In this document: piece by piece, positions 1-64,000 of the stretch
Layout of the letters: the number at the start of each line of letters is the position of its first letter
Numbering within the stretch: position 1 is the stretch's first letter
Origin: Leptolyngbya sp. BL-A-14
GTDB taxonomy: Bacteria; Cyanobacteriota; Cyanobacteriia; Leptolyngbyales; Leptolyngbyaceae
DNA length: 64,000 nucleotides
Assembly (NCBI GenBank): GCA_041937185.1
Contig: CP166621.1
Coordinates: 2,388,571-2,452,570 of the forward strand
Direction: 5' to 3'
Made by a program: the position numbers and the translations under genes
Notes under the pieces: model-generated
Databases searched by the model: none
What the model was told of the DNA's origin: nothing
What the model saw: only the letters and a program-made list of their open reading frames with translations

Positions 1-763
1 AGATGACGACTAGAGGAATCGATGCTTTGTTGTCAGCGTTTCGTTCTGGAAGGTATAGATCGACGGGAACAGTACGGGCTTGCTCGGTCAGGCGAAAGGT
101 CTGTCGCTGCCAGCGGAAGGAGCCCGGTTGTTGCAGTTTCGGTTTCTCAGCAAAGTCGATTGGGGGTTGAGCAGCGGCCTCTGCGCGTGCGATCTGCTGG
201 ACTGCCGCGATCGCCTGCTGCTGTTGCGACCTCCCTGCCGTGAATGTTTTTGTTAGCGCCAATCCAGCTTGCAGATCAAACCGCACACTGGGCGAAGGAT
301 AATGCCGCAGCACATTGACCACCGTGACGCCTTGAGGATCGGCAGCGGCTAAGAGTAAGGCAGCCCGCAATGCGTAAAAACCATTCTGTCCAGCCTCCGT
401 CTGCACGATGGTGCCGACCTGTTGTAGGAGTGCTTCCCCTACCGACGTATAGGTGACCTGGGAGAGGAGTACAGGGCTGACAGGTATCCGTTGCTGGAGC
501 AGCGATCGCAGTTGAGCAACCTGTTGTGGGTTCGCTCGTTTGGTGTAAAAAGCCAACTCGTCGTCAATTTTGCCCTGCTTGGCATAAAGCTCCAGCGAAT
601 CCACTGACAGCGAAAACTGAAGCGGTCCAAAGAAAGTAGTGATGCGGCCAGCCGCCGCTGCTGGTAAAACCGCGATCGTGGTGGAAACCAGTCCCAAACT
701 CAGCGATCGCGCCAGGCTCATCCACACCCGCCGCCCCAAAAACAAACCGAGTTGTTGCCTCAT
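1..763 (-). CDS. Hypothetical secreted protein, 3' end outside window
   Basis: Manual minus-strand translation from ATG at 763-761 gives MRQQLGLFLGRRVWMSLARSLSLGLVSTTIAVLPAAAAG (signal-peptide-like) and an open frame running past position 1. Its ATG overlaps the stop of the upstream gene (ATGA). Confidence 0.4.
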   Translation of the reverse strand, partial: MRQQLGLFLGRRVWMSLARSLSLGLVSTTIAVLPAAAAGRITTFFGPLQFSLSVDSLELYAKQGKIDDELAFYTKRANPQQVAQLRSLLQQRIPVSPVLLSQVTYTSVGEALLQQVGTIVQTEAGQNGFYALRAALLLAAADPQGVTVVNVLRHYPSPSVRFDLQAGLALTKTFTAGRSQQQQAIAAVQQIARAEAAAQPPIDFAEKPKLQQPGSFRWQRQTFRLTEQARTVPVDLYLPERNADNKASIPLVVI

Positions 764-1116
764 GCCATCGGGTCAATAATTTTAACGATCCACGAAACGA
801 TCGTCGAAACAATCGTTAAAACAACTGCCCCAATCAGCGCTGTCAGGAAGCCCGCAATGTGAAACCCTGGCGTTAGCGCGGCGACCAGCCAAAACGTAAA
901 GGCATTAATCACAAACAAAAATAGCCCCAGCGTAATAATTGTTAACGGTAGCGTGAGGATCGTCAGGATGGGCCGCACGATCGCATTCACCACACCCAAA
1001 ACCACCGCTCCAATGAGTGCAGCCGTAAACGTATCAATTTTAAAGCCCGGTACAAAGTGGGCTGTAATCACCAGCGATACGGCTGTTGCCAGCCAGGTCA
1101 AAATAAAGTGCAGCAT
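760..1116 (-). CDS. Phage holin family / DUF360-type small membrane protein
   Basis: 118 aa with three to four hydrophobic helices (VPGFKIDTF...GFHIAGF pattern typical of holin superfamily IV/DUF360). ATGA overlap with the downstream gene. Confidence 0.55.
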   Translation of the reverse strand: MLHFILTWLATAVSLVITAHFVPGFKIDTFTAALIGAVVLGVVNAIVRPILTILTLPLTIITLGLFLFVINAFTFWLVAALTPGFHIAGFLTALIGAVVLTIVSTIVSWIVKIIDPMA

Positions 1117-1585
1117 TGCTCTTAATCAGAAAATTTTGAGAAGCATGGAAAGTTTAGAGGCATGGCTAGACATTTGCCCGAAAGCATACATCAGCCTGTG
1201 TATTCACTATAGTCACCTTACTGAAGTAGCAGGATCTCAGAGATTACTCAGAGGTAAGTCAGGTCGCTGAAACACACTCTAGTATCAAGCATCTTGCACC
1301 CATCGTCTCACTGAGCGATCACCCATTATGGAAACCTCCCTCGTTAGCCCCCTCCAATTCTGCCTCAAGCAGGTGTTGCCCTTTGCCTTTAGCTTTTTAG
1401 ATGATGCGCTCTTGCTACTGCTGCCCCGCCTTGGGTTGCATGTGGATGGACTCCAATGGTTGTCACCTGTGCTCCTAAGCGGCACAGTCGCTTACTGGCT
1501 GGGGCAACTTCTCTATAACCGTTACCGCGTCTCACTCTCCGTTCGTTGAGCTAGTCATTGGTTTGGGCTGTCGCAATTCGCGGGG

Positions 1586-2509
1586 TTAGAAGCGATCTTT
1601 TAAGCGCTTCAATTTATCTAAAAGCTTATCCTCCAGCGAAACTCGCAGATTTCCTGAAGGCGTAATTTCTTCCTTGATAAAAGACGGACTTCTAAAATTA
1701 GCGCTTGGTATCAGAAAAATTAAGGATGTGTAGTGTGAAAACCCAGACCACCACGTTTGCCATGCATTGATGTGGTAATTGAATTTTGAATGCCTTAGAA
1801 GATTCATATCGATCGCCACTGGCAGGGCATTCCCATACGCGCCATGTTGCGGTACATGAGGAAACATCGTGAAGCCATAGCGATCGGCTAATTCGCATTT
1901 CAAATCATACGAGTCACTCATCACCACGATGGGGAACTTCGATACAGAAAGAATCTTTTTTTCGATTAACCGAAAAATACGCTGCTTCAAGGTGGTGTCA
2001 ACCGAAGCACCTTCTTTACCAATAAATTTGTCGCCCGCCCGAATACTTAACACCTCATAATCAGGCTGTTTGAGTTGCTCAACGCTCGATCGTGTAACAG
2101 TTTCGTTAAAGCAGTACAGCTTTTGCACAAACGCACGAGTAGCGTGGGGAAGGGAGGTTCGGCTCCAATCGCCCAAATTAGTGCAAAGGTAAAGCTCCTC
2201 TTCTTGAGAGTTTAAAAATTGATCAATTTGGGCATGCATCCCTGGATGTTCATGCGCTTCAAAGAATTCCTGAGCAGCCGCAATTTTAGACTCTTCACCA
2301 AGATGAAAAAACGATGGGTCAAACGCGATGAGATGAGAAAACTCTGTCTGGCTCACGTCAACCCTGAGTTCGCATCCAGTTCCTTCTAAGCGCTCAAACA
2401 AATGACAGGTGCCTCGAATGAAATCACCTAAACCTGGTGGATTACGATGCCACTGCTTACCTGCTTTATAGGTTTGAATAATCTTTTTCATTGCGATCGC
2501 ATCTTTCAA
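1586..2509 (-). CDS. Hypothetical protein (AT-rich), co-transcribed with a SAM methyltransferase
   Basis: 307-aa ORF at about 40% GC versus about 55% for neighbours. Its stop overlaps the ATG of the upstream methyltransferase. No family recognised. Confidence 0.45.
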   Translation of the reverse strand: MKDAIAMKKIIQTYKAGKQWHRNPPGLGDFIRGTCHLFERLEGTGCELRVDVSQTEFSHLIAFDPSFFHLGEESKIAAAQEFFEAHEHPGMHAQIDQFLNSQEEELYLCTNLGDWSRTSLPHATRAFVQKLYCFNETVTRSSVEQLKQPDYEVLSIRAGDKFIGKEGASVDTTLKQRIFRLIEKKILSVSKFPIVVMSDSYDLKCELADRYGFTMFPHVPQHGAYGNALPVAIDMNLLRHSKFNYHINAWQTWWSGFSHYTSLIFLIPSANFRSPSFIKEEITPSGNLRVSLEDKLLDKLKRLKDRF

Positions 2510-3111
2510 CGCTTTTCCAAAATGCAGAATAGCGCTTTGGGTAATGGATCTAAGGTGCCATGATAGACGCTTTCTTCAACAGAGCGAGTAACGAAGCGAC
2601 TAGCAAAAATGTCTTGAATTTCTTCGGCTGTAAAACGATAGGGACCTTCTTCACGAGTTTCCAGGCGGCTGAAGCATTTTAAGAAGAGGTAGCGCTTTGG
2701 TTTGAGCAGATTTGCCACGGTTTCGACGTACTCCTGGCGACGATCGGGCGGCAGGACGTGAAAGCAACCGCGATCGAGAATGAAATCAAACGAGCGATCG
2801 AGATGGCTGTTGAGAATATCATCCTGGCGAAAGGAAATCTCTAATCCCTGAGCCTTTGCCCTAGTGGCAGCTTGAGTCACCGCTGTGGCTGAGAGATCGG
2901 TGGCAACAACTTGAAAACCCCGTTCTGCCAGAGCGATCGCCTGCGTACCTGGACCTGTTCCCAAATCCAGAGCGGCACCTGTGTGCAAATCCAGTTTCAG
3001 CAACCCTTCTTCCAAATCTGGGTCTAAATCGGGGTTGAACCAGGGCATAGTCTCTACAGGCTTTTCCTGGTAAAGCTGTTCCCAATTTGGAAATGTGCGT
3101 GGTTCGGTCAT
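2506..3111 (-). CDS. Class I SAM-dependent methyltransferase
   Basis: Motif I LDLGTGPGTQAIALAERG followed by acidic VVATDLS (Rossmann MTase fold). Confidence 0.8.
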   Translation of the reverse strand: MTEPRTFPNWEQLYQEKPVETMPWFNPDLDPDLEEGLLKLDLHTGAALDLGTGPGTQAIALAERGFQVVATDLSATAVTQAATRAKAQGLEISFRQDDILNSHLDRSFDFILDRGCFHVLPPDRRQEYVETVANLLKPKRYLFLKCFSRLETREEGPYRFTAEEIQDIFASRFVTRSVEESVYHGTLDPLPKALFCILEKR

Positions 3112-3294
3112 GAGTTTTTCCCCTTCGGTTTTCAGCTTTTAGCCATCAGCCGTTAGCGGTTAGCTCTCAATGATTAGCTGACCACTAACGACTGATCACG
3201 CTAGACAAGAAGCCTTTCTTCATTCTGTCGAACGATCGCTTAGTTGAATGTGGCGTCGCACGGTGGCGTTGGACTAGACAGTGCCGTTAGTCTA

Positions 3295-4056
3295 TCAAAT
3301 GATCGTCTTGCCGCCATCTACCACTACAGACGCACCGTGCATCAGCGCAGGGGCATCAGTGGCAAGAAACAGCGCGACTTGGGCAATTTCAGCCGGAGCC
3401 CCCAAACGACCGATCGGCATGGTGGCAATCCCGTCTACTTTTGCCTGAGCGGGATCAGCCGCTTGATCAAATTCACCCAGTAGCATGGGCGTTTCAATGG
3501 GGCCAGGACACAACGCATTGATGCGAATATTGTCTTTGGCACACTCCAGCGCCAGCGATCGAGTGAACGACAAGACAGCGCCTTTGCTGGCGCAGTAGGC
3601 GGTATACAGCGGTTGAGCCACGATCGCCAACTCTGATGCCGTATTAATCACAACGCCGCCCCCCTGTTGCTGCATTTTGGGGATTGCCTGCTGACAGAGG
3701 TAGAACACCGATTTGAAATTGACTGCCATCACGCGCTCCAGCACGTCTGCATCTGTGCTGACAAACGGCTCGACGATCGCAATCCCCGCATTGTTGTACA
3801 GAATATCAATCCGCCCGTAGGTATCACAGCACGCTTCTACAGCCTGTATGCAAGCCACTTCTGTAGACAGATCGGCAGCTAAAAAGTGAAACTGACCGCT
3901 TGCTTGCAAAGTTGTTGCCAGTGCGTGCCCGGCTGTCTCATTGCGATCGACCCCAAACACGTGTGCGCCTTGTGCGGTGAACAACTCTGCTGCCGCTCGC
4001 CCAAGGCCAGACGCGATGCCTGTAATTAATGCCACTTTGCCACTCAACCGCCCCAT
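3295..4056 (-). CDS. SDR family oxidoreductase (3-oxoacyl-ACP reductase-like)
   Basis: KVALITGIASGLG glycine-rich NAD(P) motif, NNAG, and YxxxK catalytic YCASK. The ORF extends to 4098; the M at 4056 gives the usual short N-terminus. Confidence 0.8.
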   Translation of the reverse strand: MGRLSGKVALITGIASGLGRAAAELFTAQGAHVFGVDRNETAGHALATTLQASGQFHFLAADLSTEVACIQAVEACCDTYGRIDILYNNAGIAIVEPFVSTDADVLERVMAVNFKSVFYLCQQAIPKMQQQGGGVVINTASELAIVAQPLYTAYCASKGAVLSFTRSLALECAKDNIRINALCPGPIETPMLLGEFDQAADPAQAKVDGIATMPIGRLGAPAEIAQVALFLATDAPALMHGASVVVDGGKTII

Positions 4057-4292
4057 CGATCGCTCCACCACAGATTCTTCCTCTTGAGATAATGCCAAAC
4101 ATCCTACGCTGGGCCTGAGCGATCGTTACAGGATTCACCTCACATTGACCAATCCAAAGCCCACAGAGAACAGAATCTTCTCAGCAGCAGTGGGCTATGC
4201 GTTGTACTCTAAATCAGTTACGTAGTTGTTACAACAATTAACTGTTGCAACGATCAGCCATTTTCATTAAGTTCAGAGGGGTGACAAGACTG

Positions 4293-5345
4293 ATGCATTT
4301 TTCTAAAGCGCACCATTGGACGCGCCGCCAAGCCCTGTGGTTAATGACAGGAGCGATCGCCGGAACGGGACTTCACGCTTGCGCCAAACCGGCTGCCACA
4401 CCATCGGCTGGCTCGTCTTCAAGTGCTGCTGGTAGTGCCATGTCGATCAATCTGGGCATTGCTCCCTGGATCGGCTTCACCCCACTCCACATTGCGATCG
4501 AGAAAGGGTTTTACAAGGCGTTGGGGCTTGATCTCAAGGTAAAAGTGTTTGACACCAATGCACAAACCTTTCCAGCCTTCACAGCCGGACAGGTGGATGG
4601 CTTTGCGCCAGTGACGTCCGAAGCGATCACGCTTGCAGCAAAGGGCGTTGATCTCAAGATTGTCATGGTTGAAGACAATTCACTGGGTGCAGATGTGGTG
4701 ATGGCGCGCAACAGCATTAAGAGCATTAAAGACTTCAAAGGCAAGCGCATTGCGGTCGAAATCGGCGGCATCGGACACTTCTTTGTACTGCAAATTTTAG
4801 CGGAAGCGGGGTTAACCGGACAGGATGTCACACTGGTGAATACGCCACCCGATGCCGCTGCGATCGGCTACCAAACCGGCAAGATTGATATTGCCTACTC
4901 CTACTCACCCTTTAGCGAAAAAGCAATCGCCGCTCAAACCGATGGACGGGTAATCTATAGCTCCAAGCAAATGCCCACCGCCATCGTAGATGTATATCTC
5001 TTCAGCACAAAATTCGTGCAATCAAACCCCAAAGCGATCGCAGCTTTTGTTGAGGGCACCTTTAAGGGGGCTGAATTCCTCAAAACCAACCGCCAGGAAG
5101 GGGTCGCAATTGGCGCAAAGCAACTCAAAGTTACTCCAGCCGAACTCGATCAGCAACTCAAAGGGATTCGGACACCCGACTTGTCCATCAACAAAGCAAT
5201 GCTGGGCGATACCAGCAGTAAAGAATACCTGTTACCGTCAATGACGAAGTTAGCAGATTTCTTGAAAGCTCAGGGACAGATTCAAACAATTCCTGACCTG
5301 AAAGCAATGCTGGATCCCCAGTTTGTTAACGCGATGAAGGCGTAG
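4293..5345 (+). CDS. ABC-transporter substrate-binding protein, NMT1/SsuA/TauA family, Tat signal
   Basis: HWTRRQALWLMTGAIAGTGLHACA twin-arginine/lipobox-like leader. Periplasmic-binding fold motifs. Paralogue of 6574..7635. Confidence 0.75.
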   Translation: MHFSKAHHWTRRQALWLMTGAIAGTGLHACAKPAATPSAGSSSSAAGSAMSINLGIAPWIGFTPLHIAIEKGFYKALGLDLKVKVFDTNAQTFPAFTAGQVDGFAPVTSEAITLAAKGVDLKIVMVEDNSLGADVVMARNSIKSIKDFKGKRIAVEIGGIGHFFVLQILAEAGLTGQDVTLVNTPPDAAAIGYQTGKIDIAYSYSPFSEKAIAAQTDGRVIYSSKQMPTAIVDVYLFSTKFVQSNPKAIAAFVEGTFKGAEFLKTNRQEGVAIGAKQLKVTPAELDQQLKGIRTPDLSINKAMLGDTSSKEYLLPSMTKLADFLKAQGQIQTIPDLKAMLDPQFVNAMKA

Positions 5346-5495
5346 TAGGGGGGTGGGGATGGGGGATGAAGAATGAAGGCTAAAGGCTAAAGGCTAAAGG
5401 CTAAATTTAACTCCTGACTTCTGACTCCTGACTTCTGTCCCCTATCCTAATCCCCAACCCCTAACCCCTGATCCCTCACCCCTCACTCCCCACCC
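5346..5495. repeat. STRR-like degenerate heptamer tandem arrays (GGCTAAA, CTGACTC, CCCCTAA units)
   Basis: Direct reading: ggctaaaggctaaaggctaaagg; ctcctgacttctgactcctgacttctg; cccctaacccctgatccctcacccctcactcccc. Confidence 0.8.
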
Positions 5496-5545
5496 ATATT
5501 CACCACAGATTCATAAGAGCCACGATCGTTGAAAAGGAGAAACTG

Positions 5546-6334
5546 TTGAGCACACATTCCGTGTTGATGAGTTCGTTGAGTTGGGTCGCTTACCAGGAGC
5601 GTTTGCGGGAAGACGGCTTGGTGCTGCTGCTGCCCTGTGGTGCGTTAGAGCAGCATGGACCGCATTTACCATTGGGGACGGATGCCTTGCTGAGTGCGGC
5701 GATCGCCCAAGCGGTTGCCGAAAAAGTCAATGGGTTGGTGGCACCCACGCTTAGCTATGGCTATAAATCGCAACCCAAGTCAGGTGGTGGGCAGCACTTT
5801 CCAGGTACAACTAGCCTGGATGGGCAAAGCTTGAGCCAGATTACCCGCGATGTCATTCGTGAGTTTGCCCGTCATGGGGTCAAAAATCTGGTCATTGTCG
5901 ATGGCCATTACGAGAATCAGTGGTTCCTGACCGAAGGCATCGATCTCGCTCTGCGTGAGTTGGGCACTGACAATCCACTTCGAATTATGCGCTTGGAATA
6001 TTGGGACTTTTGCACCGAAGATACGTTAAGCCATATCTTTCCTGATGGCTTTCCAGGGTTTGCACTGGAACATGCGGCTGTCATCGAAACGTCACTCATG
6101 CTGCACTTCTACCCCGATCTAGTGGCGCTTGATCAGCTACCCAACGACACAGCAGCCAGCTTTCCACCCTACGACATGTATCCGCCCCGCGTTGAATGGG
6201 TTCCCGCATCAGGCGTCCTCTCGTCCGCTAAAGGAGCCAGCGCTGCAAAGGGTGTCTTGATGGCAGAGCAGATCGCCAATAGCATTGCGGCGGCGATCCA
6301 GCATGAATTTAGTCAGCCGGGAACGGGGCGATAG
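5546..6334 (+). CDS. Creatininase-family amidohydrolase
   Basis: LLLPCGALEQHGPHLPLGTDA metal-binding signature of the creatininase/MftE family; about 260 aa. Confidence 0.75.
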   Translation: MSTHSVLMSSLSWVAYQERLREDGLVLLLPCGALEQHGPHLPLGTDALLSAAIAQAVAEKVNGLVAPTLSYGYKSQPKSGGGQHFPGTTSLDGQSLSQITRDVIREFARHGVKNLVIVDGHYENQWFLTEGIDLALRELGTDNPLRIMRLEYWDFCTEDTLSHIFPDGFPGFALEHAAVIETSLMLHFYPDLVALDQLPNDTAASFPPYDMYPPRVEWVPASGVLSSAKGASAAKGVLMAEQIANSIAAAIQHEFSQPGTGR

Positions 6335-6407
6335 AGGCAGAAGGCAGAGGGTAGAGGGCAGAAGGCAGAAGGCAGAAGGCAGAGGGCAGAGGGCAAAGGG
6401 CAGAAGG
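6334..6407. repeat. Heptamer tandem array (GGCAGAA/GGCAGAG, about 10 units)
   Basis: ggcagaaggcagagggtagagggcagaaggcagaaggcagaaggcagagggcagagggcaaagggcagaagg. Confidence 0.85.
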
Positions 6408-6573
6408 TGTGAGTGGACTGGTGCAAAGTGTTTGCTGCCCATGACCCGCTTCGTGTTCTTTATTTACTGCTTTCTGTAGAATATTTTCTCCTTTATGCTG
6501 TATTGGTTGTTACATTCTTAAACTATTGCTGAATGTAACAATTTGGCGTTAGCTCATAAGGACTGCAGGACTG

Positions 6574-7635
6574 ATGAACTTCTCTAAGTCACCCCGTTGG
6601 ACTCGTCGGCAAGCGTTATGGATGATGACTGGCGCGATCGCCGGTGCCAGTGTGCATGCGTGTGCAAAACCGCCTGAAGCACCTTCTGCGCAGTCGTCTT
6701 CGTCTCCAGCAGCTTCGACTGGGTCTGGAGCAAGCACCGCATCAATCGGCATCACTACCTGGATTGGCAACACGCCCCTATACATCGCTCAGGAAAAGGG
6801 TTTCTTTAAAGACCTGGGGCTAACGTTATCGATTAAGGTATTTGATACGGTTGCCCAGGCGTTTCCTGCTTTTACATCAGGGCAGCTTGATGGGTTAGCA
6901 CCCGTGACATCTGAAGCGGTCACGCTGGCATCCAAAGGGGTCGATTTCAAAATTGTGACAGTGGAAGACACGTCTCTTGGAGCAGATGTCATCCTGGCGC
7001 GCAACAATATTAAGAGCATTAAGGACTTCAAAGGCAAAAAGATTGCGGTCGAACTGGGTGGCATTGGTCATTTCTTCGTGCTGCAAATTTTGGCAGAAGC
7101 GGGGTTGACTGGGAAGGATGTCACGCTAGTCAATACGCCTCCCGATGCAGCAGCAGCGGCGTTTCAGGCAGGCAAAGCCGAAATTGCCTACTCTTATTCG
7201 CCCTTTAGCGACCAGGCGATCGCGGCACAAAAAGATGGACGCGTTATCTATAGCTCCAAGCAAATGCCGACGGCGATCGCGGATCTTTACATCTTCAACA
7301 CAAAATTTGTGCAAGCGAATCCTAAAGCCATTACAGCGTTTGTCGAAGGCAACCTCAAGGGTGTGGAGTTTCTGAAGACCAACCGTAAAGAAGGCCTGGA
7401 AATTGGTGCTGCCAAACTCAAAATTAAGCCTGAAGAACTGGATCAGCAGCTTAAAGGCATTCGCATTCCCGATAAGGCTACAAACGTGGCAATGTTAGGT
7501 GATCCCAACAGTGATCAATATCTATTGAAGCCAATGACAAAACTGGCAGCCTTTTTGAAAGATCAGGGCCAAATTCAAACTGCACCTGATCTCACGAAAG
7601 TGCTTGAACCACAGTACGTCACGGCAATGAAGTAG
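6574..7635 (+). CDS. ABC-transporter substrate-binding protein, NMT1/SsuA/TauA family, Tat signal (paralogue)
   Basis: About 75% identical to 4293..5345 along its whole length (SPRWTRRQALWMMTGAIAGASVHACA leader). Confidence 0.75.
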   Translation: MNFSKSPRWTRRQALWMMTGAIAGASVHACAKPPEAPSAQSSSSPAASTGSGASTASIGITTWIGNTPLYIAQEKGFFKDLGLTLSIKVFDTVAQAFPAFTSGQLDGLAPVTSEAVTLASKGVDFKIVTVEDTSLGADVILARNNIKSIKDFKGKKIAVELGGIGHFFVLQILAEAGLTGKDVTLVNTPPDAAAAAFQAGKAEIAYSYSPFSDQAIAAQKDGRVIYSSKQMPTAIADLYIFNTKFVQANPKAITAFVEGNLKGVEFLKTNRKEGLEIGAAKLKIKPEELDQQLKGIRIPDKATNVAMLGDPNSDQYLLKPMTKLAAFLKDQGQIQTAPDLTKVLEPQYVTAMK

Positions 7636-7894
7636 CGTTGTGACGCTCGACATTGGTCAAAAGTGCAATCTCAGGTGGCTAACTTTAGGGCCATTTCCAG
7701 AAAAATTTATACCCAAAAAATGTAGGGGTTGGGCATGCGGCCAAAAGCTTTTGCAATCGGTTCAGAGATCATCTGCCGAGTGCTAAATCCGTACAGGGGT
7801 AATATCCTTCTCAGAAATCTCCTAAGCATTCACCGACTTTAGCGGCTGCATCTCACCTCTTTCCCAATGTCCTGCTGTGTATCGAGCGCAGCTA

Positions 7895-7966
7895 CTGTCT
7901 ACAGAAACCAGAAGCCAACGGAAATGAGTCTGACTGGCTTCTGATTGCTGTAGACAGGCTTTTTTC
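7895..7966 (+). terminator. Long perfect hairpin plus T-tract, an intrinsic terminator on the + strand
   Basis: ctgtctacag(7895-7904)...agaagcca/tggcttct...ctgtagacag(7947-7956) followed by cttttttcg (7960-7966). Confidence 0.6.
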
Positions 7967-7972
7967 GCGGGG

Positions 7973-9547
7973 TTACTTACCGGCGGTAACCGCCACTTTC
8001 TCGGTTAACTCTTCGGGTCGATAATCAGCCAATTTGGTGTAAATTTCATCGCGTACGATTTCTCGGTAATCGATAAAGTGTTCTAGCAGCGCACAGTTTG
8101 TGAGGTAGTGCTTGAATACACCAGGATTTTTTTGAAGAATCGCAAAGAACTGCTGCCAAAACTGCCAGCGAGTGTTGCGCTGAATGCCCTGCCGCCAGCA
8201 GATTGTGAGCATGGCGCGTAGATCAACCAGCCCTGGCAACTTAAATTTCTTTTTGTTGGGACTGGGCTGCATGCTCAAGAAGTGACGGTAGACTCGCGCC
8301 AGGTAGCGATCGGGTTCATACAGTTCCCAGAAGCAACGCACATATTCCTGGGCAATTTCCTCCAGTGGGCGCGTGGGCACAAAATTGGTGAGCGTGGTCT
8401 GGTGAATGTTGGCTTCGCCATCATCGGCTCGTAGCCGCCCTTCTTTTTCCAGCCGATGCCATAGTGCTGTGTTGGGCAAGGCCTGCAACATACTGAAAAG
8501 TGCTTGCGGAATGGCCGTCGCTTCCACAAAATCGATGATGCGATCGCCTGCACCCGGTTTCTCGCCGTCAAACCCAATGATGAAGCCAGCCATGACCCGC
8601 AATCCGGTGCGATTAATCGTCTGCACAGCATCGACAAGCGAATTACGAGTATTCTGAAACTTTTGCGTCAGCGACAAGCTATCGGTATCGGGCGTTTCAA
8701 TACCCAGAAAGACAGCGGTAAAGTTCGCTGCAATCATGAGATCTAGCAATTCCTGGTCTTGGGCCAGATCGACCGACGCTTCCGTAGATAGGCTAAAGGG
8801 ATAGCCGTGTTCCTTCATCCAGGGAGCCAGTTCTTTCAGCATCAGCTTCACGTTGCGCTTGTTGCCGATGAAGTTGTCATCCACAACAAAGATCGTACGC
8901 CGCCAGCCCAGGTCATACAACGCCTGTAGCTCTGCCAGCAGTTGAGCGGGTGTTTTGGTGCGGGGTTTGCGTCCGTACAGCACAATGATGTCGCAAAATT
9001 CGCACTGGAATGGGCAGCCTCTCGAAAACTGCACCGACATATCGCCGTAGGCATCCAGTTCCAGTAGGTCGAATCGGGGCACCGGGGTATCGGTAACAGC
9101 AGGCTTTTCACCATTGGCACGAAACACGCCAGACGTTTCACCCCGCTCCAATGCTTCTACCAGCATGGGTAAGGTAATTTCACCCTCATCCAAGACAAGA
9201 AAATCGGCTCCTGCTGCCTGAGCGGCTTCTGGGACAGAGGTAACATAAGGCCCACCGACCGCTACTGGTTTTCTCCGTCGCTTGGCTGACTCGATGAGAT
9301 ACAGCATGTCAGGCTTCTGCACAATCATGCCGGAGATGATCACCAGATCGGCCCAGTACCAGTCGGCTTCACTCTCGTACCGCACGTTGCGATCGACTAG
9401 ACGAAATTCCCAGGTTTGAGGCAAGAGGGCGGCAACAGTCGTCAAACTCAAGGGCGGCAGTGAGACTTTGCGTCCAACCAACTCAAGGGCTTTATCAAAC
9501 GACCAGAACGACTTCGGAAACAGAGGATACAGGAGTAAAACGCGCAT
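7973..9547 (-). CDS. B12-binding domain radical SAM protein (class B, DUF4070-type)
   Basis: N-terminal cobalamin-binding Rossmann region, CPFQCEFCD CxxxCxxC radical SAM motif, 524 aa. Confidence 0.8.
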   Translation of the reverse strand: MRVLLLYPLFPKSFWSFDKALELVGRKVSLPPLSLTTVAALLPQTWEFRLVDRNVRYESEADWYWADLVIISGMIVQKPDMLYLIESAKRRRKPVAVGGPYVTSVPEAAQAAGADFLVLDEGEITLPMLVEALERGETSGVFRANGEKPAVTDTPVPRFDLLELDAYGDMSVQFSRGCPFQCEFCDIIVLYGRKPRTKTPAQLLAELQALYDLGWRRTIFVVDDNFIGNKRNVKLMLKELAPWMKEHGYPFSLSTEASVDLAQDQELLDLMIAANFTAVFLGIETPDTDSLSLTQKFQNTRNSLVDAVQTINRTGLRVMAGFIIGFDGEKPGAGDRIIDFVEATAIPQALFSMLQALPNTALWHRLEKEGRLRADDGEANIHQTTLTNFVPTRPLEEIAQEYVRCFWELYEPDRYLARVYRHFLSMQPSPNKKKFKLPGLVDLRAMLTICWRQGIQRNTRWQFWQQFFAILQKNPGVFKHYLTNCALLEHFIDYREIVRDEIYTKLADYRPEELTEKVAVTAGK

Positions 9548-9848
9548 GTAATATCCAAACCTACAGCTACGATTATTGTTCGCTAAACCAAAAAAGTATT
9601 GACACGAACAAGCTCGCTTATCATCGCTTATTTATTGGGGTTTCGAGAAAACCTGCTGAGTTCTTAAGCATTCAAGCGACGGCGATCAACCGTTCAAGAG
9701 ATGAGATTCAAGCCTGCTTTGTTCCTTGGACGCAGCGTAACCGTAATCAAAGCACGCCTTTCCCCGTCATACCAGTGACAATGTGCCTGGTTCAAAACAA
9801 CCAATGTCGAGTCGGGAGGCGATCGTGCAATCAACTGACTTAGAACGG

Positions 9849-10094
9849 TTAGGCGAAATCATCAGACGGTAGCGGGATATTATCGCCATGCTCGTAAACC
9901 GTCTCAATCCAGAGTTGCCGCGCTTCTTCAATGTTTGCAATGATTTCATCTGGCGTTTCGCCCTGCGTGATGCATCCTGGCAAATCTTTGATCACCGCTA
10001 CATAGCCGCCTTCTGGCTCTGGGTACACCGTAATGGGGTAGCAAAGCTTCAAATAGTGCTCTAACGATTCACGATTCGCCTGTTTGGCGTGCAT
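9849..10094 (-). CDS. hicB: HicB-family type II antitoxin
   Basis: YPITVYPEPEGGYVAVIKDLPGCITQGETPDEIIANIEEA matches the HicB RNase-H-like antitoxin core. Confidence 0.7.
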   Translation of the reverse strand: MHAKQANRESLEHYLKLCYPITVYPEPEGGYVAVIKDLPGCITQGETPDEIIANIEEARQLWIETVYEHGDNIPLPSDDFA

Positions 10095-10119
10095 CCCTAT
10101 TTCTTACTACGTTATTGAG

Positions 10120-10644
10120 CTAAGTTACTTTAAATTCGCTCCAGAGCTTGCAAGGCTTCCAAAACAGACGCGTTCCAAGTGCATAGCCGCATTTTGCGTA
10201 GAAACCTGTTGCGGTGGCGTGTGAAACAGTAACGACCGTAATATCATCTGCTCCACCAGCAGCTTCTCGGATGCGAACCAATAATTCACTTCCTACCCCC
10301 TGGTGCGTATAAGCCCTATCAACACCGAGATCTGTGACAAACAGGAAGTAGGCAAAATCGGTCACACCAAAAGCTATCCCAATCAATTTCCCTGTATCGT
10401 TTCTAGCTGTGATGGCAACTGACCGTCGCACCAAAAGCGTTTTTATTCTCTCCTCAAAGCGCTCTTTCGGATACGGCCCCCCAAGATCACTTCGTCTCAA
10501 GAAGTCATAATATTCTTCAAATGATAAGTCTTCGTTCTCACGGTATTCAATCATCTGTAGTCGCTCATCAGTGCGGACAGCGCCTATATTATTCAACCCC
10601 AGTGTCAGCACTTGAGATCGACAAGCTCGAAATTCTGTGCTCAT
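10120..10644 (-). CDS. GNAT family N-acetyltransferase
   Basis: HQGVGSELL (R/Q-x-x-G-x-G/A) acetyl-CoA motif. The listed ORF runs to 11079 but its first 145 codons overlap hemC antisense, so the start is placed at M146 (ATG 10644). M175 (10557) is an alternative start. Confidence 0.6.
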   Translation of the reverse strand: MSTEFRACRSQVLTLGLNNIGAVRTDERLQMIEYRENEDLSFEEYYDFLRRSDLGGPYPKERFEERIKTLLVRRSVAITARNDTGKLIGIAFGVTDFAYFLFVTDLGVDRAYTHQGVGSELLVRIREAAGGADDITVVTVSHATATGFYAKCGYALGTRLFWKPCKLWSEFKVT

Positions 10645-10818
10645 AGAGGATAATTCAGCACATGACAATTCGCTACAGCTATGACGTTGATTGCAGGCAC
10701 GAGGGAATCTGCTTAAACAACTGTAATGATCAGTGCTTCTTGTACTATCACCAAACGGGTTACACACTGCGGTAAGGTGGAGAGAGTGACTTTTGAAGCT
10801 CGTTTCACGCCCTGAATT

Positions 10819-11790
10819 ATGTCGCCTACTGCAACGCCTACCGCTACTCGCACGATTCGGATTGGTTCTCGCAAAAGCCAGCTTGCACTGGTACAAACTC
10901 ACTGGGTACAGGCAGAGTTGCAAAAAGCCTTCCCCGATCGCACCTTTGAAGTGCACACCATGAGCACTCAGGGCGACAAGATTTTGGATGTGGCGCTGGC
11001 GAAAATTGGTGACAAAGGGCTGTTTACCAAAGAACTCGAAGTTGGCATGATCAGCGGCGATATTGACTTCGCTGTGCATTCCCTCAAGGATTTGCCGACG
11101 CGCCTACCAGAAGGGTTGGTCTTGGGGTGCGTGACGGAGCGCGAGAATCCGGCTGATGCGCTGGTGGTGCATGAGAAGCACAAAGACAAGCAGCTTGATA
11201 CGTTGCCCGAAGGCGCGGTTATTGGTACCTCCTCTCTTCGTCGTCTGGCGCAACTGCGACATCACTATCCCCACCTCAGCTTTAAGGATGTGCGGGGCAA
11301 TCTGAACACACGTTTGGCAAAGCTGGATGCGGGTGAGTATGATGCGCTGATTCTGGCGGCAGCAGGCTTGCAGCGGTTAGACATGGCTGATCGCATTCAT
11401 CAAGTGATTCCATCTGACGTATCGCTGCATGCGGTTGGTCAGGGTGCATTGGGGATTGAATGCCGAGGTGATGATAGCGAAGTGTTAACGCTGCTGAAGG
11501 CTCTGGAGCATGAGCCAACGGCTTACCGCTGCTATGCCGAGCGATCGTTCCTCCGCGAACTGGAAGGTGGTTGCCAGGTGCCGATCGGTGTGAATACATT
11601 GCTAGAAGGCGATCGACTCACCCTTACGGGCATTGTGATTAGCCTTGATGGCCAAAAGGTAGCGAAAGATAGCGTGAGTGGTTTGGCGACTGAAGCAGAC
11701 GCGATCGGTGCCGAGCTTGCTCAACGCTTGCGTGAACAGGGTGCCCAGGAGATTTTGGACGAAATCTTGGCGACCGTGCAGAGAAGCTGA
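10819..11790 (+). CDS. hemC: Hydroxymethylbilane synthase (porphobilinogen deaminase)
   Basis: [29 protein letters not shown] and dipyrromethane cofactor Cys region. Confidence 0.93.
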
Positions 11791-12042
11791 AAAACAGTTT
11801 TAAGGGATTGGTTTTTAGTTGTTAGAAAGGTGATCAACATCCGTCTGTTTTCAGCGCTCGATAGGAGAGCAAGCAGTGGCTAACGTTGTCTTGCTAAAAA
11901 CTGAAAACCAACAACCAACAACTAGCAACGCTCTTGCGCTATTTAGGCTCCTAAATTTGTGTGCCACAATCGGTAGCAGCGCTGAAAGCGCCAATCCTTC
12001 ACTCTCACGCTGCATCAATGCACTCAATCAAGGCTGGGCTAC

Positions 12043-14268
12043 ATGCTGGGAACCCTGCTCAACGGACGCTTTAAAATTATTCAGGCTTTAGGTAGCGGTG
12101 GGTTTGGGCAAACGTATATTGCTGAAGATGTTGCACAGCCCGATCGTCCTCAATGTGTGATCAAACAGTTCCGTCCAGCCTATCAGGAACAGAGTTTCTT
12201 AAAGGTCGCTCGTCGTCTGTTTACCACCGAAGCCGAAACACTACAAAAATTGGGGAGCCATGACCAAATTCCCACGCTCCTGGCTGTTTTTGAAGAAAAC
12301 AACGAATTCTATTTAGCCCAGGAATACGTTGAAGGTCAGGCGCTGAGCGATGAAATTGCCACAGCACAACGACTTGACGAATCAGCCATTCTGGCTCTGC
12401 TTCAAGATGTGTTGCCCATTCTGGCCTTTGTGCATCAGAACAATGTGATCCATCGCGATATTAAGCCTGCAAATATCATTCGGCGGCAACGAGATGGTAA
12501 GTTTGTGCTGATTGATTTTGGCGCGGTGAAAGAAATTCAAACCCAGCTTACTAGCCTGGAGCCAGGACACAGCAACTTTACCGTTGGCATTGGGACTCAA
12601 GGGTATGGTCCTAGCGAACAGATGATGGGCAAACCGCGCTACAACAGCGATGTGTATGCGCTGGGTATGACGGCAATCACTGCCCTCACTGGGTTACAGC
12701 CCTTTCAGCTACCGACCCACCCTGAAACAGGCGAAGTCATCTGGCGTGATCAAGCACGAGTCAGCGCCAATCTAGCTGGCATCTTAACGAAAATGACTCG
12801 TTATCACTTCAGTCAACGCTATCAAACAGCAGAAGCAGTGCTGTATGCCCTGGAACACCCTGCGGAGGTTGTAGCCGATGACACGCAGTTGCCCCTTACG
12901 CTGCCAGAATATCCGCCGACCGCAACACTCGGGCAGGATCCCAATCGCCTCAACCAACCTCAAACGGCTCAAATATCGTTGACACGGTGGCAGCGATTCT
13001 CCCAAAGCATTGGAGGGAAAGAAGGGCTGGGCGTCGGTAGTCCCCCCATAGGAATGAGACTGGCAGCACTTTCTGTCGGCATCGCCAGTCTTACAATGAC
13101 GGCTCTCATGCTGGGCATCCGTCAATTGGGTTGGTTACAACCGCTAGAACTGGCGGCGTACGATCGCCTGGTGCAGGTGAGCCCAGATCCTGGCATCGAT
13201 TCCCGCTTGCTGGTCGTGGGCATTACAGAAGCCGATATTACAACACAAAAGCAGTTTCCGATCCCTGATCGCACTCTGGCGCAAGCGATTCAGGCATTAC
13301 AACGTTATAATCCTCGCGCGATCGGGATCGATCTCTTACGGAATTTGCCTCAACCACCCGGACGAACCGAGCTTTTAGCGGCACTTAGGGCCCCCAATCT
13401 CATTGCCATTACAAATCTAGGCAGTGCCAACCCGCCGACAACACCAGCACCGTCAGAAGTTCCGCTCAACCGTGTTGGATTCAATGATTTGGTACTCGAT
13501 CCCGGTGATGTCGTACGACGCAACTTACTCTTTGCCGACAGCACTACAGCAAACAGTAAAGCACCTTTTACGTTCTATTCGTTCTCCCTGCGCCTAGCGT
13601 TGGCATACCTCGCACCGCAGGCGATTGTTCCTCGACCGCTGCCGGACAATCCTGATATCTTTCAGCTTGGTAAAACACAGTTTAGTCCGTTAGAGAAGCA
13701 TGCAGGCGGCTATCAGGCGATCGATGCACGAGGGTATCAAATTTTGCTGAAGTATCGGGGCCGGACGATCGCGCGGCAGGTTAGCTTGAGCGACGTTTTG
13801 GACGGGAAGGTGCCACCTGAGTGGGTGAAGGATAAAGTCATCCTCATCGGCACCACCGCTCCCAGCGGTAAAGACTTTTTTTCGACTCCCTACAGTTCTG
13901 CCAGTGAAGATACACCTCGCATGGCAGGTGTCTTCATTCATGCGCAGATGGTGAGCCAGTTTTTGAGTGCCGCATTAGACGGTCAACCCCTAATTTGGAC
14001 GTGGCCGGAATGGATCGAAGCACTATGGCTTGCCACCTGGGCTATGCTCGGCGGCATCCTCGCGTGGTACATTCGACAACCGCTTGTCCTGGTGCTGAGT
14101 GGTAGCTTACTCTTGTTTAGCCTTGCAATCATCGGCTTTGGAGTCTTTCTTCAACAAGGTTGGTTGCCATTGGTAGCGCCTGCTCTCGCCGCTACGGCGA
14201 CAGGTGCCATGGTCGTTGCTTACCGCGCTTACTGGTCCCAACGGTCAGACAATGTTGAGCGATCGTAA
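12043..14268 (+). CDS. Ser/Thr protein kinase fused to a CHASE2 sensor / membrane domain
   Basis: GSGGFGQTY, VIKQ and HRDIKPANII kinase subdomains. The C-terminal half carries multiple TM segments typical of CHASE2. Confidence 0.85.
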   Translation: MLGTLLNGRFKIIQALGSGGFGQTYIAEDVAQPDRPQCVIKQFRPAYQEQSFLKVARRLFTTEAETLQKLGSHDQIPTLLAVFEENNEFYLAQEYVEGQALSDEIATAQRLDESAILALLQDVLPILAFVHQNNVIHRDIKPANIIRRQRDGKFVLIDFGAVKEIQTQLTSLEPGHSNFTVGIGTQGYGPSEQMMGKPRYNSDVYALGMTAITALTGLQPFQLPTHPETGEVIWRDQARVSANLAGILTKMTRYHFSQRYQTAEAVLYALEHPAEVVADDTQLPLTLPEYPPTATLGQDPNRLNQPQTAQISLTRWQRFSQSIGGKEGLGVGSPPIGMRLAALSVGIASLTMTALMLGIRQLGWLQPLELAAYDRLVQVSPDPGIDSRLLVVGITEADITTQKQFPIPDRTLAQAIQALQRYNPRAIGIDLLRNLPQPPGRTELLAALRAPNLIAITNLGSANPPTTPAPSEVPLNRVGFNDLVLDPGDVVRRNLLFADSTTANSKAPFTFYSFSLRLALAYLAPQAIVPRPLPDNPDIFQLGKTQFSPLEKHAGGYQAIDARGYQILLKYRGRTIARQVSLSDVLDGKVPPEWVKDKVILIGTTAPSGKDFFSTPYSSASEDTPRMAGVFIHAQMVSQFLSAALDGQPLIWTWPEWIEALWLATWAMLGGILAWYIRQPLVLVLSGSLLLFSLAIIGFGVFLQQGWLPLVAPALAATATGAMVVAYRAYWSQRSDNVERS

Positions 14269-14401
14269 GCCCTGGTTCAGAATGCGAAACCTTGGCTGAG
14301 CCGTCAGCTTTTACAAAAGCATTGATAGCCAAAGACTGCCCGCTACAGATGCTTTAGGACTGGTATAGCAGTACGTAGGTTGGTTCGGACACCGACACAA
14401 C

Positions 14402-16099
14402 TTAGATGGCTTTAATATTAAGCGATCGCCACCGATTCACAGCGGCGGCTAACTCAAAGCGACGAAAGTTGGCAAGATCCCCTTGTGGAAACCCGACGAG
14501 ATGATCAAAGCCGCCTGCGGCGAGGTCAGCCATTGCGTAGTCGAGGGCTTCAGTGAGCGGGTGGGTACCGTCGAGGTAGTGCTGTTGCAGATAGAGTAAC
14601 ATGGCGGCGATCGCACGTAGCTGTCCCGTTTCGGCGATTTGCTCGACGGCTGAGAGATCAATTTCGTCGTGGCCCAGGACGATCGTATCCAGATCGCGGA
14701 CTTTGCGCTTGGGGGGGCGATCGTTGTCTGAGTGTGGCTGAACGGTCAGGAAGCGAGGGGTCAGCGTCCCAAACCGTGTGCCGCCTTCAGGGGTGCGATC
14801 TGTTGTGTATTGCTGCGCGATCGTCCGTGCTTGTGCCGTCATTTCCTCCGGCTGAAAGTCTTGCATGGCAATGACGGTATCTGCTACATCAAAATAATCG
14901 CCGCTGCCGCCCATCACCAGAATGGTAGAGACTCCGTGATCGGTGTACAGTTGGCGCACTTTGTCGATCAACGGCGTGATGGGTTCGCGGTCTTTCGCAA
15001 TCAATGCCTGCATCCGGCGATCGCGGATCATAAAATTGGTCGCTGCCGTGTCTTCATCAATCAGCAGCAGTTTCGTTCCTGCTTCCAGCGCTTCAATAAT
15101 GCTAGCGGCTTGAGACGTGCTGCCACTCGCATTTTGGGTGGAAAACTGCGTCGTCGATCGTCCCATTGGCAGATGATTGATAAACGGCGACAGATTCACT
15201 CCCGCAACACTGCGTCCATCTTCTGCCCGCACTTTCACCGCCGCAGCATGGGTCACAACAAACTCGCGTCCGTCGCCGGGAATGTGAGTGTAAACGCCCA
15301 ACTCAAGCGCCCGTAGCAGCGTCGATTTGCCGTGATACCCACCTCCCACAATCAACGTTACGCCGGCTGGAATGCCCATGCCCGTAATCATGCCCCGATT
15401 GGGGCAGGTGAACTCCACTCGTAGGGAGTCAGGTGACTGAAAGGGAATGCCCTCTGGCAACGGGCGATCGTCCACACCACTCCAACGCGGCAACACAGCG
15501 CCATCGGCAACAAACGCAACCAAATCCCGATCGCTCAACTGCTGCCGTAACCAATCGGCATCCTCAGCCGTTTCGACATGACGCTGCACCACCGTCGCAT
15601 CAAGAGTCTGATAAGGGAGGCGATCGACCAGTTGAGGCAAATCCTCGCACAGTAATTCCGCTGCTTGCAGTCCTGCTACTCGTCGCCCAAAGGCAGGCAA
15701 CCTCACCACAAAGCGAATCTCTAACCACTCGTCATCAATGAACGCTGCGGTGCGCTCCAGAACGGTTTGCTTAGGCTGAGCAATTGCAATCAGCCCACTG
15801 CTGCCGCTTCCTCGATGTTGTCGGAGCGATTGAGCCGCACGATCGAACTGTCGTGTCAGATAATCTCGCAGCGCAACGGCTCGACTGGGATTGCGGTATA
15901 GATCCTTGGGAAAGCCCGCGATCGCTTGCGGTATCTTCACTCGACACTGACTGGGTGCCGCAAATGGATCACCTTGAATGCGATCGAGCAGCAGCGTGAA
16001 GTTCGCAAACTCGTAGCTTCCCCTTAAGTCTTTGTACGCTTTGTAGTTTTGCTGATCGATTCGACGCAAGAGCTGGTGTAGAGAGGCTTGAGTGGACAT
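14402..16099 (-). CDS. ABC-ATPase domain protein (predicted ATPase of the ABC class, PF09818-like)
   Basis: 565 aa. N-terminal QNYKAYKDLRGSY signature of the family; P-loop GGGYHGKST. Confidence 0.65.
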   Translation of the reverse strand: MSTQASLHQLLRRIDQQNYKAYKDLRGSYEFANFTLLLDRIQGDPFAAPSQCRVKIPQAIAGFPKDLYRNPSRAVALRDYLTRQFDRAAQSLRQHRGSGSSGLIAIAQPKQTVLERTAAFIDDEWLEIRFVVRLPAFGRRVAGLQAAELLCEDLPQLVDRLPYQTLDATVVQRHVETAEDADWLRQQLSDRDLVAFVADGAVLPRWSGVDDRPLPEGIPFQSPDSLRVEFTCPNRGMITGMGIPAGVTLIVGGGYHGKSTLLRALELGVYTHIPGDGREFVVTHAAAVKVRAEDGRSVAGVNLSPFINHLPMGRSTTQFSTQNASGSTSQAASIIEALEAGTKLLLIDEDTAATNFMIRDRRMQALIAKDREPITPLIDKVRQLYTDHGVSTILVMGGSGDYFDVADTVIAMQDFQPEEMTAQARTIAQQYTTDRTPEGGTRFGTLTPRFLTVQPHSDNDRPPKRKVRDLDTIVLGHDEIDLSAVEQIAETGQLRAIAAMLLYLQQHYLDGTHPLTEALDYAMADLAAGGFDHLVGFPQGDLANFRRFELAAAVNRWRSLNIKAI

Positions 16100-16242
16100 T
16101 GGGCAGAGGGGGCATGGGTAGCAGAGGGGGCAGAGGTAGAGATGAGGGATGAAGGCTGGCTGCTGACTCCTGCACCCTAATAGAGTGTAAAGATGGTAAA
16201 TAGGCGTTGAACAATCGCGCCGAGTCTAGAGCAGAGTTAAGT

Positions 16243-16485
16243 ATGACAACAACAGATGTAATTAAACTGGATCAATTTTTGAAGGCGGCAGGCATTGTCT
16301 CGACTGGCGGACAGGCAAAACTGCTGATTCAGTCAGGAGAGGTGAAGGTCAACGGGAGCGTAGAAACGAGACGGGGACGCAAACTTGTCGTGGGCGATCG
16401 TGTCTCCACCATGGGCGAAACCCTCAGCGTCGATGCTGCCACTCTCCAGCCTTCCAGCACTGGTGAGCCAAACCCGTGGGCCTGA
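16243..16485 (+). CDS. RNA-binding S4 domain protein (YbcJ-like)
   Basis: IKLDQFLKAAGIVSTGGQAKLLIQSGEVKVNG S4 fold signature; start placed at MTTTDV. Confidence 0.7.
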   Translation: MTTTDVIKLDQFLKAAGIVSTGGQAKLLIQSGEVKVNGSVETRRGRKLVVGDRVSTMGETLSVDAATLQPSSTGEPNPWA

Positions 16486-16535
16486 GTCTTCCCCCGTTCC
16501 CTCTACCCCAACCCCCATCCCCTACTCCCCACACC

Positions 16536-16811
16536 CTACTCCCTCGCACTCATAGACATTTCCTGCAAATCGAACCGATAATTCTCAATGACCGGGTTTG
16601 CCAGGAGCTGATCACACATGCGATCGAGTTGCTCGCGGGCATCTCCTTCGCTAGCCGCCTCTAACGTCAACTCAACGTACTTACCAATGCGGATCTGAGC
16701 CACATTCTCGTAGCCCATATGTTTCAGCCCAGACTGTACGGCTGTTCCGGCTGGGTCAAGAACCGACGGGCGCAAAGTAACATAGATTTGGGCGTGATAC
16801 GTCTGAGTCAC
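16536..16811 (-). CDS. purS: Phosphoribosylformylglycinamidine synthase subunit PurS
   Basis: 91 aa: YHAQIYVTLRPSVLDPAGTAVQSGL...ENYRFD, the PurS consensus. Confidence 0.85.
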   Translation of the reverse strand: MTQTYHAQIYVTLRPSVLDPAGTAVQSGLKHMGYENVAQIRIGKYVELTLEAASEGDAREQLDRMCDQLLANPVIENYRFDLQEMSMSARE

Positions 16812-16855
16812 CGTTGTTTCCTGTGAGTACGTTTACCGTTACTGATGCTACCGCT

Positions 16856-17039
16856 TTGTGGGGGGTAGGGGATAGGGGATAGGGGTCAGGGAACAGAGAG
16901 TAAGAGGTAGAAAGAACTCAAAATCTACTAGCTTGTCAGTGCAAGGCGTTACTTAAATTTAAAACTCCCCGCTTCCCCTGCCTCCCCGCTCCCCCTGCTC
17001 CCTTCACCGCCCTCTCCTCTCCCCCACTCTACCTCCTCC
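16856..17039. repeat. STRR-like GGGGATA/GGGGTAG and C-rich heptamer arrays
   Basis: ggggtaggggataggggataggggtcaggg ... cccgcttcccctgcctccccgctccccctgctccc. Confidence 0.75.
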
Positions 17040-17447
17040 ATGAAAGCTAGCCGTACTCGTAGTCAAGAACGAATTATTAGCCTTCTCAAACATCTCGATC
17101 GTGCCATTTCAGCGCAAGATTTGTTTGTTGAGTTGCGGAACTGTGATCAGGCGATGGGTCTAGCGACGGTGTATCGGGCGTTGGAGGCGCTGAAGTTAGA
17201 AGGAGTCGTGCAGGCGCGGACGATGGCAAGCGGTGAGTCGCTTTACAGCCTGGTGCAGGAAGATCGGCATCATTTAACGTGCTTGCAGTGTGGCGGGTCG
17301 ATTCCGATCGATGCGTGTCCGGTGCATGAGCTTGAAGAGCAGTTAAACCAGTCCTATCAGTTCAAGATCTATTACCACATGCTGGAATTCTTTGGGCTTT
17401 GTACCCAATGTCAAACGGCAAATGCCGCCAGTGAGTCTGTCAATTAG
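17040..17447 (+). CDS. Fur-family transcriptional regulator (Zur/PerR-like)
   Basis: Winged-helix N-terminus, HHLTCLQCG and C-terminal CTQCQ metal sites. Confidence 0.8.
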   Translation: MKASRTRSQERIISLLKHLDRAISAQDLFVELRNCDQAMGLATVYRALEALKLEGVVQARTMASGESLYSLVQEDRHHLTCLQCGGSIPIDACPVHELEEQLNQSYQFKIYYHMLEFFGLCTQCQTANAASESVN

Positions 17448-17670
17448 CAGGCTAGATAGAAATTCTCACTCAACGGTGACACAGCCTCAATGGGAGCAAT
17501 CAGGAGTCAGGCGGTAGCGTTATTGGCGACCCAAGCGAAGCAGGCGGCAATGGCTTTAGCAGAAGTTCGTCGATCGCACCCCTTCTGACTCCTGTATTCT
17601 GACTTCTGACTCCTAACGCCTGAATTTCCTCCCGCTTTGCCATCTTTCACTCGCTTGGAAACCGCCTTTA

Positions 17671-18972
17671 ATGACTACACCCGCGATCGCTTCGGTTCAA
17701 CCGCTTCTCCATCAAGCTGCTTCTCTCCTCGTCTATCGGTCATTGCTCAGCGATCCGATTGGACAGGCGTTTTTGGCACTGCTGCAAGCGATTCGTCACG
17801 CTGAGCGTAATACGGCTGCCGAAAATACCGAGTGTTTGCTGGCGTATGGTGATTGGTTTAGCGCGTTGGCTGAGGGGAAGCAAAGCTGGCAGGATCATCT
17901 ACTCACCCAACTGTTGCATGCGGACAATCCGTTTACCCAACAGGCACAGCACAGAGCGTTGAGTGAACTGCCTCCCGCATTGGTGGAAGCGGCTCGCCAT
18001 GATCTTCAAGTGGTGCAGCAATTGTATGCCTATGGCAGTGAGCAATTGAGCCGATCAATTAAGGTGGCGGCACATCTGGCAGTTGCTCCCGTTGTCTGGC
18101 AGTGCGAACCAATCGCAAGTTTGGAGTGGTTGCGATCGACTGTACAAGCCACAGCCAATTGGGGCGATGCATTGGAACCGTTAGCGGCCCACTATCACAA
18201 GCAGGGTGTGGGGCTATTCGCTCAATACAAAGCGTTTCGCTGGCAGGCAGGTGAATTGCGGGGCATTGCCTATCCCGATCGCGTGCAGGTTACCGATCTG
18301 GTGGGCTATGAGTCCCAAAAAGAAGCACTGCTGAAGAATACGACGTTTTTGCTCAAGGGCTACCCGGCACTGCACGTATTGCTCTACGGCAGTCGGGGTT
18401 CGGGCAAATCGTCGCTGGTGAAGGGATTGCTGCACCGCTATGGGGAGGATGGTCTGCGCCTGATTGAGGTCGCCAAAGCAGAACTAACAGAGTTGCCTGC
18501 GATCGTCGAACGGTTACGGAATCTGCCGCAGAAGTTCATTATTTTTGTCGATGATCTGTCGTTTGAGGAAGATGAGGATGCCTTTAAAGCGTTGAAGGTT
18601 GTGCTGGAGGGCAATCTAACGGCACGATCGCAAAACGTAGTGGTGTATGCCACCTCCAATCGACGGCATCTGATCCGCGAATTTTTTGGCGATCGTCCCC
18701 GTCCCAGCGATGGCGATGAAGTCCACGCCTGGGATACGGTGCAGGAGAAGCTTTCGTTTAGCGATCGCTTTGGCTTAACCCTCACCTTTGAACCCGCTGA
18801 CCAAAAAACCTATTTGCAAATCATTCACCACCTCGCCAAGCAAGCAGGAATTCAGCTTGATTCGGAGGCTCTGGAGTATCAGGCACTGCAATGGGCAACG
18901 CGACATAATGGGCGATCGGGCCGTAGCGCGAGGCAATTTATTGATTTTCTCACCGCTGAACTGGCTAGATAA
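17671..18972 (+). CDS. AAA-like ATP-binding protein, DUF815 family
   Basis: LLYGSRGSGKSS Walker A, FIIFVDDLSFEEDE Walker B, sensor NRRHLI. Confidence 0.7.
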   Translation: MTTPAIASVQPLLHQAASLLVYRSLLSDPIGQAFLALLQAIRHAERNTAAENTECLLAYGDWFSALAEGKQSWQDHLLTQLLHADNPFTQQAQHRALSELPPALVEAARHDLQVVQQLYAYGSEQLSRSIKVAAHLAVAPVVWQCEPIASLEWLRSTVQATANWGDALEPLAAHYHKQGVGLFAQYKAFRWQAGELRGIAYPDRVQVTDLVGYESQKEALLKNTTFLLKGYPALHVLLYGSRGSGKSSLVKGLLHRYGEDGLRLIEVAKAELTELPAIVERLRNLPQKFIIFVDDLSFEEDEDAFKALKVVLEGNLTARSQNVVVYATSNRRHLIREFFGDRPRPSDGDEVHAWDTVQEKLSFSDRFGLTLTFEPADQKTYLQIIHHLAKQAGIQLDSEALEYQALQWATRHNGRSGRSARQFIDFLTAELAR

Positions 18973-19057
18973 GGAGTGGGATATGGAGGTAGAAGAGGCA
19001 GTTTCAGTCCCTGGTCTACAATGAAAGCAAGCAGATCCTAGCCTTAGGAGACGATTT

Positions 19058-19330
19058 ATGCCCTCCCCCAAATTTAGTGCAGAGGAAATTGCTCAGCGCG
19101 GCAAAGCCCTCTATGAGAAAGGCATCCGCGCCAACGTTGAAACAGTAGAAAATATCGGCAAAATTATCTCGATTAATATCGAAACTGGCGAATACGCAAT
19201 TGGTAATGATTTGGTCGAAACCAGCCTCCGATTACAAGCTAAACAAGCTGACGCATCACTTTGGGGAGAAAGAATAGGCTTTAACGCTGTTTATGCAGTG
19301 GGTGGCACACTGACTAGGACTTTGCAGTGA
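19058..19330 (+). CDS. Small hypothetical protein, partner of a retropepsin-like protease
   Basis: 90 aa. Its stop TGA overlaps the GTG start of the next gene (19327). Confidence 0.5.
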   Translation: MPSPKFSAEEIAQRGKALYEKGIRANVETVENIGKIISINIETGEYAIGNDLVETSLRLQAKQADASLWGERIGFNAVYAVGGTLTRTLQ

Positions 19331-19695
19331 TACATGGGAGTGTGGTTGGGCTTCAGGCTCGAATAGGTGTGTTGCTTCTTGCTCAAGACCGTTCAGGAAT
19401 AGAAATTGAATGTGTGGTTGATACAGGGTTTGAGGGCTTCTTAACGTTGCCTCCCTCAGTTGTTGTTGATCTTGGCTTACCATATCTCATTAATATCAAC
19501 GCTAACCTTGCTAATGATGCTAATGTCGAAACCGGCGTTTACTTGGCAACAGTTGTATGGAATGGTGTCGAGCGTAAGATCGCAGTTTTAGCAATGGGAC
19601 GTCGTCCACTCATTGGAACTGCACTGCTCGCGGACTATCATCTCAATGTAGATTTCTGTGAGGGCGGCACAGTACTGATTGATGAAATTCTGTAG
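19327..19695 (+). CDS. Retropepsin-like (clan AA) aspartic protease
   Basis: VVDTGFEGFLTLP, a D-T/S-G catalytic motif in a 122-aa protein, typical of bacterial retropepsin-like domains. Confidence 0.65.
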   Translation: MIHGSVVGLQARIGVLLLAQDRSGIEIECVVDTGFEGFLTLPPSVVVDLGLPYLININANLANDANVETGVYLATVVWNGVERKIAVLAMGRRPLIGTALLADYHLNVDFCEGGTVLIDEIL

Positions 19696-19755
19696 ATTTG
19701 AAGTGAACAACTTGGCACAATGGCGGTTGGGCTGTAACACCATAAGCGGTTTCGG

Positions 19756-20583
19756 TTAGTCCGCCATACCAGAATCGTTAGCTTGTCTTGTCTCACATAT
19801 GGCCTCATTGCTTGTAAGATAGCCTGAATTAAAATAGTGACGCATTTCTGTACTCATATACGGTAACCAACTTACATAAGAGGTTATGTCGTCAATCATA
19901 TGAATAAATAGCCATCCTACTGTACTTTCCTGAAGAATAGAAGGGTAGAATGTTGAACCCGGAATATCGTCTCCATTGATAGTCTTGCCTGGTTGCCGCA
20001 TAAGTTTAATCATGTACTTCTTGTTGACAATTAAATTTAGCGGATAGCGATTGAGCGGAATATTAGAATTACTGTTGTAGAAGTCAGCGATGTGATTTAG
20101 GCAGGTTTCATATTGCACGCCATCATATGCAAAGATAAATAATGATGGATGTTTAGATATGAATGTATCAAACGCATTGGGTCTTAATGCTTTGAAGGTT
20201 AATACCTGAGGAGAAAACTGCGGAATACTGGCAAGGTTGCTGAGACAGTCCACAATACTTGCTTTGTCAAGAAAGCTTTTTACGGTGATTGCTGCCGCAA
20301 CGCTCTCTGCTGTAATGAAATTCCGTGCATTTTCTTCAAATCTTATTGATATATCGTTTGATACAATAATATCCATTTGCCCTGATTCTATGTCTCCAAG
20401 ACCGATAATTTGTCCTCCCAAGTAAGCGGAGAGCCTTTTGGGTAAATGCTTATGTAGAAATAATTCTAAAAACGTTTCTCTATTGAAGCCAATGTCTGGC
20501 CTATGATAACTAGTGCTAGCAAGTTGAGCATCTACGGCCATCTTGTCAGCAATTAGGTTGAAGTATCTTTGAAGCCGACTCAT
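19756..20583 (-). CDS. Hypothetical protein (AT-rich island)
   Basis: 275-aa ORF at about 38-40% GC with no overlapping competitor. No family recognised with confidence. Confidence 0.4.
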   Translation of the reverse strand: MSRLQRYFNLIADKMAVDAQLASTSYHRPDIGFNRETFLELFLHKHLPKRLSAYLGGQIIGLGDIESGQMDIIVSNDISIRFEENARNFITAESVAAAITVKSFLDKASIVDCLSNLASIPQFSPQVLTFKALRPNAFDTFISKHPSLFIFAYDGVQYETCLNHIADFYNSNSNIPLNRYPLNLIVNKKYMIKLMRQPGKTINGDDIPGSTFYPSILQESTVGWLFIHMIDDITSYVSWLPYMSTEMRHYFNSGYLTSNEAICETRQANDSGMAD

Positions 20584-20709
20584 TAACTTATTCCAAAATT
20601 AAACATCAATTTGAGCGTGGCGAGAAAGGCTACGATTTGGTGTCAATTGTTCCTTTGAATAAAAGTGCAATGTCTCTGCAGAGATAGGCTAATAACTTAT
20701 TAAGCAGCC

Positions 20710-21552
20710 CTAACTAACCCATTTTGCAAGAGTGTAGAGTAAAGGCGCAATCAGTAAGGCAGGTAAGAAAGACGCGACTTTGACTTTGGCGATGTCGAGT
20801 AAATTCAAGCCGATGCCTAAAATCATGAGACCGCCCACACCGGAGGTAATCAGGACGTGGGGATTGGTGGTGGGGTTTGCTAGAAGTTGAGGGAGTAGCC
20901 CCGCTAGCAGTGAGAGTCCACCCTGATAGAGCAGAATCATGAGGCTGGAGAAGCCAACGCCGATGCCGTAGCTGCTGGTGAGGGCGATCGCGGCCAGTCC
21001 ATCCATCGTCGCTTTAATGCTCAAAACCGTATTGTCTCCAGCAATGCCATTATTGAGACTGCCAATAATCGCCATCGGGCCAATGCAAAACAGCAAGCTA
21101 GCGGCAACAAACCCTTCGGTGAAGCTGCCTTCCCCTTTGAAGCGTGCTTTGAGCCATTCGCCTAGCGTGTAGAGACGTTCTTCCAGTTGCAGGCTCTCTC
21201 CCAGCAACCCGCCAATCACGATCGCCAGCAGCGCCAGGATAATGCCATCCACTCGTCCAGCCTGGGCTTTGAGCAAGCTACTCGCCATTGTGACGCCTAG
21301 AAAGAGCGTCACCAGCCCAACCCCCTGAGTGATCACCCGTTGCATCCCTAAGGGCAAGCTTTTTCGCAGGAGCACCCCGCAGAGCGTACCAAACAAGATT
21401 GTGGCGACGTTGATCCAGGTGCCGCTCGTTTTTGCCCACAAATCGAGGGGGACGATCGGGGTAGAAGCCGTTTCCAGTAAGAGAAGCATCAATAAAATGT
21501 ATGAACGGTCATCCCCACAGGATAGTGTAATGACCAGAAAGCTTAAAAGCAC
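20710..21552 (-). CDS. DUF554 family inner-membrane protein (YqgA-like)
   Basis: GTWINVATILFGTLCGVLL start signature and multiple TM helices. The true start may be internal (non-ATG). Confidence 0.6.
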   Translation of the reverse strand: MLLSFLVITLSCGDDRSYILLMLLLLETASTPIVPLDLWAKTSGTWINVATILFGTLCGVLLRKSLPLGMQRVITQGVGLVTLFLGVTMASSLLKAQAGRVDGIILALLAIVIGGLLGESLQLEERLYTLGEWLKARFKGEGSFTEGFVAASLLFCIGPMAIIGSLNNGIAGDNTVLSIKATMDGLAAIALTSSYGIGVGFSSLMILLYQGGLSLLAGLLPQLLANPTTNPHVLITSGVGGLMILGIGLNLLDIAKVKVASFLPALLIAPLLYTLAKWVS

Positions 21553-21621
21553 GGTTTAGCCGCCAGCACCAGACTTAAAGCAAGCTGATGGCTGACGGCT
21601 AAGGGCTAACGGTTGATCGCG

Positions 21622-23484
21622 TTAAGCAGCGGCTTGAACCTGATCAAGCAGGTGGTGCAGTTTTTCACCTTCAATCACTTCGGTTTCCAGCAGTTGAGTG
21701 GCAATCTTCTCCAACAAGTCCTTGTTGAGCTGAATGATATGCAGCGCGTGCTGATGCGCCGTTTCCACAATATCCTTCACTTCGCGATCGATCGCCTGAG
21801 CCGTTTCTTCACTCATCACACGACGAGGATTGGGCGCACCATCGGCGAGGAACTGCGCTTGTTGTCCTTGCTGATACGCCAGTGGACCGAGAACTTTGCT
21901 CATGCCGTAGGTCGTCACCATGCGTTCTGCTAGATCAGTGGCTCGCTGCAAATCGTTTGAGGCTCCGGTGGTGATGCTGCCAAAGATGACCTCTTCAGCA
22001 GAACGTCCACCCAGCAGCGTCGCAATTTGTCCGCGAAGTTCTGCCTCATCCATCAGAAACCGATCTTCGGTAGGGAGTTGTAACGTATAGCCCAGTGCTG
22101 CCATCCCACGCGGCACGATCGAGATTTTCTCGACCTTCCCGTTGCCAGTGGTGAGAGCACCGACCAGCGCATGACCCACTTCGTGATAGGCGACAATCTT
22201 CTTCTCTTTGTCGTTGAGGACTCGGCTTTTCTTCTCCAGTCCAGCCACCACGCGTTCGATCGCTTCCGCAAAGTCCTCCTGCGCAACGGTCTCCCGTTTG
22301 TTGCGGGCGGCGAGTAGGGCTGCTTCATTCACCAAATTTGCCAGATCTGCGCCTGCAAAACCAGGTGTGCGAGTGGCGATCGCTTTCAAATTCACATCCT
22401 CACCCAGCTTTACCTTCTGAGCATGGATTTTGAGAATGAGTTCGCGTCCAGCGAGATCGGGGCGATCGACCAACACCTGACGATCAAACCGACCGGGACG
22501 CAGCAATGCAGGGTCAAGCACTTCAGGACGGTTGGTCGCGGCTAACACAATCACGGTCGCTTCGCCCACAGCAAAGCCATCCATTTCGGCGAGCAATTGG
22601 TTTAGAGTCTGCTCACGCTCGTCGTTGCCACCGTAAAAGCCACCGCTGTTCCGCGATTTGCCGATCGCGTCTAGCTCATCGATGAACACAATACAGGGAG
22701 CCTGCTTCTTTGCCTGATCAAACAGATCACGAACGCGTGAAGAGCCAACCCCAACAAATAGCTCGACAAACTCGGAGCCAGAGATGCTGAAGAATGGGAC
22801 ACCTGCTTCCCCTGCAACTGCCTTGGCTAGCAGCGTTTTTCCGGTTCCTGGAGGACCAACTAACAGCACCCCTTTTGGAATGCGCGCGCCAATCTGAGTG
22901 TAGCGACCTGGAGTCTTCAGAAAATCAACAATCTCAACCAATTCAGCCTTGGCTTCTTCCACGCCAGCGACATCAGCAAAGGTGACTTTTCCGGGCTCTC
23001 CTTCCACATACACTTTGGCTTTACTCTTGCCGATGGAAAGCACGCCCTGAGGACCACCAGCACCGCCACCGCGTCGAATAAAGAACTGCCAGATAGCGAC
23101 AAAAATCAGCGGTGGAATGACCCAACTGAGAAGACTACCAATCCAACCGTTCTTGGGTGGTGGAGCAGCCGCAAATTCAACGCCCTTCGCTTCTAACAGC
23201 TTCGGCAACTCCAAATCAAAAATCGGCGTTGTGGTGAAAACCTGCCCCGGTTTATCATCCGTCGTTTTTAATTGGAAGCGAATCTGATTTTGACCCACCT
23301 GTGCCCGCTCAACTTCGCCTTCCTGCACCTGATGAACGAACAGGCTGTAGGGCACGCCAGGAATCTGGGGGCCGAGGAAAAGGGGTAAGGCAAAATTGAC
23401 AATTAGAGATAAGCCAATGAGCGCCAAAAAAATATTACTAATCAGGCGAGGACGAGGAGAATTTGGTTGTTCTTTAATGGGCAT
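21622..23484 (-). CDS. ftsH: ATP-dependent zinc metalloprotease FtsH
   Basis: [35 protein letters not shown] zinc site, two N-terminal TM segments. Confidence 0.95.
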
Positions 23485-23895
23485 AGCGATTAATCATCCT
23501 AGAGCTTGAAGCACGGTTACATGGAAGCAAAATTCTATTTTTCACTGGTCGTTTGGTAAGCGGATGAGCTAGAGGCGGTCATCCAGAACTGTTTTGCTGA
23601 GAAAACTTAACTAAATTTACACAGCTTAATAGTTATCCTAGTCGTCAATCGATCGCCGCTTCAAGCAAATCTTTGTACGGATAACCAGTACGTTTGAGCT
23701 TAGAACTGTCGGTCGAAGAGTACAGCAAAAAATAGAACGTATGGATAGTAACCTTCAGGCATAGGTTGAGCATCCGCTTAAAGTTTGAAGCTGCAACCGC
23801 TCCAAGCTGCAATTTGAAAGTACTGGCTAGGACGGGAGCGATGCACTTATTCCGTAGGACGGCTCCCCATTAAGCGGTACCATGGGGAGTGCAAA

Positions 23896-25293
23896 ATGAG
23901 GAACTTCGACGTTGCTATGCCCAACGCATATGTCATTGGTCTTGGAAAATCGGGAATGGCGGCCGCTCGATTACTCAAACGCGAAGGATGGCACGTTACC
24001 GTTAGCGATACGGGTTTTTCTGACAGCTTGCGGCAGCAGCAAGAGCAACTTGCCGCCGATCAGATACCCGTCCATCTAAAGGATGTCTTTGACCTGCAAC
24101 GGGCTGAGCATTTACTGGCAGAATCGGTGCAACGCATTGTTGTAAGCCCGGGTGTACCGTGGGATCTGCCAGGTTTGGTGCGTGCCAGAGAGTTAGGCAT
24201 TGAAACTATGGGCGAAGCTGAACTCGCATGGTTGCATCTGAAGAACTGCCCTTGGGTTGGCATCACAGGCACCAATGGTAAAACGACTACGACTGCTCTC
24301 ATTGCAGCCATTTTTCAAGCGGCGGGATTCCATGCACCGGCCTTTGGCAACATTGGCTACGCTGCCTGTGAAGTCGCATTAGAAGGGAACAAACCAGATT
24401 GGGCGATCGCTGAACTCAGCAGCTATCAGATTGAATCATCGCCCTCGATCGCACCTGCTATTGGCGTCTGGACAACCTTTACCCCCGATCACCTCAGCCG
24501 CCATAAAACACTAGAACGCTATTGCGCGATCAAAGCCCACTTACTGAACCAGTCTCATCACCAGGTTTTTAACGGCGACGACCCGTTCTTGCGAAACCTG
24601 GGTCAACAGGTAGCTTACCCTGTGAGAGAAACGGCTTGCTGGACAAGCGTTAACAGCAAAGCTGAATTACTCAGTAATGCGCCCCAAAGTGCTTACATTG
24701 AGGACGCCTGGGTGCGTACGCCAACTGAGTTGATTTTGCCGGTGAGCCTGCTGCGGATGCCAGGAGCACACAATCGACAGAACCTTTTGATGGCAGTCAC
24801 CGCCGCAAAATTGGCAGGCATCGATAAAAACGCGATCGCCCACGCGATCGCTACCTTCCCCGGCGTGCCCCACCGATTGGAACACATCCGCACCTGGCAG
24901 GGCATCGACTTCATCAACGACAGCAAAGCCACCAATTACGATGCCGCTGAAGTTGGGTTATCAGCCGTTAAACATCCTGCCATTCTCATTGCAGGCGGCG
25001 AAGCGAAACAGGGGGATGACGCTGCCTGGATTGCGGCCATCCAAGCCAAAGCCGCTGCTGTTCTCCTCATTGGCAACGCCGCCCCCGCCTTTGCTCAACG
25101 CTTACAGCAGGTTGGCTACACCAATGTTGAAATTGTGGAGGCGATGGAACGAGCCGTCACACGATCGGCAGAACTTGCCAAACAGTATCAGACCCCTGTG
25201 GTACTCCTCTCCCCTGCCTGCGCCAGTTTCGATCAATACCAAAACTTTGAACAACGCGGCGACCACTTTCGTGAGTTGTGCCAGGAGTTGTGA
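23896..25293 (+). CDS. murD: UDP-N-acetylmuramoylalanine--D-glutamate ligase
   Basis: [13 protein letters not shown] and [12 protein letters not shown] Mur ligase motifs. Confidence 0.92.
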
Positions 25294-25450
25294 GGGAAGG
25301 CAGAGGGATGAGGGATGAAGGATGAGGGATGAAGGATGAAGGATTAAAAACTGATGGCTGACTGCTAACTGCTGAACTCAAAACTCAAAACTCTGAACTC
25401 AAAACTCTCCCTACTCCCTACTCCCTACTCCCCACTCCCCACTCCCCACC
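25294..25450. repeat. STRR-like arrays (GGGATGA/AGGATGA, CTCAAAA, CCCTACT/CCCCACT)
   Basis: gagggatgagggatgaaggatgagggatgaaggatgaagg ... ctccctactccctactccctactccccactccccactcccc. An inverted copy of the GGATGAA array lies at 26655-26700, on the other side of queA. Confidence 0.85.
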
Positions 25451-26541
25451 CTCGCTTCTGGCAAAATCAACATCGCATCGCCGAAGGAGTAGAAACGGTA
25501 TTTTTCGGCGATCGCAACTTCATACAAATCCAACAACCGCTGTCGCCCAATCAATGCGCTGACCAGCATCATCAGGCTTGACTTCGGTAAATGAAAATTG
25601 GTCATCAAGCCATCGACAATGTTCCAGTGATAGCCCGGATAGATAAACAGGTCTGACTTGCCGCAAAAGGGTTGAAGGATGCCACTTTGAGCAGCGGTTT
25701 CGAGCGATCGCACCACTGTTGTGCCCACGGCAATAACCCGTCCACCGTTGGCTTTGGTTTGCTGAATTTTGGCGACGGTTTCGGGCGGCACTTCAATCCA
25801 TTCAGCGTGCATGGTGTGATCCGTAATCGTCTCTGCCTCCACAGGGCGAAAGGTGCCAACCCCAACGTGAAGAGTCACGAACGCCTGCTCAATGCCGTTT
25901 ACTTCCAGACGTTGTAATAGCTCAGGCGTAAAGTGCAATCCTGCTGTCGGAGCAGCCACCGCACCGGGGCGATCGGCATACACCGTTTGATACTGGTCAG
26001 GATGCGCTTCGGATTGCGTGATATACGGTGGCAACGGCATCTGCCCCAACTGGTTGATCCAGTCGTCTAACGTGGTTCCCGCAGGCACATCGAACCGCAA
26101 GACGCGCCCGCCAGTCGCCGCATCGATCGCCATCACCGTTGCACTCAGGACTTCCGGTTCCTGCGAGTCTTTCACATCTCCAAACACAATCTTTGCACCC
26201 GGTTTTAGCCGCTTTCCAGGTTTGACCAGGGCCAACCAGCAGTTCGTCGTGCCTTCCGCATGAACTGTATCCGCCTGTGGCTCTAGCAGTAGCACCTCTA
26301 CCGATGTACCGCCCGGTTTATAGCCATACAAACGAGCAGGAATCACGCGCGTATTGTTGAGCACCAGCAGATCGCCTTCTCGCAATAGGTCTGGCAAGGC
26401 GCGGACGATCGCATGACCATGCTGCAGCTGATCCTTAACCACTAGCAACCGCGCACTATCACGGGGAACACAAGGCGTTTGGGCAATCAGCGCCTCTGGC
26501 AAAACGTAGTCGTAAGAGGCAAGCAGGCGATCAGAAAGCAT
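25411..26541 (-). CDS. queA: tRNA preQ1(34) S-adenosylmethionine ribosyltransferase-isomerase
   Basis: Full-length QueA consensus ([10 protein letters not shown]..., [27 protein letters not shown]). Confidence 0.93.
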
Positions 26542-26817
26542 AGCGGGAGGCGTTGTTAGTGATTAGTTGTTGGTAAAGGTTAAAAGGCAGAAAGTGGAGG
26601 ACAAAAGCAGGACGCGGAATCGTCAGGCTAAGTACCAGGTTGATCGTCAGAATAAACTTATCCTTCATCCCTCATCCTTCATCCCTTATCCTTGTCCCCT
26701 TCTACTCGAATTGGGTGGAACCCCTCTCCACTTAGGGGGCTTTTCCCCTGGTATTTACTGATACGTTTAGTGGACTATAGATCATGTAAGCGTTTGACTG
26801 GCCTGGAAACAACTGTG

Positions 26818-27207
26818 ATGGATTACTTGTATCACCTTTCAAATGCAACCCTTACCTTACGGGTTGTTGAGCATTTACACTACTCCAATCGTTTCCCAGT
26901 GCGCTTCATGACCGTGATTCACCAAATTGACGGTTGGATCATCAAAGTCAAGATGAGCCGTTGTTTGGACCCTTACGAGCATGGAAACCTGCGAGCCTTC
27001 ATGAACGAGTTGGGTATTCCTTGCGATCCGGGTATTCGCGTGCAGATGGCGCTTTGGGGACTAGAGACGGGGCAATCGCCCGTTGATGTGATGCACCGCT
27101 ATCAAGTCGCGGTCGTGTCGCACGGGACGCCCGATCGCGAGGAAATCGAAGAATTTCGCAAGCAGTTTGTGCAAGGCTTAGGCTACTGCCCTGAAACTCT
27201 GGCCTAG
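26818..27207 (+). CDS. Hypothetical protein
   Basis: ORF with good coding bias; start placed at MDYLYHL. Confidence 0.4.
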   Translation: MDYLYHLSNATLTLRVVEHLHYSNRFPVRFMTVIHQIDGWIIKVKMSRCLDPYEHGNLRAFMNELGIPCDPGIRVQMALWGLETGQSPVDVMHRYQVAVVSHGTPDREEIEEFRKQFVQGLGYCPETLA

Positions 27208-27217
27208 AAACAGCCGA

Positions 27218-27760
27218 TTAATCCAGTGTAAAGGCTGCAGGGATATAGTCTTGCAAGACTAACTGGTAATCCGCTATTTCTGCTGTTGCCTGCGTTGGGT
27301 CAAGTCGCATCAAGTCACGTCGAGATGGCGATGCATTGCCTGGAGTAAGCGGTTTACAGCAGACGAGCGCCACATCAAACTGGCACGGCAACTCTGCCCA
27401 CTCAGGGTGGGTAGCCAAGAAGAGTTGAGCCGTTTTCCAGAGCTTCGATCGCTTGCGAGCGGTGATGGCTAACGCACCATCACAATCCCAGTTCCCGCGA
27501 CTGCGCGTTTTCACTTCAACAAACGCTAGTGTGCAGGGCTGTGTTGGTTGCTGCGGCGAGGGCTGTCCAACGACGAGATCCAGTTCGCCCCAGCGGCAAT
27601 GCCAGCGCTGTTGCAAAACCAACCAGCCGCGATCACGTAGCCACTGAGCAACCAGTGCTTCTCCTAAAGCGCCAACATCGGTTGTGCCAGGAGTCAGGGT
27701 TTTAGAGTGGGATGCTTTCAGAATGCCACCTTCAGGAGGGCACTTAGGCTTTTGCGGCAT
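27218..27760 (-). CDS. yraN: YraN-family (UPF0102) endonuclease-like protein
   Basis: [21 protein letters not shown]...GELDLVV...AFVEVKTRS, the PD-(D/E)XK-like YraN signature. Confidence 0.8.
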
Positions 27761-27996
27761 GAGTTGATGAGCTAACCTCTTCTCAGCATTGACACCTTAA
27801 AGCTTAAAAGCGCCATTACAAATCTTTTTACTGTTTCGGTTTACTGCTGTCGAGCCAGAAGCGTAACGGATTCGGGTAGGATCGGAACTGTAGCGATCGT
27901 CGTCACTCGTCTAACGAACTGAGCGAGTTTTATGCGCCCAAGTTACTCCAGAAGAGAGCAACGCGATCGGTGTAGGGTTCGGTATTAGCATCGACA

Positions 27997-28578
27997 ATGA
28001 GCAGCAGACGCATCGGTAACGCAGTCAGTCAGCATCAAACGCACCAATTGGGGACATTCTTGACAGTGATACAAAGCCAGCAATGGCCAGGTAAGCATGT
28101 ACTCACACGCATTCTGGTTGGAATTGCCTGGATGCTCAGCTTATGGTTCGTCAATCCCCTCCCTGTTCTAGCCGATGACTACAACCGCGAATTTTTGGTC
28201 GGAGCTGACTTTTCGAGCAAAGATTTGACTGATTCCAGTTTTACCAAAGCCAACCTCCGAGGCAGTAACTTTAGCCACAGCGACCTGCATGGCGTGAGCT
28301 TTTTTGGTGCCAACCTGGAAGGCGCAAATTTTGAGGGGGCTGATCTACACAATGCCACGCTCGATGCCGCACGGTTTACAGATGCCAACCTGACAAATGC
28401 CAATCTGGAAGGCGCGTTTGCCTTTAACGCCAAATTTGGAGGCGCGATCGTCGATGGTGCCGATTTTACAGGGGTTGATGTACGCCTCGATGCTCAGATG
28501 GCACTGTGTAAACAGGCAAAAGGTGTAAATCCAGTCACAGGACGCGAAACGCGAAAAACGCTGAACTGCAAAACTTAA
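27997..28578 (+). CDS. Pentapeptide repeat protein
   Basis: A(N/D)LxG pentapeptide repeats: ANLRGSNFSHSDLHGVSFFGANLEGANFEGADLHNATL. Confidence 0.85.
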   Translation: MSSRRIGNAVSQHQTHQLGTFLTVIQSQQWPGKHVLTRILVGIAWMLSLWFVNPLPVLADDYNREFLVGADFSSKDLTDSSFTKANLRGSNFSHSDLHGVSFFGANLEGANFEGADLHNATLDAARFTDANLTNANLEGAFAFNAKFGGAIVDGADFTGVDVRLDAQMALCKQAKGVNPVTGRETRKTLNCKT

Positions 28579-28790
28579 GACTCGTTAAGAAATGCTGTGC
28601 TTTCGTCATTAATCCCTTCTAAAGCTCTAAGCACACCAAATTTTAGAATGAGAAGGAATATTGGCGAATAAGCTGTGCGTAAGCTATGGAGATCTGTATT
28701 TTTTGTGTTGATGCATATTAGATGCGGGGAATGCTAAACAGAAGCAGACCCAAATTCTGCTTGCACTTCAAGTATTTGCAGAGGCGAGAT

Positions 28791-29654
28791 ATGGCGAAAA
28801 AAACGTACAGCAACAAAGACCGTGATCTAGACGTTTTGTTGAAAGATGTTGAGACTTGGTTTAGCGAACAAGGTTATCAGACTCAGACGAATAAGACTGA
28901 CGGAACTCGACTCTTACAAGCTGCAAAAACTGAAGCTTGGCGCAAAGCCGTAGGCGCATCTAGAGCATTTAACGTGCTAATTCAAGGACAGCCAAATGAT
29001 TTCTCAGTAGATCTCAGCACTGGAGAATGGGCATCAAACTTGACTGCTGGAGGTGTTGCAGCAGTTTTAACAGGCGGTGCTAGTTTACTGATTAGTGGCG
29101 TTGCAGCAGGTTGGTCAAAGAAGATTGAAGGCGATTTGTGGAGTTTCATTGATCAGAAAGTTATGTTCGGTGAAAAGCCTAAATCTGCTCAAGAGCTGGC
29201 TGTTATACAATCCCAAAGTAGTTTGGAAGAAAAGCTCAAACAACTCAGAGATGCTTACGACCAAGGATTCATTGATGAAATCGCATACAACGCAAAGAAG
29301 TTAGAAATTGAAGGGCAAATGCGTACTTCTAAGCAAAATGCAGGCATGGAAGAGAAGCTCATGAAACTCAAGAGCTTGCTTGATGCTGGAATTTTAAGCC
29401 AAGGTGAGTTTGAGATGAAAAAGGCTGAATTAATGCGTGAGTCATCTAACTCAGAATTAGACGCTCAAATTTCCAAACTTAACGCTGCTCTTGCTGCCGG
29501 AATCTTAAGTCAGGAAGAGTATGAAAGTAAAAAATCAGTGATCGAAAAGCAATCTGAACTCGCAGGGAAGATTAGACAACTTGAGAATGCTAGAGATTCA
29601 GGAATCATTACCCGTGAAGAGTTCGAGAAGAAGAAGCTGTCGCTACTTGTCTAA
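28791..29654 (+). CDS. Protein with four C-terminal SHOCT repeats (AT-rich island)
   Basis: Four copies of the GxIxxxEY/F..KK SHOCT signature (GFIDEIAYNAKK, GILSQGEFEMKK, GILSQEEYESKK, GIITREEFEKKK). ORF opens at 28722; M at 28791 preferred. Confidence 0.6.
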   Translation: MAKKTYSNKDRDLDVLLKDVETWFSEQGYQTQTNKTDGTRLLQAAKTEAWRKAVGASRAFNVLIQGQPNDFSVDLSTGEWASNLTAGGVAAVLTGGASLLISGVAAGWSKKIEGDLWSFIDQKVMFGEKPKSAQELAVIQSQSSLEEKLKQLRDAYDQGFIDEIAYNAKKLEIEGQMRTSKQNAGMEEKLMKLKSLLDAGILSQGEFEMKKAELMRESSNSELDAQISKLNAALAAGILSQEEYESKKSVIEKQSELAGKIRQLENARDSGIITREEFEKKKLSLLV

Positions 29655-29871
29655 CTTTGACACTTGATATGCAAGCTGCGGTTGTCTCTACAAAATAGTT
29701 GAGTAATCGCAGCAAGCTCGCAATTATGATATGTAGCGCTTGAACAAAAATTGATCGTGATGAGTTCAAAATTGCCTGCAATGGAACTGTACCGTTAATG
29801 ACCAGTAATCGCTGCACGTTTGTCTGCTGCAAGGCTCGTTTAAACCTGCAAGTTCATTTTGCAACTCGTCC

Positions 29872-31794
29872 TTAACTAAGCACAGGGGCTTGTACCAGAT
29901 CTTCAAAGGTCGTTTGGCGTTCACGATCGAGTTCCTGTATCCGCTGTTCTTCCGCACAGATTTTTTTGTAGTAGAACTGGCCTAGTTCCGGTGTCGCAGC
30001 ACAGTCGGTTTTTTCCCACAGCGAAAGGAAGTGGCGACGGCGTTTTTCGCACATGACCTTTTCCATCGACGCTACAGCGGAACGGATCACGAGTGCCGAT
30101 CGCAGCACATCAATGTCCCCGGTTTCGTCGAGTTGAAACATGGCATAAATCTTGCGCATGTCGTTGGGGATGTCGGTGCAACGGTCTTGCAGCAGCGTCA
30201 TTAAATCGAGCGACGGATTGGCTTGAACATCAAACCCTTCATCTTTGAGGGCCAAAATTTGTCGCCACAGAAAGCGGTGGTGGGACAGGCTAAATTCCAG
30301 GTCACGAGCTTCCAACGCTTCGACGATCGCCTGCCGATGCAGCGGTTTGTGTAGATAAAGGCGCAGCAGTTGCCCTTCCGATTCTTCGAGCAAATCGCGT
30401 TCACTGCTGGTTTGCCACTTTTGCGATCGCCCATGCCACCGTTCGCCGCGCACCTGAAGCCGCAGATTATCTTCGAGTTGCCGCATCAAGCGACTGTTGC
30501 CCTGACTCAACAACTCAGCACACTTCTGAATGTAGTGGGTGCGCAGCATGGAGTTGGGCAGGTTGCCCAGCAGTTTGACGATCGCCTGCACGCTTTGCTG
30601 AAACTGGTCAGCCTGGTTGAGATCGTGCCCAGCGATCGCTTGCTGAATCTGCCAATCGAGCCAGAGCGGCGACTCATCCAACAACTGCTGGTAGTCGGCT
30701 GGCGTATTGGATTGGAGAAACTCGTCGGGATCTTTGCCCGTAGGAATGTTAAGAATGCGAAGTTGGACTTCGCCCTGATAGGCCAGTGCTGCCACTTCGC
30801 CGATCGCCCGTTCCGCTGCTTGAGTGCCCGCACGATCGGCATCAAAGTTAAAGACAATCCGCTTGGATTCGGTATAGCGCAACAGTTGACGCACCTGAGC
30901 GAGACTCAACGCTGTTCCCATTGATGCGACTACGTTGGTAATGCCTGCACTGTGGAGCGCAATCACGTCAAAATAACCTTCTACGACGACAGCTTGATCC
31001 TGTTTCGCGATCGCAGCTCGTGCTTTATCCAGCGCAAACAGAATGTTGCCTTTGTCGAAGAGTTCCGTTTCTGGTGAGTTGAGGTATTTGGGCTGTTCAT
31101 CCCCCAACGATCGTCCTCCGAAACCGACCACTCGCCCTTGCAGATCGTGAATTGGAATCATGAGGCGATCGCGAAATCGATCGTAATAGCTACCCGTTGC
31201 CCCTTTGCGCGGCACAATCAGCCCTGCTCGCTCCACCAGTTCCACAGGATAGTGCTTCTGCTCGACCAGGTAGCCAAACAGCGTTTCCCATCCGGCAGGC
31301 GCGTACCCCAATTGAAACTGCTGAATCGTCGTTGCGCTCAACTTTCGTTGCGTCGTCAGGTACTCTAAGGCGGCTTTCCCCTGGGGTTGGTTGAGGGCAT
31401 GTTCAAAAAAGCGTGCCGTCAGCGCCAAAATTTCGTGGAGTTGTTCTCGTACTGAAATCTGTCGCTGGAGTTCCTGTCGCTGCGCTGGCTCCAGCGTTTG
31501 TACCGAGACCTGATAGCGTTTTGCCAGATCCAGCACCACTTCGCTGAACGATCGCTTCCCTAACTCCATCAGGAACTTGATCGCGTTGCCTCCCGCACCA
31601 CAGCTAAAGCAGTAATAGAACTGCTTGCTGGGACTGACCGTAAAGCTAGGCGACTTGTCATCGTGAAAGGGACACAATCCCGTAAAGTCTTTCCCCAGCT
31701 TTCGTAGCACCACATGCTCAGACACCACGTCCACAATGTCTGCTCTCTGGCGGACTTGCTCGATCGTATCGGGGTGGAGGCGGGGGATGTCCAT
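29872..31794 (-). CDS. dnaG: DNA primase
   Basis: CPFHDDKSPSF zinc-binding domain, TOPRIM EGYFD, C-terminal helicase-interaction region. Confidence 0.93.
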   Translation of the reverse strand: MDIPRLHPDTIEQVRQRADIVDVVSEHVVLRKLGKDFTGLCPFHDDKSPSFTVSPSKQFYYCFSCGAGGNAIKFLMELGKRSFSEVVLDLAKRYQVSVQTLEPAQRQELQRQISVREQLHEILALTARFFEHALNQPQGKAALEYLTTQRKLSATTIQQFQLGYAPAGWETLFGYLVEQKHYPVELVERAGLIVPRKGATGSYYDRFRDRLMIPIHDLQGRVVGFGGRSLGDEQPKYLNSPETELFDKGNILFALDKARAAIAKQDQAVVVEGYFDVIALHSAGITNVVASMGTALSLAQVRQLLRYTESKRIVFNFDADRAGTQAAERAIGEVAALAYQGEVQLRILNIPTGKDPDEFLQSNTPADYQQLLDESPLWLDWQIQQAIAGHDLNQADQFQQSVQAIVKLLGNLPNSMLRTHYIQKCAELLSQGNSRLMRQLEDNLRLQVRGERWHGRSQKWQTSSERDLLEESEGQLLRLYLHKPLHRQAIVEALEARDLEFSLSHHRFLWRQILALKDEGFDVQANPSLDLMTLLQDRCTDIPNDMRKIYAMFQLDETGDIDVLRSALVIRSAVASMEKVMCEKRRRHFLSLWEKTDCAATPELGQFYYKKICAEEQRIQELDRERQTTFEDLVQAPVLS

Positions 31795-31892
31795 TGGAGA
31801 GGGGGTTAGGGTGTGGGGTGTAGGGTATAGGGAAATGAGGTCTACATATTGTCGCAAATTTGGTTAGGAATGAGCGGTGCCGCAATCAAAGC

Positions 31893-32399
31893 TCATGGTT
31901 TTGAGGGCTTGCCCTGGATCACTGGCAGGGCGCAAACTTTTTTAGCGACTTGAGCGGTAAACCCTTCTGCCGCTACTCCTGGTTGCGTTGGGTAAAGCTC
32001 TAGATTATCGGTTTGCCAGGTAGCGTCCATACCACCACCTTGCAAAGCGAGGGTACGCAGTGTGTTGGACTGGCAGTTGACCTGCAACAGACGAAACTGT
32101 AAGACCCCGCCGCATGCTGTACCGATCGCCCCCCGTGACACTTTTACCATGAGGATGCGATCGCTGCCGTACTGGTAGACATCATCTGGGTCGATGAAAT
32201 AACCGCAAGCCCCTCTCGAATCACCCAGTTCCAGGGTGTATTTCTGGTTGAGGTAGTCAAAGACGCTGTTATCTGGAAAAAAGCCGTTGCTGCCAGGAGC
32301 CGGAGCCGCATTGCCAGGTGTGCTGGTGAGGCACAGTGCCAGAGTGCCGAGAGCCCAGTAATGGAAGCGATCGTGTCTAGATTTCTGTTGTGTTGCCAT
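31893..32399 (-). CDS. Hypothetical secreted protein
   Basis: N-terminal signal peptide (LGTLALCLTSTPGNAAPA); 168 aa. Confidence 0.45.
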   Translation of the reverse strand: MATQQKSRHDRFHYWALGTLALCLTSTPGNAAPAPGSNGFFPDNSVFDYLNQKYTLELGDSRGACGYFIDPDDVYQYGSDRILMVKVSRGAIGTACGGVLQFRLLQVNCQSNTLRTLALQGGGMDATWQTDNLELYPTQPGVAAEGFTAQVAKKVCALPVIQGKPSKP

Positions 32400-32718
32400 T
32401 GCCCATTTCCCTCCTGCACCAAAACCGATGCAAATATTACAAGAAGCGCAGATCTGGATTCAAGCTGGGCGATCGCCGTTCCAGTTTTTGCCTTGCGAAA
32501 AACCTGATCGATCGTGCAATGCGAAGCGCTCTTGAAGCTCCCCGCGTTAAACCCTTCTGGAGGGGGTTTGGGGGACGCAGCCGTCCCTCAAATTCGGGGG
32601 GTTCGGGGGGCAGCCCCCCGATGACCGGATTCCCAGTATTACCCGCATCCACCCCATTCCCTTTGCACACCCAAAAAATTGAGCTACGTTCGAGGCAGCG
32701 ATCGCAGGAAAACAGGCC

Positions 32719-35619
32719 ATGCTGACCAAACTCTGGACGTTTCTGAACACCGACATTCAGGACTTGAACTGGAAACAGGCTGGAGAGATGACCAAAACCG
32801 GAACCGATGCCGCCAAAGCGGTGTTTGACCTGGCAAAAACGGTCAAAGAGCAGCAGCCCAAAGTCGAAACCCTGAAGCCCTACATCGGGCAGATTTCCTC
32901 CTTGCTGGATGTGCTGAACGCGCCCTTTGGGCAAATTGTCAAAGACACCATTCCCTTTGCGCCCCTTGCCATCACCATTCTGAAGCTGGTGTGTGACGTT
33001 ACCCACAAGGAGCCGAGCCTAGAGCAGTGCGTTGCCCTAGTGAGTCAGGTCGCCTACCTGGAAAGTTTGCAGGTCATCCTGAAGGGAACGCCCGATCTCC
33101 TAACTCGCCTGGGTGAAGTCCCTGTCTCAGAAGCGATCGCCCTGCAAATCAGGAAGTTAGGCGACCTGGAAATCGACGATCGGGATGCTCGCAAAGCCAT
33201 CCTTTACTTTCACGAATCGAAGCTAGCGACTGCGTTTAACGAGGTTCTTAAAGCACGATTGGAGCAAGCTGGACTGGAACCAGCGGAAGCCCAAACGCTC
33301 ACCGATCGCGTGGCGCGTAAGACCGATGAATATATGCCGCCTGCATTGGCTCAGGTGGGCGACGGGGTTAAACGCTTGGTGGAGTGGTATCGCCTGGGTG
33401 GGCGCGAGGTGCTGGAAAAATATCTCAGCATCGATGATTATCTGACGCAGCAAATTCAGACGCGCCCGCTGGAAAAGGTCTTTGCGGAGAACTTCACCTT
33501 CCGCGATATCTACGTGCCGTTAAAGGCCCAGTTCATTCAGCGTAATGGGGAAGCGGACAAGGACAAAGAGCCCGTTCAGCTAGAGCAGTGGGCGAAGGAC
33601 TTGCTGAATGATGACCAGAAGCGCGATCGCGTCATGTTCATTCAGGGTGGCCCTGGACGCGGGAAAAGCGTGTTTTGCCGCATGTTTGCCGACTGGGTGC
33701 GGCAGCACGAACATCCCCGCTGGACACCCATTCTCATTCGCCTGCGCGACATCCGCACGTTAGAAAAGGACTTTGAGGAAACCCTGCGAAAAGCCGTCGA
33801 TCGCGACTTTGCCCGTAATGATCCGGGCTGGTTGACTGATCGCAACATTCGCCTTCTATTTCTGCTGGATGGCTTTGATGAACTGCTGATGGAAGGCAGA
33901 ACCAGCGGTGGGCTGGAAGAGTTTCTCAAACAGGTGGGGCGCTTTCAGGAAAGCTGCAAGGACAACGCCGAGAAGGGACATCGGGTGCTGATTACGGGGC
34001 GATCGCTCTCCCTCCAGAGCATCGAACGTCTCATGCCCGCTAACCTGGAGCGCGTCGAAATTTTACCGATGGATGACGCGCTGCAAGAACAGTGGTTTAC
34101 CCAATGGGGCAAATTGATCAACGCCGATCCAGTGCATCTCAAGGCGATTTTGCAGGATGAACGCTTACCCGATCGCGTACGAGAACTGGCGCGAGAACCG
34201 TTACTGCTTTACCTCCTTGCCGCCATGCACCGCGATGGTGAATTCAAGCTGGAGATGTTTGAAGGTGCCAGTAGCGCCCAAGCAAAGGTTCTCATTTATG
34301 AGCGCACTCTGGATTGGGTATTAAATACTCAGCGCACCGACGGGCTAAATCAGAAAATCACTGAATTCCAACCGGAAAGTCTACGCCGCATTCTGGCAGA
34401 AGCCGGATTGTGTGTTGTGCAGTCTGGTGGCGAGTACGCTCCTATCAAAATGATTGAAAACCGTTTGAAAGGAGATGAAAAAGCAAAAGAACTGCTTGAG
34501 AACGCACGAGAACGCCTTGAAGGTGATCCTGATGATCCGCTCCGTAATGCCTTAGCCGCATTTTATCTCCAGCCTGGACGTGCGGACAGCGGTTCGGTTG
34601 AATTTGCTCACAAGAGCTTTGGTGAATTTCTCTGCGCCGAACGCCTCAAGGAAGCAATACTCGACTGGACAAACCGCATTCAGGAACGTCGAGGCGAGAA
34701 AGATCAGGTTTCAACCGACAAAATGGACGGACAAATTTATGATCTTCTGGGGTACGGCGGACTAACCCCTGAGATTGTTGAGTACCTGATGGCATTATTA
34801 GACCAAAGCCCTGAATTTGATCCGGTGCGTCTGTTTCAACGACTGGAAGACTTCTATCTCCGTTGGTGCGATGGAGAATTTATTGATGCCGATCCGCCGA
34901 CGTTACCACAGCAAACGATGCGGATGCTAAAGGAGCAACTGCCCAATCGAGAGAAACCGCTAGGACAGCGACAAGTCGATGTTTACACTGGACTCAACGT
35001 GATGATTCTGCTGTTGGAATTACATCGTTATGCTCAGAAACGAGACGACTTGAAGGATCAAATCGTCTTTTATCCAAGTGGAAACGTTTCCGGGAAAGTA
35101 AGCTCCCCATTTCAATTATTGAAAGTCATTCATTACAGCGATTGCCTTGGGCTTGCAACCTTTACTGACACCACTGGCTGGTTTCTTTCCAGTGCCAACC
35201 TCTTCCGTGCTAACCTTTCCAGTGCCGACCTCTCCAGCGCTAATTTCTTCCTCGCCAACCTTTCCAGTGCCAATCTCTCCAACGCCAATCTCTCCAACGC
35301 CAATCTCTCCTACACCTACCTCTCCAGTAATCTCTCTAACGCCAATCTCTCTGGGGCTAGCCTTTTCCAAGCCTACCTTGGCACCGCTGATCTAACTCGT
35401 GCCAACCTCTTCCGTGCTAACCTTTCCAGTGCCAAATGTTTTCTCACCAATCTCTCTAGTGCTAACCTCTCCAGCACCAATCTTAGAGGGGCTGATTTAA
35501 GGTGTGCCGACCTCCAAGATATTTTCTGGGATGAGGATACGAACTGGGAGGGTGTGCAAGGGTTAGAGACAGCGGTGAATGTGCCGGAGGCGCTGAAGCG
35601 GCAGTTGGGGATGGAGTGA
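32719..35619 (+). CDS. STAND NTPase: helical N-terminal domain, NACHT core, C-terminal pentapeptide-repeat sensor
   Basis: Walker A FIQGGPGRGKSVFC, Walker B LLFLLDGFDEL, and C-terminal runs of A(N/D)LSxA pentapeptides (SANLFRANLSSADLSSANFFLANLSSANLSNANLSNANLS). Confidence 0.8.
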   Translation: MLTKLWTFLNTDIQDLNWKQAGEMTKTGTDAAKAVFDLAKTVKEQQPKVETLKPYIGQISSLLDVLNAPFGQIVKDTIPFAPLAITILKLVCDVTHKEPSLEQCVALVSQVAYLESLQVILKGTPDLLTRLGEVPVSEAIALQIRKLGDLEIDDRDARKAILYFHESKLATAFNEVLKARLEQAGLEPAEAQTLTDRVARKTDEYMPPALAQVGDGVKRLVEWYRLGGREVLEKYLSIDDYLTQQIQTRPLEKVFAENFTFRDIYVPLKAQFIQRNGEADKDKEPVQLEQWAKDLLNDDQKRDRVMFIQGGPGRGKSVFCRMFADWVRQHEHPRWTPILIRLRDIRTLEKDFEETLRKAVDRDFARNDPGWLTDRNIRLLFLLDGFDELLMEGRTSGGLEEFLKQVGRFQESCKDNAEKGHRVLITGRSLSLQSIERLMPANLERVEILPMDDALQEQWFTQWGKLINADPVHLKAILQDERLPDRVRELAREPLLLYLLAAMHRDGEFKLEMFEGASSAQAKVLIYERTLDWVLNTQRTDGLNQKITEFQPESLRRILAEAGLCVVQSGGEYAPIKMIENRLKGDEKAKELLENARERLEGDPDDPLRNALAAFYLQPGRADSGSVEFAHKSFGEFLCAERLKEAILDWTNRIQERRGEKDQVSTDKMDGQIYDLLGYGGLTPEIVEYLMALLDQSPEFDPVRLFQRLEDFYLRWCDGEFIDADPPTLPQQTMRMLKEQLPNREKPLGQRQVDVYTGLNVMILLLELHRYAQKRDDLKDQIVFYPSGNVSGKVSSPFQLLKVIHYSDCLGLATFTDTTGWFLSSANLFRANLSSADLSSANFFLANLSSANLSNANLSNANLSYTYLSSNLSNANLSGASLFQAYLGTADLTRANLFRANLSSAKCFLTNLSSANLSSTNLRGADLRCADLQDIFWDEDTNWEGVQGLETAVNVPEALKRQLGME

Positions 35620-35719
35620 GGAGCAGAAGTCAGAGCTTAGGAGTCAGAAGCAGGGGAGGCAGAGGGAGCGGGGGAAGATGCGGGGGAAGGAAGAAATGAA
35701 AATTAACTGATGAAGGTTG

Positions 35720-36088
35720 TCAAGAGCGGGTACCGTCTTCACCATCGAATTCTGCAATGACGGCTCTGATTTCTGCTGCTGCAACATCCACTTGGTCAGA
35801 TTTTGAGTAAATCAGCAGTAGCAAGACATTGGATGGTGATTCAACCTGATACAGCAGTCGATAACCTGCACTTGTGCCTTTCTGAATATCACTGTTTTTG
35901 ATCCGAACTTTGAATACGGTGTATCCAGTTCCAGGTATGCGATCGCCAGGAAAATTTCCAGTTTCAAGCTGTTGAATCACAGGTTGAATATCGGTTTGAA
36001 TCTGACGGTAGCGTTTAGCTAAAGCACGAACCTGCCGCAGAAAGTCATCGGTAAAACGAACCTGCACAGTTGGTTGGTCATTCGGCAT
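35720..36088 (-). CDS. RelE/ParE-family type II toxin
   Basis: GYTVFKVRIKN...SAGYRLLY...LLLLIYSKSDQ matches the RelE/ParE fold consensus. Start placed at MPNDQ; ORF opens at 36139. Confidence 0.65.
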   Translation of the reverse strand: MPNDQPTVQVRFTDDFLRQVRALAKRYRQIQTDIQPVIQQLETGNFPGDRIPGTGYTVFKVRIKNSDIQKGTSAGYRLLYQVESPSNVLLLLIYSKSDQVDVAAAEIRAVIAEFDGEDGTRS

Positions 36089-36323
36089 CAACGCTGTTCC
36101 ACAACTCTGAGACAGGACGAGTTCTACCAGCTTTGGCATCCTGCAAAGATTGACGTAAGCTCTCTAATATTTTCGCTTTCGGTTCATCGTCCTCATCCTG
36201 CTCGACGCTATCAGGAACCAACACAATCACCTCAACTCGGCTGTTCTGGTCAACCATTAACGGCGTATCTAACGCCAACTGTCCCTGCTGATCAACCGTT
36301 GCCATCACTTTAATCGCTTTCAT
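36078..36323 (-). CDS. Cognate antitoxin (AbrB/MazE-like N-terminus)
   Basis: 81-aa acidic protein immediately upstream of, and overlapping, the toxin. C-terminal ...AKAGRTRPVSELW resembles antitoxin tails. Confidence 0.55.
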   Translation of the reverse strand: MKAIKVMATVDQQGQLALDTPLMVDQNSRVEVIVLVPDSVEQDEDDEPKAKILESLRQSLQDAKAGRTRPVSELWNSVDAE

Positions 36324-36775
36324 CGGTTCTCTCGATCACGCCATTATGGAACAAATGCAAAACAAGATAGTTACTCTTCACCGTTCTCTCAACACACTTA
36401 GGGCAGCACCGCTCCGGTTTGCTGACGTGCTACAACAGCTTGATCAATCCTACTCCTTACTGAAGCCAAGGTTGGGTTAGCAGATGAAGCAGAGGGAGCA
36501 AGGGGAGAGGAGGGGAAAGGGTAGAAGGTTGAGTTAAGGACGTTTCGAGCAGACGAGAAAAACGTCACCCAACAAAACCCGATCGAGGGTTGGGTTGAAC
36601 AGAGTGAAATCTAACCGAAAAAAAAGCTTTGTCAGTCAATCAGCTTAGCTATCCTAATTCGATGAGTTTTGCTTTTGCTTTCTCTACAAACATTCGTTCG
36701 CAGGTAAACACAAACGCAGCGATCGCTCCGGAGGACGATTGCATTCAGAATCATGAAAACTTAAATGGGGCTACC

Positions 36776-37090
36776 CTACTCCGACTGTCGGGTTGAAACC
36801 CGATGCAGCGGCAAACTTAAAACACAGGCCGCCGTCAATAAATAAGCAAGAATGCCCGTTAGCTTTACGCTCCACAGCAGCACTTCCCATTGAGGCAAAA
36901 TCAAATGCTGCAAGCCAGTGGTAACACAGTAAACGAGCCAGTAGGTGAACGTCATCAACATCAGCACACGATCGGTAATCTCCCAGTCGCTCTCGTAGTC
37001 TGAACTACCGCTGAAGAGAAGTGCGATGCCAGCGATCGCCGCGAAGAATGAAAGAAGTGTTAAATAATCGTGCCAAGAAAAATGTGGCAT
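36776..37090 (-). CDS. Hypothetical small membrane protein
   Basis: 104 aa with three predicted TM helices. Confidence 0.4.
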   Translation of the reverse strand: MPHFSWHDYLTLLSFFAAIAGIALLFSGSSDYESDWEITDRVLMLMTFTYWLVYCVTTGLQHLILPQWEVLLWSVKLTGILAYLLTAACVLSLPLHRVSTRQSE

Positions 37091-37327
37091 TTGCTTACCT
37101 AAGACGCTTAAAGCTCACAATGGACATTAGTCTAAAGGAAGAGTGTCCTGAGATACAGCAATCCTTACAAAGAGCAATAATTCAATCATTAAGCCTTTGA
37201 AAAACGAAAAAATGCCTAGCGACAGCCTCGTCTCACTGAGTAGACTCAACGTCCTTTTAGTCATAAAGCGGTCAGGTCATTTGTCAGGAGATAATAGTTG
37301 AGCATTGTACAAGCTAGGGGTTGACCA

Positions 37328-38203
37328 GTGGGAACTTCTGTAAGTGTTTTGCCACCCTTTGTAATGTTGGATCAACTGCTAGAAGGTTGGTTGATGGAAG
37401 ATATTGGGCGAGGCGATCGCACGACCAATCCTCTTTTTCCCAACCAGGCTCCAACTGGTAGAGCGGAGTGGATTGCAAAAGAACCGGGCGTAATTGCAGG
37501 ACTGCCGATCGCGGCTAGAGTCTTTAAGCTTTTGAATCAGCAGGTTGACTTTGATGCAAAGGTGGCTGAGGGCGAAACGGTGCAAAAGGGACAGTTGATC
37601 GCCATCATTGCAGGCCCCCTAAACGCACTGCTTACAGGTGAGCGGGTGGCTCTAAACCTGGCAATGCGCTTGAGCGGTATTGCCACCTTTACTCGAAAAT
37701 ATGTTGAGCAAATAGCAGATTTACCGACACGTTTGGTAGATACGCGCAAGACTACTCCAGGGCTACGCGTGCTAGAGAAGTATGCGACTCAGGTGGGAGG
37801 CGCGATAAACCACCGCATGGGTTTGGATGACGGCGTGATGATTAAGGATAATCACATTGCGGCGGCGGGAGGCATTGGAGCCGCGATCGCGCTGATTCGC
37901 CCCGCCATGCCGTACCCGCTTACGATCGAAGTAGAAACGGAGAGTTTAGAGCAGGTCAATGAGGCGCTACAACATGGGGCAGATATCATCATGCTCGATA
38001 ATATGTCGCTAGAGATGATGAAACAGGCGGTCGCTTTGATTCGGCAAAAAAACGATCGCATCAAAATTGAAGCGTCTGGCAATATCACGTTAGAGACGCT
38101 TCGATCGGTTGCCGAAACAGGGGTGGACTATATTTCGAGCAGTGCACCCATCACGCGATCAACGTGGTTAGATCTAAGCATGAGGCTAATAAATTCGGTC
38201 TAA
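37328..38203 (+). CDS. nadC: Nicotinate-nucleotide diphosphorylase (quinolinate phosphoribosyltransferase)
   Basis: DTRKTTPGLR, IKDNHIAAAG and LDNMS motifs. Confidence 0.92.
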   Translation: MGTSVSVLPPFVMLDQLLEGWLMEDIGRGDRTTNPLFPNQAPTGRAEWIAKEPGVIAGLPIAARVFKLLNQQVDFDAKVAEGETVQKGQLIAIIAGPLNALLTGERVALNLAMRLSGIATFTRKYVEQIADLPTRLVDTRKTTPGLRVLEKYATQVGGAINHRMGLDDGVMIKDNHIAAAGGIGAAIALIRPAMPYPLTIEVETESLEQVNEALQHGADIIMLDNMSLEMMKQAVALIRQKNDRIKIEASGNITLETLRSVAETGVDYISSSAPITRSTWLDLSMRLINSV

Positions 38204-38211
38204 GTTGTAGC

Positions 38212-39066
38212 TTACAAACCCATTGGTAGACCTGTCGGTTTACCTTTAAGGCTTGTAACAATTCTCCCCCATCCCGCTTCACCGCCTTGATCCCAAAAGA
38301 TACGCTGCATGGTGTCGTAGCTGTAGGGATCAAACGCGCCACCAATACCAATGTCGTAATTGTCGCTGGCTCCGTGGCGCGTGCCGTAGGGATCATGGAC
38401 GAGCCAGACTTTATTAGCAGGATCGTGCCCAACGATAATGCAGATGTGTCCAGAATACTTATAGGCAAAGCCAGCAATCACGGGAATACCTGCATTAAGA
38501 GATTGCAGAACATCTTTTGCGGAAAGCGTGTAGCTGAAATAGGATTCGATCCCTAATTCTTTCAATGCTTTCGTTTGAGCATCGTGGTCAGTGGTATCGC
38601 CATACTTTGCTACGACTCGCATATAGACGGATTCTGGCTCTGGAAGCCGTTGGTCTTTGGCTTTGTTTGTCAATTCACCCTTAAGCAAATAGTTTGCCAG
38701 CATCGTGTTGCTGGTGGTGTTGCATTGCCGCCAGTCATACCAGATTTGCCCATCTCTCACAATTTGTTCATTCCCTAATTGGCTGGCATAGGTAACGTTT
38801 AATTTGATGAGTTTGGGAGCATCGTCACCTTCAATCTGAATGTGCGGTTCGTAAGCGTAGACAGCCTGTAGTTTTGTGGCACTATCTTTAGCCGTTAACG
38901 GAGAGGCTGGTTTGAGAAAAACATGTTGGTTGCGATCGGGGGCTACCTCAGTCACCAAAAAATCACTGCCTTTTGTGACGAAAATCTTTTCAGCATCCGC
39001 TAAGTCGGCTGCACCCAAAACTCGCTTTTTGAGAAAGGTGTCGGCTTTGATGATTACTTTTGGCAT
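38212..39066 (-). CDS. C39-like papain-fold peptidase domain protein
   Basis: WRQCNTTSNTMLANYL (Q...C nucleophile region), GHICIIVGHD and VHDP (His/Asp). The N-terminal approx 120 aa have no recognisable family. Confidence 0.5.
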   Translation of the reverse strand: MPKVIIKADTFLKKRVLGAADLADAEKIFVTKGSDFLVTEVAPDRNQHVFLKPASPLTAKDSATKLQAVYAYEPHIQIEGDDAPKLIKLNVTYASQLGNEQIVRDGQIWYDWRQCNTTSNTMLANYLLKGELTNKAKDQRLPEPESVYMRVVAKYGDTTDHDAQTKALKELGIESYFSYTLSAKDVLQSLNAGIPVIAGFAYKYSGHICIIVGHDPANKVWLVHDPYGTRHGASDNYDIGIGGAFDPYSYDTMQRIFWDQGGEAGWGRIVTSLKGKPTGLPMGL

Positions 39067-39557
39067 GATGATAGACCTTCGATAGACTCATTTAGTTGTC
39101 ACAGTGACCGCTCGCAAGCATTGAACACACAGCCCTTACAGTGGGTTAAAGGCTGGGTTGAAGCAACGCAACCCATTTGCAATGGTTCGTACAGTGTGGT
39201 TGCCCTGTTGAAAAGCGTGATCAGGTTCGCGTGCATCTTCCTCTAAAGTATCAGGAAGTGACTTTTAATCGTTGTGGGGAGCTTAACGTTTAAGTGCTTG
39301 ATACGTTCATATCAGGTCAAGCTTAGTAAACAGCGATCGCTCGTTTAAAGTTCCCTGGTTTGCCTGCGAAACAACAATAAAGGTTTCGCTTTCCACGCAC
39401 CGGTAATTGCGGTGGCTGATATCCAAGTCATTCTCCGATGAAGAGAACCGGGCAAATTATTGGCGGAAAATGAGATTAGATGCTGCGATTGAGGGTACAA
39501 GCAGAGTACGCTGAGGAAAGATTGCTACGTTGGTGCTTAGACTCTGTTGCCTTTGCT

Positions 39558-41318
39558 ATGAATTTTACGATCGCTCAACTGAAAAGCCGCTTCGAGCAAG
39601 CGCTGACTGCTGCCTTTGGTGCTGACTATGGATCAGTTGATCCAATTCTTGTGCCTGCTAGCAATCCCAAATTTGGTGATTATCAGGCGAATGTGTCGCT
39701 ATCGCTTGCGAAACCACTAGGTAAGGCACCCCGTGCGATCGCAGAACAGATCGTGCAACAGCTTGATGTGGCTGACCTGTGCGAAACACCGACGGTTGCT
39801 GGCCCAGGCTTTATTAACCTGACGTTGAAAACAAGCTATCTGGAAGCGCAGATTAAAGCCATTCAGTCTGATCCGCGTTTGGGAGTGGCACCGATCGCCA
39901 AACCCCAGCGCGTAATTGTGGATTATCCTAGCCCCAACATTGCCAAAGAGATGCACGTGGGACACTTGCGGTCTGCCATTATTGGGGACTGCATCGCGCG
40001 CATTTTGGAATTTGTGGGTCATGACGTTCTACGTATCAGCCATGTGGGCGACTGGGGCACTCCGTTTGGCATGCTTATTGCTTACCTGCGCGAAGCCTAT
40101 CCAGAAGCACTGACGGCAAATGAATCTCTAGACTTGGGCAACCTGTCCACGTTTTATCGGCAGGCAAAACAGCGGTTTGATGCCGACGAAGCGTTTCGTG
40201 AGGCGGCGCGATTATCCGTGGTACAGCTTCAGGCAGGCGATGCGGATACACTGCGTGCCTGGGAAATTGTGTGTGAATTATCCAGGCGTTCTTACCGAGT
40301 TATCTACGATCTGATGGGCATCGCACACGTCCTTGAACGGGGAGAGTCATTCTACAATCCACTGCTTGAAAGTGTGGTCGAAGATCTGAAGGCAAAGGGG
40401 CTATTAGTAGAGGACGGCGGTGCACAGTGCGTGTTTTTGGAGGGCTTTACGAATAAGGAAGGCAAGCCGTTACCGTTGATTGTGCAAAAGTCTGATGGCG
40501 GCTACAACTACGCGACGACAGACTTGGCAGCTATTCGCTATCGCGTGAAAGAGGACAAAGTACAACGGGTGATCTACCCAGTCGGGATGGAGCAGACCAA
40601 TCACTTTGCCCAAATTTTCCAGGTCGGACGACGGGCAGGCTGGATTACGGATGCGGTGGAGTTCATTCACACGCCGTTTGGGTTGGTACTAGGGGAAGAC
40701 AACAAAAAGCTGAAGACGCGATCGGGTGAAGCAGTCCGACTCCAAGATTTGCTGGATGAAGCGATCGCCCATGCCCATGCCGACCTTGAAGCGCGACTGA
40801 AAGAAGAAGGTCGGCAAGAGACGGACGAGTTTATTGCCAATGCGTCTCAAGTTACGGGCATCAGCGCGATTAAATACGCTGACTTAAGCCAGAACCGTAC
40901 CAGTAACTATATTTTCAACTACGACAAAATGCTGTCGCTGCAAGGTAATACGGCTCCTTACATGCTGTATGCCTATGTGCGCGTGCAGGGTATCAGCCGT
41001 AAAGGTCAAATCGATTTTGAGCAGTTGGGGGCTAATGCTGCCATTGTGTTGAAAGATGAATCCGAACTAACGTTGGCAAAACACATTCTGCAATTAGACG
41101 AAGTCCTGGCACAGATTGATCAGGATTTATTGCCCAATCGACTCTGCCAGTACCTGTTTGAGCTAAGCCAAAAGTTCAATCGGTTTTATGAGCAGTGCCC
41201 CATTCTGGATGCTGAGGAACCGTTGCGAACTTCTCGGCTGATTTTGGCTGATTTGACAGCAAGATCGCTCAAGCTGGGACTCTCGCTACTCGGCATTTCT
41301 GTGTTGGAGCGGATGTAA
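39558..41318 (+). CDS. argS: Arginine--tRNA ligase
   Basis: HVGH class I motif ([14 protein letters not shown]) and KMS-like region. Start at MNFTIAQLK; the ORF opens 78 nt earlier. Confidence 0.93.
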
Positions 41319-41437
41319 AGTTTGGGGAGTAGGGAGTGGGGAATAACGACGTTGAGGATTGACCGCAGAGGCGCGGAGAGCGCAGAGGTTTCTTCTGTGC
41401 TATTTACGTTTCTGCGGTATGGCGGGGGCAAGCAATT

Positions 41438-41821
41438 TCAGCGTTGATTCGATCGATTAGGAGAGAGTGGTTGGACAGGTCTAACCGTCGGATTCGTTAA
41501 TCCACCGTTGGGACTATTAGGAGTGAGAAACGAACCGGAAGGGCTCACTGTGTTGCTACCTGTGGTGATGCGGCTGCCGTCTGGGTAATAGTACGTTTTA
41601 GAGCCATTTGCTCCTGGGACGGTAACGCTGGGATTAACAACCGTTCCAGTGGGGGTGACGATTGCGCCACCTTGATAAATCCGTGTGCCGGATGGGTAAT
41701 TGAGCAAATTGCCGCTGTTACTGGGACTAACGCTGCCGGAAGTTGTTTGGGCACTCACGGCTGTTGTTGTAGCGACGCTCACCAGCAAACTCAATAAACT
41801 ACGCACAACCAGAGCTTTCAT
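41438..41821 (-). CDS. Secreted low-complexity (T/S/G/P/N-rich) protein
   Basis: Signal peptide MKALVVRSLLSLLVSVATTTAVSA, then repetitive PSG/TG-rich sequence. Confidence 0.45.
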   Translation of the reverse strand: MKALVVRSLLSLLVSVATTTAVSAQTTSGSVSPSNSGNLLNYPSGTRIYQGGAIVTPTGTVVNPSVTVPGANGSKTYYYPDGSRITTGSNTVSPSGSFLTPNSPNGGLTNPTVRPVQPLSPNRSNQR

Positions 41822-41934
41822 TGCGGAATCTCGGTAGATCACGCTGATCTTAGATCAAACGCTGCATCTACGTCGTTCATCCAAAGGGAGTTCCTTGCCA
41901 ACCACATTCATCATTTGACGTAGGTGAGAAAAAT

Positions 41935-42888
41935 ATGACCAATGCCTCACAAATTAAGGAATACGCAACCGTTGTAGAACAGTCCGGTTCGCATCCAAAC
42001 TATTTTCAACTGCAACGTCAACTTCGGTTACTCATTGATCGATATCTTTCGACCGAGCATCTTCACGATCGCCTTCAAGACCTGCCCGTTCAATTTGCCA
42101 ATCCCCAAACACGTCCCTGGCAACCCATCGATTGGCACGCGATCGAGCGTCAGCAAATTGTGGGCATTGATCCCGATGTTTTTCTGTCGATCCTTGTGGG
42201 AGCGATCGATACCGAAGCTCCGATTCGGCAATATACCCAAACCAGTCGGCAATATCTGGAAACACTGCATCCTCAGCTTGCACGCTTTGTCGGAGGCACG
42301 ATCGCGGCAGACGGTTCACTGCTAGAGCCAGGCTTGTGGGAAAAAGAAGAACGTCAACATACTCCAGCACTGCTCAAAATCTATGCTCAACTAACCGGTG
42401 AAAAAATAACGCCGACTCCTCACGAAGCAAGACTCTACCAGCCGTCTGATCACCCTCACATGGCTCTCTATCGTCACGGGCTGCATCGCGTTGCCACGGA
42501 ATATGGTGCCACCTGTCTCTACCTCTGGTTGATGGCACACACAACCGGAGCATTGCGCACGGTGCTGGAAGAACTGGTGCGGGATGAAATCAACCACATG
42601 ACCAAATTCTGGGGCTTTGGTGTTTGGGCCTATCCTGAAACGTCGCTGCTGACGCTTGGTCATACGTTACTGAAAACGACGAAGCAACCGACCTACAGCC
42701 GCGATCGCAGTAGCCTCGTCGGCACTTTACACCGTATGACGGGTGTTCTCCACTGGCAAGACTGGACATGGACAAACCGTGCCACCTTTGCTTATACCTG
42801 TACCGTTATCTTGCAGCGCTTGTGGGGTTGGAGCAACAGCCTGACGCCGGAGTATTTGGAAGGGTTGTTTGGGAAGCGGGAGTTTTGA
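41935..42888 (+). CDS. Ferritin-like diiron-carboxylate protein (AurF/N-oxygenase-like)
   Basis: Two ExxH motifs (EKEERQHT, RDEINHM) spaced as in four-helix-bundle diiron enzymes; 317 aa. Confidence 0.5.
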   Translation: MTNASQIKEYATVVEQSGSHPNYFQLQRQLRLLIDRYLSTEHLHDRLQDLPVQFANPQTRPWQPIDWHAIERQQIVGIDPDVFLSILVGAIDTEAPIRQYTQTSRQYLETLHPQLARFVGGTIAADGSLLEPGLWEKEERQHTPALLKIYAQLTGEKITPTPHEARLYQPSDHPHMALYRHGLHRVATEYGATCLYLWLMAHTTGALRTVLEELVRDEINHMTKFWGFGVWAYPETSLLTLGHTLLKTTKQPTYSRDRSSLVGTLHRMTGVLHWQDWTWTNRATFAYTCTVILQRLWGWSNSLTPEYLEGLFGKREF

Positions 42889-42942
42889 GTTTTGAGTTTT
42901 GAGTTCAGTTGCAGTCAGCAGTTAACGGTCAACCATCAGCCG

Positions 42943-43323
42943 TCAGTTTTTTTGCCTTTCGCCCTTGCTTCCCCTGCTTCCCCTGCCTCTCTGCTCCTCA
43001 CCCTCAGCATCAATTTCCGCTCGCCAACGGTAAGCACGCAAGTTGATGCGTCCTTGAGCGTCGAACTGAATGCCTTCGGCTTCGAGGAGCGATCGCTGTA
43101 AATGATCACTGCCGTAGCGCACAGGCGATTCGGAGATCTCGCCCTTCGCGTTAATCACTCGATGCCAAGGGAGATCCATTTCTGGTGCTACACGAAACAG
43201 TGCGTAGCCGACTAAGCGTGCTCGTCCCGGCAAGTTTGCCAACTCTGCCACTTGTCCGTAAGTTGCTACCTGACCGTAGGGAATTTGTTGCACGATCGCG
43301 TAGATTGCATTGTAGGAAGACAT
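42943..43323 (-). CDS. Alkyltransferase-like (ATL) protein with an MGMT-family DNA-binding domain and no catalytic Cys
   Basis: Helix-turn-helix YGQVAELANLPGRARLVG, and PWHRVINAKG where Ogt/Ada have PCHRV. Confidence 0.75.
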   Translation of the reverse strand: MSSYNAIYAIVQQIPYGQVATYGQVAELANLPGRARLVGYALFRVAPEMDLPWHRVINAKGEISESPVRYGSDHLQRSLLEAEGIQFDAQGRINLRAYRWRAEIDAEGEEQRGRGSRGSKGERQKN

Positions 43324-43362
43324 AAAGGAAAGAATAAAGGCTTAAGGATAAAGGATAAGTTT

Positions 43363-44067
43363 TTAGCCTTCATACTTCTCTCTTCCTCCCTGCCGTCGCC
43401 AGAAAATTGCAACGCGTTCTTCCCATTGCTGCCAGTAATGACTGATGGTCTCAAGGTCAAACCAGAAGACTTCAGCGGGCAGATCGGGAATGGCGATCGC
43501 CAGCAGCGCATGATTCAAGTCCAAATCATAATCCTGGTAGGTGTGCTGCACGGCTCCCCAATAGGCAACGACCTGCAAAGGGTAATCGTTCAAGCGGTCT
43601 AAGGAATGTTTGGGACGATCGGCAGTTTTCCATTCACACAAGCACGCCATGCCCTCGTAACTGGCAACACAATCGACTTTTCCGGCATAACCAAGCTCGT
43701 GATGAAAGACAGTGCCTTCGACGAGTCGCACATCATCTACCGCTAGAATTACAGGCTTAATGCTCTCCCAATAGGGTTTGATGCCATCGGGGCAAGATAC
43801 AACCTCACCTTGCAGATACCGCTGCACCTGTTTGTGCGTCCCGGTGCCGCGCCGACTCGCTGTACTGGTGATACGAGCCGCTTCTTCAGTACCGACTCGT
43901 TCTTTCCAATGGGCAAGCGCATCCCGCTGTTGCTGCGATCGTGTCGCATTGAGAATGGTGCTGACGCTGGGCAAGCGATCGCCACGATCGTTCACGTAAT
44001 ACTGCCTGCCGTTTTGCCGCTCTTGTTTTGCGCTGAAAATAGGAAGCTTTTGAGAGTCAGACATCAT
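43363..44067 (-). CDS. PD-(D/E)XK nuclease family protein (phage exonuclease / Cas4-like fold)
   Basis: GT..H, GKVDCV...EWKT (D, E-x-K) nuclease motifs. Confidence 0.55.
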   Translation of the reverse strand: MMSDSQKLPIFSAKQERQNGRQYYVNDRGDRLPSVSTILNATRSQQQRDALAHWKERVGTEEAARITSTASRRGTGTHKQVQRYLQGEVVSCPDGIKPYWESIKPVILAVDDVRLVEGTVFHHELGYAGKVDCVASYEGMACLCEWKTADRPKHSLDRLNDYPLQVVAYWGAVQHTYQDYDLDLNHALLAIAIPDLPAEVFWFDLETISHYWQQWEERVAIFWRRQGGREKYEG

Positions 44068-44433
44068 ACCGTTGCGGCAGTTGTGTTCAGTTCACCTTTC
44101 TGGATTGTAGTCTTTCTGTACTGCTTAAACCGATGTCTATGCTCCATGTTAAGAAAGGCGAGCGTCTCAAAAAAACAGCCATTGGAAGCACCCAAACATA
44201 AATTACGCCTAATCAACTGGGAAACCGTATAATTTATTCTTAATCTACTATTTATCGATAGATTTACCGTATATTATTTTGAAACATCAATACGGCTAAC
44301 CTCAACCGCCAATGTCGCCCAACGACTGGTCTGGACTCTCGGCAGCAGTAAGTTGCCAATTCGTCGAGTCTCAGCAGTTCTTGGCGAAGCATTTGCGCGT
44401 GCCAGGGTCGGCAGAACGTCCAAAGGAGTGACA

Positions 44434-44907
44434 GTGAAGAACGTACGACGGGTCAGTGAGAAGTTGACTGTGACTGGGCAAGTGCAACCAGACCAACTTC
44501 AACAAGCAATTCAAGAAGGGTTTAAGTCTGTTTTGAACTTACGATCGCCAGATGAACTGGGCTTTGAAAAAGACGAACAACAGCTTGTAGAAGCACTGGG
44601 ACTGCATTACGTGCATATGCCGCTGAAGCTAGAGGCGATCGACGAAAACCTGATTACCGCCATTTTGAACCAGTTGGAACATATGCCTAAGCCTGCAATT
44701 GTGCATTGCGCTGCTGGGTTTCGATCAGCGTCGATCGCCATTTTGAGCCTTGCCATTCAAGAAGGGTTAACTCCAGAGCAAACTCTGGCCAAAGCGCGAC
44801 AGCTTGGGTTTGATTTTTTCGACTACGCCTGCGTCAATCCTCAGTTAAAGCAACGCTTTATGCGATATGTGAACGGGCGTGCAAAGGTAGCTGCAATCGC
44901 GAGCTAA
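44434..44907 (+). CDS. DUF442/TIGR01244-family CX5R phosphatase-fold protein
   Basis: HCAAGFRS (C-x5-R) P-loop. GTG start at 44434 is preceded by aaggag 6 nt upstream; the ORF opens at 44353. Confidence 0.6.
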   Translation: MKNVRRVSEKLTVTGQVQPDQLQQAIQEGFKSVLNLRSPDELGFEKDEQQLVEALGLHYVHMPLKLEAIDENLITAILNQLEHMPKPAIVHCAAGFRSASIAILSLAIQEGLTPEQTLAKARQLGFDFFDYACVNPQLKQRFMRYVNGRAKVAAIAS

Positions 44908-44936
44908 TGAACTCCCCACTCCCTACTCCCCACTCC

Positions 44937-45599
44937 TTACCGATGATTTTGTACGCCCACTTGCTGGCACATCTCAAGCAGTGGGCAGGTTGAACAACGA
45001 GGTAAATCGCCGGTGCAAATGTGTTTGCCAAACGGCACCAGTCGTTCGTTGATTTCAATCCAGTAACGCTGGGGTAACTTTGCTTCCAGCGCTGGCAACG
45101 TTTTTTCGGGGTTGCGCGTTTGCACATAGCCCCAACGGTTCGTGACGCGATGCACATGAATATCGACGCTGATGGATGACTGCTTGCAAGCAATGCCCAA
45201 CGTGAGATTGGCACATTTAGGGCCGACACCTGAGAAAGAGACGAGCGTATCAAAATCGCAGGGAAGCTCGTCACCATAGGTGTCCACAAGTTGGCGAGCG
45301 ATCGCCCAAATCTGCGGTGCCTTGGTTTCGTGAAAAGTCGAGTCGCGGATCAGGTCTTCAATCTCATCTGTGGTGAGGCGTACCATTGCTGACGGGGTGC
45401 GGGCGCGATCGAACAATTTGATCGCAACTGGAAGTGACGTTTCATCCCTCGTACGAATGGAGATGATGCAGGCAATGAGTTGCTCAAATGGCGACGTGTA
45501 GCCCAGTTCTGCCAACGCAAACATCGCTGCTTTCGGGAAGGGACGAACGGCTTCTCGCAGCAAGATCATTGCCTGATCAATATCAAAGGGTGGTTTCAA
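44937..45599 (-). CDS. nth: Endonuclease III (HhH-GPD glycosylase with 4Fe-4S cluster)
   Basis: FSGVGPKCANL helix-hairpin-helix with catalytic Lys, VDIHVHRV Asp, C-x6-C-x2-C-x5-C (CTGDLPRCSTCPLLEMC). Confidence 0.8.
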   Translation of the reverse strand: MKPPFDIDQAMILLREAVRPFPKAAMFALAELGYTSPFEQLIACIISIRTRDETSLPVAIKLFDRARTPSAMVRLTTDEIEDLIRDSTFHETKAPQIWAIARQLVDTYGDELPCDFDTLVSFSGVGPKCANLTLGIACKQSSISVDIHVHRVTNRWGYVQTRNPEKTLPALEAKLPQRYWIEINERLVPFGKHICTGDLPRCSTCPLLEMCQQVGVQNHR

Positions 45600-45742
45600 A
45601 AGGCTGAATGATGAAGGCTAAAGGCTAAAAAGGGTTGAAAGATAAGAGCGATCGCTTTATCCTTCATCCTTAATACTTTAGACTTCAGTCTTTGCCTTCC
45701 TTCAACAGGTAGAATATCTACGACCAACGTAAGGAATCCACT

Positions 45743-46615
45743 ATGTCTCAGGCAGCGATCGGCATTATTGGCGGCAGCGGACTCTACAAAATGGAGGCGC
45801 TAAAGGATGTAGAAGAAGTGACGATCGACACGCCCTTTGGCAAACCGTCGGATGCCATCATTCTGGGGACGATCGACGGTACGCGGGTAGCGTTTTTGGC
45901 ACGGCATGGCAGAAACCACCATCTCACGCCATCAGAACTGCCGTTTCGCGCCAATATCTACGCGATGAAAAGCTTAGGCGTACAGTATTTGATTTCTGCT
46001 TCCGCCGTTGGGTCGCTTAAGCAAGAAGCCAAGCCGTTGGATATGGTCGTGCCGGATCAGTTCATCGATCGCACTAAAAATCGCATCTCCACCTTCTTTG
46101 GCGATGGCATTGTTGCCCATATTGCCTTTGGTGATCCCGTTTGTCACAATCTGGCAGGGGTTTTAGCCGATGCCGTTGAAAGCCTCAATCTTACCGATGT
46201 CACACTGCATCGTGGTGGTACGTATGTGTGTATGGAGGGTCCTGCCTTTTCGACTAAAGCCGAATCCAACCTGTATCGCAGTTGGGGTGCGACCATCATC
46301 GGGATGACCAACCTGCCAGAAGCCAAACTGGCGAGAGAAGCTGAGATTGCCTACGCCACGTTAGCACTAGTGACGGACTACGACTGCTGGCACCCCGATC
46401 ATGACAGCGTCACCGTCGATCTGGTCATTGCCAATCTTCAGCGCAATGCCGTCAACGCGCAAAAAGTGATTCAAGAAACCGTCCGTCGCCTCACGGAGAA
46501 TCCACCGGCATCTGATGCCCATTCGGCACTCAAGTACGCGATTCTCACACCGTTGGATAAAGTGTCGGACGCAACAAAGGCGAAGCTGAATTTGCTGCTC
46601 CAAAAGTATCTTTAA
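45743..46615 (+). CDS. mtnP: S-methyl-5'-thioadenosine phosphorylase
   Basis: [11 protein letters not shown]-terminus and the PNP/MTAP family core. Confidence 0.9.
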
Positions 46616-46619
46616 CAAA

Positions 46620-47108
46620 TTATGCAGACGGTGGAGGAATAATCTCGATGCCGTATTGAGGCGCGGTGGTTAGAATTTTGTCCAAGTCTTCAGGGCTCAA
46701 CGGAACCCCGGGCGTAATCTGACCATTCACAGCCTTGCCAACGTCAGCAATAAAATGCTCAAAGCCAGCAGGAGTCACCCAAATCATGACTTTGGCGGGC
46801 GTAGCAGTCGTATTGGTAAAGCGGTGAAGCTGACCTTTGGGCGAATGCAGGAACGTGCCAGCGCTAGCAACGAGGGTACGATCGTCAAGCTGAAACTCGA
46901 TCTCTCCTTCTTGCACGTAGAATGATTCATTTTCGCGTGTATGCCGATGGGGAGGTGTACCCCCTTGAGGTGCCACAATGACCTCAAAGAGTGCATACGC
47001 TTCACCCGTCTCTTCACCAATGGCCTTAAAGGTATAGAGGTCTTGACCGAAGTAGTAAGAACGTCCCTGACCAGGCTCAACAAATAGTCCGTTCTGATGA
47101 ATTGTCAT
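46620..47108 (-). CDS. Cupin domain protein
   Basis: GTPPHRHTRENESFYVQEGE, the cupin motifs G(X)5HXH...E and G(X)5PXG(X)2H. Confidence 0.7.
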   Translation of the reverse strand: MTIHQNGLFVEPGQGRSYYFGQDLYTFKAIGEETGEAYALFEVIVAPQGGTPPHRHTRENESFYVQEGEIEFQLDDRTLVASAGTFLHSPKGQLHRFTNTTATPAKVMIWVTPAGFEHFIADVGKAVNGQITPGVPLSPEDLDKILTTAPQYGIEIIPPPSA

Positions 47109-47316
47109 GACAACCAGCACTCCTTTTCTCGTTAGTTAAAAGCAGCCAGTTAACTGCTTGATTTTAGCGTGAAGAAAAAATCGCATCGCAGCCGCCAGAT
47201 AAGATTTGGAGGCAAGGGAGGAAAAACCGCATTTGCGACCCTGGCAATATCGGCAACGAAGAGTAAAGTATAAAAGGAACGATTGCTCGTCCTGACAGTC
47301 TTTTGGGAGGCAACGG

Positions 47317-47538
47317 ATGCAACAGGTTAATCTCAAGGACGCTGCCACTCAATTAGCGGATCTTGTTGAAGCAGCAGCCAGCGGCGAGGACGTTGTGATT
47401 ACCCGCAGCGATGGTGCATCATTCCAAATTGTTCCACTTGCAAAGCCTCGCCCCAAGTTTGGCAGTGCAAAAGGCTTGGTGAGCATATCTGAGGACTTTG
47501 ATGCGCCTTTAGAAGCTTTTGAGGACTATGCTCCATGA
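47317..47538 (+). CDS. vapB: Type II antitoxin (Phd/YefM- or VapB-like)
   Basis: 73-aa protein; 4-nt overlap with the downstream PIN-domain gene. Confidence 0.7.
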   Translation: MQQVNLKDAATQLADLVEAAASGEDVVITRSDGASFQIVPLAKPRPKFGSAKGLVSISEDFDAPLEAFEDYAP

Positions 47539-47921
47539 AACTTCTGCTCGATACCCATACGTTTCTGTGGTTTATCGAGGGTAGCTCTAATCTGAGTAAT
47601 ACAGCAAGAAGCTTGATTGAGGATGCAAAAAATCAGCGCTTTCTAAGTGTCGCCAGCCTTTGGGAGATGTCAATCAAGGTCAGCATGAGTAAGCTGATGC
47701 TCCAGATGTCATTCACTGATCTGGTGACCCAACAAGTCTACGGTAATGCGATCAATCTGCTTGAAATTCGAGCAGAGCATCTAGATGAGTTAGCAAAAAT
47801 GCCATTCCACCACAAAGATCCATTTGACCGACTGATCGTTGCTCAAAGCATCGTGGACAACATGGCTGTGTTATCGAAGGACAGTGCATTTGGAAGCTAT
47901 CCAGTAACGTTATTATGGTGA
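47535..47921 (+). CDS. vapC: VapC PIN-domain ribonuclease toxin
   Basis: LLLDTHTFLW (Asp1 region) ... SLWEMSIK ... PFDRLIVAQS conserved acidic residues of the PIN fold. Confidence 0.8.
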   Translation: MKLLLDTHTFLWFIEGSSNLSNTARSLIEDAKNQRFLSVASLWEMSIKVSMSKLMLQMSFTDLVTQQVYGNAINLLEIRAEHLDELAKMPFHHKDPFDRLIVAQSIVDNMAVLSKDSAFGSYPVTLLW

Positions 47922-48001
47922 GTCGATCGCCTCGCTTCAGAACTGATATTAGATTTCGCGATGCTTCACCTGACTGAATTAAGAGCGGCGATCGCTTGTA
48001 C

Positions 48002-48598
48002 TCAAAAGTAATCATTGATTGGATTTTTCTTCGCCCAAGATGCTACAGCACGTTCTACATCGTCTAAATTACCATCGACACCACGAATCCAGTGCTTGTA
48101 TTCATCACTGGGCAAACAAGAAGCAGCATAAATAAAAGCACGACGAATCCATGGAGTCATTTGGTTAAGGGATAATTTTCGACTGCGAAACCAAAAATCT
48201 TTCTTGCTTCGCCCCATAGCCAACAAAATTTCCCGCTTTGAGAAATCATCATCGAGCGCGTCATTATAAAGCTTGACATATTGGTCTTTTGAATTCCACT
48301 CTATATCTAATGCAAATGGTCTCAATAAATACATTCGGGAGTATTCGAGATGTGATGCAGTTGAAGTCTCATCCTTGTAAAAGCGGATGAGATCTTTACC
48401 AAGCAAAGACTTATCTGCAGGTGATAATGTGTCAAGTCTGAGCAAGTATTCAATGGTTTCACGTATTACTGGAACAAATTTACTGAAGTTATCAAAGATG
48501 GAGTCAAGTACAGCCGTATCACTAAGCTGCCCCAATCGTCGTAACAAAAACTTCAATAAGGAAAGATCTGGTTCTTCTTCTTCAATCTGCTCGTATAG
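48002..48598 (-). pseudogene. C-terminal helical-repeat portion of a defence-type reverse transcriptase gene, separated from its 5' part by the IS630 insertion
   Basis: The frame LYEQIEEEEPDLSLLKFLLRR... continues exactly from the sequence upstream of the IS once the IS and one TA copy are removed. The apparent ATG at 48613 lies inside the IS terminal repeat. Confidence 0.7.
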
Positions 48599-48615
48599 TA
48601 CAGCGTGTTGCATAA

Positions 48616-49221
48616 CTAATTGGTACAGTAACAGCAGTGAGCAAAGTAGTTTCGCAAGTCCCTACTCGAACAGAGGCTAACGCCCAGTTGTAATAGCTTT
48701 GTAATGGTTTCTACACTCTTCGGTACAAACCGCCGGATAAACGACTTCAACTGCCACCACAGGTGTTCAATCGGGTTGAACTCAGGTGAGTACGGCGATA
48801 AGTAAACAACCCTGGCTCCGACCGCTTCGATCATCTGCTCTATCCCTTCAACTTTATGGGCTTTGAGGTTATCCATCACCACCACTGCCCCCGGCCACAA
48901 CTTCGGGACGAGACGTGCGGACACAAACTGTTTGAAGTCTTCTCCTGTCATCGATTTGCCCAACGTTTGCATCGCCAGGATGGCGGTTTGACTAATCGCC
49001 CCAACGACGGTGATCCGGCGACCGCGGTAGAAGGGTTTGAGGTCATACACTCGTTGTCCCTTACAACTTCTTCCCCTGGTCTGCTTAACCCTTGCAGCAC
49101 TCCCATCTCGTCCAGGAAGACTAAATTTTCTGGCAGAACCGTACTGATCGTCCGCCAGTAGGCAACTCGTTGTGCTTGCTTATCCGCTGCTGCGGCTTGA
49201 GCACTGCGACAGGTTTTTTTT
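48616..49221 (-). CDS. IS630 transposase, DDE catalytic part (-1 frame; reached by programmed frameshift)
   Basis: LVFLDEMGV, DNLKAHK and SPYSPEFNPIEHLW DDE motifs. The frame stays open upstream of the first ATG back to the A8 run (49214-49221). Confidence 0.8.
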
Positions 49222-49560
49222 AACCGTTAACTGCTGTTTTTGCAAGAATCGGCACATCGTACTTTCACTCACACTCACCCCGGTTTTGTCTTGCCAATAC
49301 TCGCAATACTCTGCCAATGTATAGTCCTGGTGTGTCTCAACCATCTCTGCGATGTTCTGTTCATAGCCTGCCAGTTGGCTTGCCTTACCGCCTGTTGCTG
49401 GAGCAGGCTTCAGTGTTCCTGTGGCTTGCTTGCGCTTGAGCAACGACTGAACCGTATTTTTGCTGACCTGAAATCTCTCTGCTACCTTCCGAATCGAAGT
49501 ATTGCCTGTCTCATAGGTACTGATAATTTTTTCGCGTAGGTCGAGGGAGTAGGGCTTCAT
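49180..49560 (-). CDS. IS630 transposase, N-terminal HTH part (orfA)
   Basis: Helix-turn-helix region REKIISTYETGNTSIRKVAERFQVSKNTV, ending just after the A AAA AAA AC slippery run. Confidence 0.8.
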   Translation of the reverse strand: MKPYSLDLREKIISTYETGNTSIRKVAERFQVSKNTVQSLLKRKQATGTLKPAPATGGKASQLAGYEQNIAEMVETHQDYTLAEYCEYWQDKTGVSVSESTMCRFLQKQQLTVKKNLSQCSSRSSG

Positions 49561-49617
49561 AGCTATCCAAGTGGAAGACTCTCTCTATTGTGCCAAACCG
49601 TCGTGCAAAACGCTGTA

Positions 49618-50619
49618 TATTTTCAAGGTTTAACTCGTCGATTGCCTTCTGGTATTCAGGCGATAGAGCATCATAATCAATTTCCTTGTAAGTGTCCTCA
49701 ATATCCATCTCAGCGAGTAAATCATAAAAGCATAAAAGCGCTCAGACAAAGTTTCAAGTTCTCGCTTCTCATTTTCTTTAAGATAAATTCTTCGGAAAAC
49801 ATCTACCGAAACAATTTTTGTCTTGTTTTGCTGAAGTGTAAGTCCATGGTTATCGAGTAAAGAACGTGCAATGAGCGTAAGATATTTGTAAGCTTCAGCC
49901 TCAGAGTCACAAAAAATTCTGAAGTCGTCTGAGTAGCGAACGTATTTCGCATCTTCCGAAAGCAAGATCTGGTCAATATCAGAAATAGTTACTTCAGCAA
50001 TTAATCGCGAAGCCGCAGAACCGACAGGTATCCCGTACGAGTATGAACCTGCCCAGTGAGCAATTAAGTTCTTCAAAGCCTTTGCATGCATATGACCAAC
50101 ACCCAAAGCACTGTCCATAGCATTGTCAATGCGATGTGTATAAAGCCTTGGGAAAAAGTCTGCAATATCTGCAATCACAACATAGGACGAGTCATACTTC
50201 TCACATGCATCGTGTGAAGCCTTCTGAAAGCTTCGATATGTATACTGATCAGAGAACATCCGTCCATCACTGTTTGGGGAAAACCTATAAGAATGAACAA
50301 TATTTTCAATTGTTGAAATCCTTTCTGATTCCAGTTTTTCACCAATCTCCTTAATAAGTGCTGTAAATACTAAGAAATCGAGTGGATCAAGTTGTGTAGA
50401 AATGCGGAAGCCGAAGCGGTGCTTTGGAACTAAACGCCGCCTAAATGGTCTTACCTTCCACGCTAATATGTCAGCCTCTTGAATTGATGCTTTAATTTTA
50501 TTCCAGTTATCTTCAATTGCATGAAATTCAAAAATATCAGGAAATATATCAGTATCGCCTGATGTAAGAGCATGCTTCAAAGCCCAATTCAAAGAAGAGT
50601 CCGTAAGTGTTAACGGCAT
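49618..50619 (-). pseudogene. Reverse transcriptase (Abi/UG-class, defence-associated type), N-terminal RT domain; frameshifted and interrupted by IS630
   Basis: RT motifs SYVVIADIADFFPRLYTH (motif A), GIPVGSAASRLIAEV (motif B) and YVRYSDDFRIF (motif C, YxDD). A 1-nt frame change near 49709-49745 moves to the frame ...MDIEDTYKEIDYDALSPEYQKAIDELNLENI, which crosses the IS boundary. Confidence 0.75.
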
Positions 50620-50794
50620 TTTGGCAGTAATTTCAATAGGATGAAGAAAGGATTAACAACTTAGACTGAAAGTTTGAGTTGATTGACCTTTTTCCGGAGT
50701 ACTTATCTAAACAGATTCGAATCACCTGTCGATTCTAGACAATTAAATCGAAAATCCCCAGTAACGCTTTTTCCCTCCAGAGTGATCGCTCTCC

Positions 50795-52774
50795 TCACAC
50801 CTTCACCACAACGCCTTTACTTTCTAAAGCCGATCGCCCAACGGCACACAGCGCATACACTCCTGATGGAAGAGTTGCGGTTGTGGTCGCAGCGGGGAGA
50901 ACCTGGCGGAGTGTCCAGGTATTGCCATTCTGTTGATAGAGTGTCCAGCCACGAATGTCTTGAGGTGACGCATTCCAGGTGAGCTTACCATTGCTACTTT
51001 GAACGCCTGTGGGAAGGTTAGGTGGAGCCGCATTAAGCCAGGGCATGGAGGGAGGTAGCGAAAGGTTGGCGTAGGTTTCTGTGCGGAAGCGATCGCCAAT
51101 GCCTTGATGGTTTGCTGTCAGTGCTTTCGCGCTAAAAAACACGTTGCCCAGTGCCAGTTGGGGCGTGAGTTGCCGAGTTAGCTCGATCTGGTTCAGAATC
51201 TCGGCTAGATCCCACTGGTTGCCGCTTAATGCGCCCAAATTGTTGCCAGGATAAAGGTGTCGCTGCTTGGGATTATTGTCCGTCCACCAGCGCAGCAAAA
51301 CGGGGTAGCTCTGTGCGGGAGCATCAATCCGCCAGTAAAGCTGAGGCGACAGGTAATCGACCCAGCCTTCCTGTAACCATTTGAGGGAATCGGCGTAAAG
51401 CTGGTTGTAGGCATCCAATCCCTGGATTTGCGCGGGCTGACCGGGGCGATAAATGCCAAACGGGCTGATGCCAAATTTGACGTGAGGTTTAGCGGCACGG
51501 ATGCCCGTAGAAAGGCGTTGAATCAGGCGATTCACGTTGTCTCGTCGCCAGTCTGCCAGGGAGAGCGCCCCACCACCCGCTTTGTATGTCTGGTAGGTTT
51601 TGTCATCGGGAAAGGTTTGTCCAGCGATCGGATACGGGTAAAAATAATCATCCAGATGAATGCCATCCACATCGTATCGACGCACCACATCGAGAATGAC
51701 ATTCGCAGTGCGGTCTTGCACGACCTTTGCCCCAGGATCCATCCAAAGCTGCTTATCCCAGCGATACACCACGTCTGGATTGGTCACTGCCATGTGAGGG
51801 CTGACATTGACGATGCGTTCAGACGTACGGGCACGATAGGGATTGAACCAGGCATGCACTTCAATGTTGCGTTGATGAGCCTGGGCGATCGCAAACTCTA
51901 ATGGATCGTAAAAGGGATCGGGGGCTTTACCCTGAGTGCCCGTCAGCCAGGAACTCCAGGGTTCCAACGATGAACGGTAGAGCGCATCCCCTTCGGGGCG
52001 CACCTGCAAAATCAACGCATTCAGGTTCAACGCCTGCATGCGATCCAAAATGGCAATCAGTTCTGCCTGCTGCTGCTGGGTGGAAAGCCCTGCTTTAGAG
52101 GGAAAATCGCCATTCCAGACGCAGGCAACCCAGGTCGCGCGGAATTCTCGCGTGTGGGAGACGGCAACCGTTTTCACCCACGGCACGATCGCACTGGAGT
52201 CGATCGCAGGTGCTTTCCCCAGAGCCACCAGACATTGATAGACAAAAGCCGCAATTTCGGCGCGAGTCGCGGGTTGGGTGGGTCGCAGACGGCGCAAATC
52301 AGGGTAATTGACCACAATTTCGTTTGCGGTGGCAGTGGCGATCGCGTCGATCGCCCAACCAGCAATTTGAGCGTTGTCCTGATAAAGCGTTGCTAATGGC
52401 ACAGAAGCCTCGGATGCCAGGCCCAAACCACCCACCAACGACGCTAACGCCTGCACTCTGGGAATGTTCTCATTCGGACGAAATTGCTGTCCCGGATAGC
52501 CCGTTAAAAAGCCCCCTTCGTACGATCGACGAATGGCACCTGCTGCCCAGTGAGTCGTTGGCACATCCACAAAGGGCACATAGGGGCGGGTGGCAGCCGG
52601 GCTAAACGCGGCTTGCAGCACAGAGGCAAACTCTGCGCGAGTCATGGCGCGTTCGGGGCGAAAGGAACCATCCTCAAAGCCACGCATGATGTTGCGTTGC
52701 GCCAAAGCCTCAATAAAGGGACGCGCCCAATGGGTTTGAATATCGGGGAAACCAGAAGCGACCATACACAGCAA
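50795..52774 (-). CDS. SLH-domain glycoside-hydrolase-like family 10 (GHL10/DUF187) protein
   Basis: Three N-terminal S-layer homology repeats (WARPFIEALAQRNIMRGFEDGSFRP...), then a GHL10 TIM-barrel region (EVHAWFNPYRA). Confidence 0.7.
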   Translation of the reverse strand: MLCMVASGFPDIQTHWARPFIEALAQRNIMRGFEDGSFRPERAMTRAEFASVLQAAFSPAATRPYVPFVDVPTTHWAAGAIRRSYEGGFLTGYPGQQFRPNENIPRVQALASLVGGLGLASEASVPLATLYQDNAQIAGWAIDAIATATANEIVVNYPDLRRLRPTQPATRAEIAAFVYQCLVALGKAPAIDSSAIVPWVKTVAVSHTREFRATWVACVWNGDFPSKAGLSTQQQQAELIAILDRMQALNLNALILQVRPEGDALYRSSLEPWSSWLTGTQGKAPDPFYDPLEFAIAQAHQRNIEVHAWFNPYRARTSERIVNVSPHMAVTNPDVVYRWDKQLWMDPGAKVVQDRTANVILDVVRRYDVDGIHLDDYFYPYPIAGQTFPDDKTYQTYKAGGGALSLADWRRDNVNRLIQRLSTGIRAAKPHVKFGISPFGIYRPGQPAQIQGLDAYNQLYADSLKWLQEGWVDYLSPQLYWRIDAPAQSYPVLLRWWTDNNPKQRHLYPGNNLGALSGNQWDLAEILNQIELTRQLTPQLALGNVFFSAKALTANHQGIGDRFRTETYANLSLPPSMPWLNAAPPNLPTGVQSSNGKLTWNASPQDIRGWTLYQQNGNTWTLRQVLPAATTTATLPSGVYALCAVGRSALESKGVVVKV

Positions 52775-53119
52775 TTTTTGAGTTTATTATCCTCTAAGAA
52801 TTAGATACTGAGCGATTAACCTTTTGTGCATCAGGCGGGTGTTCAACGCTCTTTTCGTCTTTCCTGTATCCTGCTGTTCATACAATTCTTGGCTACGTTA
52901 CGGTATCTTGCCGGGGGACTTCCCCCCGGTCCCCCGCTATGTGGGGTCCTAACTCCCCCACGCCCCCCGAAAGGGGTTGCTTGTTTAAAGCAAGGTCTGG
53001 TTGAGCTGACTCAGGCATATGTAACCCTGGACTATTCCACAGTTCATACTTTACGAGGGTTAGGGATGGAGAAGTGCTTTTAAGCCAGCTCAATCTTCTA
53101 AACTCAAACGTCCCAAGCT

Positions 53120-53848
53120 TTAGACATCAAAATCTAGAGACATTTGTTGCGTCAGCGATTCATCGGGTTGAACGGGTTGGTCGATCGCCGGACCCGATGC
53201 CAGTTTGTGAGCATGGCGAGTCGTTTCAGGAAGCCGATATTTCGTGGTGCAGCGCATGACGTAGGCGATCGCGGTTTCTAAACTTACTCGATGTCCCGGT
53301 GAAATGTAGAGGGGTTTGGTGCCGGGACGGGTTCGCAAGGCTGCACCAATGGTTTCGCCTTTGTGGATGAGGGGCTGCCAACTGCCGCGATCGTCCGACA
53401 GTTCGGCATGCTTACCCACCAGGATGGATTTACCCACACCGATCGTTGGCACATTGGCTAAAAGCCCGATATGACACGCAATCCCAAAACGGCGCGGATG
53501 AGCAATGCCCTGACCATCACATAGCAGCATGTCTGGGATGATCGTGACTTTTGCCAGCGCATCCAGAACAGCAGGCACTTCACGAAAGGATAGGAAGCCG
53601 GGAATGTAGGGAAAGGTTGTGGGGCGACGGGCGATCGCGCGATCCTGGAGTTGCAAGTCGTCGAGATTGAGGACAGCGATCGCGGCACGAGTAATGGTTC
53701 CTTCAGATTCAAAGCCCACGTCTACTCCCGCTACGCGGCGAATCGTGTCAAAGTCATCGATCGTCACAACGTCTTTGCGGAGTTCTTGCTGAATGGCGGT
53801 TGCTTCTTCTGCCGTTAGCACCCATTCGTGGCGTTGGATGATGTTCAT
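53120..53848 (-). CDS. nfi: Endonuclease V (deoxyinosine 3' endonuclease)
   Basis: GVDVGFE (catalytic Asp), [10 protein letters not shown] and [15 protein letters not shown] motifs. Start at MNIIQRH. Confidence 0.88.
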
Positions 53849-54006
53849 GGGGAGACGTGGGGGAAAGGTGGAAGGAGCAAGGAGTCTAGCCTGAATGCAA
53901 TGATTGGCGCTCTCAGAGGTTTCTAAGAACGCCAATCGATGGCAGACACTTATTGTTTAGGCTAACAAGATTGTTTAGGGTGAATCCAATTGCGTAACGA
54001 GTCTGC

Positions 54007-54300
54007 TCAACTTGCTGAAGTAGAGACGTAACGTTGTTCAATCCAGATACGCATCTCGGCTTCAGAAGCATCGCGGAGCGATCGCCCAGTGACGGGATCA
54101 TCCGCATGCCACCAAAGACGGCCCTCATTGTCACAGGTATACCAGACCCTTGGTTCTGCATCTGCCATCAGGCGCTGTACAAAGAATTGTGCCGCTTGTT
54201 CTAGCCAGGAAGTCGATGGGCGTTGGCTTTGATTGAACAGGTCTGGCTGTGGGAACAAAGCCCATGACTGGTGACCGAACCAACGTAATGCTAATTTCAT
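54007..54300 (-). CDS. Hypothetical protein
   Basis: 97-aa ORF; ATGA overlap with the upstream DMT transporter gene. Confidence 0.4.
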   Translation of the reverse strand: MKLALRWFGHQSWALFPQPDLFNQSQRPSTSWLEQAAQFFVQRLMADAEPRVWYTCDNEGRLWWHADDPVTGRSLRDASEAEMRIWIEQRYVSTSAS

Positions 54301-55307
54301 CTTGATACCTCCGTCGATGACAATTTGGTTAATGACAACTCAGTTGATGACAATTCAGTTAACGACAACTCAGTTGATGGAAATTCAGTGGCTATCAAGG
54401 ACGCGGCCTGTTCAGGAAGACGTTTCCTGCCGAACCATTGAGCAATCGTGCTTTGCCCCTGACTGAGAGCCATAGCGGCTAAAATGAGTCCGGCCCCCGT
54501 GATGCCGCGTCCGCCAAAGTGTTCGCCTAACAACCAGAACGAAAAGATAGCTGCAAACACTGGCTCAAGGGTGTAGATTAGAGCCGTTTCGTGGGCTGAA
54601 ACCCAACGCTGGGCAATAGCTTGTGTAATCGTGGTCAATGCAGTCACCACAAGCCCCAGGTAAAGGAGTTGCCCCCCATGAGAGGCGATCGCGTCCCATT
54701 CTGCCACCATGTCAGGGGCCGCCCAGATCACACTAACTCCAGCCACCAAAATTAACTGAATCGCCGATAGCGCTATCGGCGGGTGACGGATTGTCGCAGA
54801 CTCCAGCAGCAGAATGTAGACGGCATAACTGAGGGCACCCCCAAATACCCACAGGTCGCCAATACTCAAACCACAACCCTCCCAGGACATGATCCCAATG
54901 CCTGTGATCGCCAGTCCGGCAGCAACAATCACCATGATGGGTAGCCGACGACCGAGAAAAAGCCCCAGCAGGGGCACGAGAATGACGTTTAAGCTCAGCA
55001 CAAAGGCCGCTTGACCCGCTGCGATCGTTTCCACGCCCACGGTCAGGGTAATGTAGGATGCTAGGTAGAATACGCCTAGGAGCAACCCATCACGCAAAAG
55101 TCGGGCGTTCATGTGACGAAGCCAGGGAGCAAACACGAGCGCTGCCAGCAGAAAACGAATGGCAATCAGCACCATTGGTGAAATGCTGACCACTGCTTCT
55201 TTAAGAACTGGAAACGTCGTGCCCCAGACAAGGGTCGTCGCGACGAGTAGCAAGATGCCTCTGGTATGAAGCAGGCTAGATTTTGTAACAGACATAACAG
55301 AAAGCAA
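54297..55307 (-). CDS. DMT-superfamily (EamA) transporter with a repetitive C-terminal tail
   Basis: Ten TM helices and two EamA halves. The last approx 30 aa, STELSLTELSSTELSLTKLSSTE, are encoded by tandem 15-nt repeats. Confidence 0.75.
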   Translation of the reverse strand: MLSVMSVTKSSLLHTRGILLLVATTLVWGTTFPVLKEAVVSISPMVLIAIRFLLAALVFAPWLRHMNARLLRDGLLLGVFYLASYITLTVGVETIAAGQAAFVLSLNVILVPLLGLFLGRRLPIMVIVAAGLAITGIGIMSWEGCGLSIGDLWVFGGALSYAVYILLLESATIRHPPIALSAIQLILVAGVSVIWAAPDMVAEWDAIASHGGQLLYLGLVVTALTTITQAIAQRWVSAHETALIYTLEPVFAAIFSFWLLGEHFGGRGITGAGLILAAMALSQGQSTIAQWFGRKRLPEQAASLIATEFPSTELSLTELSSTELSLTKLSSTEVSR

Positions 55308-55394
55308 ACTCGAACTGTGTTCACTTTAGTCAATTCACTTTACATAAATCAAAAGACAGCTCTTATCACGTCTATGAACAAAATCGATGGAAAG

Positions 55395-55585
55395 AGAGAA
55401 GTTTTGAGTGTTGAGTTTTGAGGGTTGAGTTTTGAGTGTTGAATAGCGCTTCGCGCCGCTACGCTAGAAAGTTTTGAGTTTTAGCCTTTAGCCTACTGCT
55501 CCGCAGAAGCAAGCTATAGCCTTTAGCCTTCATCCCTCATCCTTCATCCCCCATCCCTCACCTCCTGCCTCCTGCCCTCTGCCTT
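55395..55585. repeat. STRR-like arrays (GTTTTGA units, then TTCATCC/CTGCCT units)
   Basis: gttttgagtgttgagttttgagggttgagttttgagtgttg ... ccttcatccctcatccttcatcccccatccctcacctcctgcctcctgccctctgcc. Confidence 0.8.
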
Positions 55586-55603
55586 CCTATGCACGGCGAG
55601 ACC

Positions 55604-56521
55604 ATGAACACAAACCGTCAAAGTCAAATCAAGCTATCACAACTACGGGCTCTCGTTGCTGTAGCCGAGCGAGGCAACTTTGGTGAAGCGGCACTGCAGT
55701 TGGGGCTTTCACAGTCAGCAGTAAGCCATGCGATCGCCACTTTGGAAGAGATGTTGGGCGTTGTGCTGATCTCACGGGGGCGTCATGGAGCCTATTTAAC
55801 GCCCGTTGGCGATCGTGTTTTGACATATGCTCGCCAGATGATGCAATCGTTAGACGGCATGATGAAGGAAGCCAATCTAGCCAAAGGGTTGCAGGGGGGT
55901 CAGGTACGGATTGCCTCCTTTCGCAGCGTCGCTACCCACATTTTGCCAGAGGCGATCGCTCAGTTTCGACAACGCTTTCCCGATATTACCGTTCACCTTA
56001 GCGATCACGAAGACTTGCCAGAAGTCGAGCAAACGCTGCGAGAAGGACGGGCTGATATCGGCTTTACCTATTTGCCAACAAGTGAAGATTTTGAGGTTTG
56101 GGAACTCCTTCAAGATGAATTTGTAGCACTCTTCCCATCTACATTCAGGTCAAAAGGTGCGCGTCTGACGTGGGAAGAACTCGCGCATCATCCCATCATC
56201 ATGCCCCCCGAAACCGATCCCACCATGCTGCAATTTTATGCCCATTGCCTTAAGTTCAATTGCACTCTAAATGTTGCCTATCGTGTCAATACTGATTCGA
56301 CGATCGTCAGCATGGTCGCTCGTGGTTTGGGAGCAGCAGTCCTCCCTCGGTTAGCGGCTGAGCCCATTCCTGCTGACGTGCAAATTTTCAGCTTGCCTGT
56401 ACCGATCTATCGCATTATTGGGATTGCTGTACTCGCGGATGCTTTACAAGTTCCTGCCGTCTTCGCGTTTTTAGACATTTTGAAGTGTAAGGATTTACTG
56501 CCTCCCAAGCTAACGTTATAA
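55604..56521 (+). CDS. LysR-family transcriptional regulator
   Basis: N-terminal HTH LSQLRALVAVAERGNFGEAALQLGLSQSAVSHAI and C-terminal substrate-binding domain. Confidence 0.88.
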   Translation: MNTNRQSQIKLSQLRALVAVAERGNFGEAALQLGLSQSAVSHAIATLEEMLGVVLISRGRHGAYLTPVGDRVLTYARQMMQSLDGMMKEANLAKGLQGGQVRIASFRSVATHILPEAIAQFRQRFPDITVHLSDHEDLPEVEQTLREGRADIGFTYLPTSEDFEVWELLQDEFVALFPSTFRSKGARLTWEELAHHPIIMPPETDPTMLQFYAHCLKFNCTLNVAYRVNTDSTIVSMVARGLGAAVLPRLAAEPIPADVQIFSLPVPIYRIIGIAVLADALQVPAVFAFLDILKCKDLLPPKLTL

Positions 56522-56656
56522 GCATGTGAGCCGTTCTAAAACTTTAGCAAAAATCCTCTGTGTAGACGCATTTCTCCTCATTTCCTCAAAAAGTTGATTG
56601 AGTATCAGGAATGGCTATTCTAACGAGTGTAGTTCTCTTTAAACTTACAAGTCTTA

Positions 56657-57253
56657 ATGCGGATGTCAACACCGGAAGAGAAACGCGATTTTTTGCTTAA
56701 AGATTTTAGCGCAATTAGCAGTATTCGTATAAGTTATGCAAGTATGAGACTTGCTGCCTTAGGCACAGTCCTAACACTTATCGGCGGTATTATTGCGTTT
56801 AGCAAAAACATTGCCTATCCTGATATTTTTGGCATTTATATAGTGCTATTACTTATAGTTTTCACTGGTATCAGGATCATCTCTGTCCACAATCGGGCAA
56901 TCTATGTGTTTCTTAGTTACCTTAAATGGGTCGAAGAGGAGATTGGAGAAATTGGCTTTTCCTCTCAGTGGAGCCGCTACATTCGCTTTAATCAGCGCGA
57001 TAGTGGTAGCTACGCCTTTGTCGTTGCAACGCGCGCGATGAATTTTGCAACTACTTTTTATATTGTGTTTGATTCCAGCTTAAAACTGCCTGCAAACATA
57101 GCTGTAGTGGTAGTATCTATCTTGATAGCAATCTGTGTGTGGAACGAAGTCTATATTCGCCGCCAGCTTGATCCAAAAGGTTTCGTTGATAGAATTAGCA
57201 AAGAATTAATTAGAGCACGAGAGCTTTGTCTAAAAGAACGTGGGCAGTTGTAA
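56657..57253 (+). CDS. Hypothetical membrane protein (AT-rich orphan)
   Basis: 198 aa, three to four TM helices, about 40% GC. Confidence 0.45.
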   Translation: MRMSTPEEKRDFLLKDFSAISSIRISYASMRLAALGTVLTLIGGIIAFSKNIAYPDIFGIYIVLLLIVFTGIRIISVHNRAIYVFLSYLKWVEEEIGEIGFSSQWSRYIRFNQRDSGSYAFVVATRAMNFATTFYIVFDSSLKLPANIAVVVVSILIAICVWNEVYIRRQLDPKGFVDRISKELIRARELCLKERGQL

Positions 57254-57361
57254 CAAAGCAGGGTCTTTCATGTAATAATTAACCTCATAAATTTTGGCAA
57301 TACTTGGTTGTTCAGTAACCGAATGCAACGTCGTCTGCATTTGGTGTGATTAGAGTCTTAT

Positions 57362-58171
57362 ATGCAGGTATCACCCTCATCACTGCCAGCTTGGTTGCAC
57401 TGGCTAGACACCTGCACCAGCACCAATACCTGGGCGATCGCGCATCTCGCTAAGTTGCACAACGGTGATGTCGTCTTTACACCGCAGCAAACGGCTGGAC
57501 GGGGCCAGCATGGGCGCACATGGCATTCACCCGAAGGTGTGCTGACAGCGAGCGTTGTGTTAGAAAATATTCCCGTCGCGCAGTTACCTGTTGTTAGTCT
57601 GGGTGCTGGATTGGCGGTGATTTATGCCGTTGAGGATTTGCTGCCAGCATTGCAGGACGCATTGCAACTGAAGTGGTCGAATGATGTGCTGTTAGAAGGT
57701 CGAAAGTTGGCAGGCATTTTGTGTGAAGCCAGTGCCCAGGGCAATCGAAGCCGTGTTGTGGTCGGCGTTGGGCTGAATCGTCAGGTGGACTTTGAGCAAG
57801 CGGGGTTGGACGAGAGCACGATCGGGCAAGCCATCAGCTTGCATGAAGTCTCGCCAACTATACCCGATCCGCTTTTGCTGCTGGAGCGCTTACGCCGTTA
57901 TTTGCTGCAAACCGCAGGCTTACTCCAGGCAACAGTAGATGATCCATGCGTCAGTCCCGGACTCAACGCTATGCTGCCCGCACTCCGCAGTCGAGACGCC
58001 TTGCTGAATCAAACCATTACGGTTGTTTTGAATGGTGAACACATTGTCGGTAAAGCGATCGGCATCAGCGATCGCGGTCATCTGTTGTTGCAACTTCCCG
58101 CTGGTGAAGTGCGATCGTTCGTTTCAGGACATATCCTTTGGCAGCAGCGTGAGGGGCGATCGTCATTCTGA
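57362..58171 (+). CDS. birA: Biotin--[acetyl-CoA-carboxylase] ligase
   Basis: GRGQHGRTWHSPEG biotin-binding loop and KWSNDVLLEGRKLAGIL. Confidence 0.9.
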   Translation: MQVSPSSLPAWLHWLDTCTSTNTWAIAHLAKLHNGDVVFTPQQTAGRGQHGRTWHSPEGVLTASVVLENIPVAQLPVVSLGAGLAVIYAVEDLLPALQDALQLKWSNDVLLEGRKLAGILCEASAQGNRSRVVVGVGLNRQVDFEQAGLDESTIGQAISLHEVSPTIPDPLLLLERLRRYLLQTAGLLQATVDDPCVSPGLNAMLPALRSRDALLNQTITVVLNGEHIVGKAIGISDRGHLLLQLPAGEVRSFVSGHILWQQREGRSSF

Positions 58172-58605
58172 AGTCGCAAATGTAATGAGTGTAGTTTTTT
58201 GGCGTAATCTTCAGTTGTCGAGCACAAGAGATACATATGAGCGCAATTGAGATTGCCCAAGCACTATTGAGTGAAGATTGGTCTTAAACCTTCTTAAGTT
58301 TTTTCGTTCCCACAAAGGGGTAGAGTCAAAGACGACTTCTTTGATCACTTCAACGTTTGCAGATTGACGTTGCTTGAAAGGCGGTTGGCACCATGAGCGC
58401 ATGACTCTACGGTGAACCAACAGGCTGACTTGATGCCGACGCTCCAGTAGCCGTAAACGTGTGTGCATCTTTAATGTGCGATCGTTCCATCCCCTCGCTA
58501 GTTCTGTCTACTAACTGCTTTTAGCAGCGTAGTCTTTCTGTAATCGATGTGCTGTGAACGCTTTTCGCATGGTTCAGACTGCTTCTAAATCTGGCGAAAC
58601 AATAC

Positions 58606-59688
58606 ATGGGAACTCCAAAAAAAATTGGCATTTTAACGAGTGGTGGTGATTGTGCTGGTCTCAATGCTGTCATTCGCGCCGTCGTGCATCACGCGGTCAA
58701 TACCTACGGTTGGGAAGTGCTAGGCATTCGTCAAGCAACGCAGGGGTTAATGGTGCGTCCACCTCTGGCGAGCCGTCTCACCCCTGATAAAGTAGACCCG
58801 TTTCTCACGGCGGGCGGCACCATGCTGGGCACCACAAACAAGGGCAACCCGTTTGCCTTTCCCATGCCGGATGGGAGCCTGCGCGATCGCTCCGATGAAA
58901 TCATCGAAGGCTATCATCTGCTGGGGTTAGATGCCCTGATTGGCATTGGTGGCGATGGCAGTTTGGCGATTCTGCAACGGTTGGCGCAGCAAGGCAATCT
59001 GAATTTGGTGGGCATTCCCAAAACCATTGACAATGATGTGGGAGTCACCGAGCTTTCCATCGGCTTTGATACCGCCGTCAGTATTGCAACTGAAGCGCTC
59101 GATCGCCTCCATTTCACCGCTGCCAGCCACAGTCGCGTCATGATTCTAGAGGTGATGGGACGGGATGCCGGGCATATTGCCATCAGTGCAGGCATTGCAG
59201 GCGGAGCCGATATCATCTTAATTCCAGAGATTCCCTACACCATTGATGGCATTTGTCAGGCGATTAAAAAGCGACAGGAAGCGGGTAAAAACTACTGTCT
59301 GGTGATTGTGGCAGAAGCCGTTCGCACGGAAGCGGGTGAGTCGGTAACGCTGGATTCTGATGTGGAGCAGTGTCGGTTAGGCGGGATTGGTCAATATCTG
59401 TCGAAGCAAATTTGTAGCCGCATCGATGCCGAAACACGCGTGACTGTTTTGGGGCACATCCAGCGGGGTGGTACGCCATCACCGCTCGATCGTCTCATTG
59501 GTGCAACGTTCGGTGTGGCTGCTGTCGATCTGATCGCTCAAGAAAAGTACGATCGCGTTGTCACGTGGCAAAACCGACACGTCAGGAGTGTTTCCATCCG
59601 CGAAGCGATTGTGCACTATGCCGCTGTGAACCCTGAAGGCACCCTGGTGAAGACGGCACGAGGACTGAATATTTATTTGGGGGACTGA
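58606..59688 (+). CDS. pfkA: ATP-dependent 6-phosphofructokinase
   Basis: IGILTSGGDCAGLNAVIRAVV, GGDGS and MGR motifs. Confidence 0.93.
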   Translation: MGTPKKIGILTSGGDCAGLNAVIRAVVHHAVNTYGWEVLGIRQATQGLMVRPPLASRLTPDKVDPFLTAGGTMLGTTNKGNPFAFPMPDGSLRDRSDEIIEGYHLLGLDALIGIGGDGSLAILQRLAQQGNLNLVGIPKTIDNDVGVTELSIGFDTAVSIATEALDRLHFTAASHSRVMILEVMGRDAGHIAISAGIAGGADIILIPEIPYTIDGICQAIKKRQEAGKNYCLVIVAEAVRTEAGESVTLDSDVEQCRLGGIGQYLSKQICSRIDAETRVTVLGHIQRGGTPSPLDRLIGATFGVAAVDLIAQEKYDRVVTWQNRHVRSVSIREAIVHYAAVNPEGTLVKTARGLNIYLGD

Positions 59689-59892
59689 GAAGGGATGAGT
59701 GATGAAGGATGAAGGATGAAAGGCTAACTTAGATCTTGCGCCAGTCGCATCAGCCCGCCCTGCAATGAATTGCGGGCTAATGGAACGAAGTCCGTTAAAA
59801 CGGACTGAAACCGTGCGGTTGGCTCTGAGTCCACTAACCTTCGGGAAGGCAAAGCCTACAGTGAACTTTCCTCTCGTATCCTGTTGGGCCTT

Positions 59893-60624
59893 TCATTGAG
59901 GTCGTTCTTGGGTACTTTGACCAACCAGACTAGCGATGGTTGATATCATTTCAATGCGATCGATCGGGGTGGGCACATGGGTTGCAAAGCCCATTTTTAT
60001 GGCCCTTCCCCGTTCTTCGGGGCGATGTTGGGGCAGCATGGCAATCAGCACGGGAGCTTGATGTGAAATGGCTTCAATTTGTTTCTGCTGCGACATGAGT
60101 AACCGGGCTGTAGCGGCGTTCAAAAGCGATAAATCGACCAGCACTGCATCCGAAGAGACTTGATGAAATAACGTAAGCAGCAATTCAGCCGACGTTGCCG
60201 CGATCGTCGTCATCCGATGAGTTGTGAGCGTGCTACAAAGTGATTCAGCATCAGGGGATGCGACTAAAATCCGCAGTCCTTCCAGGCGACAGTAGTTGAA
60301 TTGATAATCGGGTTGATAGCTTCTGCCCCATTCACACATCAGCTCGGTGATGGGTACAAATGTTTGCCCAAGCGGAGTGAGTGCATATTCTACCCGTGGC
60401 GGTGTCTCAGGATACGATTCTCGGCAAACTAAATTAGCCTGTTCTAATTCACGTAATTGATGGGTCAGTACTTTTGGCGAGATGCGAGGAATCAGCAGCT
60501 TTAACTCGCTAAACCGTCTGGCATCTCGTCTAAGCCACCAAAGAATGAGACATTTCCATTTGCCGCCGATCGTGGCGATCGTCACTTCGACCGGACAGGC
60601 GTACTTCTCAACCTTAGTATCCAT
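59893..60624 (-). CDS. HxlR-family winged-helix regulator fused to a CheY-like (possibly pseudo-) receiver domain
   Basis: CPVEVTIATIGGKWKCLILWWL...RFSEL...PRVEYALTPLG HxlR signature; C-terminal (beta/alpha)5-like region with DAVLVDLSL and AIKMGF. Confidence 0.7.
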   Translation of the reverse strand: MDTKVEKYACPVEVTIATIGGKWKCLILWWLRRDARRFSELKLLIPRISPKVLTHQLRELEQANLVCRESYPETPPRVEYALTPLGQTFVPITELMCEWGRSYQPDYQFNYCRLEGLRILVASPDAESLCSTLTTHRMTTIAATSAELLLTLFHQVSSDAVLVDLSLLNAATARLLMSQQKQIEAISHQAPVLIAMLPQHRPEERGRAIKMGFATHVPTPIDRIEMISTIASLVGQSTQERPQ

Positions 60625-60798
60625 TTGGTAACTTTTATCCTTCCGTTTTAAGATGCTTGTGCTTACTAAGGCTGTGGCAAGTAGAGCATCTGGTTCATAA
60701 AATCATGCTGCATACGCCTGTAAACGATAAACACCTTAGTTTGTAATGCGATTGAATCGTATGTGGTGCAATTGGAGCAAACGTTCGGGAGAATATCC

Positions 60799-61560
60799 AT
60801 GCAAATTAGCAATTCAGTTGCGTTGGTGACAGGTGCAAACGGTGGTCTTGGCTCTCAATTTGTGTCGGAGTTGCTGCATTTACAGGCAGCGAAGATCTAT
60901 GTCTGTGCTCGTCAGCTTCAAAAATTAAGCAGCCTCGTTGCGCTTGACTCTGCTCGCATTGTGCCCATTGAACTGGATGTGACCAACGTTCAATCGGTTT
61001 TAGCCGCGGCTGAACAGTGTCAGGATGTCACCATCTTGATCAATAATGCCGGCACGTCTCTCAATCAGGGTTTAATTGCGGCGACTAACCTGGAGGGTGC
61101 CCGCTCAGAGATGGAAGTAAATTACTTTGGCATGCTATCTATGTGCCGTGCGTTTGCGCCCATTTTGAAGCAACAGGGTGGTGGAGCCATTGTAAACGTC
61201 CTGTCGCTGTTAGGACGGGTGAATTTGCCCTTCAGTGGGACATACAGTGCTTCTAAAGCTGCCGCGATATCCATGACTCAAGGCATCCGTGCTGAACTGG
61301 CGGCACAAAAGACGCTGGTGATTGCTGTGATGCCAGGCACGATCGACACTGATTTGGCAAAGGAATGGCCGAATCCGAAAGTGGCCCCGGCTGAAGTTGC
61401 TAAGGCTGCCTTGAAGGCTCTAAGCGAGGATGTAGAGGATGTTTACCCAGGAGAACAGGCACAACAGGTTTCGGCTCAGTTGCTTAGCGACCCGAAAGGG
61501 GTTGAGAAATACATGGCAACCTTTTTGCCCGGTATGGTGCTAGCCGGAACCGATGCTTAA
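60799..61560 (+). CDS. SDR family oxidoreductase
   Basis: VALVTGANGGLG, NNAG and YSASK motifs. gggaga Shine-Dalgarno 7 nt before ATG 60799; ORF opens at 60763. Confidence 0.8.
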   Translation: MQISNSVALVTGANGGLGSQFVSELLHLQAAKIYVCARQLQKLSSLVALDSARIVPIELDVTNVQSVLAAAEQCQDVTILINNAGTSLNQGLIAATNLEGARSEMEVNYFGMLSMCRAFAPILKQQGGGAIVNVLSLLGRVNLPFSGTYSASKAAAISMTQGIRAELAAQKTLVIAVMPGTIDTDLAKEWPNPKVAPAEVAKAALKALSEDVEDVYPGEQAQQVSAQLLSDPKGVEKYMATFLPGMVLAGTDA

Positions 61561-61867
61561 AGTGATAGTGCCCTAAAGGCCAGACAGGTGAGAGGGTGGA
61601 TGGGCGGAAAATGCTTACCCTCTCACGCACTCCCCCTCACCCAACGAATCTCTATCGTTGCTTTAAGAGTACCCGCAGGGGTACTGCGGTAGCTTGACAA
61701 GTATCTTCAAGATGATAGTGGCAAACGAATAATCTCCCTCAATTAAAGAAGTAAGAGCTTATCGAATCGCTCAGCATAACTTCAATGGGGTTCTTTTCGA
61801 GACGCGGTTCAGTGTTAGGTCGCTGCTTGTATAAGTGTTTGCCACTTATCCTACTGAGAGACATTCA

Positions 61868-63808
61868 ATGCTACAGCTCAAACCTTTTCAAGATGAACTG
61901 CCCCTTCCCGAAACGGTATGTCCGGTAGACGCTGATCGTGATGCTGGTTTTCTAGAGATAACGGCCCAGCGAAAGTTCATACAACTCCATGCGGATCTTC
62001 CTGCGCCAACGCCTGTTTGGAGCTATCAATGCACCAAAGGACGAACAATACAATCTGGCACTGGAGAGACATTCTTGGGTCCCAGCATTGAGGTCAAACG
62101 CGCCGATACGGTGACAGTTGCCTGGAAGAACGAGATTCCTGCCGGTACGACCTTGCCGTATGAGGTGATCAAGGTGAACAGCACGGAACTGAACCCCGTG
62201 CCACAGAATTTGCCCGGACGTTGGGATGCTATTCCCTTAGACCAAGATACCGTCCGCAAGCAAGCACATAATCTTCAAGCAGGACTGGTCACGCACTTGC
62301 ATGGAGGGCGGACACAGGCAGATTACGATGGCTGGCCAGACAATACCGCTCTCGCAGGCGAGGTGGCTCATTATACGTATCACAATAATCAGGCATCGAC
62401 CATGTTGTGGTATCACGACCATGCCATGCATGTCACCCGGCTCAACGTTTATGCAGGGCTAGCAGGTGTCTGGCTGATCCGGGACGATGAGGAAGAAGCG
62501 CTCAACCTGCCTCAAGGAGATTACGAACTGCCCTTGGTCATTCAGGATCGTAACCTGGATGTTGATAACGATGGAAACTTTACGGGTGCGCTGCTCCACA
62601 AAGTTGAGGTCAATGGTGGAGTCGGCCCCGCAGAATTTTTTGGCCCCTATACCCTGGTGAATGGCAAAATTTGGCCGCGCGTGGCGGTCGAAGCAACGCT
62701 ATACCGTCTGCGGGTGTTGAATGGCTCGAATGCACGCACCTATCGTCTGATTTTTCTGGACGAAAACGGCAATAATCTCAATGCTCGCATCTGGCAAATT
62801 GGCAGCGATCAGGGGCTTTTGCCAAACAAAGTGCCCTTGCCAGAGACCGGGTTGATCCTGATGTCGTCGGAACGTGCAGACTTGCTTCTAGACTTTTCTG
62901 CTGTTGAAGGCAGTGTTTACCTGTGGAACACCGCAGACGCCCCCTTTGGCAACGATGACACTGCCCGACCGGATGCGCACGCCATTACCCAAGAGCTACT
63001 CAACCTGATTGCCGATCCGCATGTAACGGCAGAAGCAGTGGATCCTCAAAATGCCGATCGACGGAGGTTGTTTCCGCAGGTCATGCGCTTCGATATCGGG
63101 GCACGTCCTAAAGTTGACTTGGCGATCGTTCCAGCTGACCCGCTTCGGGCTGCACGTCCGCAACCGCCTGTAGACACTAACACCACCATCCGGTTCATGG
63201 CGTTGGTTGAAGAGCCTGCACCAGATCCCACGGATCCAGATGCGACAACGATGCTTGACTTTTGGGAGTTCGTCCCCATTAGTGATGGGCCTGTTCCCGA
63301 TGATGCCGAGATCGTTACCTTTAAGTTTCCGCATCCTGCCAGTGGGGAGATGCAGGTGCAGCAATGCTGGAAGGCAGCAACCAGATTCTATGACCGGGTG
63401 AACTGGTTTATCCACGTGGATGCGACCGAAGTCTGGTACATCGTCAATTTGAGCGGCGACTCCCATCCCATCCACGTTCATCTAGTGGACTTTTTGGTGA
63501 CGCAACGCTTCAAATATTTGTGGAATCATCGCGACCCGAATGATTCGACCAGTCCATCGTTCGACCCAGTTGAATTCAGGCTGATGGAAATCGAAGCAAC
63601 AACGCCTGTTAGCCTTGATCCCAATATAATTGGCGCTCCCAAGGACACAGTGCGTGTAGACCCAGGTCAAATGGTCGGCATTACGCTAACCTTTGCGCCG
63701 TACCCAGGGCGATACATGTATCACTGCCATATTCTCGAACACGAAGACCACGATATGATGCGTCCAATCGTGGTCGTGCCCAAGTGGGTGCCACACCACA
63801 ACCATTAA
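61868..63808 (+). CDS. Multicopper oxidase (CotA / bilirubin-oxidase-like, no signal peptide)
   Basis: Copper ligand motifs HLHGG, WYHDHAMH, HPIHVHLVDF and HCHILEHEDHDMM. Confidence 0.85.
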   Translation: MLQLKPFQDELPLPETVCPVDADRDAGFLEITAQRKFIQLHADLPAPTPVWSYQCTKGRTIQSGTGETFLGPSIEVKRADTVTVAWKNEIPAGTTLPYEVIKVNSTELNPVPQNLPGRWDAIPLDQDTVRKQAHNLQAGLVTHLHGGRTQADYDGWPDNTALAGEVAHYTYHNNQASTMLWYHDHAMHVTRLNVYAGLAGVWLIRDDEEEALNLPQGDYELPLVIQDRNLDVDNDGNFTGALLHKVEVNGGVGPAEFFGPYTLVNGKIWPRVAVEATLYRLRVLNGSNARTYRLIFLDENGNNLNARIWQIGSDQGLLPNKVPLPETGLILMSSERADLLLDFSAVEGSVYLWNTADAPFGNDDTARPDAHAITQELLNLIADPHVTAEAVDPQNADRRRLFPQVMRFDIGARPKVDLAIVPADPLRAARPQPPVDTNTTIRFMALVEEPAPDPTDPDATTMLDFWEFVPISDGPVPDDAEIVTFKFPHPASGEMQVQQCWKAATRFYDRVNWFIHVDATEVWYIVNLSGDSHPIHVHLVDFLVTQRFKYLWNHRDPNDSTSPSFDPVEFRLMEIEATTPVSLDPNIIGAPKDTVRVDPGQMVGITLTFAPYPGRYMYHCHILEHEDHDMMRPIVVVPKWVPHHNH

Positions 63809-64000
63809 TGCTGACCAGCGGGGCTAGTATCTGGTTTACCTACTACTAAGTGCCAGCTTACTAGCCACTGCTGCTCCCAATGGTTGCAGGCTAAAGGATG
63901 AAGACACGATCGTGATGGCATGCCACTGGTGAAGATGGAAAACGCTCGATCGCCCAGAAGCTTAGCCATAGCGCTCTTTACCTCTAGCGCACGCTAATCG

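Follow-up and report, generated by a model that had tools for sequence, protein, structure and literature searches.

A retropepsin-like protease and its small upstream partner in Leptolyngbya form a two-gene cassette that is a candidate toxin-antitoxin-like module

Results

A two-gene unit within a low-GC islet

In the window—the 64,000-nucleotide stretch of DNA from Leptolyngbya sp. BL-A-14 that was analyzed—a gene for a 122-amino-acid retropepsin-like aspartic protease follows, with overlap, a gene for a 90-amino-acid partner protein, and comparison with related loci indicates that the two form a widespread, horizontally mobile cassette. We favor, with moderate confidence, the reading that this pair is a type II toxin-antitoxin-like module in which the partner is the candidate inhibitor. 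What had been annotated separately as a "hypothetical protein" and a "clan AA aspartic protease" can now be described as a defined two-gene unit. The preliminary description of the locus is partly confirmed in its observations and partly supported in its interpretation: its suggestion of a protease/inhibitor or toxin-antitoxin-like module fits the genomic pattern reported below, in which the cassette is mobile, can be present in several copies, is carried on plasmids and decays on the protease side only, whereas the adjacent 275-amino-acid gene, which it had described alongside the pair, lies outside the module.

The pair and this third, convergent gene occupy a low-GC islet flanked by genes for a DUF815 ATPase (17671-18972) and a DUF554 protein (20710-21552) (Table 1). 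The islet contains two separate blocks of DNA homology, one covering the pair (19007-19700) and the other the 275-amino-acid gene (19736-20677), and homology to the nearest relative starts at 19007. The 275-amino-acid open reading frame had been noted as foreign in composition, and indeed its GC content is 0.39 and its GC3 0.36, compared with a GC3 of 0.53-0.62 in the flanking host genes; the pair itself is also atypical (GC3 of 0.37-0.42). No tRNA genes, notable flanking repeats or convincing terminator were found in the islet, and a look-up of the neighboring DUF815 protein yielded no empty site.

Table 1. Coordinates of the features described, as positions in the window
Feature	Position	Strand	Basis
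Low-GC islet	19007..20677	.	Two abutting inserts; composition, flanking families, homology blocks
Putative -10 box of the cassette promoter, TACAAT	19017..19022	+	Same-position element in relatives
Shine-Dalgarno-like AGGAG	19046..19050	+	7 nt 5' of small-gene ATG; read from sequence
Gene for 90-aa partner, candidate inhibitor/antitoxin, ATG start	19058..19330	+	ORF
AGGA within 3' end of small gene	19316..19319	+	7 nt 5' of protease GTG; read from sequence
GTGA start/stop overlap, 4 nt	19327..19330	+	ORF listing and sequence
Gene for 122-aa retropepsin-like aspartic protease, candidate toxin/effector, GTG start	19327..19695	+	TIGR03698
Codons of catalytic D32-T33-G34, GAT ACA GGG	19420..19428	+	Sequence and homologue alignment
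275-aa DUF6602 protein, N-terminal PD-(D/E)xK NucC-like domain	19756..20583	-	Pfam PF20247, PADLOC

The pair is a self-contained bicistronic cassette with its own, putative promoter. The CTACAATGAAG element recurs approximately 36 to 45 nt 5' of the start codon in Nostoc-type cassettes, and distant cassettes carry TATAAT at the position of the putative -10 box, although a simple -35/-10 scan did not call the box in the window. The overlap of the ATG-started and GTG-started reading frames by GTGA, already noted in the preliminary description, was borne out, and a GTGA or ATGA junction is common to most related loci: of the 53 related genome loci in which an open reading frame follows the small gene, 43 feature a -4 overlap and 9 more a -1 overlap. 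From the overlap and from an AGGA motif 7 nt ahead of the GTG, we infer that translation of the two genes is coupled. A programmed -1 frameshift, which would yield a Gag-Pro-like fusion, was considered and dropped, since there is no slippery heptamer ahead of the stop codon.

The protease belongs to the TIGR03698 family and keeps its catalytic motif

The assignment of the 122-amino-acid protein to the clan AA proteases with a D-T-G motif holds: it is a member of TIGR03698 ("clan_AA_DTGF", the AF_0612 family), with 70.8 bits against an NCBIfam cutoff of 57.35 and an alignment of its residues 22-114 to profile positions 12-106 of 107. The motif D32-T33-G34-F35 is encoded at 19420-19431. Across 22 homologues, D32, G34, F35, G91, P94, L95 and G97 are invariant—so that the catalytic aspartate, whose absence from an alignment would have spoken against a protease, is present throughout—and T33 is at least 90% conserved. 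D-T-G-F is likewise found in all intact copies examined, including five distant high-GC homologues; homologues of the protease amount to 613 clusters. Judging from these alignments, the 122-amino-acid start is preferable to the 117-amino-acid start of the NCBI record, because G4 and V6, which lie ahead of the latter, are invariant. The score against Pfam PF13975 (gag-asp_proteas) stayed below the gathering threshold (13.8 versus 28.2 bits), and the relation to that family is at the level of the clan only.

A predicted retropepsin fold is supported indirectly, through an AF2 model of P0309, the single protein in which two partner domains and a protease are naturally fused, and whose protease part is approximately 30% identical to the protease in the window. 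The best PDB matches of this model in Foldseek (probability of 1.00, target TM score of up to 0.67) are retroviral proteases, namely those of EIAV (TM score of 0.67, E value of 1.2e-4), HIV-1 and HTLV, together with Rickettsia APRc and Ddi1; identity of the protease domain to the retroviral and Ddi1 matches is 16-20%. In the same model the domains have a pLDDT of approximately 90 and the linker/tail residues 169-192 one of approximately 30 (pTM of 0.45), and no interface between partner and protease is confidently placed. The tail docking that we propose below is therefore without structural support, because neither tail nor linker is confidently placed.

The protease is lost repeatedly, whereas the partner persists

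Conservation of the 90-amino-acid gene next to the protease had been named as a check on the preliminary description, and we found the small gene directly 5' wherever an intact protease was found. In metagenomes probed with the protease, all 53 intact proteases whose upstream DNA lies on the contig are paired with an intact small gene, with no exceptions once loci L126 and L157 had been inspected. The same arrangement is seen at protease identities as low as 34% and on non-cyanobacterial contigs with a GC content of 61-66%. The reverse dependence was not seen. When the small gene served as the probe, the genome loci comprised 44 with both genes intact, 18 with an intact partner and no protease, and 14 with an intact partner and a broken protease, while a broken small gene beside an intact protease occurred at none of them. 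The protease-probed set added 9 loci at which the small gene is intact but the protease broken, giving approximately 40 loci in total at which the partner is intact and the protease deleted or broken. The lesions differ between loci, ranging from frameshifts, stops, deletions and insertions to replacement by IS200/605, so they reflect at least 15 independent protease-loss events. Solo partner loci still contain the GTGATACA junction and have therefore lost the protease secondarily; paired, degraded and solo states occur side by side within single orthologous contexts. Orphan partners remain under purifying selection, with a dN/dS of 0.18-0.25 compared with 0.14 for paired partners.

One-sided decay of this kind is what a toxin and its antitoxin would leave behind, but it would also result if the protease were merely unable to fold or work in the absence of its partner. 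The partner might be an obligate activator, chaperone or assembly subunit that helps the protease to fold, dimerize or recognize its substrate, with the pair performing a nontoxic regulatory or processing job. The fact that an intact protease never occurs without the partner is compatible with such a role, as are the gene overlap, the natural fusions and tandem partner domains, and the strong conservation of both proteins; moreover, the bacterial retropepsins RimB and RloA work in dedicated operons with partner proteins. A pure cofactor, however, should decay once its enzyme is lost, and approximately 20 solo partner genes are intact and show the constraint given above. A housekeeping role is also hard to reconcile with a protease that has been lost on its own in several independent events, with a patchy multicopy spread, with plasmid and defense-island contexts and with foreign composition, and we regard the activator explanation as unlikely.

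The partner combines a folded core with a conserved, disordered tail

In the partner, residues 8-72 fold into an alpha-beta-beta-alpha-beta core; a C-terminal tail, ERIGFNAVYAVGGTL, follows, which is conserved yet disordered and conforms to the consensus (R)IG(F/Y)xAVYxxGG. The protein belongs to a large family, of approximately 2,000 clusters at 50% identity, that no family model covers: searches of Pfam, NCBIfam, PADLOC and PHROGs returned no family match, and the few matches obtained when 47 diverse members were scanned against Pfam were sporadic and attributable to chance. Among these, DUF5678 (PF18929), considered as a candidate family for the small protein, matched 1 of the 47 members (E value of 0.086) and was rejected. 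Partner profiles found no solved relative in the PDB, with nonsignificant matches only to a portal protein (E value of 0.06) and to the ribbon-helix-helix (RHH) protein ParD (E value of 0.27), the latter being the sole match to a known antitoxin. The idea that an "ETG" hairpin of the partner mimics the D-T-G loop was dropped as well, since diverse members have D-x-x-(T/S)-G in an alpha/beta fold instead of D-T-G.

At some loci two or three partner domains stand in tandem ahead of a single protease gene; together with the P0309 fusion, these arrangements are evidence for what would be a physical, stoichiometric partnership. The fusion also bears on the possibility that the partner is a substrate or precursor of the protease, its tail being cut (e.g., around AVY/AVG) so that a product matures or is released, much as in the processing of retroviral Gag. 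The conserved, disordered tail has many hydrophobic and aromatic residues, a composition typical of retropepsin cleavage sites; the natural partner-partner-protease fusion, too, looks like a polyprotein. Yet the lineage that bears the fusion (P0309 and P0282) is just the one with a degenerate tail motif, solo partners are kept under selection with no protease in cis, and genes for export, modification or immunity are absent nearby. This explanation therefore strikes us as distinctly unlikely, although it overlaps with that of a self-cleaving antitoxin and is not fully exclusive of the toxin-antitoxin reading.

The pair behaves as a mobile cassette

The pair recurs in approximately 160 fetched loci with at least 70 to 80 distinct flanking contexts; the flanks of some 112 modules formed 82 clusters on the upstream side and 70 on the downstream side. 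Several assemblies hold two or more copies, and one 406-kb contig carries four modules. The pair also occurs on high-GC non-cyanobacterial contigs and on cyanobacterial plasmids, including the conjugative pCC7120alpha, where it adjoins ParDE. This plasmid copy in Anabaena/Nostoc sp. PCC 7120 (WP_010999914.1 and WP_010999913.1) makes experimental access straightforward, as the strain is a genetic model. Neighbors at other loci include a PIN pair, IS110 and a type I restriction-modification system, and, identified by eye, HicAB-, RelE- and HigA-like open reading frames near some modules. The module found no match on phages in INPHARED or IMG/VR, and it is absent from PADLOC as a system.

Discussion

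A proposed mechanism and the arguments against it

How might such a pair work as a toxin-antitoxin-like module? The protease would be a cytosolic, single-domain retropepsin-like enzyme and, by analogy with all retropepsins, would have to form a homodimer, joining two D-T-G loops, in order to be active. The small protein is its obligate partner and most likely its stoichiometric inhibitor, in which case the folded N-terminal core would present the disordered C-terminal tail for binding to the protease; the tail may occupy the substrate cleft as a pseudo-substrate. As long as the partner is made, the protease would be kept silent, and upon loss or degradation of the partner it would cut cellular targets and growth would stop, the whole module acting as a type II toxin-antitoxin or abortive-defense pair. 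A more far-reaching version, according to which the pair is the founding example of a widespread toxin-antitoxin or abortive-defense class with a retropepsin-type effector and a new-fold inhibitor that plugs the cleft with its disordered pseudo-substrate tail, is possible but doubtful. If it were true, the partners would be the first family of protein inhibitors dedicated to retropepsins, and the protease the first toxin of the aspartic protease class in a prokaryotic conflict system.

Several features count against the toxin-antitoxin reading. Family and fold searches recognized no DNA-binding fold for the partner, nor did a clear operator turn up near the conserved promoter region of the cassette. 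Both proteins are acidic (pI of 5.4 and 4.4), unlike many pairs that combine an acidic antitoxin with a basic toxin, and both are unusually conserved for a toxin-antitoxin pair, with 65-86% identity across cyanobacterial orders.

Relation to known systems

The pair shares with type II systems such as ParDE, RelBE, MazEF and HicAB the arrangement of two small codirectional genes, the smaller one first, with a 4-nt overlap and a putative promoter of their own. It also shares their multicopy, plasmid-borne and patchy occurrence in variable contexts near other toxin-antitoxin, restriction-modification and IS genes, a pattern of decay in which orphan "antitoxins" are common and orphan "toxins" absent, and a partner whose folded core is followed by a disordered C-terminal tail. 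It differs in that the candidate toxin has an aspartic protease fold and that no DNA-binding domain was recognized in the partner. No aspartic protease toxin was found in the toxin-antitoxin literature searched, no paper linking a retropepsin to an antitoxin or to anti-phage activity came up in our literature search, and aspartic proteases go unmentioned in a 2009 survey of type II systems.

TIGR03698 itself is a sequence model for which the literature search found neither a paper nor a characterized member. To our knowledge its description includes no partner protein, and the obligate upstream partner is an addition of the present analysis. Among characterized bacterial retropepsins, RimB and RloA from Pseudomonas, APRc from Rickettsia and Lpg0085/DUF785 share the single-domain D-T-G fold and an expected homodimer, and Foldseek returned their structures among its matches to the P0309 model. 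They belong to other sequence families, however, and none is mobile or multicopy like the present pair. RloA is secreted, and the operon partners RimK and RloBC are ATP-grasp and transglutaminase-like proteins, in contrast to the 90-amino-acid protein described here. APRc is membrane anchored. In structure, retroviral proteases and the eukaryotic Ddi1 match the protease domain best. They are, however, either cut out of a polyprotein or one part of a multidomain protein, and they have no separate small partner gene; the single fusion P0309 is only a loose analogue. Finally, the aspartic protease of Sulfolobales type III CRISPR systems (PADLOC PEPT_D; Asp_prot, Saci_1895) is likewise a retropepsin-domain protein of approximately 100 amino acids in a defense context, but its match to the protease is marginal (E value of 0.038), and no cas gene or family was seen near the pair among the open reading frames listed at 16-24 kb or the Pfam and NCBIfam matches of two scanned flanking genes.

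The pair gives a testable handle on the function of free-standing TIGR03698-type bacterial retropepsins. If the toxin-antitoxin reading is true, aspartic proteases would be a new catalytic class among prokaryotic toxin and defense effectors, the pair would be the first toxin-antitoxin-type module with an aspartic protease toxin, and the partner would be a naturally occurring inhibitor protein for the retropepsin fold. Should that reading fail, the strict dependence of the protease on its partner would still define a new heteromeric retropepsin system.

The neighboring DUF6602 gene is an independent insert

The 275-amino-acid protein had been taken to lack a recognizable family, which proved wrong. 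Its residues 23-121 match PF20247 (DUF6602) with an E value of 5.9e-16 and 58.7 bits, compared with a gathering threshold of 27, and its residues 3-127 match the PADLOC models PD-DExK (1.3e-18) and NucC (2.7e-9). Adjacency, convergence and the low GC content shared in the window might suggest that partner, protease and this nuclease-like protein form one system. Such a system is barely credible, since a DUF6602 homologue was found at 0 of 80 genome loci related to the pair, DUF6602 relatives at 90% and approximately 50% identity stand alone in unrelated contexts without the pair, the nearest relative of the pair lies between sugar metabolism genes without DUF6602, and the two DNA homology blocks are separate. 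On these comparisons, the gene is a separately acquired single-gene insert that is independent of the pair.

Likewise, the protein does not correspond to the full NucC effector of CBASS or type III CRISPR systems. The match to NucC and Cas-associated PD-DExK models is confined to the N-terminal 125 or so residues, the N-terminal half of the protein, and covers approximately half of the 243- to 244-position NucC profiles; the gene is rare and stand-alone. Neither a CD-NTase or other cyclase nor a cas family was found among the open reading frames listed at 16-24 kb, in two scanned flanking genes or in four contexts of DUF6602 homologues. Only one paper in the literature mentions DUF6602, in passing. 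The relatives form only 54 homologue clusters, all with PF20247, and homologues with approximately 50% identity are spread across Chlorobiota, Trichlorobacter, Bordetella and Eubacteriales. D71, D77, E93 and K102 are invariant in 20 DUF6602 sequences and may include the catalytic triad, with an atypical spacing between E and K.

Gene layout and composition

The preliminary description had placed a 90-aa small-protein gene, a 122-aa protease gene overlapping it through GTGA, and a convergent 275-aa gene in this region, and all three were found there. By sequence reading, both forward genes carry AGGA(G) 7 nt 5' of the start codon. The GC3 values of the small-protein, protease, and 275-aa genes are 0.42, 0.37, and 0.36, respectively, against 0.53 to 0.62 in flanking genes, and all three together form a low-GC islet flanked by DUF815, DUF554, FtsH, and MurD genes. 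We looked for a relative with an empty DUF815-DUF554 gap able to date the insertions and found none.

Features of the islet and its immediate flanks (window positions)
Feature	Position	Strand	Remark
DUF815 AAA-type ATPase gene	17671-18972		islet flank; family match, 6e-97
TACAAT	19017-19022		conserved; putative promoter element of the cassette
Small-protein ORF, 90 aa	19058-19330	+	ATG start
Protease ORF, 122 aa	19327-19695	+	GTG start; GTGA overlap with small-protein ORF
275-aa ORF, DUF6602	19756-20583	-	converges on the pair
DUF554 membrane-protein gene	20710-21552		other islet flank; family match, 5e-71

The protease and its small partner

The protease scored 70.8 bits against NCBIfam model TIGR03698 ("clan_AA_DTGF"; cutoff, 57.35) and far under the threshold of the Pfam retroviral-type model. 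Among 22 homologues (65 to 86% identity), D32, G34, and F35 are invariant and T33 is nearly so, and a segment G-R-R-P-L-I-G-T-A-L-L is conserved; the catalytic Asp, whose absence had been considered, is thus present throughout. The NCBI record starts the protease 5 codons downstream (window 19327-19341), giving 117 aa. However, residues 1 to 6 are conserved, including G4 and V6, and the GTGA junction recurs across loci, which better supports the 122-aa GTG start and the overlap. Evidence for the fold was taken from a model of P0309, a natural fusion of two partner domains to a protease part about 30% identical to the window protease: its best PDB matches were retroviral proteases, with that of EIAV at the top (E value, 1.2e-4; TM score, 0.67), followed by HIV-1, HTLV-1, Rickettsia APRc, Ddi1, and RloA2. 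The window protease is acidic; inspection by eye revealed no signal peptide, and the protein is presumably cytosolic.

The small protein, also acidic, matched nothing in Pfam, NCBIfam, PADLOC, or PHROGs, and a family scan of 47 diverse members returned chance-level matches only. Its family comprises 483 clusters at 90% identity, and a profile search retrieved 1,994 representatives at 50% identity, 505 of them below 1e-10. AF2 predicts an alpha-beta-beta-alpha-beta core (helix 8-27, strands 36-40 and 46-49, helix 52-62, strand 68-72; pLDDT, 85 to 91) and a C-terminal tail (residues 77 to 90) with a pLDDT of <50. Close homologues share the tail, ERIGFNAVYAVGGTL, almost without change, and G74 and G82 are conserved throughout the family.

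Several minor observations concern this family. The consensus ETGDYEIGDDLVETSLRL (window copy ETGEYAIGNDLVETSLRL, residues 42 to 59) resembles the RHH ParD motif ESGDYKTNSEVIRDGLRL (PDB 7ycv) at a nonsignificant E value of 0.27, and the first half of the stretch is predicted as a beta-hairpin, not a helix. JGI labels some homologues (e.g., P0015, P0026, P0038, and P0058) "methanogenic corrinoid protein MtbC1" or "predicted ATP-dependent Lon-type protease"; these look like annotation artifacts, since neither is backed by any family search. In the 147-aa protein P0241, a peptide MT(L/I)EN(L/I)EAE..ALP.DSQ..LLSRLLKHLG, which by eye resembles an addiction-module component, is fused to small-protein residues 10 to 89. 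The gene for such a peptide also precedes a protease remnant in locus L126 (284-463 and 448-792), and the two arrangements suggest recombination between different small-gene cassettes. Cluster P0386 (145 aa, 21 members) is a partner variant with an N-terminal extension of about 60 aa, YRYHYKIGNKVVHTGITTDPQRREAEH, that looks GIY-YIG-like by eye; in locus L171 (2501-3302), a partner of this type is followed by a DTGF protease, with a PIN pair and an IS110 transposase adjoining.

Conserved pairing in a mobile cassette

Probing genomes with the small protein gave 176 confirmed matches in GTDB species representatives. We retrieved 80 of these loci, most of which have the protease directly after the small gene, with a -4 (GTGA/ATGA/TTGA) or -1 junction. 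Probing metagenomes with the protease, the unbiased direction for asking whether proteases stand alone, revealed that, wherever the DNA upstream of an intact protease was available, an intact small gene lies directly before it. The small gene is thus conserved beside the protease, contrary to the doubt raised initially, and the pairing holds down to 34% protease identity. It extends to contigs of 61 to 66% GC, where an upstream gene with one, two, or three partner domains is followed by an overlapping DTGF gene. Two candidate partner-less proteases were rejected: that of L126 is truncated N terminally, with no start codon before DTG, and that of L157 overlaps, through ATGA, an intact but divergent partner of 120 aa. 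Six loci (L111, L124, L134, L151, L170, and L173) hold two pairs within about 1.5 kb, in tandem or divergent; in L173, the complete pair, located inside a type I R-M locus, comes after a two-domain partner gene that lacks a protease of its own.

The cassette is mobile. Clustering the flanks of about 112 modules gave 82 clusters upstream and 70 downstream, and DNA similarity to related cassettes runs from ~19007 to ~19700, starting upstream of TACAAT. Several assemblies carry at least two copies, with four on one 406-kb Cyanosarcina contig. Plasmids of Nostoc, Trichormus, and Tolypothrix carry the pair, which adjoins ParDE on the conjugative pCC7120alpha and elsewhere lies beside a PIN pair and IS110 or within a type I R-M locus. 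A search of phage collections did not turn up the pair.

One-sided decay and a toxin-antitoxin-like pattern

Decay strikes only one of the two genes. Among genome loci (small-gene probe), both genes were intact in 44, while the small gene was intact with the protease absent in 18 or broken in 14; among metagenome loci (protease probe), both were intact in 53 and the protease alone was broken in 9. A broken small gene beside an intact protease occurred in neither set. The lesions vary (frameshifts, stops, internal insertions, deletions, and one IS200/605 replacement), and one orthologous context can show paired, degraded, and solo states side by side. Taking some six independent inactivations of a single gene among the loci found with the protease probe, and lesions proportional to gene length, we roughly estimate at ~0.04 the chance that every one strikes the protease. 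Orphan small genes are full length, with dN/dS of 0.18 to 0.25 (0.14 for paired genes), and solo loci retain the GTGATACA junction. At L060 (6234-7502), IS200/IS605 tnpA/tnpB-like ORFs stand in the protease's place right after the intact small gene, whose last codons are replaced. Metagenome loci L107, L112, L115, and L123 share an in-frame stop at the codon of invariant W78 beside an intact small gene, a single pseudogene allele spread over samples.

That the partner is an obligate cofactor of the protease seems unlikely, being weakened by these orphans under selection. The genomic pattern matches that of type II toxin-antitoxin modules: a small gene placed first, overlapping the second by 4 nt, with a putative promoter borne on the cassette; mobile, multicopy, plasmid-borne occurrence; a "toxin" (the protease) that is never alone, with orphan "antitoxins" kept under selection; and a partner with a folded core and a conserved disordered tail. 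Because of this pattern we favor, with moderate confidence, a model in which the partner would use its tail, perhaps acting as a pseudo-substrate, to bind and silence the protease, and the freed protease would be harmful; the data establish the genomic pattern, and binding, inhibition, toxicity, and dimerization are inferred. Several features count against it: the partner has no recognizable DNA-binding fold, both proteins are acidic and unusually conserved for such a pair, and the P0309 model yields no confident partner-protease interface. Alternatively, the partner might be a substrate or precursor for the protease, which we consider less probable still and which partly overlaps with a self-cleaving antitoxin.

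Our literature search found no paper on TIGR03698, a catalogued but uncharacterized family, and none linking retropepsins with antitoxins or anti-phage systems; aspartic proteases go unmentioned in a 2009 survey of type II systems. The bacterial retropepsins that have been characterized, RimB/RloA and APRc, come from different families, and their partners differ as well. The pair is a candidate toxin-antitoxin or defense module joining a known protease family to an undescribed partner family.

The DUF6602 neighbor

The 275-aa protein had been taken for an orphan but matches Pfam DUF6602 (5.9e-16). Its first ~125 residues match PADLOC PD-DExK and NucC models, and D71, D77, E93, and K102 are invariant among homologues; as the NucC match is confined to this part, NucC orthology was rejected. 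The gene was inserted independently of the pair at this variable spot: the two have distinct DNA homology blocks (19736-20677 for the 275-aa gene), and none of 80 pair-containing loci holds a DUF6602 homologue. The family is rare (54 clusters, ~50% identical across unrelated phyla), and its members always stand alone, in varied contexts. The protein may be a single-gene defense nuclease. In one locus, L166 from Trichlorobacter lovleyi (5001-6771), a homologue is followed directly by an Abi_alpha-domain gene, with a Y1 transposase nearby, a setting that hints at DUF6602 proteins in defense islands.

Follow-up and report, generated by a model that had tools for sequence, protein, structure and literature searches.

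The window analysed here, a 64,000-nucleotide stretch of DNA from the filamentous cyanobacterium Leptolyngbya sp. BL-A-14, carries an intact gene for an NLR-like ATPase that is an ordinary member of a large, already catalogued family and not a rare variant. Its product is a true STAND NTPase of the NACHT clade, built in three parts like an NLR and without an enzymatic effector domain: a helical N-terminal domain is followed by the NACHT NTPase, which is intact, and then by about 22 pentapeptide repeats (Table 1). We propose that the protein is an NLR-like molecular switch of NACHT clade 9 that stands alone and, judged by analogy, probably serves in conflict or defence signalling, either against phage or through programmed cell death in the multicellular filament. 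The RelE/RelN pair beside it is a toxin-antitoxin module in its own right that occupies the same variable spot, a neighbour and not a component of the NACHT system.

Table 1. Features of the NACHT gene and the adjoining toxin-antitoxin pair, numbered from the first nucleotide of the window.
Feature	Position	Strand	Residues, description and basis
NNH3-NACHT-pentapeptide gene, complete	32719..35619	+	966 aa; ORF list, domain hits, identical database protein
Conserved extreme N-terminal motif	32719..32766	+	aa 1-16; column counts, 60 homologues
NNH3 domain (NACHT N-terminal helical domain 3)	32866..33501	+	aa 50-261; all-alpha bundle, about 13 helices
NACHT nucleotide-binding domain	33628..34107	+	aa 304-463; Pfam NACHT, invariant motifs, Foldseek
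Walker A GGPGRGKS	33646-33669	+	aa 310-317; read directly from sequence
Walker B LLDGFDEL	33862-33885	+	aa 382-389; read directly from sequence
HD1-WHD-HD2 helical and winged-helix region	34114..35148	+	aa 466-810; model secondary structure, Foldseek NLR alignments
NLR-type winged-helix histidine motif EFAHKSFGEF	34600-34629	+	aa 628-637
Pentapeptide-repeat beta-helix	35185..35514	+	aa 823-932; about 22 A(N/D)LSx units; Pfam, PDB profiles, model
Conserved C-terminal tail after repeats	35515..35619	+	aa 933-966; (I/F)xWDExTxWExVxGLETAxNVPEALKxQLG
Putative RelE/ParE-family toxin gene	35720..36088	-	122 aa from M18; longest ORF 35720..36139
RelN-family antitoxin gene	36078..36323	-	81 aa; NCBIfam NF050107

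Layout of the NACHT protein

The reading frame opens with ATG, homologue alignments begin at residue 1, and an NCBI entry (P0001, 'NACHT domain-containing NTPase [Leptolyngbya sp. BL-A-14]') has exactly this sequence (100% identity). The NACHT core and Walker motifs named in the original prediction are confirmed by the match to Pfam NACHT PF05729 (40.6 bits against a gathering threshold of 26.7; profile positions 1-163 of 167) and by the motifs themselves, as both the Walker A pattern GxxxxGK[ST] and the Walker B pattern hhhhD[GAS]hDE, with its extra acidic residues, that characterise NACHT proteins are present. Across 60 homologues the Walker A residues G313, G315, K316 and S317, the Walker B residues D384, G385, D387 and E388, the T426, G427 and R428 of a sensor-1 motif (ITGR, aa 425-428) and the winged-helix residues F629, H631, K632, S633, F634 and E636 are invariant, and these catalytic and regulatory motifs are largely kept in 41 more distant representatives. 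A full-length AlphaFold2 model (pLDDT 80.6) is matched by Foldseek to NLRP3, NLRC4 and NOD2 with E values of 3e-10 to 1e-9 (or about 1e-10) and probability 1.0.

The N-terminal 260-300 residues are all-helical in two AlphaFold2 models and match no enzymatic domain, as was predicted. One descriptive point fails, as the region is recognisable: it contains Pfam PF22735 (NNH3), matched with E 5.4e-61 over profile positions 2-213 of 213, a NACHT-specific domain and not a housekeeping one. NNH3 carries no catalytic signature, and its fold has no relative among solved structures. The extreme N-terminus follows the consensus M-x-x-[RK]-[LI]-W-x-F-L-[NT]-T-D-I-x-[ED]-L, with W6 kept in 49, F8 in 55, D12 in 54 and L16 in 53 of the 60 homologues, and is predicted to be flexible (pLDDT about 50 in the AlphaFold2 models).

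The pentapeptide nature of the C-terminus also stands (Pfam Pentapeptide, E 3.4e-17; PDB pentapeptide proteins, E down to 3e-60). The array is modelled with one strand per five residues, has one register break near aa 866-872 and leaves a 15-nt tandem periodicity in the DNA at 35185-35435. Presumably the sensor, it evolves faster than any other part of the protein. Identity to the eight closest homologues is 87-92% in NNH3, 92-97% in the nucleotide-binding domain and 60-81% in HD2, and falls to 32-53% with many indels in the array, a low value that partly reflects alignment ambiguity; the tail directly after the repeats returns to 80-93% in close homologues, with W943, P956 and L959 invariant in the set of 60. 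Array length ranges from 91 to 236 residues among homologues and the remainder of the protein from 778 to 847, and the nucleotide-binding domain keeps a mean identity of 77% across the 60 homologues from many genera. This pattern is consistent with a sensor that evolves fast, attached to a switch and output that are conserved. The repeats lie near an idealised consensus and the net charge of the domain is not consistent, ranging in the family from -20 to +9 and being 0 in this protein, which together argue against a simple DNA-mimic bait.

Family, clade and genomic setting

The pentapeptide sensor had been taken for an uncommon variant, and is instead the rule for this family. More than 1,225 cyanobacterial homologues share the architecture, those with named sources coming almost exclusively from filamentous cyanobacteria, and among 41 diverse NNH3 representatives Pentapeptide is matched in 40 and NACHT in 38. 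Kibby et al. (2022/2023, 'Bacterial NLR-related proteins protect against phage') define NACHT clades by the phylogeny of the NACHT modules, and in the accessible portion of their Table S1 clade 9 comprises NNH3+NACHT+Pentapeptide proteins in cyanobacteria and NNH4+NACHT+Pentapeptide proteins in Vibrio, Nitrospirae and Bacteroidetes. In the Nostoc, Anabaena and Leptolyngbya entries there, NNH3 occupies about 1-248 and NACHT about 265-730, with the pentapeptide repeats lying beyond about 825; from this identical architecture and the NNH3 model we infer that the present protein belongs to clade 9. Variants in the same entries add modules of conflict systems, with EAD10 upstream, REC downstream and Ntox49 in the NNH4 sister group, and a PNP_UDP_1 phosphorylase is fused upstream in one relative (P0260). 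No clade-9 entry in that portion of Table S1 bears a bNACHT tag, and the literature as far as accessible yielded no functional or phage-protection report on an NNH3 or clade-9 protein.

Across 11 genomic contexts the gene has no conserved partner in an operon. The gene occupies differing chromosomal positions in different genera, and its frequent neighbours are variable toxin-antitoxin modules, HEPN_AbiU2, DUF559 and other STAND genes, so that orthologues often adjoin defence-type genes and do not sit in conserved non-defence operons. In the window the neighbourhood is mostly housekeeping (dnaG, nadC, argS, ftsH, murD, queA) and the GC content is unremarkable. Relative to Tildeniella the NACHT protein and DnaG are conserved about equally (80.5% vs 76%) and the order dnaG-NACHT-relNE is kept, which suggests a gene that is inherited vertically and kept by purifying selection, not one shaped by an arms race. 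No homologue was found on viral contigs.

Readings of the function

In the model that we favour, the winged-helix histidine and the C-terminal repeat domain would keep the NACHT module ADP-bound and closed in the resting state. Binding of a ligand to the fast-evolving pentapeptide beta-helix would release this lock, allowing nucleotide exchange and, in turn, oligomerisation, and the clustering of the conserved N-terminal NNH3 helical domains that follows would generate the output. This sequence of events, from the ligand and oligomerisation to the NNH3 output and the defence role, is drawn by analogy with solved NLRs and tested bacterial NACHT proteins, and the output is a guess, since the NNH3 fold has no solved relative. 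Counted for a defence switch are the domains, the invariant motifs, the NLR fold, the variable array, the fixed architecture, the fused conflict modules, the contexts rich in toxin-antitoxin genes and the single-gene phage protection conferred by other bacterial NACHT clades (Kibby et al.); counted against it are the lack of a match in PADLOC, the housekeeping neighbourhood, the unremarkable GC content, the DnaG-like conservation, the NNH3 fold without a relative and the near-consensus repeats of no consistent net charge.

Several of these points would also suit a conserved ATPase that filamentous cyanobacteria use for signalling outside immunity, perhaps in differentiation, in the response to stress or in developmental cell death, and whose pentapeptide domain binds an endogenous partner as in HetL-type proteins. 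We regard this as possible, if on the unlikely side. It would account for the high conservation of NNH3 and the nucleotide-binding domain (87-97% among close relatives), for a fixed architecture without swapped effectors, for the housekeeping flanks and the dnaG synteny with Tildeniella, for the empty PADLOC and viral-contig searches and for a host range of almost exclusively filamentous cyanobacteria, and the best NCBIfam match of the repeats is indeed HetL, though far below the cut-off. It sits poorly, however, with an array that changes quickly in length and sequence, with differing chromosomal positions by genus, often beside toxin-antitoxin, HEPN_AbiU2, DUF559 or other STAND genes, and with the conflict-type fusions EAD10 and PNP_UDP_1 in relatives and Ntox49 among the listed members of the sister NNH4 group. 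Furthermore, all other bacterial NACHT clades for which there are experimental data act against phage (Kibby et al.).

A bolder version of the defence switch, which we consider improbable, would make NNH3 a previously unrecognised cell-death executioner. Here the N-terminal motif and helical bundle would be released on NACHT oligomerisation to attack the membrane or another essential target, in the manner of the N-terminal helix in the resistosomes of plant coiled-coil NLRs or of HeLo domains in fungi, and the pentapeptide beta-helix would be a rapidly diversifying bait for phage proteins. The lack of a solved-fold relative and of partner genes, the conserved N-terminal motif and the variable sensor are compatible with such an executioner. 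Hydropathy peaks at only 1.5 (Kyte-Doolittle), under the usual transmembrane threshold. If the executioner reading were true, clade-9 proteins would be resistosome-like, single-chain immune receptors of bacteria with a new type of sensor and a new effector fold.

The original prediction further held that the N-terminal domain may be an EAD-like adaptor, recruiting a separately encoded effector by homotypic interaction. An adaptor would suit a domain without catalytic signature or fold relative, and Kibby et al. recognise an 'adaptor' class among bacterial NACHT N-terminal domains, but the searches leave this highly improbable. None of the EAD or Death-like Pfam models matches aa 1-300 at E<=10, where only NNH3 and one chance hit appear, and the genuine EAD10 is a separate module fused upstream of NNH3 in one relative among the accessible entries. 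In all 211 NNH3-carrying clusters the domain lies at the N-terminus of a NACHT protein or close to it, with no NNH3-effector fusion lacking NACHT seen among them, and the ten shorter or atypical members that were scanned all appear to be fragments, each containing the beginning of a NACHT or STAND module. Finally, no neighbour is conserved across the 11 contexts, and the window contains no second NNH3 copy.

The RelE/ParE pair is present 3' of the NACHT gene on the opposite strand, as first described, in convergent orientation across a gap of 100 bp (35620-35719), but does not belong to the system. The antitoxin is assigned by NCBIfam NF050107 RelN (E 3.3e-35; 120.5 bits, cut-off 70); the toxin scores just above the gathering score for ParE_toxin (24.2 bits against 23) and below the cut-offs for TIGR02385 RelE_StbE (25.6 against 27.9) and Pfam RelE (21.2 against 27). 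Translation of the toxin probably starts at M18 (36088), since the resulting 122 aa and 11-nt overlap with the antitoxin gene match the gene calls in the orthologous Tildeniella locus (L008), where the antitoxin gene likewise lies directly upstream of the toxin gene and overlaps it. The pair resembles the RelNE type II toxin-antitoxin system in its RelN match above cut-off, its putatively RelE/ParE-like toxin and its antitoxin-first 11-nt overlap, and differs in that the toxin match is marginal. That the NACHT protein and RelE/RelN form one functional system, with the toxin as effector or the pair as regulator, is scarcely credible: in three related genomes, represented by the window, by Stenomitos rutilans L004 and by Tildeniella nuda L003/L008, the two genes adjoin the NACHT gene, and a toxin-antitoxin module of some kind lies directly 3' of it in 5 of the 11 contexts, but convergent orientation rules out co-transcription, four other small genes intervene in Tildeniella, the close relatives L001 and L002 (78% identical) have no relNE within 4-8 kb, other genomes carry HicAB, DUF433/PIN-like, VapBC or HigBA-like genes or no toxin-antitoxin at that site, and RelNE is by its NCBIfam assignment a self-contained type II module.

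As a single gene the present example adds little, the family being already represented in NCBI, in Pfam and in the supplementary tables of Kibby et al. As an experimental target the family is nevertheless reasonable, with its more than 1,225 homologues, confined to cyanobacteria that are mostly filamentous, and is of interest for joining a fast-changing array to a switch and an N-terminal domain that both experience strong purifying selection, and for an NNH3 domain without structural relative. Learning what the pentapeptide beta-helix binds and how NNH3 acts would fill a gap in our understanding of bacterial NLR-like proteins and cyanobacterial immunity.

Comparison with known systems

The 'bNACHT/AVAST-like' description survives as far as a NACHT STAND protein of NLR-like layout is concerned, but not as membership of a catalogued defence system, as no PADLOC defence model (bNACHT, NLR-like and Avs included) matches the protein at E<=0.01 and the HyoA NACHT antiphage model NCBIfam NF058534 reaches only 17.3 bits against a cut-off of 1200. 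Assignment to AVAST/Avs was rejected, there being no PADLOC Avs match, no TPR-like sensor in place of the pentapeptide array and no enzymatic N-terminal domain. The closest group is clade 9 of Kibby et al., known from bioinformatic cataloguing in the entries accessible, with which the protein shares domain order, boundaries and host group without structural difference, although it lacks the extra EAD10, REC or TPR modules of some of the members listed. Validated bNACHT proteins (bNACHT01 of clade 14 and other enterobacterial examples) likewise stand alone and use a NACHT switch with intact Walker motifs, and some members of both the validated and clade-9 groups are without an enzymatic effector. 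In contrast, these validated proteins belong to different NACHT clades, bNACHT01 has a short C-terminal extension without repeats, and the PADLOC bNACHT models miss the present protein.

With the animal NLRs NLRP3, NLRC4 and NOD2 the protein has in common the nucleotide-binding/HD1/winged-helix/HD2 fold, the FxHxSFxEF histidine motif and the order of N-terminal output, central switch and C-terminal repeat sensor, whereas identity is 12-15%, leucine-rich repeats take the place of the pentapeptide beta-helix and a PYD or CARD that of NNH3. The C-terminal 110 residues adopt in the model the same right-handed quadrilateral beta-helix as Np275/Np276, All3740, Rfr32 and HetL, with profile matches to 2j8k and 3du1 at E 1e-33 to 1e-39 and Foldseek matches to stand-alone pentapeptide proteins, and score far below the family cut-offs of both HetL and Alr5209. 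Those are stand-alone pentapeptide-repeat proteins of cyanobacteria, whereas here the beta-helix forms one domain of a STAND NTPase.

Domain architecture and predicted fold

The NACHT-pentapeptide ORF and its convergent RelE/ParE toxin-antitoxin pair, as described in the original prediction, are confirmed by the ORFs, the Pfam assignments, the motifs, the structural model and a match of the antitoxin to the RelN family. The 966-aa product is identical (100%) to an NCBI entry, 'NACHT domain-containing NTPase [Leptolyngbya sp. BL-A-14]', and the N-terminus, previously thought unrecognisable, is a clear match to NNH3, a Pfam helical domain. NNH3 was also the only hit when aa 1-300, HD2 and the C-terminal tail were scanned against Pfam at a lenient threshold. 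The key residues of the Walker A, Walker B, sensor-1 and winged-helix motifs do not vary in any of 60 aligned homologues. The AlphaFold2 model of the full-length protein (pLDDT 80.6, pTM 0.69) comprises four parts: the N-terminus is all-helical, the nucleotide-binding domain alpha/beta, and a helical and winged-helix region then leads to a beta-helix with one strand per five residues. The motif at the extreme N-terminus is kept family-wide, yet is modelled with low confidence (pLDDT ~50). A sequence-profile search of the PDB with the whole family returned pentapeptide proteins only, with no NACHT chain at E<=0.01.

Two further ideas were rejected. A transmembrane or pore-forming segment is not indicated, the Kyte-Doolittle maximum being 1.5 (19-residue window, aa 82-86), and the repeats are not consistently acidic as a DNA mimic, with a net charge of 0 here and of -20 to +9 across the family. 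At the DNA level the array has a degenerate 15-nt periodicity, and the several 50-85-aa ORFs that overlap it, antisense or in other frames, are artefacts of this periodicity and not genes.

Features of the NACHT gene and its product, and other loci of the window (window nucleotides, or aa where marked)
Feature	Position	Strand	Remarks
DUF815 AAA ATPase	17671-18972	+	~0.8 kb upstream of DUF6602 gene
DUF6602 protein	19756-20583	-	275 aa; PADLOC PD-(D/E)xK E 1e-18, NucC-like nuclease E 3e-9
Pentapeptide-repeat protein	27997-28578	+	193 aa; hydrophobic N-terminal segment; upstream of dnaG
SHOCT protein	28722-29654	+	310 aa; three SHOCT repeats, GvpG-like segment; upstream of dnaG
NACHT gene	32719-35619	+	ATG start, 966 aa (ORF list)
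Extreme N-terminal motif	32719-32766	+	aa 1-16; M-x-x-[RK]-[LI]-W-x-F-L-[NT]-T-D-I-x-[ED]-L; upstream of Pfam NNH3 boundary
NNH3, PF22735 'NACHT N-terminal helical domain 3'	aa 50-261		Pfam; E 5.4e-61, full profile covered
NACHT, PF05729	aa 304-463		Pfam; 40.6 bits, cut-off 26.7
Walker A	aa 310-317		GGPGRGKS, read from sequence
Walker B	aa 382-389		LLDGFDEL, read from sequence
Sensor-1 motif	aa 425-428		ITGR, read from sequence
NLR-type winged-helix motif	aa 628-637		EFAHKSFGEF, read from sequence
Pentapeptide repeats	aa ~823 to 932		Pfam
ORFs overlapping the array	35116-35395	both	50-85 aa
RelE/ParE-like toxin ORF	35720-36139	-	marginal; ParE_toxin 24.2 bits, cut-off 23
RelN-family antitoxin	36078-36323	-	81 aa; above NCBIfam RelN cut-off
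Phd/YefM-like antitoxin and PIN-domain toxin	47317-47921	+	73 and 128 aa; 4-nt overlap
Split DRT8 reverse transcriptase	48002-50619	-	type DRT8, defence-associated
DRT8 part	48002-48613		PADLOC Drt8 profile 310-492, E 1e-41
IS630-family transposase ORF	48616-49050		DDE_3
IS630-family transposase ORF	49180-49560		HTH_Tnp_IS630
DRT8 part	49630-50619		PADLOC Drt8 profile 2-283 of 493, E 2e-109

Family membership and evolutionary pattern

A homologue search of 5.8 billion proteins gave at least 1,225 matches at E<=1e-5 among the candidates scored, and the best 120 of these all have E = 0 and 50-83% identity, almost all with the NNH3-NACHT-Pentapeptide layout. All homologues with a named source are cyanobacterial, and filamentous forms make up nearly all of them (Leptolyngbya, Tildeniella, Stenomitos, Microcoleus, Tychonema, Fischerella, Calothrix, Symploca and others). 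When the N-terminal 264 aa served as query in an exhaustive HMMER search, NNH3 was present in only 211 of 1.84 billion clusters (50% identity); the full-length representatives of these carry NNH3 (41/41), Pentapeptide (40/41) and NACHT (38/41), with TPRs added in six. Ten shorter or atypical members each have a NACHT or STAND start and are fragment-like, with the exception of P0260, a fusion with a PNP_UDP_1 phosphorylase domain ahead of a partial NNH3 and the NACHT domain. Two long relatives, P0196 (1879 aa) and P0200 (1666 aa), have ~680 and ~430 aa, respectively, free of domain assignment between NNH3 and NACHT.

In Table S1 of their paper 'Bacterial NLR-related proteins protect against phage' (bioRxiv 10.1101/2022.07.19.500537), Kibby et al. 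assign exactly this architecture to NACHT clade 9. The entries place NNH3+NACHT+Pentapeptide proteins in Nostoc, Anabaena, Leptolyngbya and other cyanobacteria, a sister set with NNH4+NACHT+Pentapeptide in Vibrio, Nitrospirae and Bacteroidetes, and, as variants, EAD10+NNH3+NACHT+Pentapeptide, forms with an added REC domain, and NNH4+NACHT+Ntox49. Given the number of homologues, the NNH3 representatives and the Table S1 entries, the pentapeptide sensor is the defining feature of a catalogued clade and no oddity, and its description as uncommon was wrong. We assign the NACHT protein with high confidence to the clade 9 type. It is already known: NCBI has the protein, Pfam has its N-terminal domain, and the bacterial NACHT paper tabulates its architecture; the literature returned by our search contained no report of a functional test of any NNH3 or clade 9 member.

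The eight closest homologues are 76-85% identical overall. By region, identity to them is highest in the nucleotide-binding domain (92-97%) and NNH3 (87-92%), followed by the C-terminal tail of 34 aa (80-93%), HD1 and the winged helix (78-89%) and HD2 (60-81%), and falls to 32-53% with 5-50 gap positions in the pentapeptide array, a low figure that is partly alignment ambiguity. Among 60 homologues the repeat region is 91-236 aa long, differing mostly by multiples of five, and the remainder of the protein spans 778-847 aa. This combination of a variable sensor with a conserved switch and output corresponds to the classic NLR pattern.

Genomic surroundings and other loci of the window

The NACHT gene lies among largely housekeeping genes of unremarkable GC content, with ftsH, murD, queA, a secreted pentapeptide protein, a SHOCT protein, dnaG and a small secreted protein upstream, and relNE (the RelN antitoxin and RelE/ParE-like toxin genes), a small membrane protein, nadC, a C39-like peptidase and argS downstream. 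The 193-aa pentapeptide-repeat protein, possibly lumenal or periplasmic, is the sole other pentapeptide match within the window, and there is no second NNH3 or NACHT copy in the 64 kb. The toxin gene converges with the NACHT gene across 100 bp, in which a terminator scan found no terminator, and its start is likely M18 at 36088, giving an 11-nt overlap with the antitoxin as in the Tildeniella orthologue. An Rfam scan of the window returned no regulatory RNA, and promoter and terminator counts in the flanks did not exceed those of shuffled sequence.

We compared eleven contexts of family members, of which a single-protein contig search recovered four close relatives only, the more distant ones being reached via contigs encoding homologous proteins. 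The order dnaG-NACHT-relNE is common to the window and Tildeniella nuda (identity 80.5% for NACHT, 76% for DnaG, 85% for RelE and 83% for RelN), where NACHT and relNE are separated by four additional small genes, a HigBA-like pair among them; in Stenomitos rutilans relNE directly adjoins the NACHT gene. Two other relatives with 78% identity are without relNE; in one of them ParAB precedes the NACHT gene and a convergent HEPN_AbiU2 gene follows it. Elsewhere the NACHT gene is followed by HicAB with DUF433/PIN-like and DUF6883/DUF4926 genes (relative L005, 10936-12760), by HicB-like and VapC genes (relative L009, 11040-12520) or by a DUF559 endonuclease, and other relatives have only metabolic genes nearby or other STAND genes in the vicinity. 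Toxin-antitoxin modules of differing families lie directly 3' in five of the eleven contexts, with no conserved operon partner across them. Runs of two or three different pairs occupy the 3' flank in L005 and L009, at the positions already stated, and in the T. nuda locus L008 (11019-13054, HigBA-like and RelNE). The runs in these three relatives suggest a candidate accretion hotspot beside the NACHT family. We read the NACHT gene as tending toward a variable, toxin-antitoxin-accreting spot, and not as part of a multi-gene system. A phage-borne origin was rejected, as an IMG/VR scan with the family alignment gave a pentapeptide-only match and no family homologue on viral contigs.

The DRT8 gene, in a region of low GC (0.43-0.45), appears to have been inactivated by an IS insertion, since an IS630-family transposase occupies the ~1-kb gap between its halves. 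Together with the adjoining Phd/YefM-PIN pair it is a small defence/toxin-antitoxin islet ~12 kb from the NACHT gene. The DUF6602 gene lies where GC is low (0.42-0.45) and is a further candidate for an acquired gene of defence type.

A probable single-gene switch and its proposed role

Several features somewhat favour a role in defence or conflict: the sensor varies, the chromosomal positions are scattered, toxin-antitoxin, Abi and nuclease genes occur as neighbours, and some relatives bear EAD10, PNP_UDP_1 or Ntox49 modules. Such a role is less easily squared with how strongly NNH3 and the nucleotide-binding domain are conserved, with the housekeeping genes around the NACHT gene, with vertical inheritance and with the lack of a defence-model match. 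A PADLOC scan that took in the NACHT protein, the toxin, the antitoxin and four neighbouring genes matched nothing (bNACHT, NLR-like, Avs or any other), so that the proposed bNACHT/AVAST-like membership is not borne out, and HyoA, the NCBIfam NACHT antiphage model, scored 17 bits against a cut-off of 1200. The same points leave room for a non-immune signalling ATPase of filamentous cyanobacteria, with which the variable sensor and conflict-type neighbours sit less well, and which we consider unlikely. An EAD-like adaptor N-terminus, as initially suggested, is very improbable; a true EAD10 does occur in a Symploca relative, as a module of its own that precedes NNH3 (Table S1), and aa 1-300 match no EAD or Death-like Pfam model even at E<=10. 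That the NACHT gene and relNE form a functional unit is hardly credible, the gene order shared with T. nuda being offset by the relatives that lack relNE.

The single-gene NLR-like switch is our best reading and a probable one. The pentapeptide beta-helix, HD2 and the conserved C-terminal cap would sense a ligand, upon which the histidine-locked, ADP-bound NACHT module would open, exchange nucleotide and then oligomerise, and the clustered NNH3 domains would deliver the output. Any specific output of NNH3 is doubtful, and its being a new executioner domain freed by resistosome-like assembly is improbable. The identities of the domains, the intactness of the motifs, the fold and the pattern of evolution were observed in the protein and its family; we infer oligomerisation, ligand and output by analogy with solved NLRs and with tested bacterial NACHT proteins of other clades. 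The model of the NACHT protein matches NLRP3, NLRC4 and NOD2 in Foldseek (E 3e-10 to 1e-9, probability 1.0), and its C-terminus matches solved cyanobacterial pentapeptide proteins in both the PDB profile search and Foldseek.

Follow-up and report, generated by a model that had tools for sequence, protein, structure and literature searches.

We found that the 64-kb window of the Leptolyngbya sp. BL-A-14 chromosome (the whole stretch of 64,000 nucleotides that was analysed) carries a minus-strand two-gene unit, in which a nuclease of the MGME1 family is followed by an alkyltransferase-like (ATL) protein. The locus is, in our judgement, reasonably likely to be a lineage-specific operon of known repair genes, which would be co-expressed and would form no obligate dedicated lesion-processing machine. 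All four open reading frames of the initial annotation were found in place (Table 1), and the gene for S-methyl-5'-thioadenosine phosphorylase (MTAP) was added as a synteny control.

Table 1. Features of the locus, with positions counted from the first letter of the window.
Feature	Position	Strand	Basis or remark
ATL, 126 aa	42943..43323	-	PF01035, alignment to Atl1, PWHRV
Spacer from nuclease stop to ATL start, 39 nt	43324..43362	-	no terminator-like hairpin
MGME1-family PD-(D/E)XK (RecB-type) exonuclease, 234 aa	43363..44067	-	PDB match, motifs, AF2 fold
AT-rich divergent intergenic region, 285 nt	44068..44352		promoters presumed
DUF442 / BLH_phosphatase-like CX5R protein	44353..44907	+	PF04273, HCAAGFRS
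Endonuclease III (Nth), 220 aa	44937..45599	-	HhH-GPD, TIGR01083, PDB 9nzc
MTAP, divergent from nth	45743..46615	+	family match; synteny control

Identity of the ATL protein and the nuclease

The only domain of the ATL is the C-terminal, DNA-binding one of MGMT (Pfam DNA_binding_1, PF01035, E=3.7e-24, residues 4-85 of 126), the N-terminal AGT domain being absent. Its closest solved structures were Vibrio vpAtl (2kif, E=1.5e-20) and S. pombe Atl1 (3gva, E=3.9e-20), whereas Ogt/MGMT chains gave E values of 1e-7 or worse in the PDB sequence search. The sequence LPWHRV occupies the same columns as VPWHRV of Atl1 and VPCHRV of M. tuberculosis Ogt, so that Trp53 lies opposite both Atl1 W56 and the acceptor Cys of the Ogt, and the alignment to Atl1 thus confirmed the Trp that had been noticed at the cysteine position of PCHRV. 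Tyr22 and Arg36 are opposite Atl1 Y25 and R39, the base-flipping Tyr and the Arg finger, and Pro47, the Pro lining the alkyl pocket, is kept. Judged by the ATL-defining features given in the review of Tessmer and Margison (PMC10779285), this MGMT-fold gene, annotated at NCBI only as 'MGMT family protein', is at the level of sequence a genuine ATL, as initially proposed.

A misread codon, by which an Ogt/MGMT acceptor Cys would appear as Trp, had been raised as an objection and is almost certainly not the explanation. The Trp53 codon, TGG, differs from TGY by one base, and nothing else favours such an error, which is excluded because the protein has no Cys at all and because PWHRV was found in 117 of 120 ATL homologues from independent assemblies (ARLVG in 109 of 120). 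The missing N-terminal domain and the top matches, which are ATLs and not transferases, also argue against it.

A single MGMT C-terminal domain with ~105 conserved residues, including Trp for the acceptor Cys (PWHRV), the Arg finger, the Tyr and the pocket Pro, is common to this protein and to Atl1, vpAtl, E. coli YbaZ/eAtl and T. thermophilus TTHA1564. Unlike the known ATLs, the protein carries a basic, low-complexity C-terminal tail of ~25 residues (residues ~102-126), which is missing from most homologues (lengths mostly 102-112 aa), and Atl1 Arg69 is replaced by Ser66, with an Arg three residues further on. For the studied ATLs, we found no report of such a position directly downstream of an MGME1-like nuclease. 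ATLs bind O6-alkylguanine tightly without alkyl transfer and interact with UvrA and UvrC (PMC10779285), and they have no transferase, glycosylase or nuclease activity (PMC10779285, PMC7835731). No uvr genes were located within the 64-kb window, and our literature search found no paper on ATLs in cyanobacteria.

The gene upstream of the ATL had been described as a stand-alone PD-(D/E)XK nuclease with a D...EWK motif. The motif was confirmed, but the protein is not an anonymous nuclease and belongs to the MGME1 family. In a PDB sequence search, human MGME1 was the sole significant match (E=7e-29; next best 0.28), with 33% identity over 202 aa, a stretch that takes in the entire catalytic core. 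All five RecB-type motifs (H, E, D, D/E-x-K and Q-h-x-x-Y; definitions from PMC3597694 and PMC6237815) are shared with MGME1: motifs Ia (H78), I (E117), II (D132), III (E145-W146-K147) and IV (Q165...Y169) are invariant among 24 homologues and correspond to human H180, E223, D238, D251/K253 and Q271/Y275, motif III being E-W-K in the nuclease and D-W-K in MGME1. An AF2 model (pLDDT 93) was searched with Foldseek, and the top nine matches were all MGME1 (TM 0.70-0.88, E ~1e-17), followed by DinG, RecE and Cas4 at only ~4e-5; superposition of the model on MGME1 gave 1.9-2.7 A and TM 0.75-0.88. Assignment as Cas4 was rejected, since TIGR00372 gave E=0.006, far under its cut-off, and Cas4 is only a remote structural match.

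The nuclease is 234 aa long, and the listed metazoan MGME1 representatives are mostly about 300-650 aa. Its gene belongs to a cyanobacterial chromosome, and both a mitochondrial presequence and an N-terminal extension are lacking; the nuclease is therefore a bacterial homologue of human mitochondrial MGME1 and not 'the mitochondrial enzyme'. From its conserved active site, it is predicted to be a metal-dependent exonuclease that requires an end and acts on ssDNA and flaps. In the literature, we found no paper that deals with MGME1 homologues of cyanobacteria.

Neighbouring genes and expression signals

The nth gene is located further upstream on the same strand. Its product matched HhH-GPD (PF00730, E=4.8e-15), TIGR01083 (E=1.3e-45) and the PDB EndoIII 9nzc (E=1e-40). 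The Lys of GVGPK is opposite the Lys mutated in 9nzd, VDIH with the catalytic Asp is opposite VDTH, and the Fe-S motif C-X6-C-X2-C-X5-C is kept, read directly from the sequence as CTGDLPRCSTCPLLEMC. With the domain, both catalytic residues and the Fe-S cysteines in place, the endonuclease III call was upheld; on its profile score the protein is a divergent member, because 155.4 bits is under the TIGR01083 equivalog cut-off of 211.7.

The initial annotation had also counted a DUF442 CX5R phosphatase in the repair cluster. The domain (PF04273, E=6.5e-12, 46.2 bits against a cut-off of 26.1) and the CX5R motif are present, and PDB 3gxg was matched with E=2.7e-6, but the grouping with the repair genes did not survive. 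The gene is on the opposite strand, its top family matches are sulfur-transferase models (TIGR01244 at 52.6, under the cut-off of 85.85), and among the best 80 of 232 loci it was present only in the window and in two related genomes (L002 and L011), inserted patchily between the nth and nuclease genes. It is a neighbour, outside the nuclease-ATL unit and not part of the nucleic-acid cluster; its true start may be downstream of the TTG.

The nuclease and ATL genes are co-directional, and the terminator scan found no terminator-like site between them. It is likely that the two are co-transcribed, since the 39-nt spacer holds no terminator-like hairpin. The 285-nt divergent region presumably holds the promoters of the nuclease-ATL unit and of the DUF442 gene. 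Scans of this region for a sigma-70 consensus, a LexA box and Rfam elements were negative, its repeats are short and weak only, and the promoter and terminator scans gave nothing informative for the nuclease-ATL unit. For the LexA-type SOS box (RGTACNNNDGTWCB), the cluster and its surroundings gave no match, and the 16 matches counted over the whole window are at the level of chance (12.4 expected). An Rfam scan of positions 41000-47500 gave zero matches. Assuming that repair genes make up ~2% of ~6,500 genes, each genome should by chance hold a few adjacent pairs of them and ~0.05 runs of three; these figures serve for rough inference only, and the proper test is the comparison of gene order across genomes.

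Gene order and spread across cyanobacteria

Gene order was compared in the best 80 of 232 loci. Within this set, adjacency of the nuclease and ATL genes was limited to one Leptolyngbya-type clade of the nuclease tree, in which 14 of the 18 informative loci had it, with gaps of ~1-206 nt. The spacer is short in the window and in L016 (~5 nt), L020 (~19 nt) and L021 (~1 nt), and measures 100-206 nt in L007, L011 and L014. The nuclease-ATL junction was steadier within the clade than either flanking junction: the gene after ATL was of at least eight kinds, nearly always convergent, and the gene before the nuclease of at least five kinds (Nth, SLOG protein, DUF442 and others). The nth gene was the same-strand upstream neighbour of the nuclease gene in nine relatives, and in L021 the gaps from nth to the nuclease gene and from there to ATL measure 39 nt and ~1 nt, which looks like a tight three-gene operon. 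The functionally unrelated MTAP gene stayed near the nuclease gene about as often as nth did. In L013, the gene directly after the nuclease is the one that comes after ATL in L011, an order that indicates a clean loss of ATL with the nuclease kept.

Outside the clade, the nuclease gene was never found beside ATL (~58 loci among the best 80 of 232, from Nostoc, Tolypothrix, Phormidesmis, Coleofasciculaceae and Chroococcidiopsis). Among the cyanobacteria examined, the pairing was also absent from Microcoleus and, by contig look-ups, from three more distant lineages. Sister genera have ATL orthologues with 75-84% identity whose gene neighbourhoods are unrelated (Kovacikia minuta, Phormidium sp. 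CLA17 and one JGI MAG). Thus the adjacency was retained in its own lineage despite rearrangement of the flanks, and it did not recur in independent lineages.

The MGME1-like nuclease was found in 232 GTDB species of cyanobacteria with a strict pattern, plus Gloeobacter, distant lineages being sampled by profile search and contig look-ups. From Gloeobacter to Nostoc, a single chromosomal copy is present in housekeeping contexts; in Nostoc, a pair of XPB helicase and DUF790 genes is 1-2 kb away. The initial annotation had named a widespread housekeeping nuclease unlinked to ATL elsewhere as the finding that would speak against its proposal, and this is largely what the 232 species and the ~58 unlinked loci represent. 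Of the prokaryotic sequences sampled, those of the cyanobacteria-wide family come closest to metazoan MGME1: chromosomal members have 34-37% identity to human MGME1 (115-126 bits), and phage-context members 26-28% (~55 bits).

Explanations for the nuclease-ATL pairing

In the preferred reading, known repair genes make up a lineage-specific operon, and the proteins most likely do the known jobs of their families. The ATL would bind O6-alkylguanine by base flipping, with the Arg36 finger, Tyr22 and the Trp53 pocket, and, unable to transfer the alkyl group, would hand the damaged site over to nucleotide excision repair through UvrA/UvrC. The nuclease would trim flaps or displaced strands in replication and repair synthesis, and Nth would take out oxidised pyrimidines. 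What the sequences show is the family membership, the catalytic and binding residues, and the gene order with its phyletic limits; the co-transcription and all of these biochemical activities are our inference. The order of MTAP, divergent from nth-nuclease-ATL, would have arisen once, in a Leptolyngbya/Stenomitos-type lineage, and the nuclease-ATL junction persisted probably because ATL depends on the nuclease promoter.

That the genes are neighbours by ancestry alone, with separate promoters and no co-expression or functional tie, is in our view unlikely. The clade-restricted distribution with one origin and the similar extent of MTAP synteny fit it, and the 100-206 nt spacers of L007, L011 and L014 could carry promoters of their own; the very short spacers of the window and the three other loci, the lack of a terminator and a junction that outlived rearrangement on both sides do not. 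The damage-processing module of the initial annotation also appears improbable in an extended form, in which O6-alkylguanine is flagged by ATL and the site so labelled, or the strand that is excised or displaced, becomes a substrate of the co-encoded MGME1-like nuclease and possibly of Nth. Such a module would be an alternative to UvrABC repair, or a branch of it confined to this lineage. The close co-directional arrangement and the 14 of 18 clade loci that keep the pair, through many flank rearrangements, did bear on its side, as do the probable co-transcription, the nth-nuclease-ATL order, tight in L021 and adjacent in nine genomes, and the XPB helicase-DUF790 couple of Nostoc, another of excision-repair type. 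AGT/ATL-endonuclease V fusions provide a precedent (reviewed in PMC10779285), in which, as here, an alkyltransferase-fold lesion binder is genetically coupled to a nuclease; those are covalent fusions, however, and the locus here has two separate genes and a nuclease of a different fold. Against a module, the adjacency has a single origin in a single clade, the pair is separated or lacking in at least three lineages inside the clade and in every examined lineage outside it, no ATL-nuclease fusion was found among 405 nuclease-family proteins, unrelated MTAP is retained about as often as nth, and no LexA-type damage-regulon site was found. To our knowledge, the studied ATLs (E. coli, S. pombe, T. 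thermophilus) function without any MGME1-like protein, and metazoan MGME1 functions without ATL.

A prophage or defence origin of the nuclease (Cas4/RecE-like), with the cluster as part of a mobile element, is very improbable, and context and distribution come close to refuting it. The nuclease and the phage exonucleases of PHROG 298 belong to one wider family (phrog_298, E=2.6e-39), distant family members are located on phage-like contigs with PhoH genes, MazG-like genes and many small ORFs, and the cluster has a toxin-antitoxin pair, a transposase fragment and a reverse transcriptase at a distance of 3-6 kb. However, these phage-context members (36% identity to the nuclease over 156 aa) are far more distant from it and from human MGME1 than the cyanobacterial chromosomal members are, and no close relatives were found in viral contigs scanned with the nuclease alignment. 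The single-copy, chromosomal state of the gene in housekeeping contexts, its immediate neighbours (ArgS, MTAP and Nth) and the unremarkable GC content also oppose a mobile origin, and Cas4 and RecE match only remotely in structure.

The nuclease-ATL pairing looks like a local operon of ordinary repair genes and not a new or general repair system. The nuclease and ATL may be functionally coupled in this lineage, since their junction is steadier than the flanks and both genes concern DNA damage. It is rather unlikely, in our estimate, that nth, the MGME1-like exonuclease and ATL constitute a true repair operon of the Leptolyngbya/Stenomitos-type lineage in which O6-alkylguanine flagged by ATL, or NER/BER intermediates that ATL provokes, would be handed to the co-expressed ssDNA/flap exonuclease. 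If true, this would be a bacterial alkylation-repair branch that uses an MGME1-type enzyme, so far known to us from animal mitochondria only, and would give the first genetic handle on the role of an MGME1-type nuclease in bacteria.

With this locus, the known families gain a correctly identified ATL and a bacterial MGME1 homologue, and the locus is a natural setting in which to ask whether ATLs ever act together with nucleases besides UvrC. MGME1 is a human mitochondrial disease gene. The MGME1-like family of cyanobacteria resembles the human enzyme more closely than the sampled phage exonucleases do, which is relevant to the origin of MGME1, and the family offers a tractable bacterial model for the function of MGME1.

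Genes of the cluster and their surroundings

The initial annotation had identified one protein of the cluster as an alkyltransferase-like (ATL) protein, and this call was borne out. Only the MGMT C-terminal domain is present: Pfam DNA_binding_1 covers residues 4-85 (E=3.7e-24), and no N-terminal AGT domain was found by Pfam. The nearest solved structures are ATLs (vpAtl, 2kif, E=1.5e-20; S. pombe Atl1, 3gva, E=3.9e-20), with genuine alkyltransferase structures at E=1e-7 or worse. In the alignments with these structures, Trp53 of LPWHRV fell on Atl1 Trp56 and on the Cys that accepts the alkyl group in M. tuberculosis Ogt, and Tyr22, Arg36 and Pro47 fell on Atl1 Tyr25, Arg39 and Pro50; according to the review by Tessmer and Margison (PMC10779285), such residues flip the base and contact the alkyl group. 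A sequencing artefact at the Trp codon is ruled out, because the codon is TGG, the protein has no cysteine, and PWHRV occurs in 117 of 120 ATL homologues from independent assemblies. Public annotations name such proteins 'MGMT family protein' or 'methylated-DNA-protein-cysteine methyltransferase-like'. The protein is a standard member of the ATL family, its sole oddity being a C-terminal tail of about 25 residues (~102-126), basic and of low complexity, with many Gly, Arg, Glu and Lys residues (AEIDAEGEEQRGRGSRGSKGERQKN). This tail is missing from most homologues, whose length is 102-112 aa.

The endonuclease III also proved correctly named: it carries an HhH-GPD domain, its top PDB match is EndoIII 9nzc (E=1e-40), and catalytic and Fe-S residues are in place (the GVGPK Lys, aligned with the Lys mutated in 9nzd, the Asp from VDIH, and a C-X6-C-X2-C-X5-C cluster). 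At 155 bits it falls short of the NCBIfam equivalog threshold of 211.7 bits, and on sequence it is therefore a somewhat divergent Nth. The proposed DUF442 CX5R phosphatase held in part. The protein exceeds the Pfam threshold and has the motif HCAAGFRS, but its gene lies on the strand opposite to the nuclease and ATL genes, and among curated families it is matched best by TIGR01244 and by the sulfur-transferase domain of Blh. Among the best 80 of 232 nuclease-bearing loci, the gene was present only in the window and in two loci from other genomes (L002 and L011), and is thus a sporadic insertion separating nth from the nuclease gene.

GC content across the cluster region is unremarkable. No cyanobacterial LexA-type box was found in the cluster and no Rfam element in a scan of 41000-47500, and the divergent 285 nt that precede the nuclease gene contain only weak repeats. 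An S-methyl-5'-thioadenosine phosphorylase (MTAP) gene lies divergently beyond endonuclease III, and the far side carries ArgS, a secreted 134-aa protein and a 317-aa protein. The last, convergent with ATL, has no match in Pfam, NCBIfam or PDB sequences; its two E-x-x-H motifs (EERQH, DEINH) are suggestive of a di-iron carboxylate protein, and it is also kept near the cluster in L002, L003, L007 and L009. In the convergent intergenic region just beyond the ATL stop codon, the heptamer AAAACTC (minus-strand reading) occurs three times in tandem.

Elsewhere in the window, a 329-aa reverse transcriptase (RVT_1, E=1e-13) adjoins a fragmentary DDE_3 transposase and a protein of 203 aa that matches nothing in Pfam; the group may be a retron, a defence-type reverse transcriptase or a mobile-element remnant. 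We also observed a VapBC-type toxin-antitoxin pair (Phd/YefM-like antitoxin and PIN-domain toxin, 4-nt overlap), and a 966-aa NACHT NTPase that starts with an NNH3 domain and ends in pentapeptide repeats; the DnaG primase gene lies upstream of the NTPase gene.

Coordinates of the cluster genes, of other features of the window, and of genes near the nuclease in other genomes
Feature	Sequence	Positions	Strand
DnaG primase	window	29872-31857	-
NACHT NTPase	window	32719-35619	+
317-aa protein	window	41935-42888	+
AAAACTC tandem repeat	window	42880-42903	
ATL	window	42943-43323	-
ATL C-terminal tail	window	42943-43020	-
MGME1-like nuclease, 234 aa	window	43363-44067	-
DUF442 protein	window	44353-44907	+
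Endonuclease III	window	44937-45599	-
MTAP	window	45743-46615	+
VapBC-type pair	window	47317-47921	+
203-aa protein	window	48002-48613	-
DDE_3 transposase fragment	window	48616-49050	-
Reverse transcriptase	window	49630-50619	-
SLOG-domain gene, adjoining nuclease	L013	5110-5850	+
SLOG-domain gene, adjoining nuclease	L014	5159-5923	+
SLOG-domain gene, adjoining nuclease	L016	5016-5792	+
SLOG-domain gene, adjoining nuclease	L017	73-822	+
XPB-type helicase/DUF790 pair	L035	3581-4795, 4725-6731	opposite to nuclease

A cyanobacterial nuclease of the MGME1 family

The initial annotation had described a stand-alone PD-(D/E)XK nuclease. Its motif residues, E145/K147 among them, are real, but the protein belongs to the MGME1 family and is cyanobacteria-wide. 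Pfam PDDEXK_1 and TIGR Cas4 match it only below threshold. A PDB sequence search returned one significant family, human MGME1 (E=7e-29, residues 30-223; next E=0.28), to which the nuclease is 33% identical over 202 residues (BLASTP). The RecB-type motif residues of human MGME1, H180, E223, D238, D251/K253 and Q271/Y275 (PMC3597694, PMC6237815), have their counterparts in H78, E117, D132, E145/K147 and Q165/Y169, which are invariant across 24 cyanobacterial homologues. With an AlphaFold2 model (pLDDT 93.3, pTM 0.90), the top nine Foldseek matches were all MGME1 (E 4e-18 to 7e-16, TM 0.70-0.88; best superpositions at rmsd 1.9-2.7 A), followed eleven orders of magnitude down by DinG, RecE and Cas4 nuclease domains. 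The nuclease also matches the phage exonuclease family phrog_298 (E=2.6e-39). Sequence, motifs and predicted fold together place it in the MGME1 family. It falls outside the family as originally drawn, in which Ddk1-like/MGME1 proteins were mitochondrial and 'present exclusively in Opisthokonta' (Szczesny et al. 2013). JGI pipelines already label cyanobacterial proteins 'genome maintenance exonuclease 1', and our literature searches found no paper on cyanobacterial MGME1-type proteins.

An exhaustive HMMER search (E<=1e-3) recovered 3,065 cluster representatives, the sampled members including cyanobacteria (Gloeobacter kilaueensis, Lyngbya/Capilliphycus, Phormidium tenue) and metazoan MGME1 (Priapulus, Platynereis, Lineus). 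A profile search also reached, lower in its ranking, members on phage-like contigs with PhoH, MazG-like genes and runs of small ORFs. The chromosomal cyanobacterial family ranges from Gloeobacter to Nostoc. Since the human MGME1 core is 34-37% identical to the cyanobacterial chromosomal proteins (115-126 bits) and 26-28% identical to phage-context members (~55 bits), the closest prokaryotic relative of animal MGME1 among the sampled sequences is the cyanobacterial family, not the phage exonucleases. Inferences on the origin of MGME1 would first require a proper rooted phylogeny.

Conservation of the nuclease-ATL adjacency

A strict-pattern scan with the nuclease alignment, using one genome per GTDB species, gave loci in 232 species, the best 80 of which were compared by tblastn with the window proteins and a neighbour-joining tree of the nucleases. 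Among these 80, ATL was directly downstream of the nuclease in one clade only (L001-L009, L011, L014, L016, L020 and L021). This linked clade comprises Stenomitos, Tildeniella, several 'Leptolyngbya' or 'Lyngbya' MAGs, Cyanobacteriota JS3 and a Thermosynechococcaceae MAG, with nuclease identities of 68-94% (94% between the window and Stenomitos frigidus ULC029). Outside it the adjacency was absent without exception from the compared loci, namely about 46 of Nostoc together with those of Tolypothrix, Hassallia, Brasilonema, Phormidesmis, Coleofasciculaceae, Allocoleopsis, Chroococcidiopsis, Myxacorys and Scytolyngbya. In cyanobacterial chromosomes, another three contexts (beside psaI-psaL, on a 7.25-Mb MAG contig, and in Microcoleus) had no PF01035 neighbour, and no ATL-nuclease fusion was found among 405 collected family proteins.

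Within the linked clade, the pair is on one strand in 14 of 18 informative loci, with spacers of ~1-206 nt. The gene 3' of ATL is of at least eight kinds and nearly always convergent. Immediately 5' of the nuclease, nine loci carry a same-strand Nth and four a SLOG-domain protein, and the remaining ones have DUF442 or another gene there. MTAP, unconnected with DNA repair, is no farther than ~2 kb from the nuclease in 12 loci, a frequency about equal to that of nth. In L013 the nuclease is followed directly by the glycosyl-hydrolase gene that comes after ATL in L011, which indicates a clean loss of ATL; the adjacency is likewise absent from L015, L017 (Kovacikia) and L022. ATL orthologues at 75-84% identity occupy other contexts, between an ArsR-type HTH and an M50 peptidase in Kovacikia minuta CCNUW1, and, both in a JGI MAG and in Phormidium sp. 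CLA17, between a 159-aa membrane protein and Usp; the MGME1-like nuclease is near ATL in none of these three.

The SLOG-domain protein (PF18171 LSDAT_prok, E=2e-64) takes nth's place on the same strand in four linked-clade genomes; the window has no copy. In Nostoc (L035-L080), an XPB-type helicase (XPB_DRD, ResIII and Helicase_C) and a DUF790 gene lie convergent to the MGME1-like gene in 29-34 genomes, ~1-2 kb downstream, usually with two small genes between (by cluster analysis; one PIN-like by eye). This pair is a further excision-repair-type neighbour of the nuclease, restricted to one genus.

Interpretation of the pairing

The grouping had been proposed as a possible damage-processing module. 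The nuclease-ATL junction in the linked clade is short, lacks a terminator and is stabler than either flank, so the two genes are probably co-transcribed. Such stability fits a dedicated module but, in a promoter-less downstream gene, is alone no demonstration of shared function. Against such a module, the adjacency has a single origin, ATL was lost or moved on three or more occasions in the linked clade while the nuclease was kept, and the non-repair gene MTAP is about as frequent a neighbour as nth. The initial annotation had held that a widespread nuclease not linked to ATL elsewhere would count against the idea, and this is largely what we found: the nuclease is cyanobacteria-wide, and the two genes are normally unlinked. 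We therefore regard a dedicated module as unlikely; the best-supported reading is that ordinary DNA-maintenance genes form a lineage-specific operon or were inherited as a cluster.

Characterised ATLs (E. coli, S. pombe, T. thermophilus) work via UvrA/UvrC or XPG-type nucleotide excision repair (NER). They are not known to need an MGME1-like enzyme, and animals, where MGME1 is present, are not known to have an ATL. The route through UvrA/UvrC NER has been described (PMC10779285, PMC7835731). It is plausible but unproven that, where NER and BER begun by ATL and Nth leave excised oligonucleotides or displaced flaps, these could be removed by an end-dependent ssDNA/flap exonuclease. The AGT/ATL-EndoV fusions (PMC10779285) are the nearest precedent for coupling an ATL to a nuclease; in them the nuclease is different and the link covalent, whereas the genes of the window are separate. 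The locus thus adds members of known families in a lineage-restricted arrangement.

What the first reader, a model, noticed from the sequence alone, without database searches (positions are those of the whole stretch)
48002..50619. Defence-type reverse transcriptase (RT plus helical C-terminal domain) inactivated by an IS630 insertion and a 1-nt frameshift, with an exactly reconstructible pre-insertion ORF
The minus-strand ORF 50619..49630 carries RT motifs A, B and C (DIADFF, GIPVGSAASRLIAEV, YVRYSDDF) in a compact approx 290-aa domain with no endonuclease, maturase or retron msr/msd context; this layout is typical of Abi/UG-class (AbiA/AbiK/DRT-like) RTs. Removing the IS (48601-49615) and one TA copy joins ...DELNLENI directly to LYEQIEEEEPDLSLLKF..., a 198-aa helical-repeat tail. 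This gives an approx 535-aa RT plus alpha-repeat protein like class 1 UG/Abi RTs. The whole locus is AT-rich (about 38% GC) and sits next to a VapBC pair, consistent with a decaying defence island.
Basis: seen in the sequence. Interest (0 to 1): 0.75.

Follow-up and report, generated by a model that had tools for sequence, protein, structure and literature searches.

The report
Dead DRT8 anti-phage reverse transcriptase gene
This is a horizontally acquired copy of a known anti-phage reverse transcriptase (DRT8/UG7) in a Leptolyngbya-like cyanobacterium, recently inactivated by an IS630 insertion and an 8-bp duplication, so it is an ordinary pseudogene of a known defence family.

Summary
The minus-strand gene 50619..48002 is broken by a 1015-bp IS630-family element (48601-49615, TA duplication). 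The second lesion is an 8-bp tandem duplication (GCTTTTAT x2, 49739-49724), not a 1-nt frameshift. Removing the IS, one TA and one 8-mer gives a clean 530-aa ORF.

An intact allele exists in a metagenome contig (P0001/L001). It is 97% identical in protein, has syntenic flanks, a single 8-mer and an empty TA site.

The protein matches the PADLOC Drt8 (UG7) model end to end (E 9e-158). A model of the intact allele folds as RT plus an all-helical C-terminal domain. Its best PDB matches are DRT6, DRT4/UG15, AbiK, Abi-P2 and AbiA.

It belongs to the stand-alone UG7 branch. No PD-(D/E)XK partner is present here or in 42 related loci.

dN/dS against the intact allele is 0.05, so the inactivation is recent. 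The RT segments are 39% GC, but the IS is 50%, like the genome.

The neighbours are a Phd/PIN toxin-antitoxin pair and housekeeping genes. "Decaying defence island" is not supported. Known family, dead copy, low interest.

The parts
49732..50619 (-). DRT8/UG7 RT gene, segment 1: codons 1-296. It holds the N-terminal DTDIFP..FE motif, motif A D151/D154, motif B GIPVGSAAS and motif C Y229-S-D231-D232.
   Evidence: translation; RVT_1; Drt8 HMM; conserved catalytic columns
49724..49739 (-). 8-bp tandem duplication GCTTTTAT|GCTTTTAT. The extra copy shifts the frame after Tyr296 and gives the annotated 329-aa truncated product (stop at 49630).
   Evidence: The intact allele L001 has a single copy. 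All homologues read SERFY(D/E)LL.
49616..49723 (-). DRT8 gene, segment 2: codons 297-332 (DLLAEMDIEDTYKEIDYDALSPEYQKAIDELNLENI). It is out of frame with segment 1. The last two bases (49617-49616) are one copy of the TA target duplication.
48601..49615 (-). IS630-family insertion sequence, 1015 bp. Terminal inverted repeats lie at about 48601-48630 and 49586-49615, flanked by a TA/TA duplication (48599-48600, 49616-49617). The transposase reading frame is broken twice.
   Evidence: HTH_Tnp_IS630, DDE_3; inverted repeat I1, 32 nt, 75%; end motif found only at these two sites at 0 mismatches; three-frame translation; weak DNA hits to annotated IS630 transposases
48002..48598 (-). DRT8 gene, segment 3: codons 333-530 plus stop. 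This is the bulk of the all-helical C-terminal (alphaRep-type) domain.
   Evidence: (helical domain; full-length structural matches to Class 1 UG/Abi RTs)
50620..50794 (-). Upstream intergenic region (38% GC) between the GHL10/SLH gene and the RT start. It is presumed to hold the promoter and 5' UTR. No conserved RNA element was detected.
   Evidence: conserved only with the orthologous locus L001, 85%; no Rfam match; no promoter call above chance
47317..47921 (+). Neighbouring type II toxin-antitoxin pair: a Phd/YefM-like antitoxin (47317-47538) overlapping a PIN-domain VapC-like toxin (47535-47921). It converges on the RT gene. This is context only; no functional link is shown.
   Evidence: PIN E 2e-13; PhdYeFM 25.2 bits, below the 29.8 cut-off; no PADLOC hit

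Best explanation
The locus is a pseudogene of a stand-alone DRT8 (UG7) defence-associated reverse transcriptase, a Class 1 UG/Abi enzyme with an RT domain and a C-terminal helical alphaRep-type domain. The low-GC gene was acquired horizontally by a Leptolyngbya-like cyanobacterium. It sits between a GHL10/SLH gene and a Phd/PIN toxin-antitoxin pair.

Two independent lesions destroyed it recently. An 8-bp tandem duplication after codon 296 shifts the frame. An IS630-family element inserted at a TA in codon 332 separates the RT core from the helical domain.

Shown: the identity, the boundaries, both lesions, the exact reconstruction, an intact orthologous allele, the absence of a nuclease partner and of any ncRNA, and strong purifying selection until recently.

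Inferred from characterised relatives (AbiK, Abi-P2, AbiA, DRT4, DRT6), at roughly 50-60% confidence: the intact protein would oligomerise through the helical domain. It would make DNA without a template, primed from one of its own tyrosines. Candidates are Tyr308 in the RT/alphaRep linker, as in AbiA, or Tyr111 in the conserved S-Y-R motif. Phage infection would turn that DNA product toxic, giving abortive infection.

In this genome the function is lost. The truncated 329-aa product lacks the helical domain, which is essential in related enzymes.
For: Identity and structure:
- PADLOC Drt8 HMM at E 9.3e-158 over the full length, far above all other UG groups.
- Nuclease-linked and stand-alone relatives hit the same model with similar scores.
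- UG7 is Class 1, was named DRT8, and protects against T5 (Mestre 2022, PMC9226505).
- The AF2 model of P0001 has pLDDT 88.8 and is helical from 287 to 523.
- The top PDB fold matches are DRT6, UG15/DRT4, Abi-P2, AbiK and AbiA, aligned over 520-625 columns. The profile search also finds DRT4/UG15 first.
- The catalytic residues D151, Y229, D231, D232 and K266 are retained.

Lesions and intact allele:
- The intact 530-aa allele P0001 is 97% identical. Its contig L001 aligns to both gene halves and to both flanks of the window.
- dN/dS is 0.05 at dS 0.23 against that allele, and is equally low in both halves.

No partner and no RNA:
- No conserved adjacent gene is found in 42 loci at 39% or more RT identity. 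RTasPDDEXK appears only next to RTs at ~30% identity.
- No homologue of it is in the window.
- There are no Rfam hits.

Mechanism and defence context:
- The precedent for protein-primed, template-independent synthesis in Class 1, and the variable priming-Tyr positions, come from PMC12783706.
- Neighbours of stand-alone relatives elsewhere include Pycsar, Thoeris, Lamassu and PD-Lambda-1.
Against: - No DRT8 enzyme has been characterised biochemically. A May 2026 review lists its mechanism as not established.
- The only DRT8 tested for defence is the nuclease-associated variant, in which the PD-(D/E)XK partner is required. Defence activity of the stand-alone branch, and its product chemistry, are therefore extrapolations.
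- No tyrosine is invariant across the whole family. Y308 is 41/42 in the close clade, but the linker aligns poorly in the distant clade. Y111 is 62/74.
- The window itself shows no defence island.
- The order of the two lesions cannot be determined.
- The lesions were not checked against raw reads.
Confidence: 0.88

Rival explanations
1. The RT belongs to the nuclease-dependent DRT8 variant, and its PD-(D/E)XK partner has been deleted from this locus. The system would then have decayed by gene loss as well.
For: In the only experimentally tested DRT8 the PD-(D/E)XK protein is required. Both variants hit the same Drt8 HMM.
Against: - RTasPDDEXK neighbours occur only beside RTs ~28-31% identical to this one (L076, L080, L082, L083).
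- None of 42 loci at 39% or more identity has a conserved adjacent gene.
- The orthologous intact allele L001 runs from the same upstream gene to the same downstream flank, with no room for a partner.
- tblastn of four partner proteins against the window finds nothing (best E 0.07).
Confidence: 0.03
2. The RT is a retron, group II intron or DGR reverse transcriptase with an unrecognised RNA or template partner nearby.
For: Weak sub-threshold NCBIfam hits to group II RT/maturase (63.9 bits) and to retron St85 RT (40.3 bits). Group II RT structures appear among the fold matches for the RT core only.
Against: - Those scores are far below their cut-offs (300 and 235 bits).
- The Drt8 model scores 524.6 bits over the full length.
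- There is no Rfam family, including group II intron domains, in 47200-51200 at E<=1 or in the whole window at gathering score.
- No TR/VR-like repeats lie within 43000-56000.
- The upstream region is not conserved beyond the orthologous locus.
- The C-terminal domain is alphaRep-like, not maturase X.
Confidence: 0.01
3. The two lesions are assembly or sequencing artefacts, and the gene is intact in the living organism.
For: The source appears to be labelled as a MAG (name attached to P0104). No raw reads could be examined.
Against: - The IS has proper inverted repeats and a TA target duplication at an exact in-frame junction. That is a transposition signature, not a chimeric join.
- An 8-bp perfect tandem duplication is not a typical homopolymer or long-read error.
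- The contig is a 7.19-Mb near-complete chromosome.
Confidence: 0.04
4. The locus is still functional as a split system. A truncated RT core and a separately translated alphaRep fragment (ORF 48002..48613, which starts at an ATG inside the IS end) would assemble in trans.
For: The IS right end supplies an in-frame ATG at 48613, giving MQHAV+LYEQIEEEE... (203 aa). Both halves are still free of further stops.
Against: - The 8-bp duplication removes residues 297-332 from any product and adds 33 missense residues to the RT core.
- The absence of further decay is explained by recency (dN/dS 0.05).
- No promoter signal above chance is found.
- No split UG7 occurs among the 79 loci examined.
Confidence: 0.03

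Closest known systems
DRT8 / UG7, stand-alone variant (Mestre et al. 2022, NAR 50:6084; PADLOC model PDLC03783)
   Same: - Full-length HMM match.
- Same length (~526-530 aa) and the same RT plus helical C-terminal architecture.
- No adjacent partner gene, like the ~165 UG7 members Mestre describes as unassociated.
- 60-97% identity to many intact cyanobacterial, proteobacterial and other copies.
   Different: This copy is a pseudogene, with an 8-bp duplication and an IS630 insertion. The stand-alone variant has not itself been shown to defend against phage.
DRT8 / UG7, PD-(D/E)XK-associated variant (the experimentally tested system; T5 protection)
   Same: Same RT family and the same HMM. The RT catalytic motifs and the N-terminal DTDIFP..FE motif are shared.
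   Different: Only ~28-31% identical. The tested system needs an adjacent RTasPDDEXK nuclease, which is absent here and throughout the close clade.
DRT4 (UG15) and DRT6 (UG12): single-gene Class 1 UG/Abi RTs with solved hexamer structures
   Same: They are the best structural and profile matches (9wy8, 9l9s, 9vdo). Both are single-gene systems with RT plus alphaRep. They are the likely mechanistic model: protein-primed, template-independent ssDNA synthesis and abortive infection.
   Different: - Only 15-17% sequence identity.
- The NCBIfam Drt4 score is 85.9 bits against a cut-off of 450, so this is a different UG group.
- The DRT4 priming Tyr125 position is not conserved as Tyr here (position ~126-128 is variable).
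AbiK / Abi-P2 / AbiA abortive-infection polymerases
   Same: Class 1 fold. The model aligns full-length to AbiK with TM 0.61. A conserved Tyr in the RT/alphaRep linker (Y308) recalls AbiA's Tyr298/303 priming site.
   Different: Distant in sequence (PADLOC AbiK 70.8 bits). AbiA carries an extra HEPN domain. None of these is a UG7 member.
IS630 family (Tc1/mariner-like bacterial IS; ISY100-type cyanobacterial elements)
   Same: HTH_Tnp_IS630 plus DDE_3 transposase, TA target duplication, short terminal inverted repeats, about 1 kb.
   Different: The transposase frame is broken twice, once inside the DDE_3 domain. This copy is probably non-autonomous.

Membership tests
UG7 / DRT8 reverse transcriptase | Full-length best match to the family profile, clearly above other UG/Abi groups | tested here: met
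   PADLOC Drt8 at 524.6 bits, E 9.3e-158, residues 5-524 on profile positions 2-492/493. The runner-up is RT_UG21 at 155 bits.
UG7 / DRT8 reverse transcriptase | RT catalytic motifs (motif A Asp, motif C YxDD) present | tested here: met
   D151/D154 and Y229-S-D231-D232 are retained and are invariant or near-invariant in 74 family members. RVT_1 at E 6e-14.
UG7 / DRT8 reverse transcriptase | Adjacent PD-(D/E)XK nuclease (variant 1 only; required in the tested system) | tested here: not met
   No partner in the window or in 42 close-clade loci. RTasPDDEXK is found only beside distant RTs. This places the gene in the stand-alone variant described by Mestre 2022.
UG7 / DRT8 reverse transcriptase | Intact open reading frame, hence a functional system | tested here: not met
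   An 8-bp duplication and a 1015-bp IS interrupt the gene. It is a pseudogene of the family.
UG7 / DRT8 reverse transcriptase | Anti-phage activity that depends on the RT active site | not testable with these tools
   Reported only for a nuclease-associated UG7 in E. coli against T5.
Class 1 UG/Abi RTs | C-terminal alpha-helical repeat (alphaRep) domain fused to the RT | tested here: met
   The AF2 model of the 97%-identical allele is all-helical over 287-523 at pLDDT ~90. It aligns full-length to DRT6, UG15/DRT4, AbiK, Abi-P2 and AbiA.
Class 1 UG/Abi RTs | No associated structured ncRNA (unlike the ncRNA-containing systems DRT2, DRT3 and DRT9) | tested here: met
   No Rfam match. The upstream 180 bp and downstream 100 bp are conserved only with the orthologous locus L001, not with 84 other loci. 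A novel, poorly conserved RNA cannot be strictly excluded.
Class 1 UG/Abi RTs | [quoted passage not shown] | not testable with these tools
   The candidates are only Y308 (41/42 in the close clade) and Y111 (62/74).
IS630 family insertion sequence | DDE_3 transposase with an IS630-type HTH, terminal inverted repeats and a TA target-site duplication | tested here: met
   domains; IRs; TA/TA.
IS630 family insertion sequence | Continuous transposase ORF (autonomous element) | tested here: not met
   Two frame changes: one at the A8 run (~49221), and one between FLDEMG... and ...GRSCKGQRV inside DDE_3.
Retron RT | Family-level RT match plus an adjacent msr/msd ncRNA | tested here: not met
   Retron St85 RT scores 40.3 bits against a cut-off of 235. 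No RNA family hit.
Group II intron RT/maturase | RT plus maturase X domain inside a group II intron RNA | tested here: not met
   TIGR04416 scores 63.9 bits against a cut-off of 300, covering the RT core only. No intron RNA in Rfam scans.
Diversity-generating retroelement | Template and variable repeat pair near the RT | tested here: not met
   No direct repeats of 30 nt or more involving the locus within 43000-56000.
VapBC-type toxin-antitoxin (neighbour) | PIN-domain toxin preceded by a small overlapping antitoxin gene | tested here: met
   PIN at E 2.3e-13. The 73-aa upstream ORF overlaps by 4 nt and has a weak Phd/YefM match (25.2 bits, below the 29.8 cut-off).

The most novel reading that the evidence does not exclude
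The disrupted locus is not dead but works as a split system. The IS630 end supplies an in-frame ATG (48613) that lets the alphaRep domain be made separately, and this fragment cooperates in trans with the truncated RT core. That would be a natural two-piece Class 1 UG/Abi enzyme.

A milder and more probable reading (~0.35) concerns the intact stand-alone UG7 clade. These enzymes may defend without the nuclease that the tested DRT8 needs, using DRT4-like toxic DNA synthesis primed from the linker Tyr308.
Probability: 0.03. Interest if true: 0.5.

Novelty: new member of a known kind. Interest (0 to 1): 0.2.

Why it matters
It matters little on its own. It is a clean, datable example of a defence gene lost through IS insertion plus a small duplication, with the ancestral allele recoverable base for base.

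Its modest value has two parts:
- It flags the stand-alone UG7/DRT8 branch. This branch is highly conserved (73-79% identity between cyanobacteria and proteobacteria) and widespread. It often sits next to other defence systems, yet it is untested, and DRT8 is one of the DRT types with no established mechanism.
- The reconstructed or intact allele (P0001) is a ready candidate for testing whether DRT8 can work without its nuclease.

Tried and rejected
- Exact look-up of the truncated 329-aa product (P0104) in the contig index found nothing. The source genome is therefore known only from the name attached to P0104: Leptolyngbya sp. BL-A-14, 7.19-Mb contig.
- The genome-contig scan did not return the window's own genome.
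- All-vs-all clustering of 1584 neighbouring ORFs found no partner conserved in the close clade. An adjacent same-strand ORF listing agreed.
- Rfam at gathering score (whole window) and at E<=1 (47200-51200) gave no hits.
- The promoter and terminator scan found nothing above the shuffle expectation.
- The search for an intact reference copy of the IS in plasmids gave only short 72-81% hits to annotated IS630 transposases. The Oscillatoria copy is itself fragmented. I therefore could not tell whether the A8-run shift is programmed; the second shift, inside DDE_3, cannot be.
- The idea that L085's upstream 37-aa ORF is an IS5-type transposase C-terminus gave no Pfam hit. It remains a recollection only.
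- The 87-aa ORF 47752..48015 overlapping VapC on the opposite strand has no Pfam or PADLOC hit. I treat it as non-coding.
- The 1-nt frameshift reading is rejected in favour of the 8-bp duplication.
- The defence-island reading is rejected for this window.
Full report
**1. What is in the sequence**

On the minus strand, an ORF runs 50619..49630 (329 aa). It carries RT motifs A (DIADFF), B (GIPVGSAASRLIAEV) and C (YVRYSDDF) and matches Pfam RVT_1 (E 6e-14).

A 1015-bp element occupies 48601-49615.
- Its ends are imperfect inverted repeats (32 nt including the flanking TA, 75% complementary).
- The end motif CAGCGTKTTGCA occurs at 0 mismatches only at these two sites in the window.
- The element is flanked by TA at 48599-48600 and 49616-49617.
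- Its ORFs match HTH_Tnp_IS630 and DDE_3.
- Short DNA hits in the plasmid collection fall on genes annotated as IS630 family transposase.

This is an IS630-family insertion with the family's TA target duplication.

**2. Reconstruction**

The second lesion is not a 1-nt indel. The minus strand reads GAGC-GCTTTTAT-GCTTTTAT-GATTTAC, a perfect 8-bp tandem duplication (49739-49732 and 49731-49724). Removing one copy restores the frame and gives ...LSERFYDLLAEMDIEDTY....

The three segments concatenate to a 530-aa ORF with no other defect:

| Segment | Window coordinates | Codons |
|---|---|---|
| 1 | 50619-49732 | 1-296 |
| 2 | 49723-49616 | 297-332 |
| 3 | 48598-48002 | 333-530 plus stop |

**3. 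An intact allele exists**

The protein search returned P0001, a 530-aa protein 97% identical over 100% of the query. It reads SERFYDLLAEMDIEDTY...DELNLENILYEQI, which matches both repairs exactly.

Its 2169-bp contig (L001, ENA ERZ27286124) aligns to the window in two blocks. These stop at the IS boundaries: L001 37-1435 with window 51013-49615, and L001 1433-2052 with window 48600-47981.
- The first block extends into the 3' end of the upstream GHL10/SLH gene.
- The downstream flank is also recognisably homologous.
- L001 is therefore the same chromosomal locus in a related strain.
- It has a single GCTTTTAT and an unoccupied TA.

The truncated 329-aa ORF is identical to P0104, which NCBI names a reverse transcriptase domain-containing protein of Leptolyngbya sp. 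BL-A-14 on a 7.19-Mb contig. This is very probably the source of the window.

**4. What the protein is**

Against PADLOC the reconstructed protein matches Drt8 over its full length (524.6 bits, E 9.3e-158). UG21 follows at 155 bits, and DRT4, DRT6 and AbiK score under 100 bits. NCBIfam models for Drt2-5, group II RT/maturase and retron RTs are all far below their cut-offs.

Mestre et al. 2022 (PMC9226505) define DRT8 as UG7 and discuss it among Class 1 UG/Abi systems. They report T5 protection that requires the RT active site and the PD-(D/E)XK active site of an associated protein. They describe two phylogeny-congruent variants, one nuclease-associated and one with no associated gene.

An AlphaFold2 model of P0001, built with 27 homologues (pLDDT 88.8, pTM 0.87), has an RT core followed by an all-helical region over residues 287-523.

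Foldseek against the PDB ranks the following matches, each aligned over about the full length with TM up to 0.61:
- DRT6 (9wy8)
- UG15/DRT4 (9l9s, 9vdo)
- Abi-P2 (7r08)
- AbiK (7z0z)
- AbiA (8oz7)

Group II and DGR RTs match the RT core only. A profile search of PDB sequences also puts UG15/DRT4 first. No DRT8 structure was among the matches.

**5. Which variant**

The genome scan returned 79 loci.
- None of the 42 whose RT is 39% or more identical to this one has a conserved neighbouring gene.
- A ~231-248-aa ORF immediately downstream on the same strand appears only beside RTs at ~28-31% identity. The one tested matches PADLOC RTasPDDEXK (E 6e-64).
- Both kinds of RT hit the Drt8 model equally well.
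- tblastn of four such nucleases against the window finds nothing.
- Gene-call contexts of P0007, P0018 and P0056 agree: the RT stands alone.

This gene belongs to the stand-alone branch.

Neighbours of that branch in other genomes include Pycsar (PycC/PycTM), Thoeris (ThsA/ThsB), Lamassu LmuB, CapP, PD-Lambda-1 and a UG29 RT. This supports a defence role by association.

**6. RNA partners and rival RT classes**

- Rfam gives no hit in the whole window at gathering score, and none at E<=1 in 47200-51200.
- The upstream 180 bp and downstream 100 bp match only L001 among all loci held.
- No template-like direct repeats lie within 43000-56000.

Retron, group II intron and DGR readings are rejected.

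**7. History of the lesions**

The RT segments are 39.2% GC against 50.5% for the window. The IS is 50.1%. The gene is therefore foreign, and the IS looks resident.

Between the reconstructed gene and the L001 gene there are 67 synonymous and 15 non-synonymous differences (dS 0.23, dN/dS 0.05). dN/dS is similarly low in the 5' part (0.063) and the 3' part (0.037). No further stops or indels are present. The gene was under strong purifying selection for nearly all of that divergence, so both lesions are recent. Their order cannot be determined.

The IS transposase is itself broken:
- The HTH part reads in one frame up to an A8 run (~49221).
- The segment with the first catalytic Asp (LVFLDEMG) reads in a second frame.
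- The rest of DDE_3 is back in the first frame.

This copy is probably non-autonomous.

**8. Context**

Flanking genes:

| Coordinates | Family |
|---|---|
| 44353-44907 | phosphatase-like protein |
| 44937-45599 | HhH-GPD glycosylase |
| 45743-46615 | PNP_UDP_1-type phosphorylase |
| 46620-47120 | cupin |
| 47317-47921 | Phd-like/PIN pair |
| 50795-52774 | GHL10 plus SLH protein |
| 53120-53935 | endonuclease V |
| 54297-55307 | EamA transporter |

PADLOC finds no defence protein among ten of these flanking proteins. The only hit is a weak match of the HhH-GPD glycosylase to a nicking-endonuclease model. The locus is a solitary foreign gene next to a toxin-antitoxin pair among housekeeping genes. 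It is not a defence island.

**9. How it most likely worked**

Shown: an RT active site and a Class 1 alphaRep-type architecture, no partner gene and no detectable RNA.

Established for relatives (PMC12783706): AbiK, Abi-P2, AbiA, DRT4 and DRT6 synthesise DNA without a template, primed from one of their own tyrosines. The position of that tyrosine differs between families:

| Enzyme | Priming residue | Location |
|---|---|---|
| AbiK | Y44 | fingers loop |
| Abi-P2 | Y61 | fingers loop |
| AbiA | Y298 or Y303 | RT/alphaRep linker |
| DRT4 | Y125 | palm |

DRT4, DRT6 and AbiK form oligomers, and hexameric structures are solved for all three. In DRT4 the ssDNA product is stabilised by a phage DNA-binding protein and becomes toxic. 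In UG15 a 38-aa C-terminal deletion abolishes immunity.

Inference: intact stand-alone DRT8 works the same way. Candidate priming residues are Y308 and Y111.
- Y308 lies in a lower-confidence loop between the RT and the helical domain, and is conserved in 41 of 42 close-clade members.
- Y111 lies in a conserved S-Y-R motif and is conserved in 62 of 74 members.

A May 2026 review lists the DRT8 mechanism as not established. A library search found no dedicated study.

In this genome the product ends after residue 296 plus 33 missense residues and lacks the helical domain. The function is lost.

**10. Verdict**

This is a correctly spotted and accurately reconstructed pseudogene of a known defence RT family. 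The corrections are the nature of the frame lesion, the GC statement and the defence-island context. The refinements are the assignment to the stand-alone branch of DRT8/UG7, the existence of an intact orthologous allele, and recent inactivation. Novelty is low, and interest is low.

Noticed in passing
window 48616-49560 (minus strand, inside the IS): The IS630 transposase gene is itself broken by two frame changes. One is at an A8 run near 49221. The other is inside the DDE_3 domain, between LVFLDEMG... and ...GRSCKGQRV (about 49050-49100). The element that killed the RT gene is probably a non-autonomous, decaying copy.
   Followed up: partly
window 48002-48613 (minus strand): The 203-aa ORF covering the alphaRep tail starts at an ATG (48613) inside the right inverted repeat of the IS, in frame with the RT tail (MQHAV+LYEQ...). 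The insertion thus created a chimeric ORF. There is no evidence that it is expressed.
   Followed up: no
L085 1-1403 (JGI 3300082540, Ga0673000_0002960, contig end): A second damaged cyanobacterial DRT8 allele, 88% identical, holds only residues 146-526. The 257 nt upstream are unrelated and end a 37-aa ORF at the contig end. From memory this resembles an IS5-type transposase C-terminus, but it gave no Pfam hit. A BrnT/BrnA toxin-antitoxin pair lies just downstream. This may be an independent IS disruption of the same gene family, again beside a toxin-antitoxin pair.
   Followed up: partly
loci L006-L018 (genome-contig scan): The stand-alone UG7 branch is unusually conserved across phyla. Identity to the intact allele P0001 (97% identical to the reconstruction) is 69-79% in Egbenema, Acaryochloridaceae, Desulfocapsa, Thauera, Pandoraea, Pseudomonas, Cupriavidus and a Hydrogenedentota MAG. 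This implies recent inter-phylum transfer and/or strong constraint.
   Followed up: partly
reconstructed protein residues 22-31, 110-112 and 308 (window ~50556-50527, 50292-50284, 49690-49688): An N-terminal motif D-T-D-I-F-P-x-x-F-E is invariant or nearly invariant (72-74 of 74 at each position) across UG7 RTs of both variants. S110-Y111-R112 is nearly as conserved. Tyr308, in the flexible linker before the helical domain, is kept in 41 of 42 close-clade members. None of these has an assigned role. The two tyrosines are candidate protein-priming residues.
   Followed up: partly
neighbours of RT genes in the 29 closest-clade loci scanned (L006-L030, L035, L043, L044, L047, L048, L058): ORFs within ~3.5 kb of stand-alone UG7 genes include strong PADLOC hits to PD-Lambda-1, Pycsar PycC, Thoeris ThsA/ThsB, Lamassu LmuB, CapP, PD-T4-2 and a UG29 RT with its DnaG-like partner. 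The clade does sit in defence islands elsewhere, unlike in this window.
   Followed up: partly
window 54303-54362: An imperfect 30-nt tandem repeat (2 copies, 80% identical) lies at the 3' end of the EamA-family transporter ORF (54297-55307, minus strand).
   Followed up: no
window 19001-21000, 29001-30000, 56001-57000: Further low-GC kilobase bins (42-45% against ~51% for the window) may mark other horizontally acquired segments.
   Followed up: no
window 58681-58696 (minus strand): A 2-mismatch match to the IS end motif (CCGCGTGATGCACGAC) lies inside the 360-aa ORF 58606-59688. It is probably chance (0.37 matches expected by shuffling), but it was not examined.
   Followed up: no
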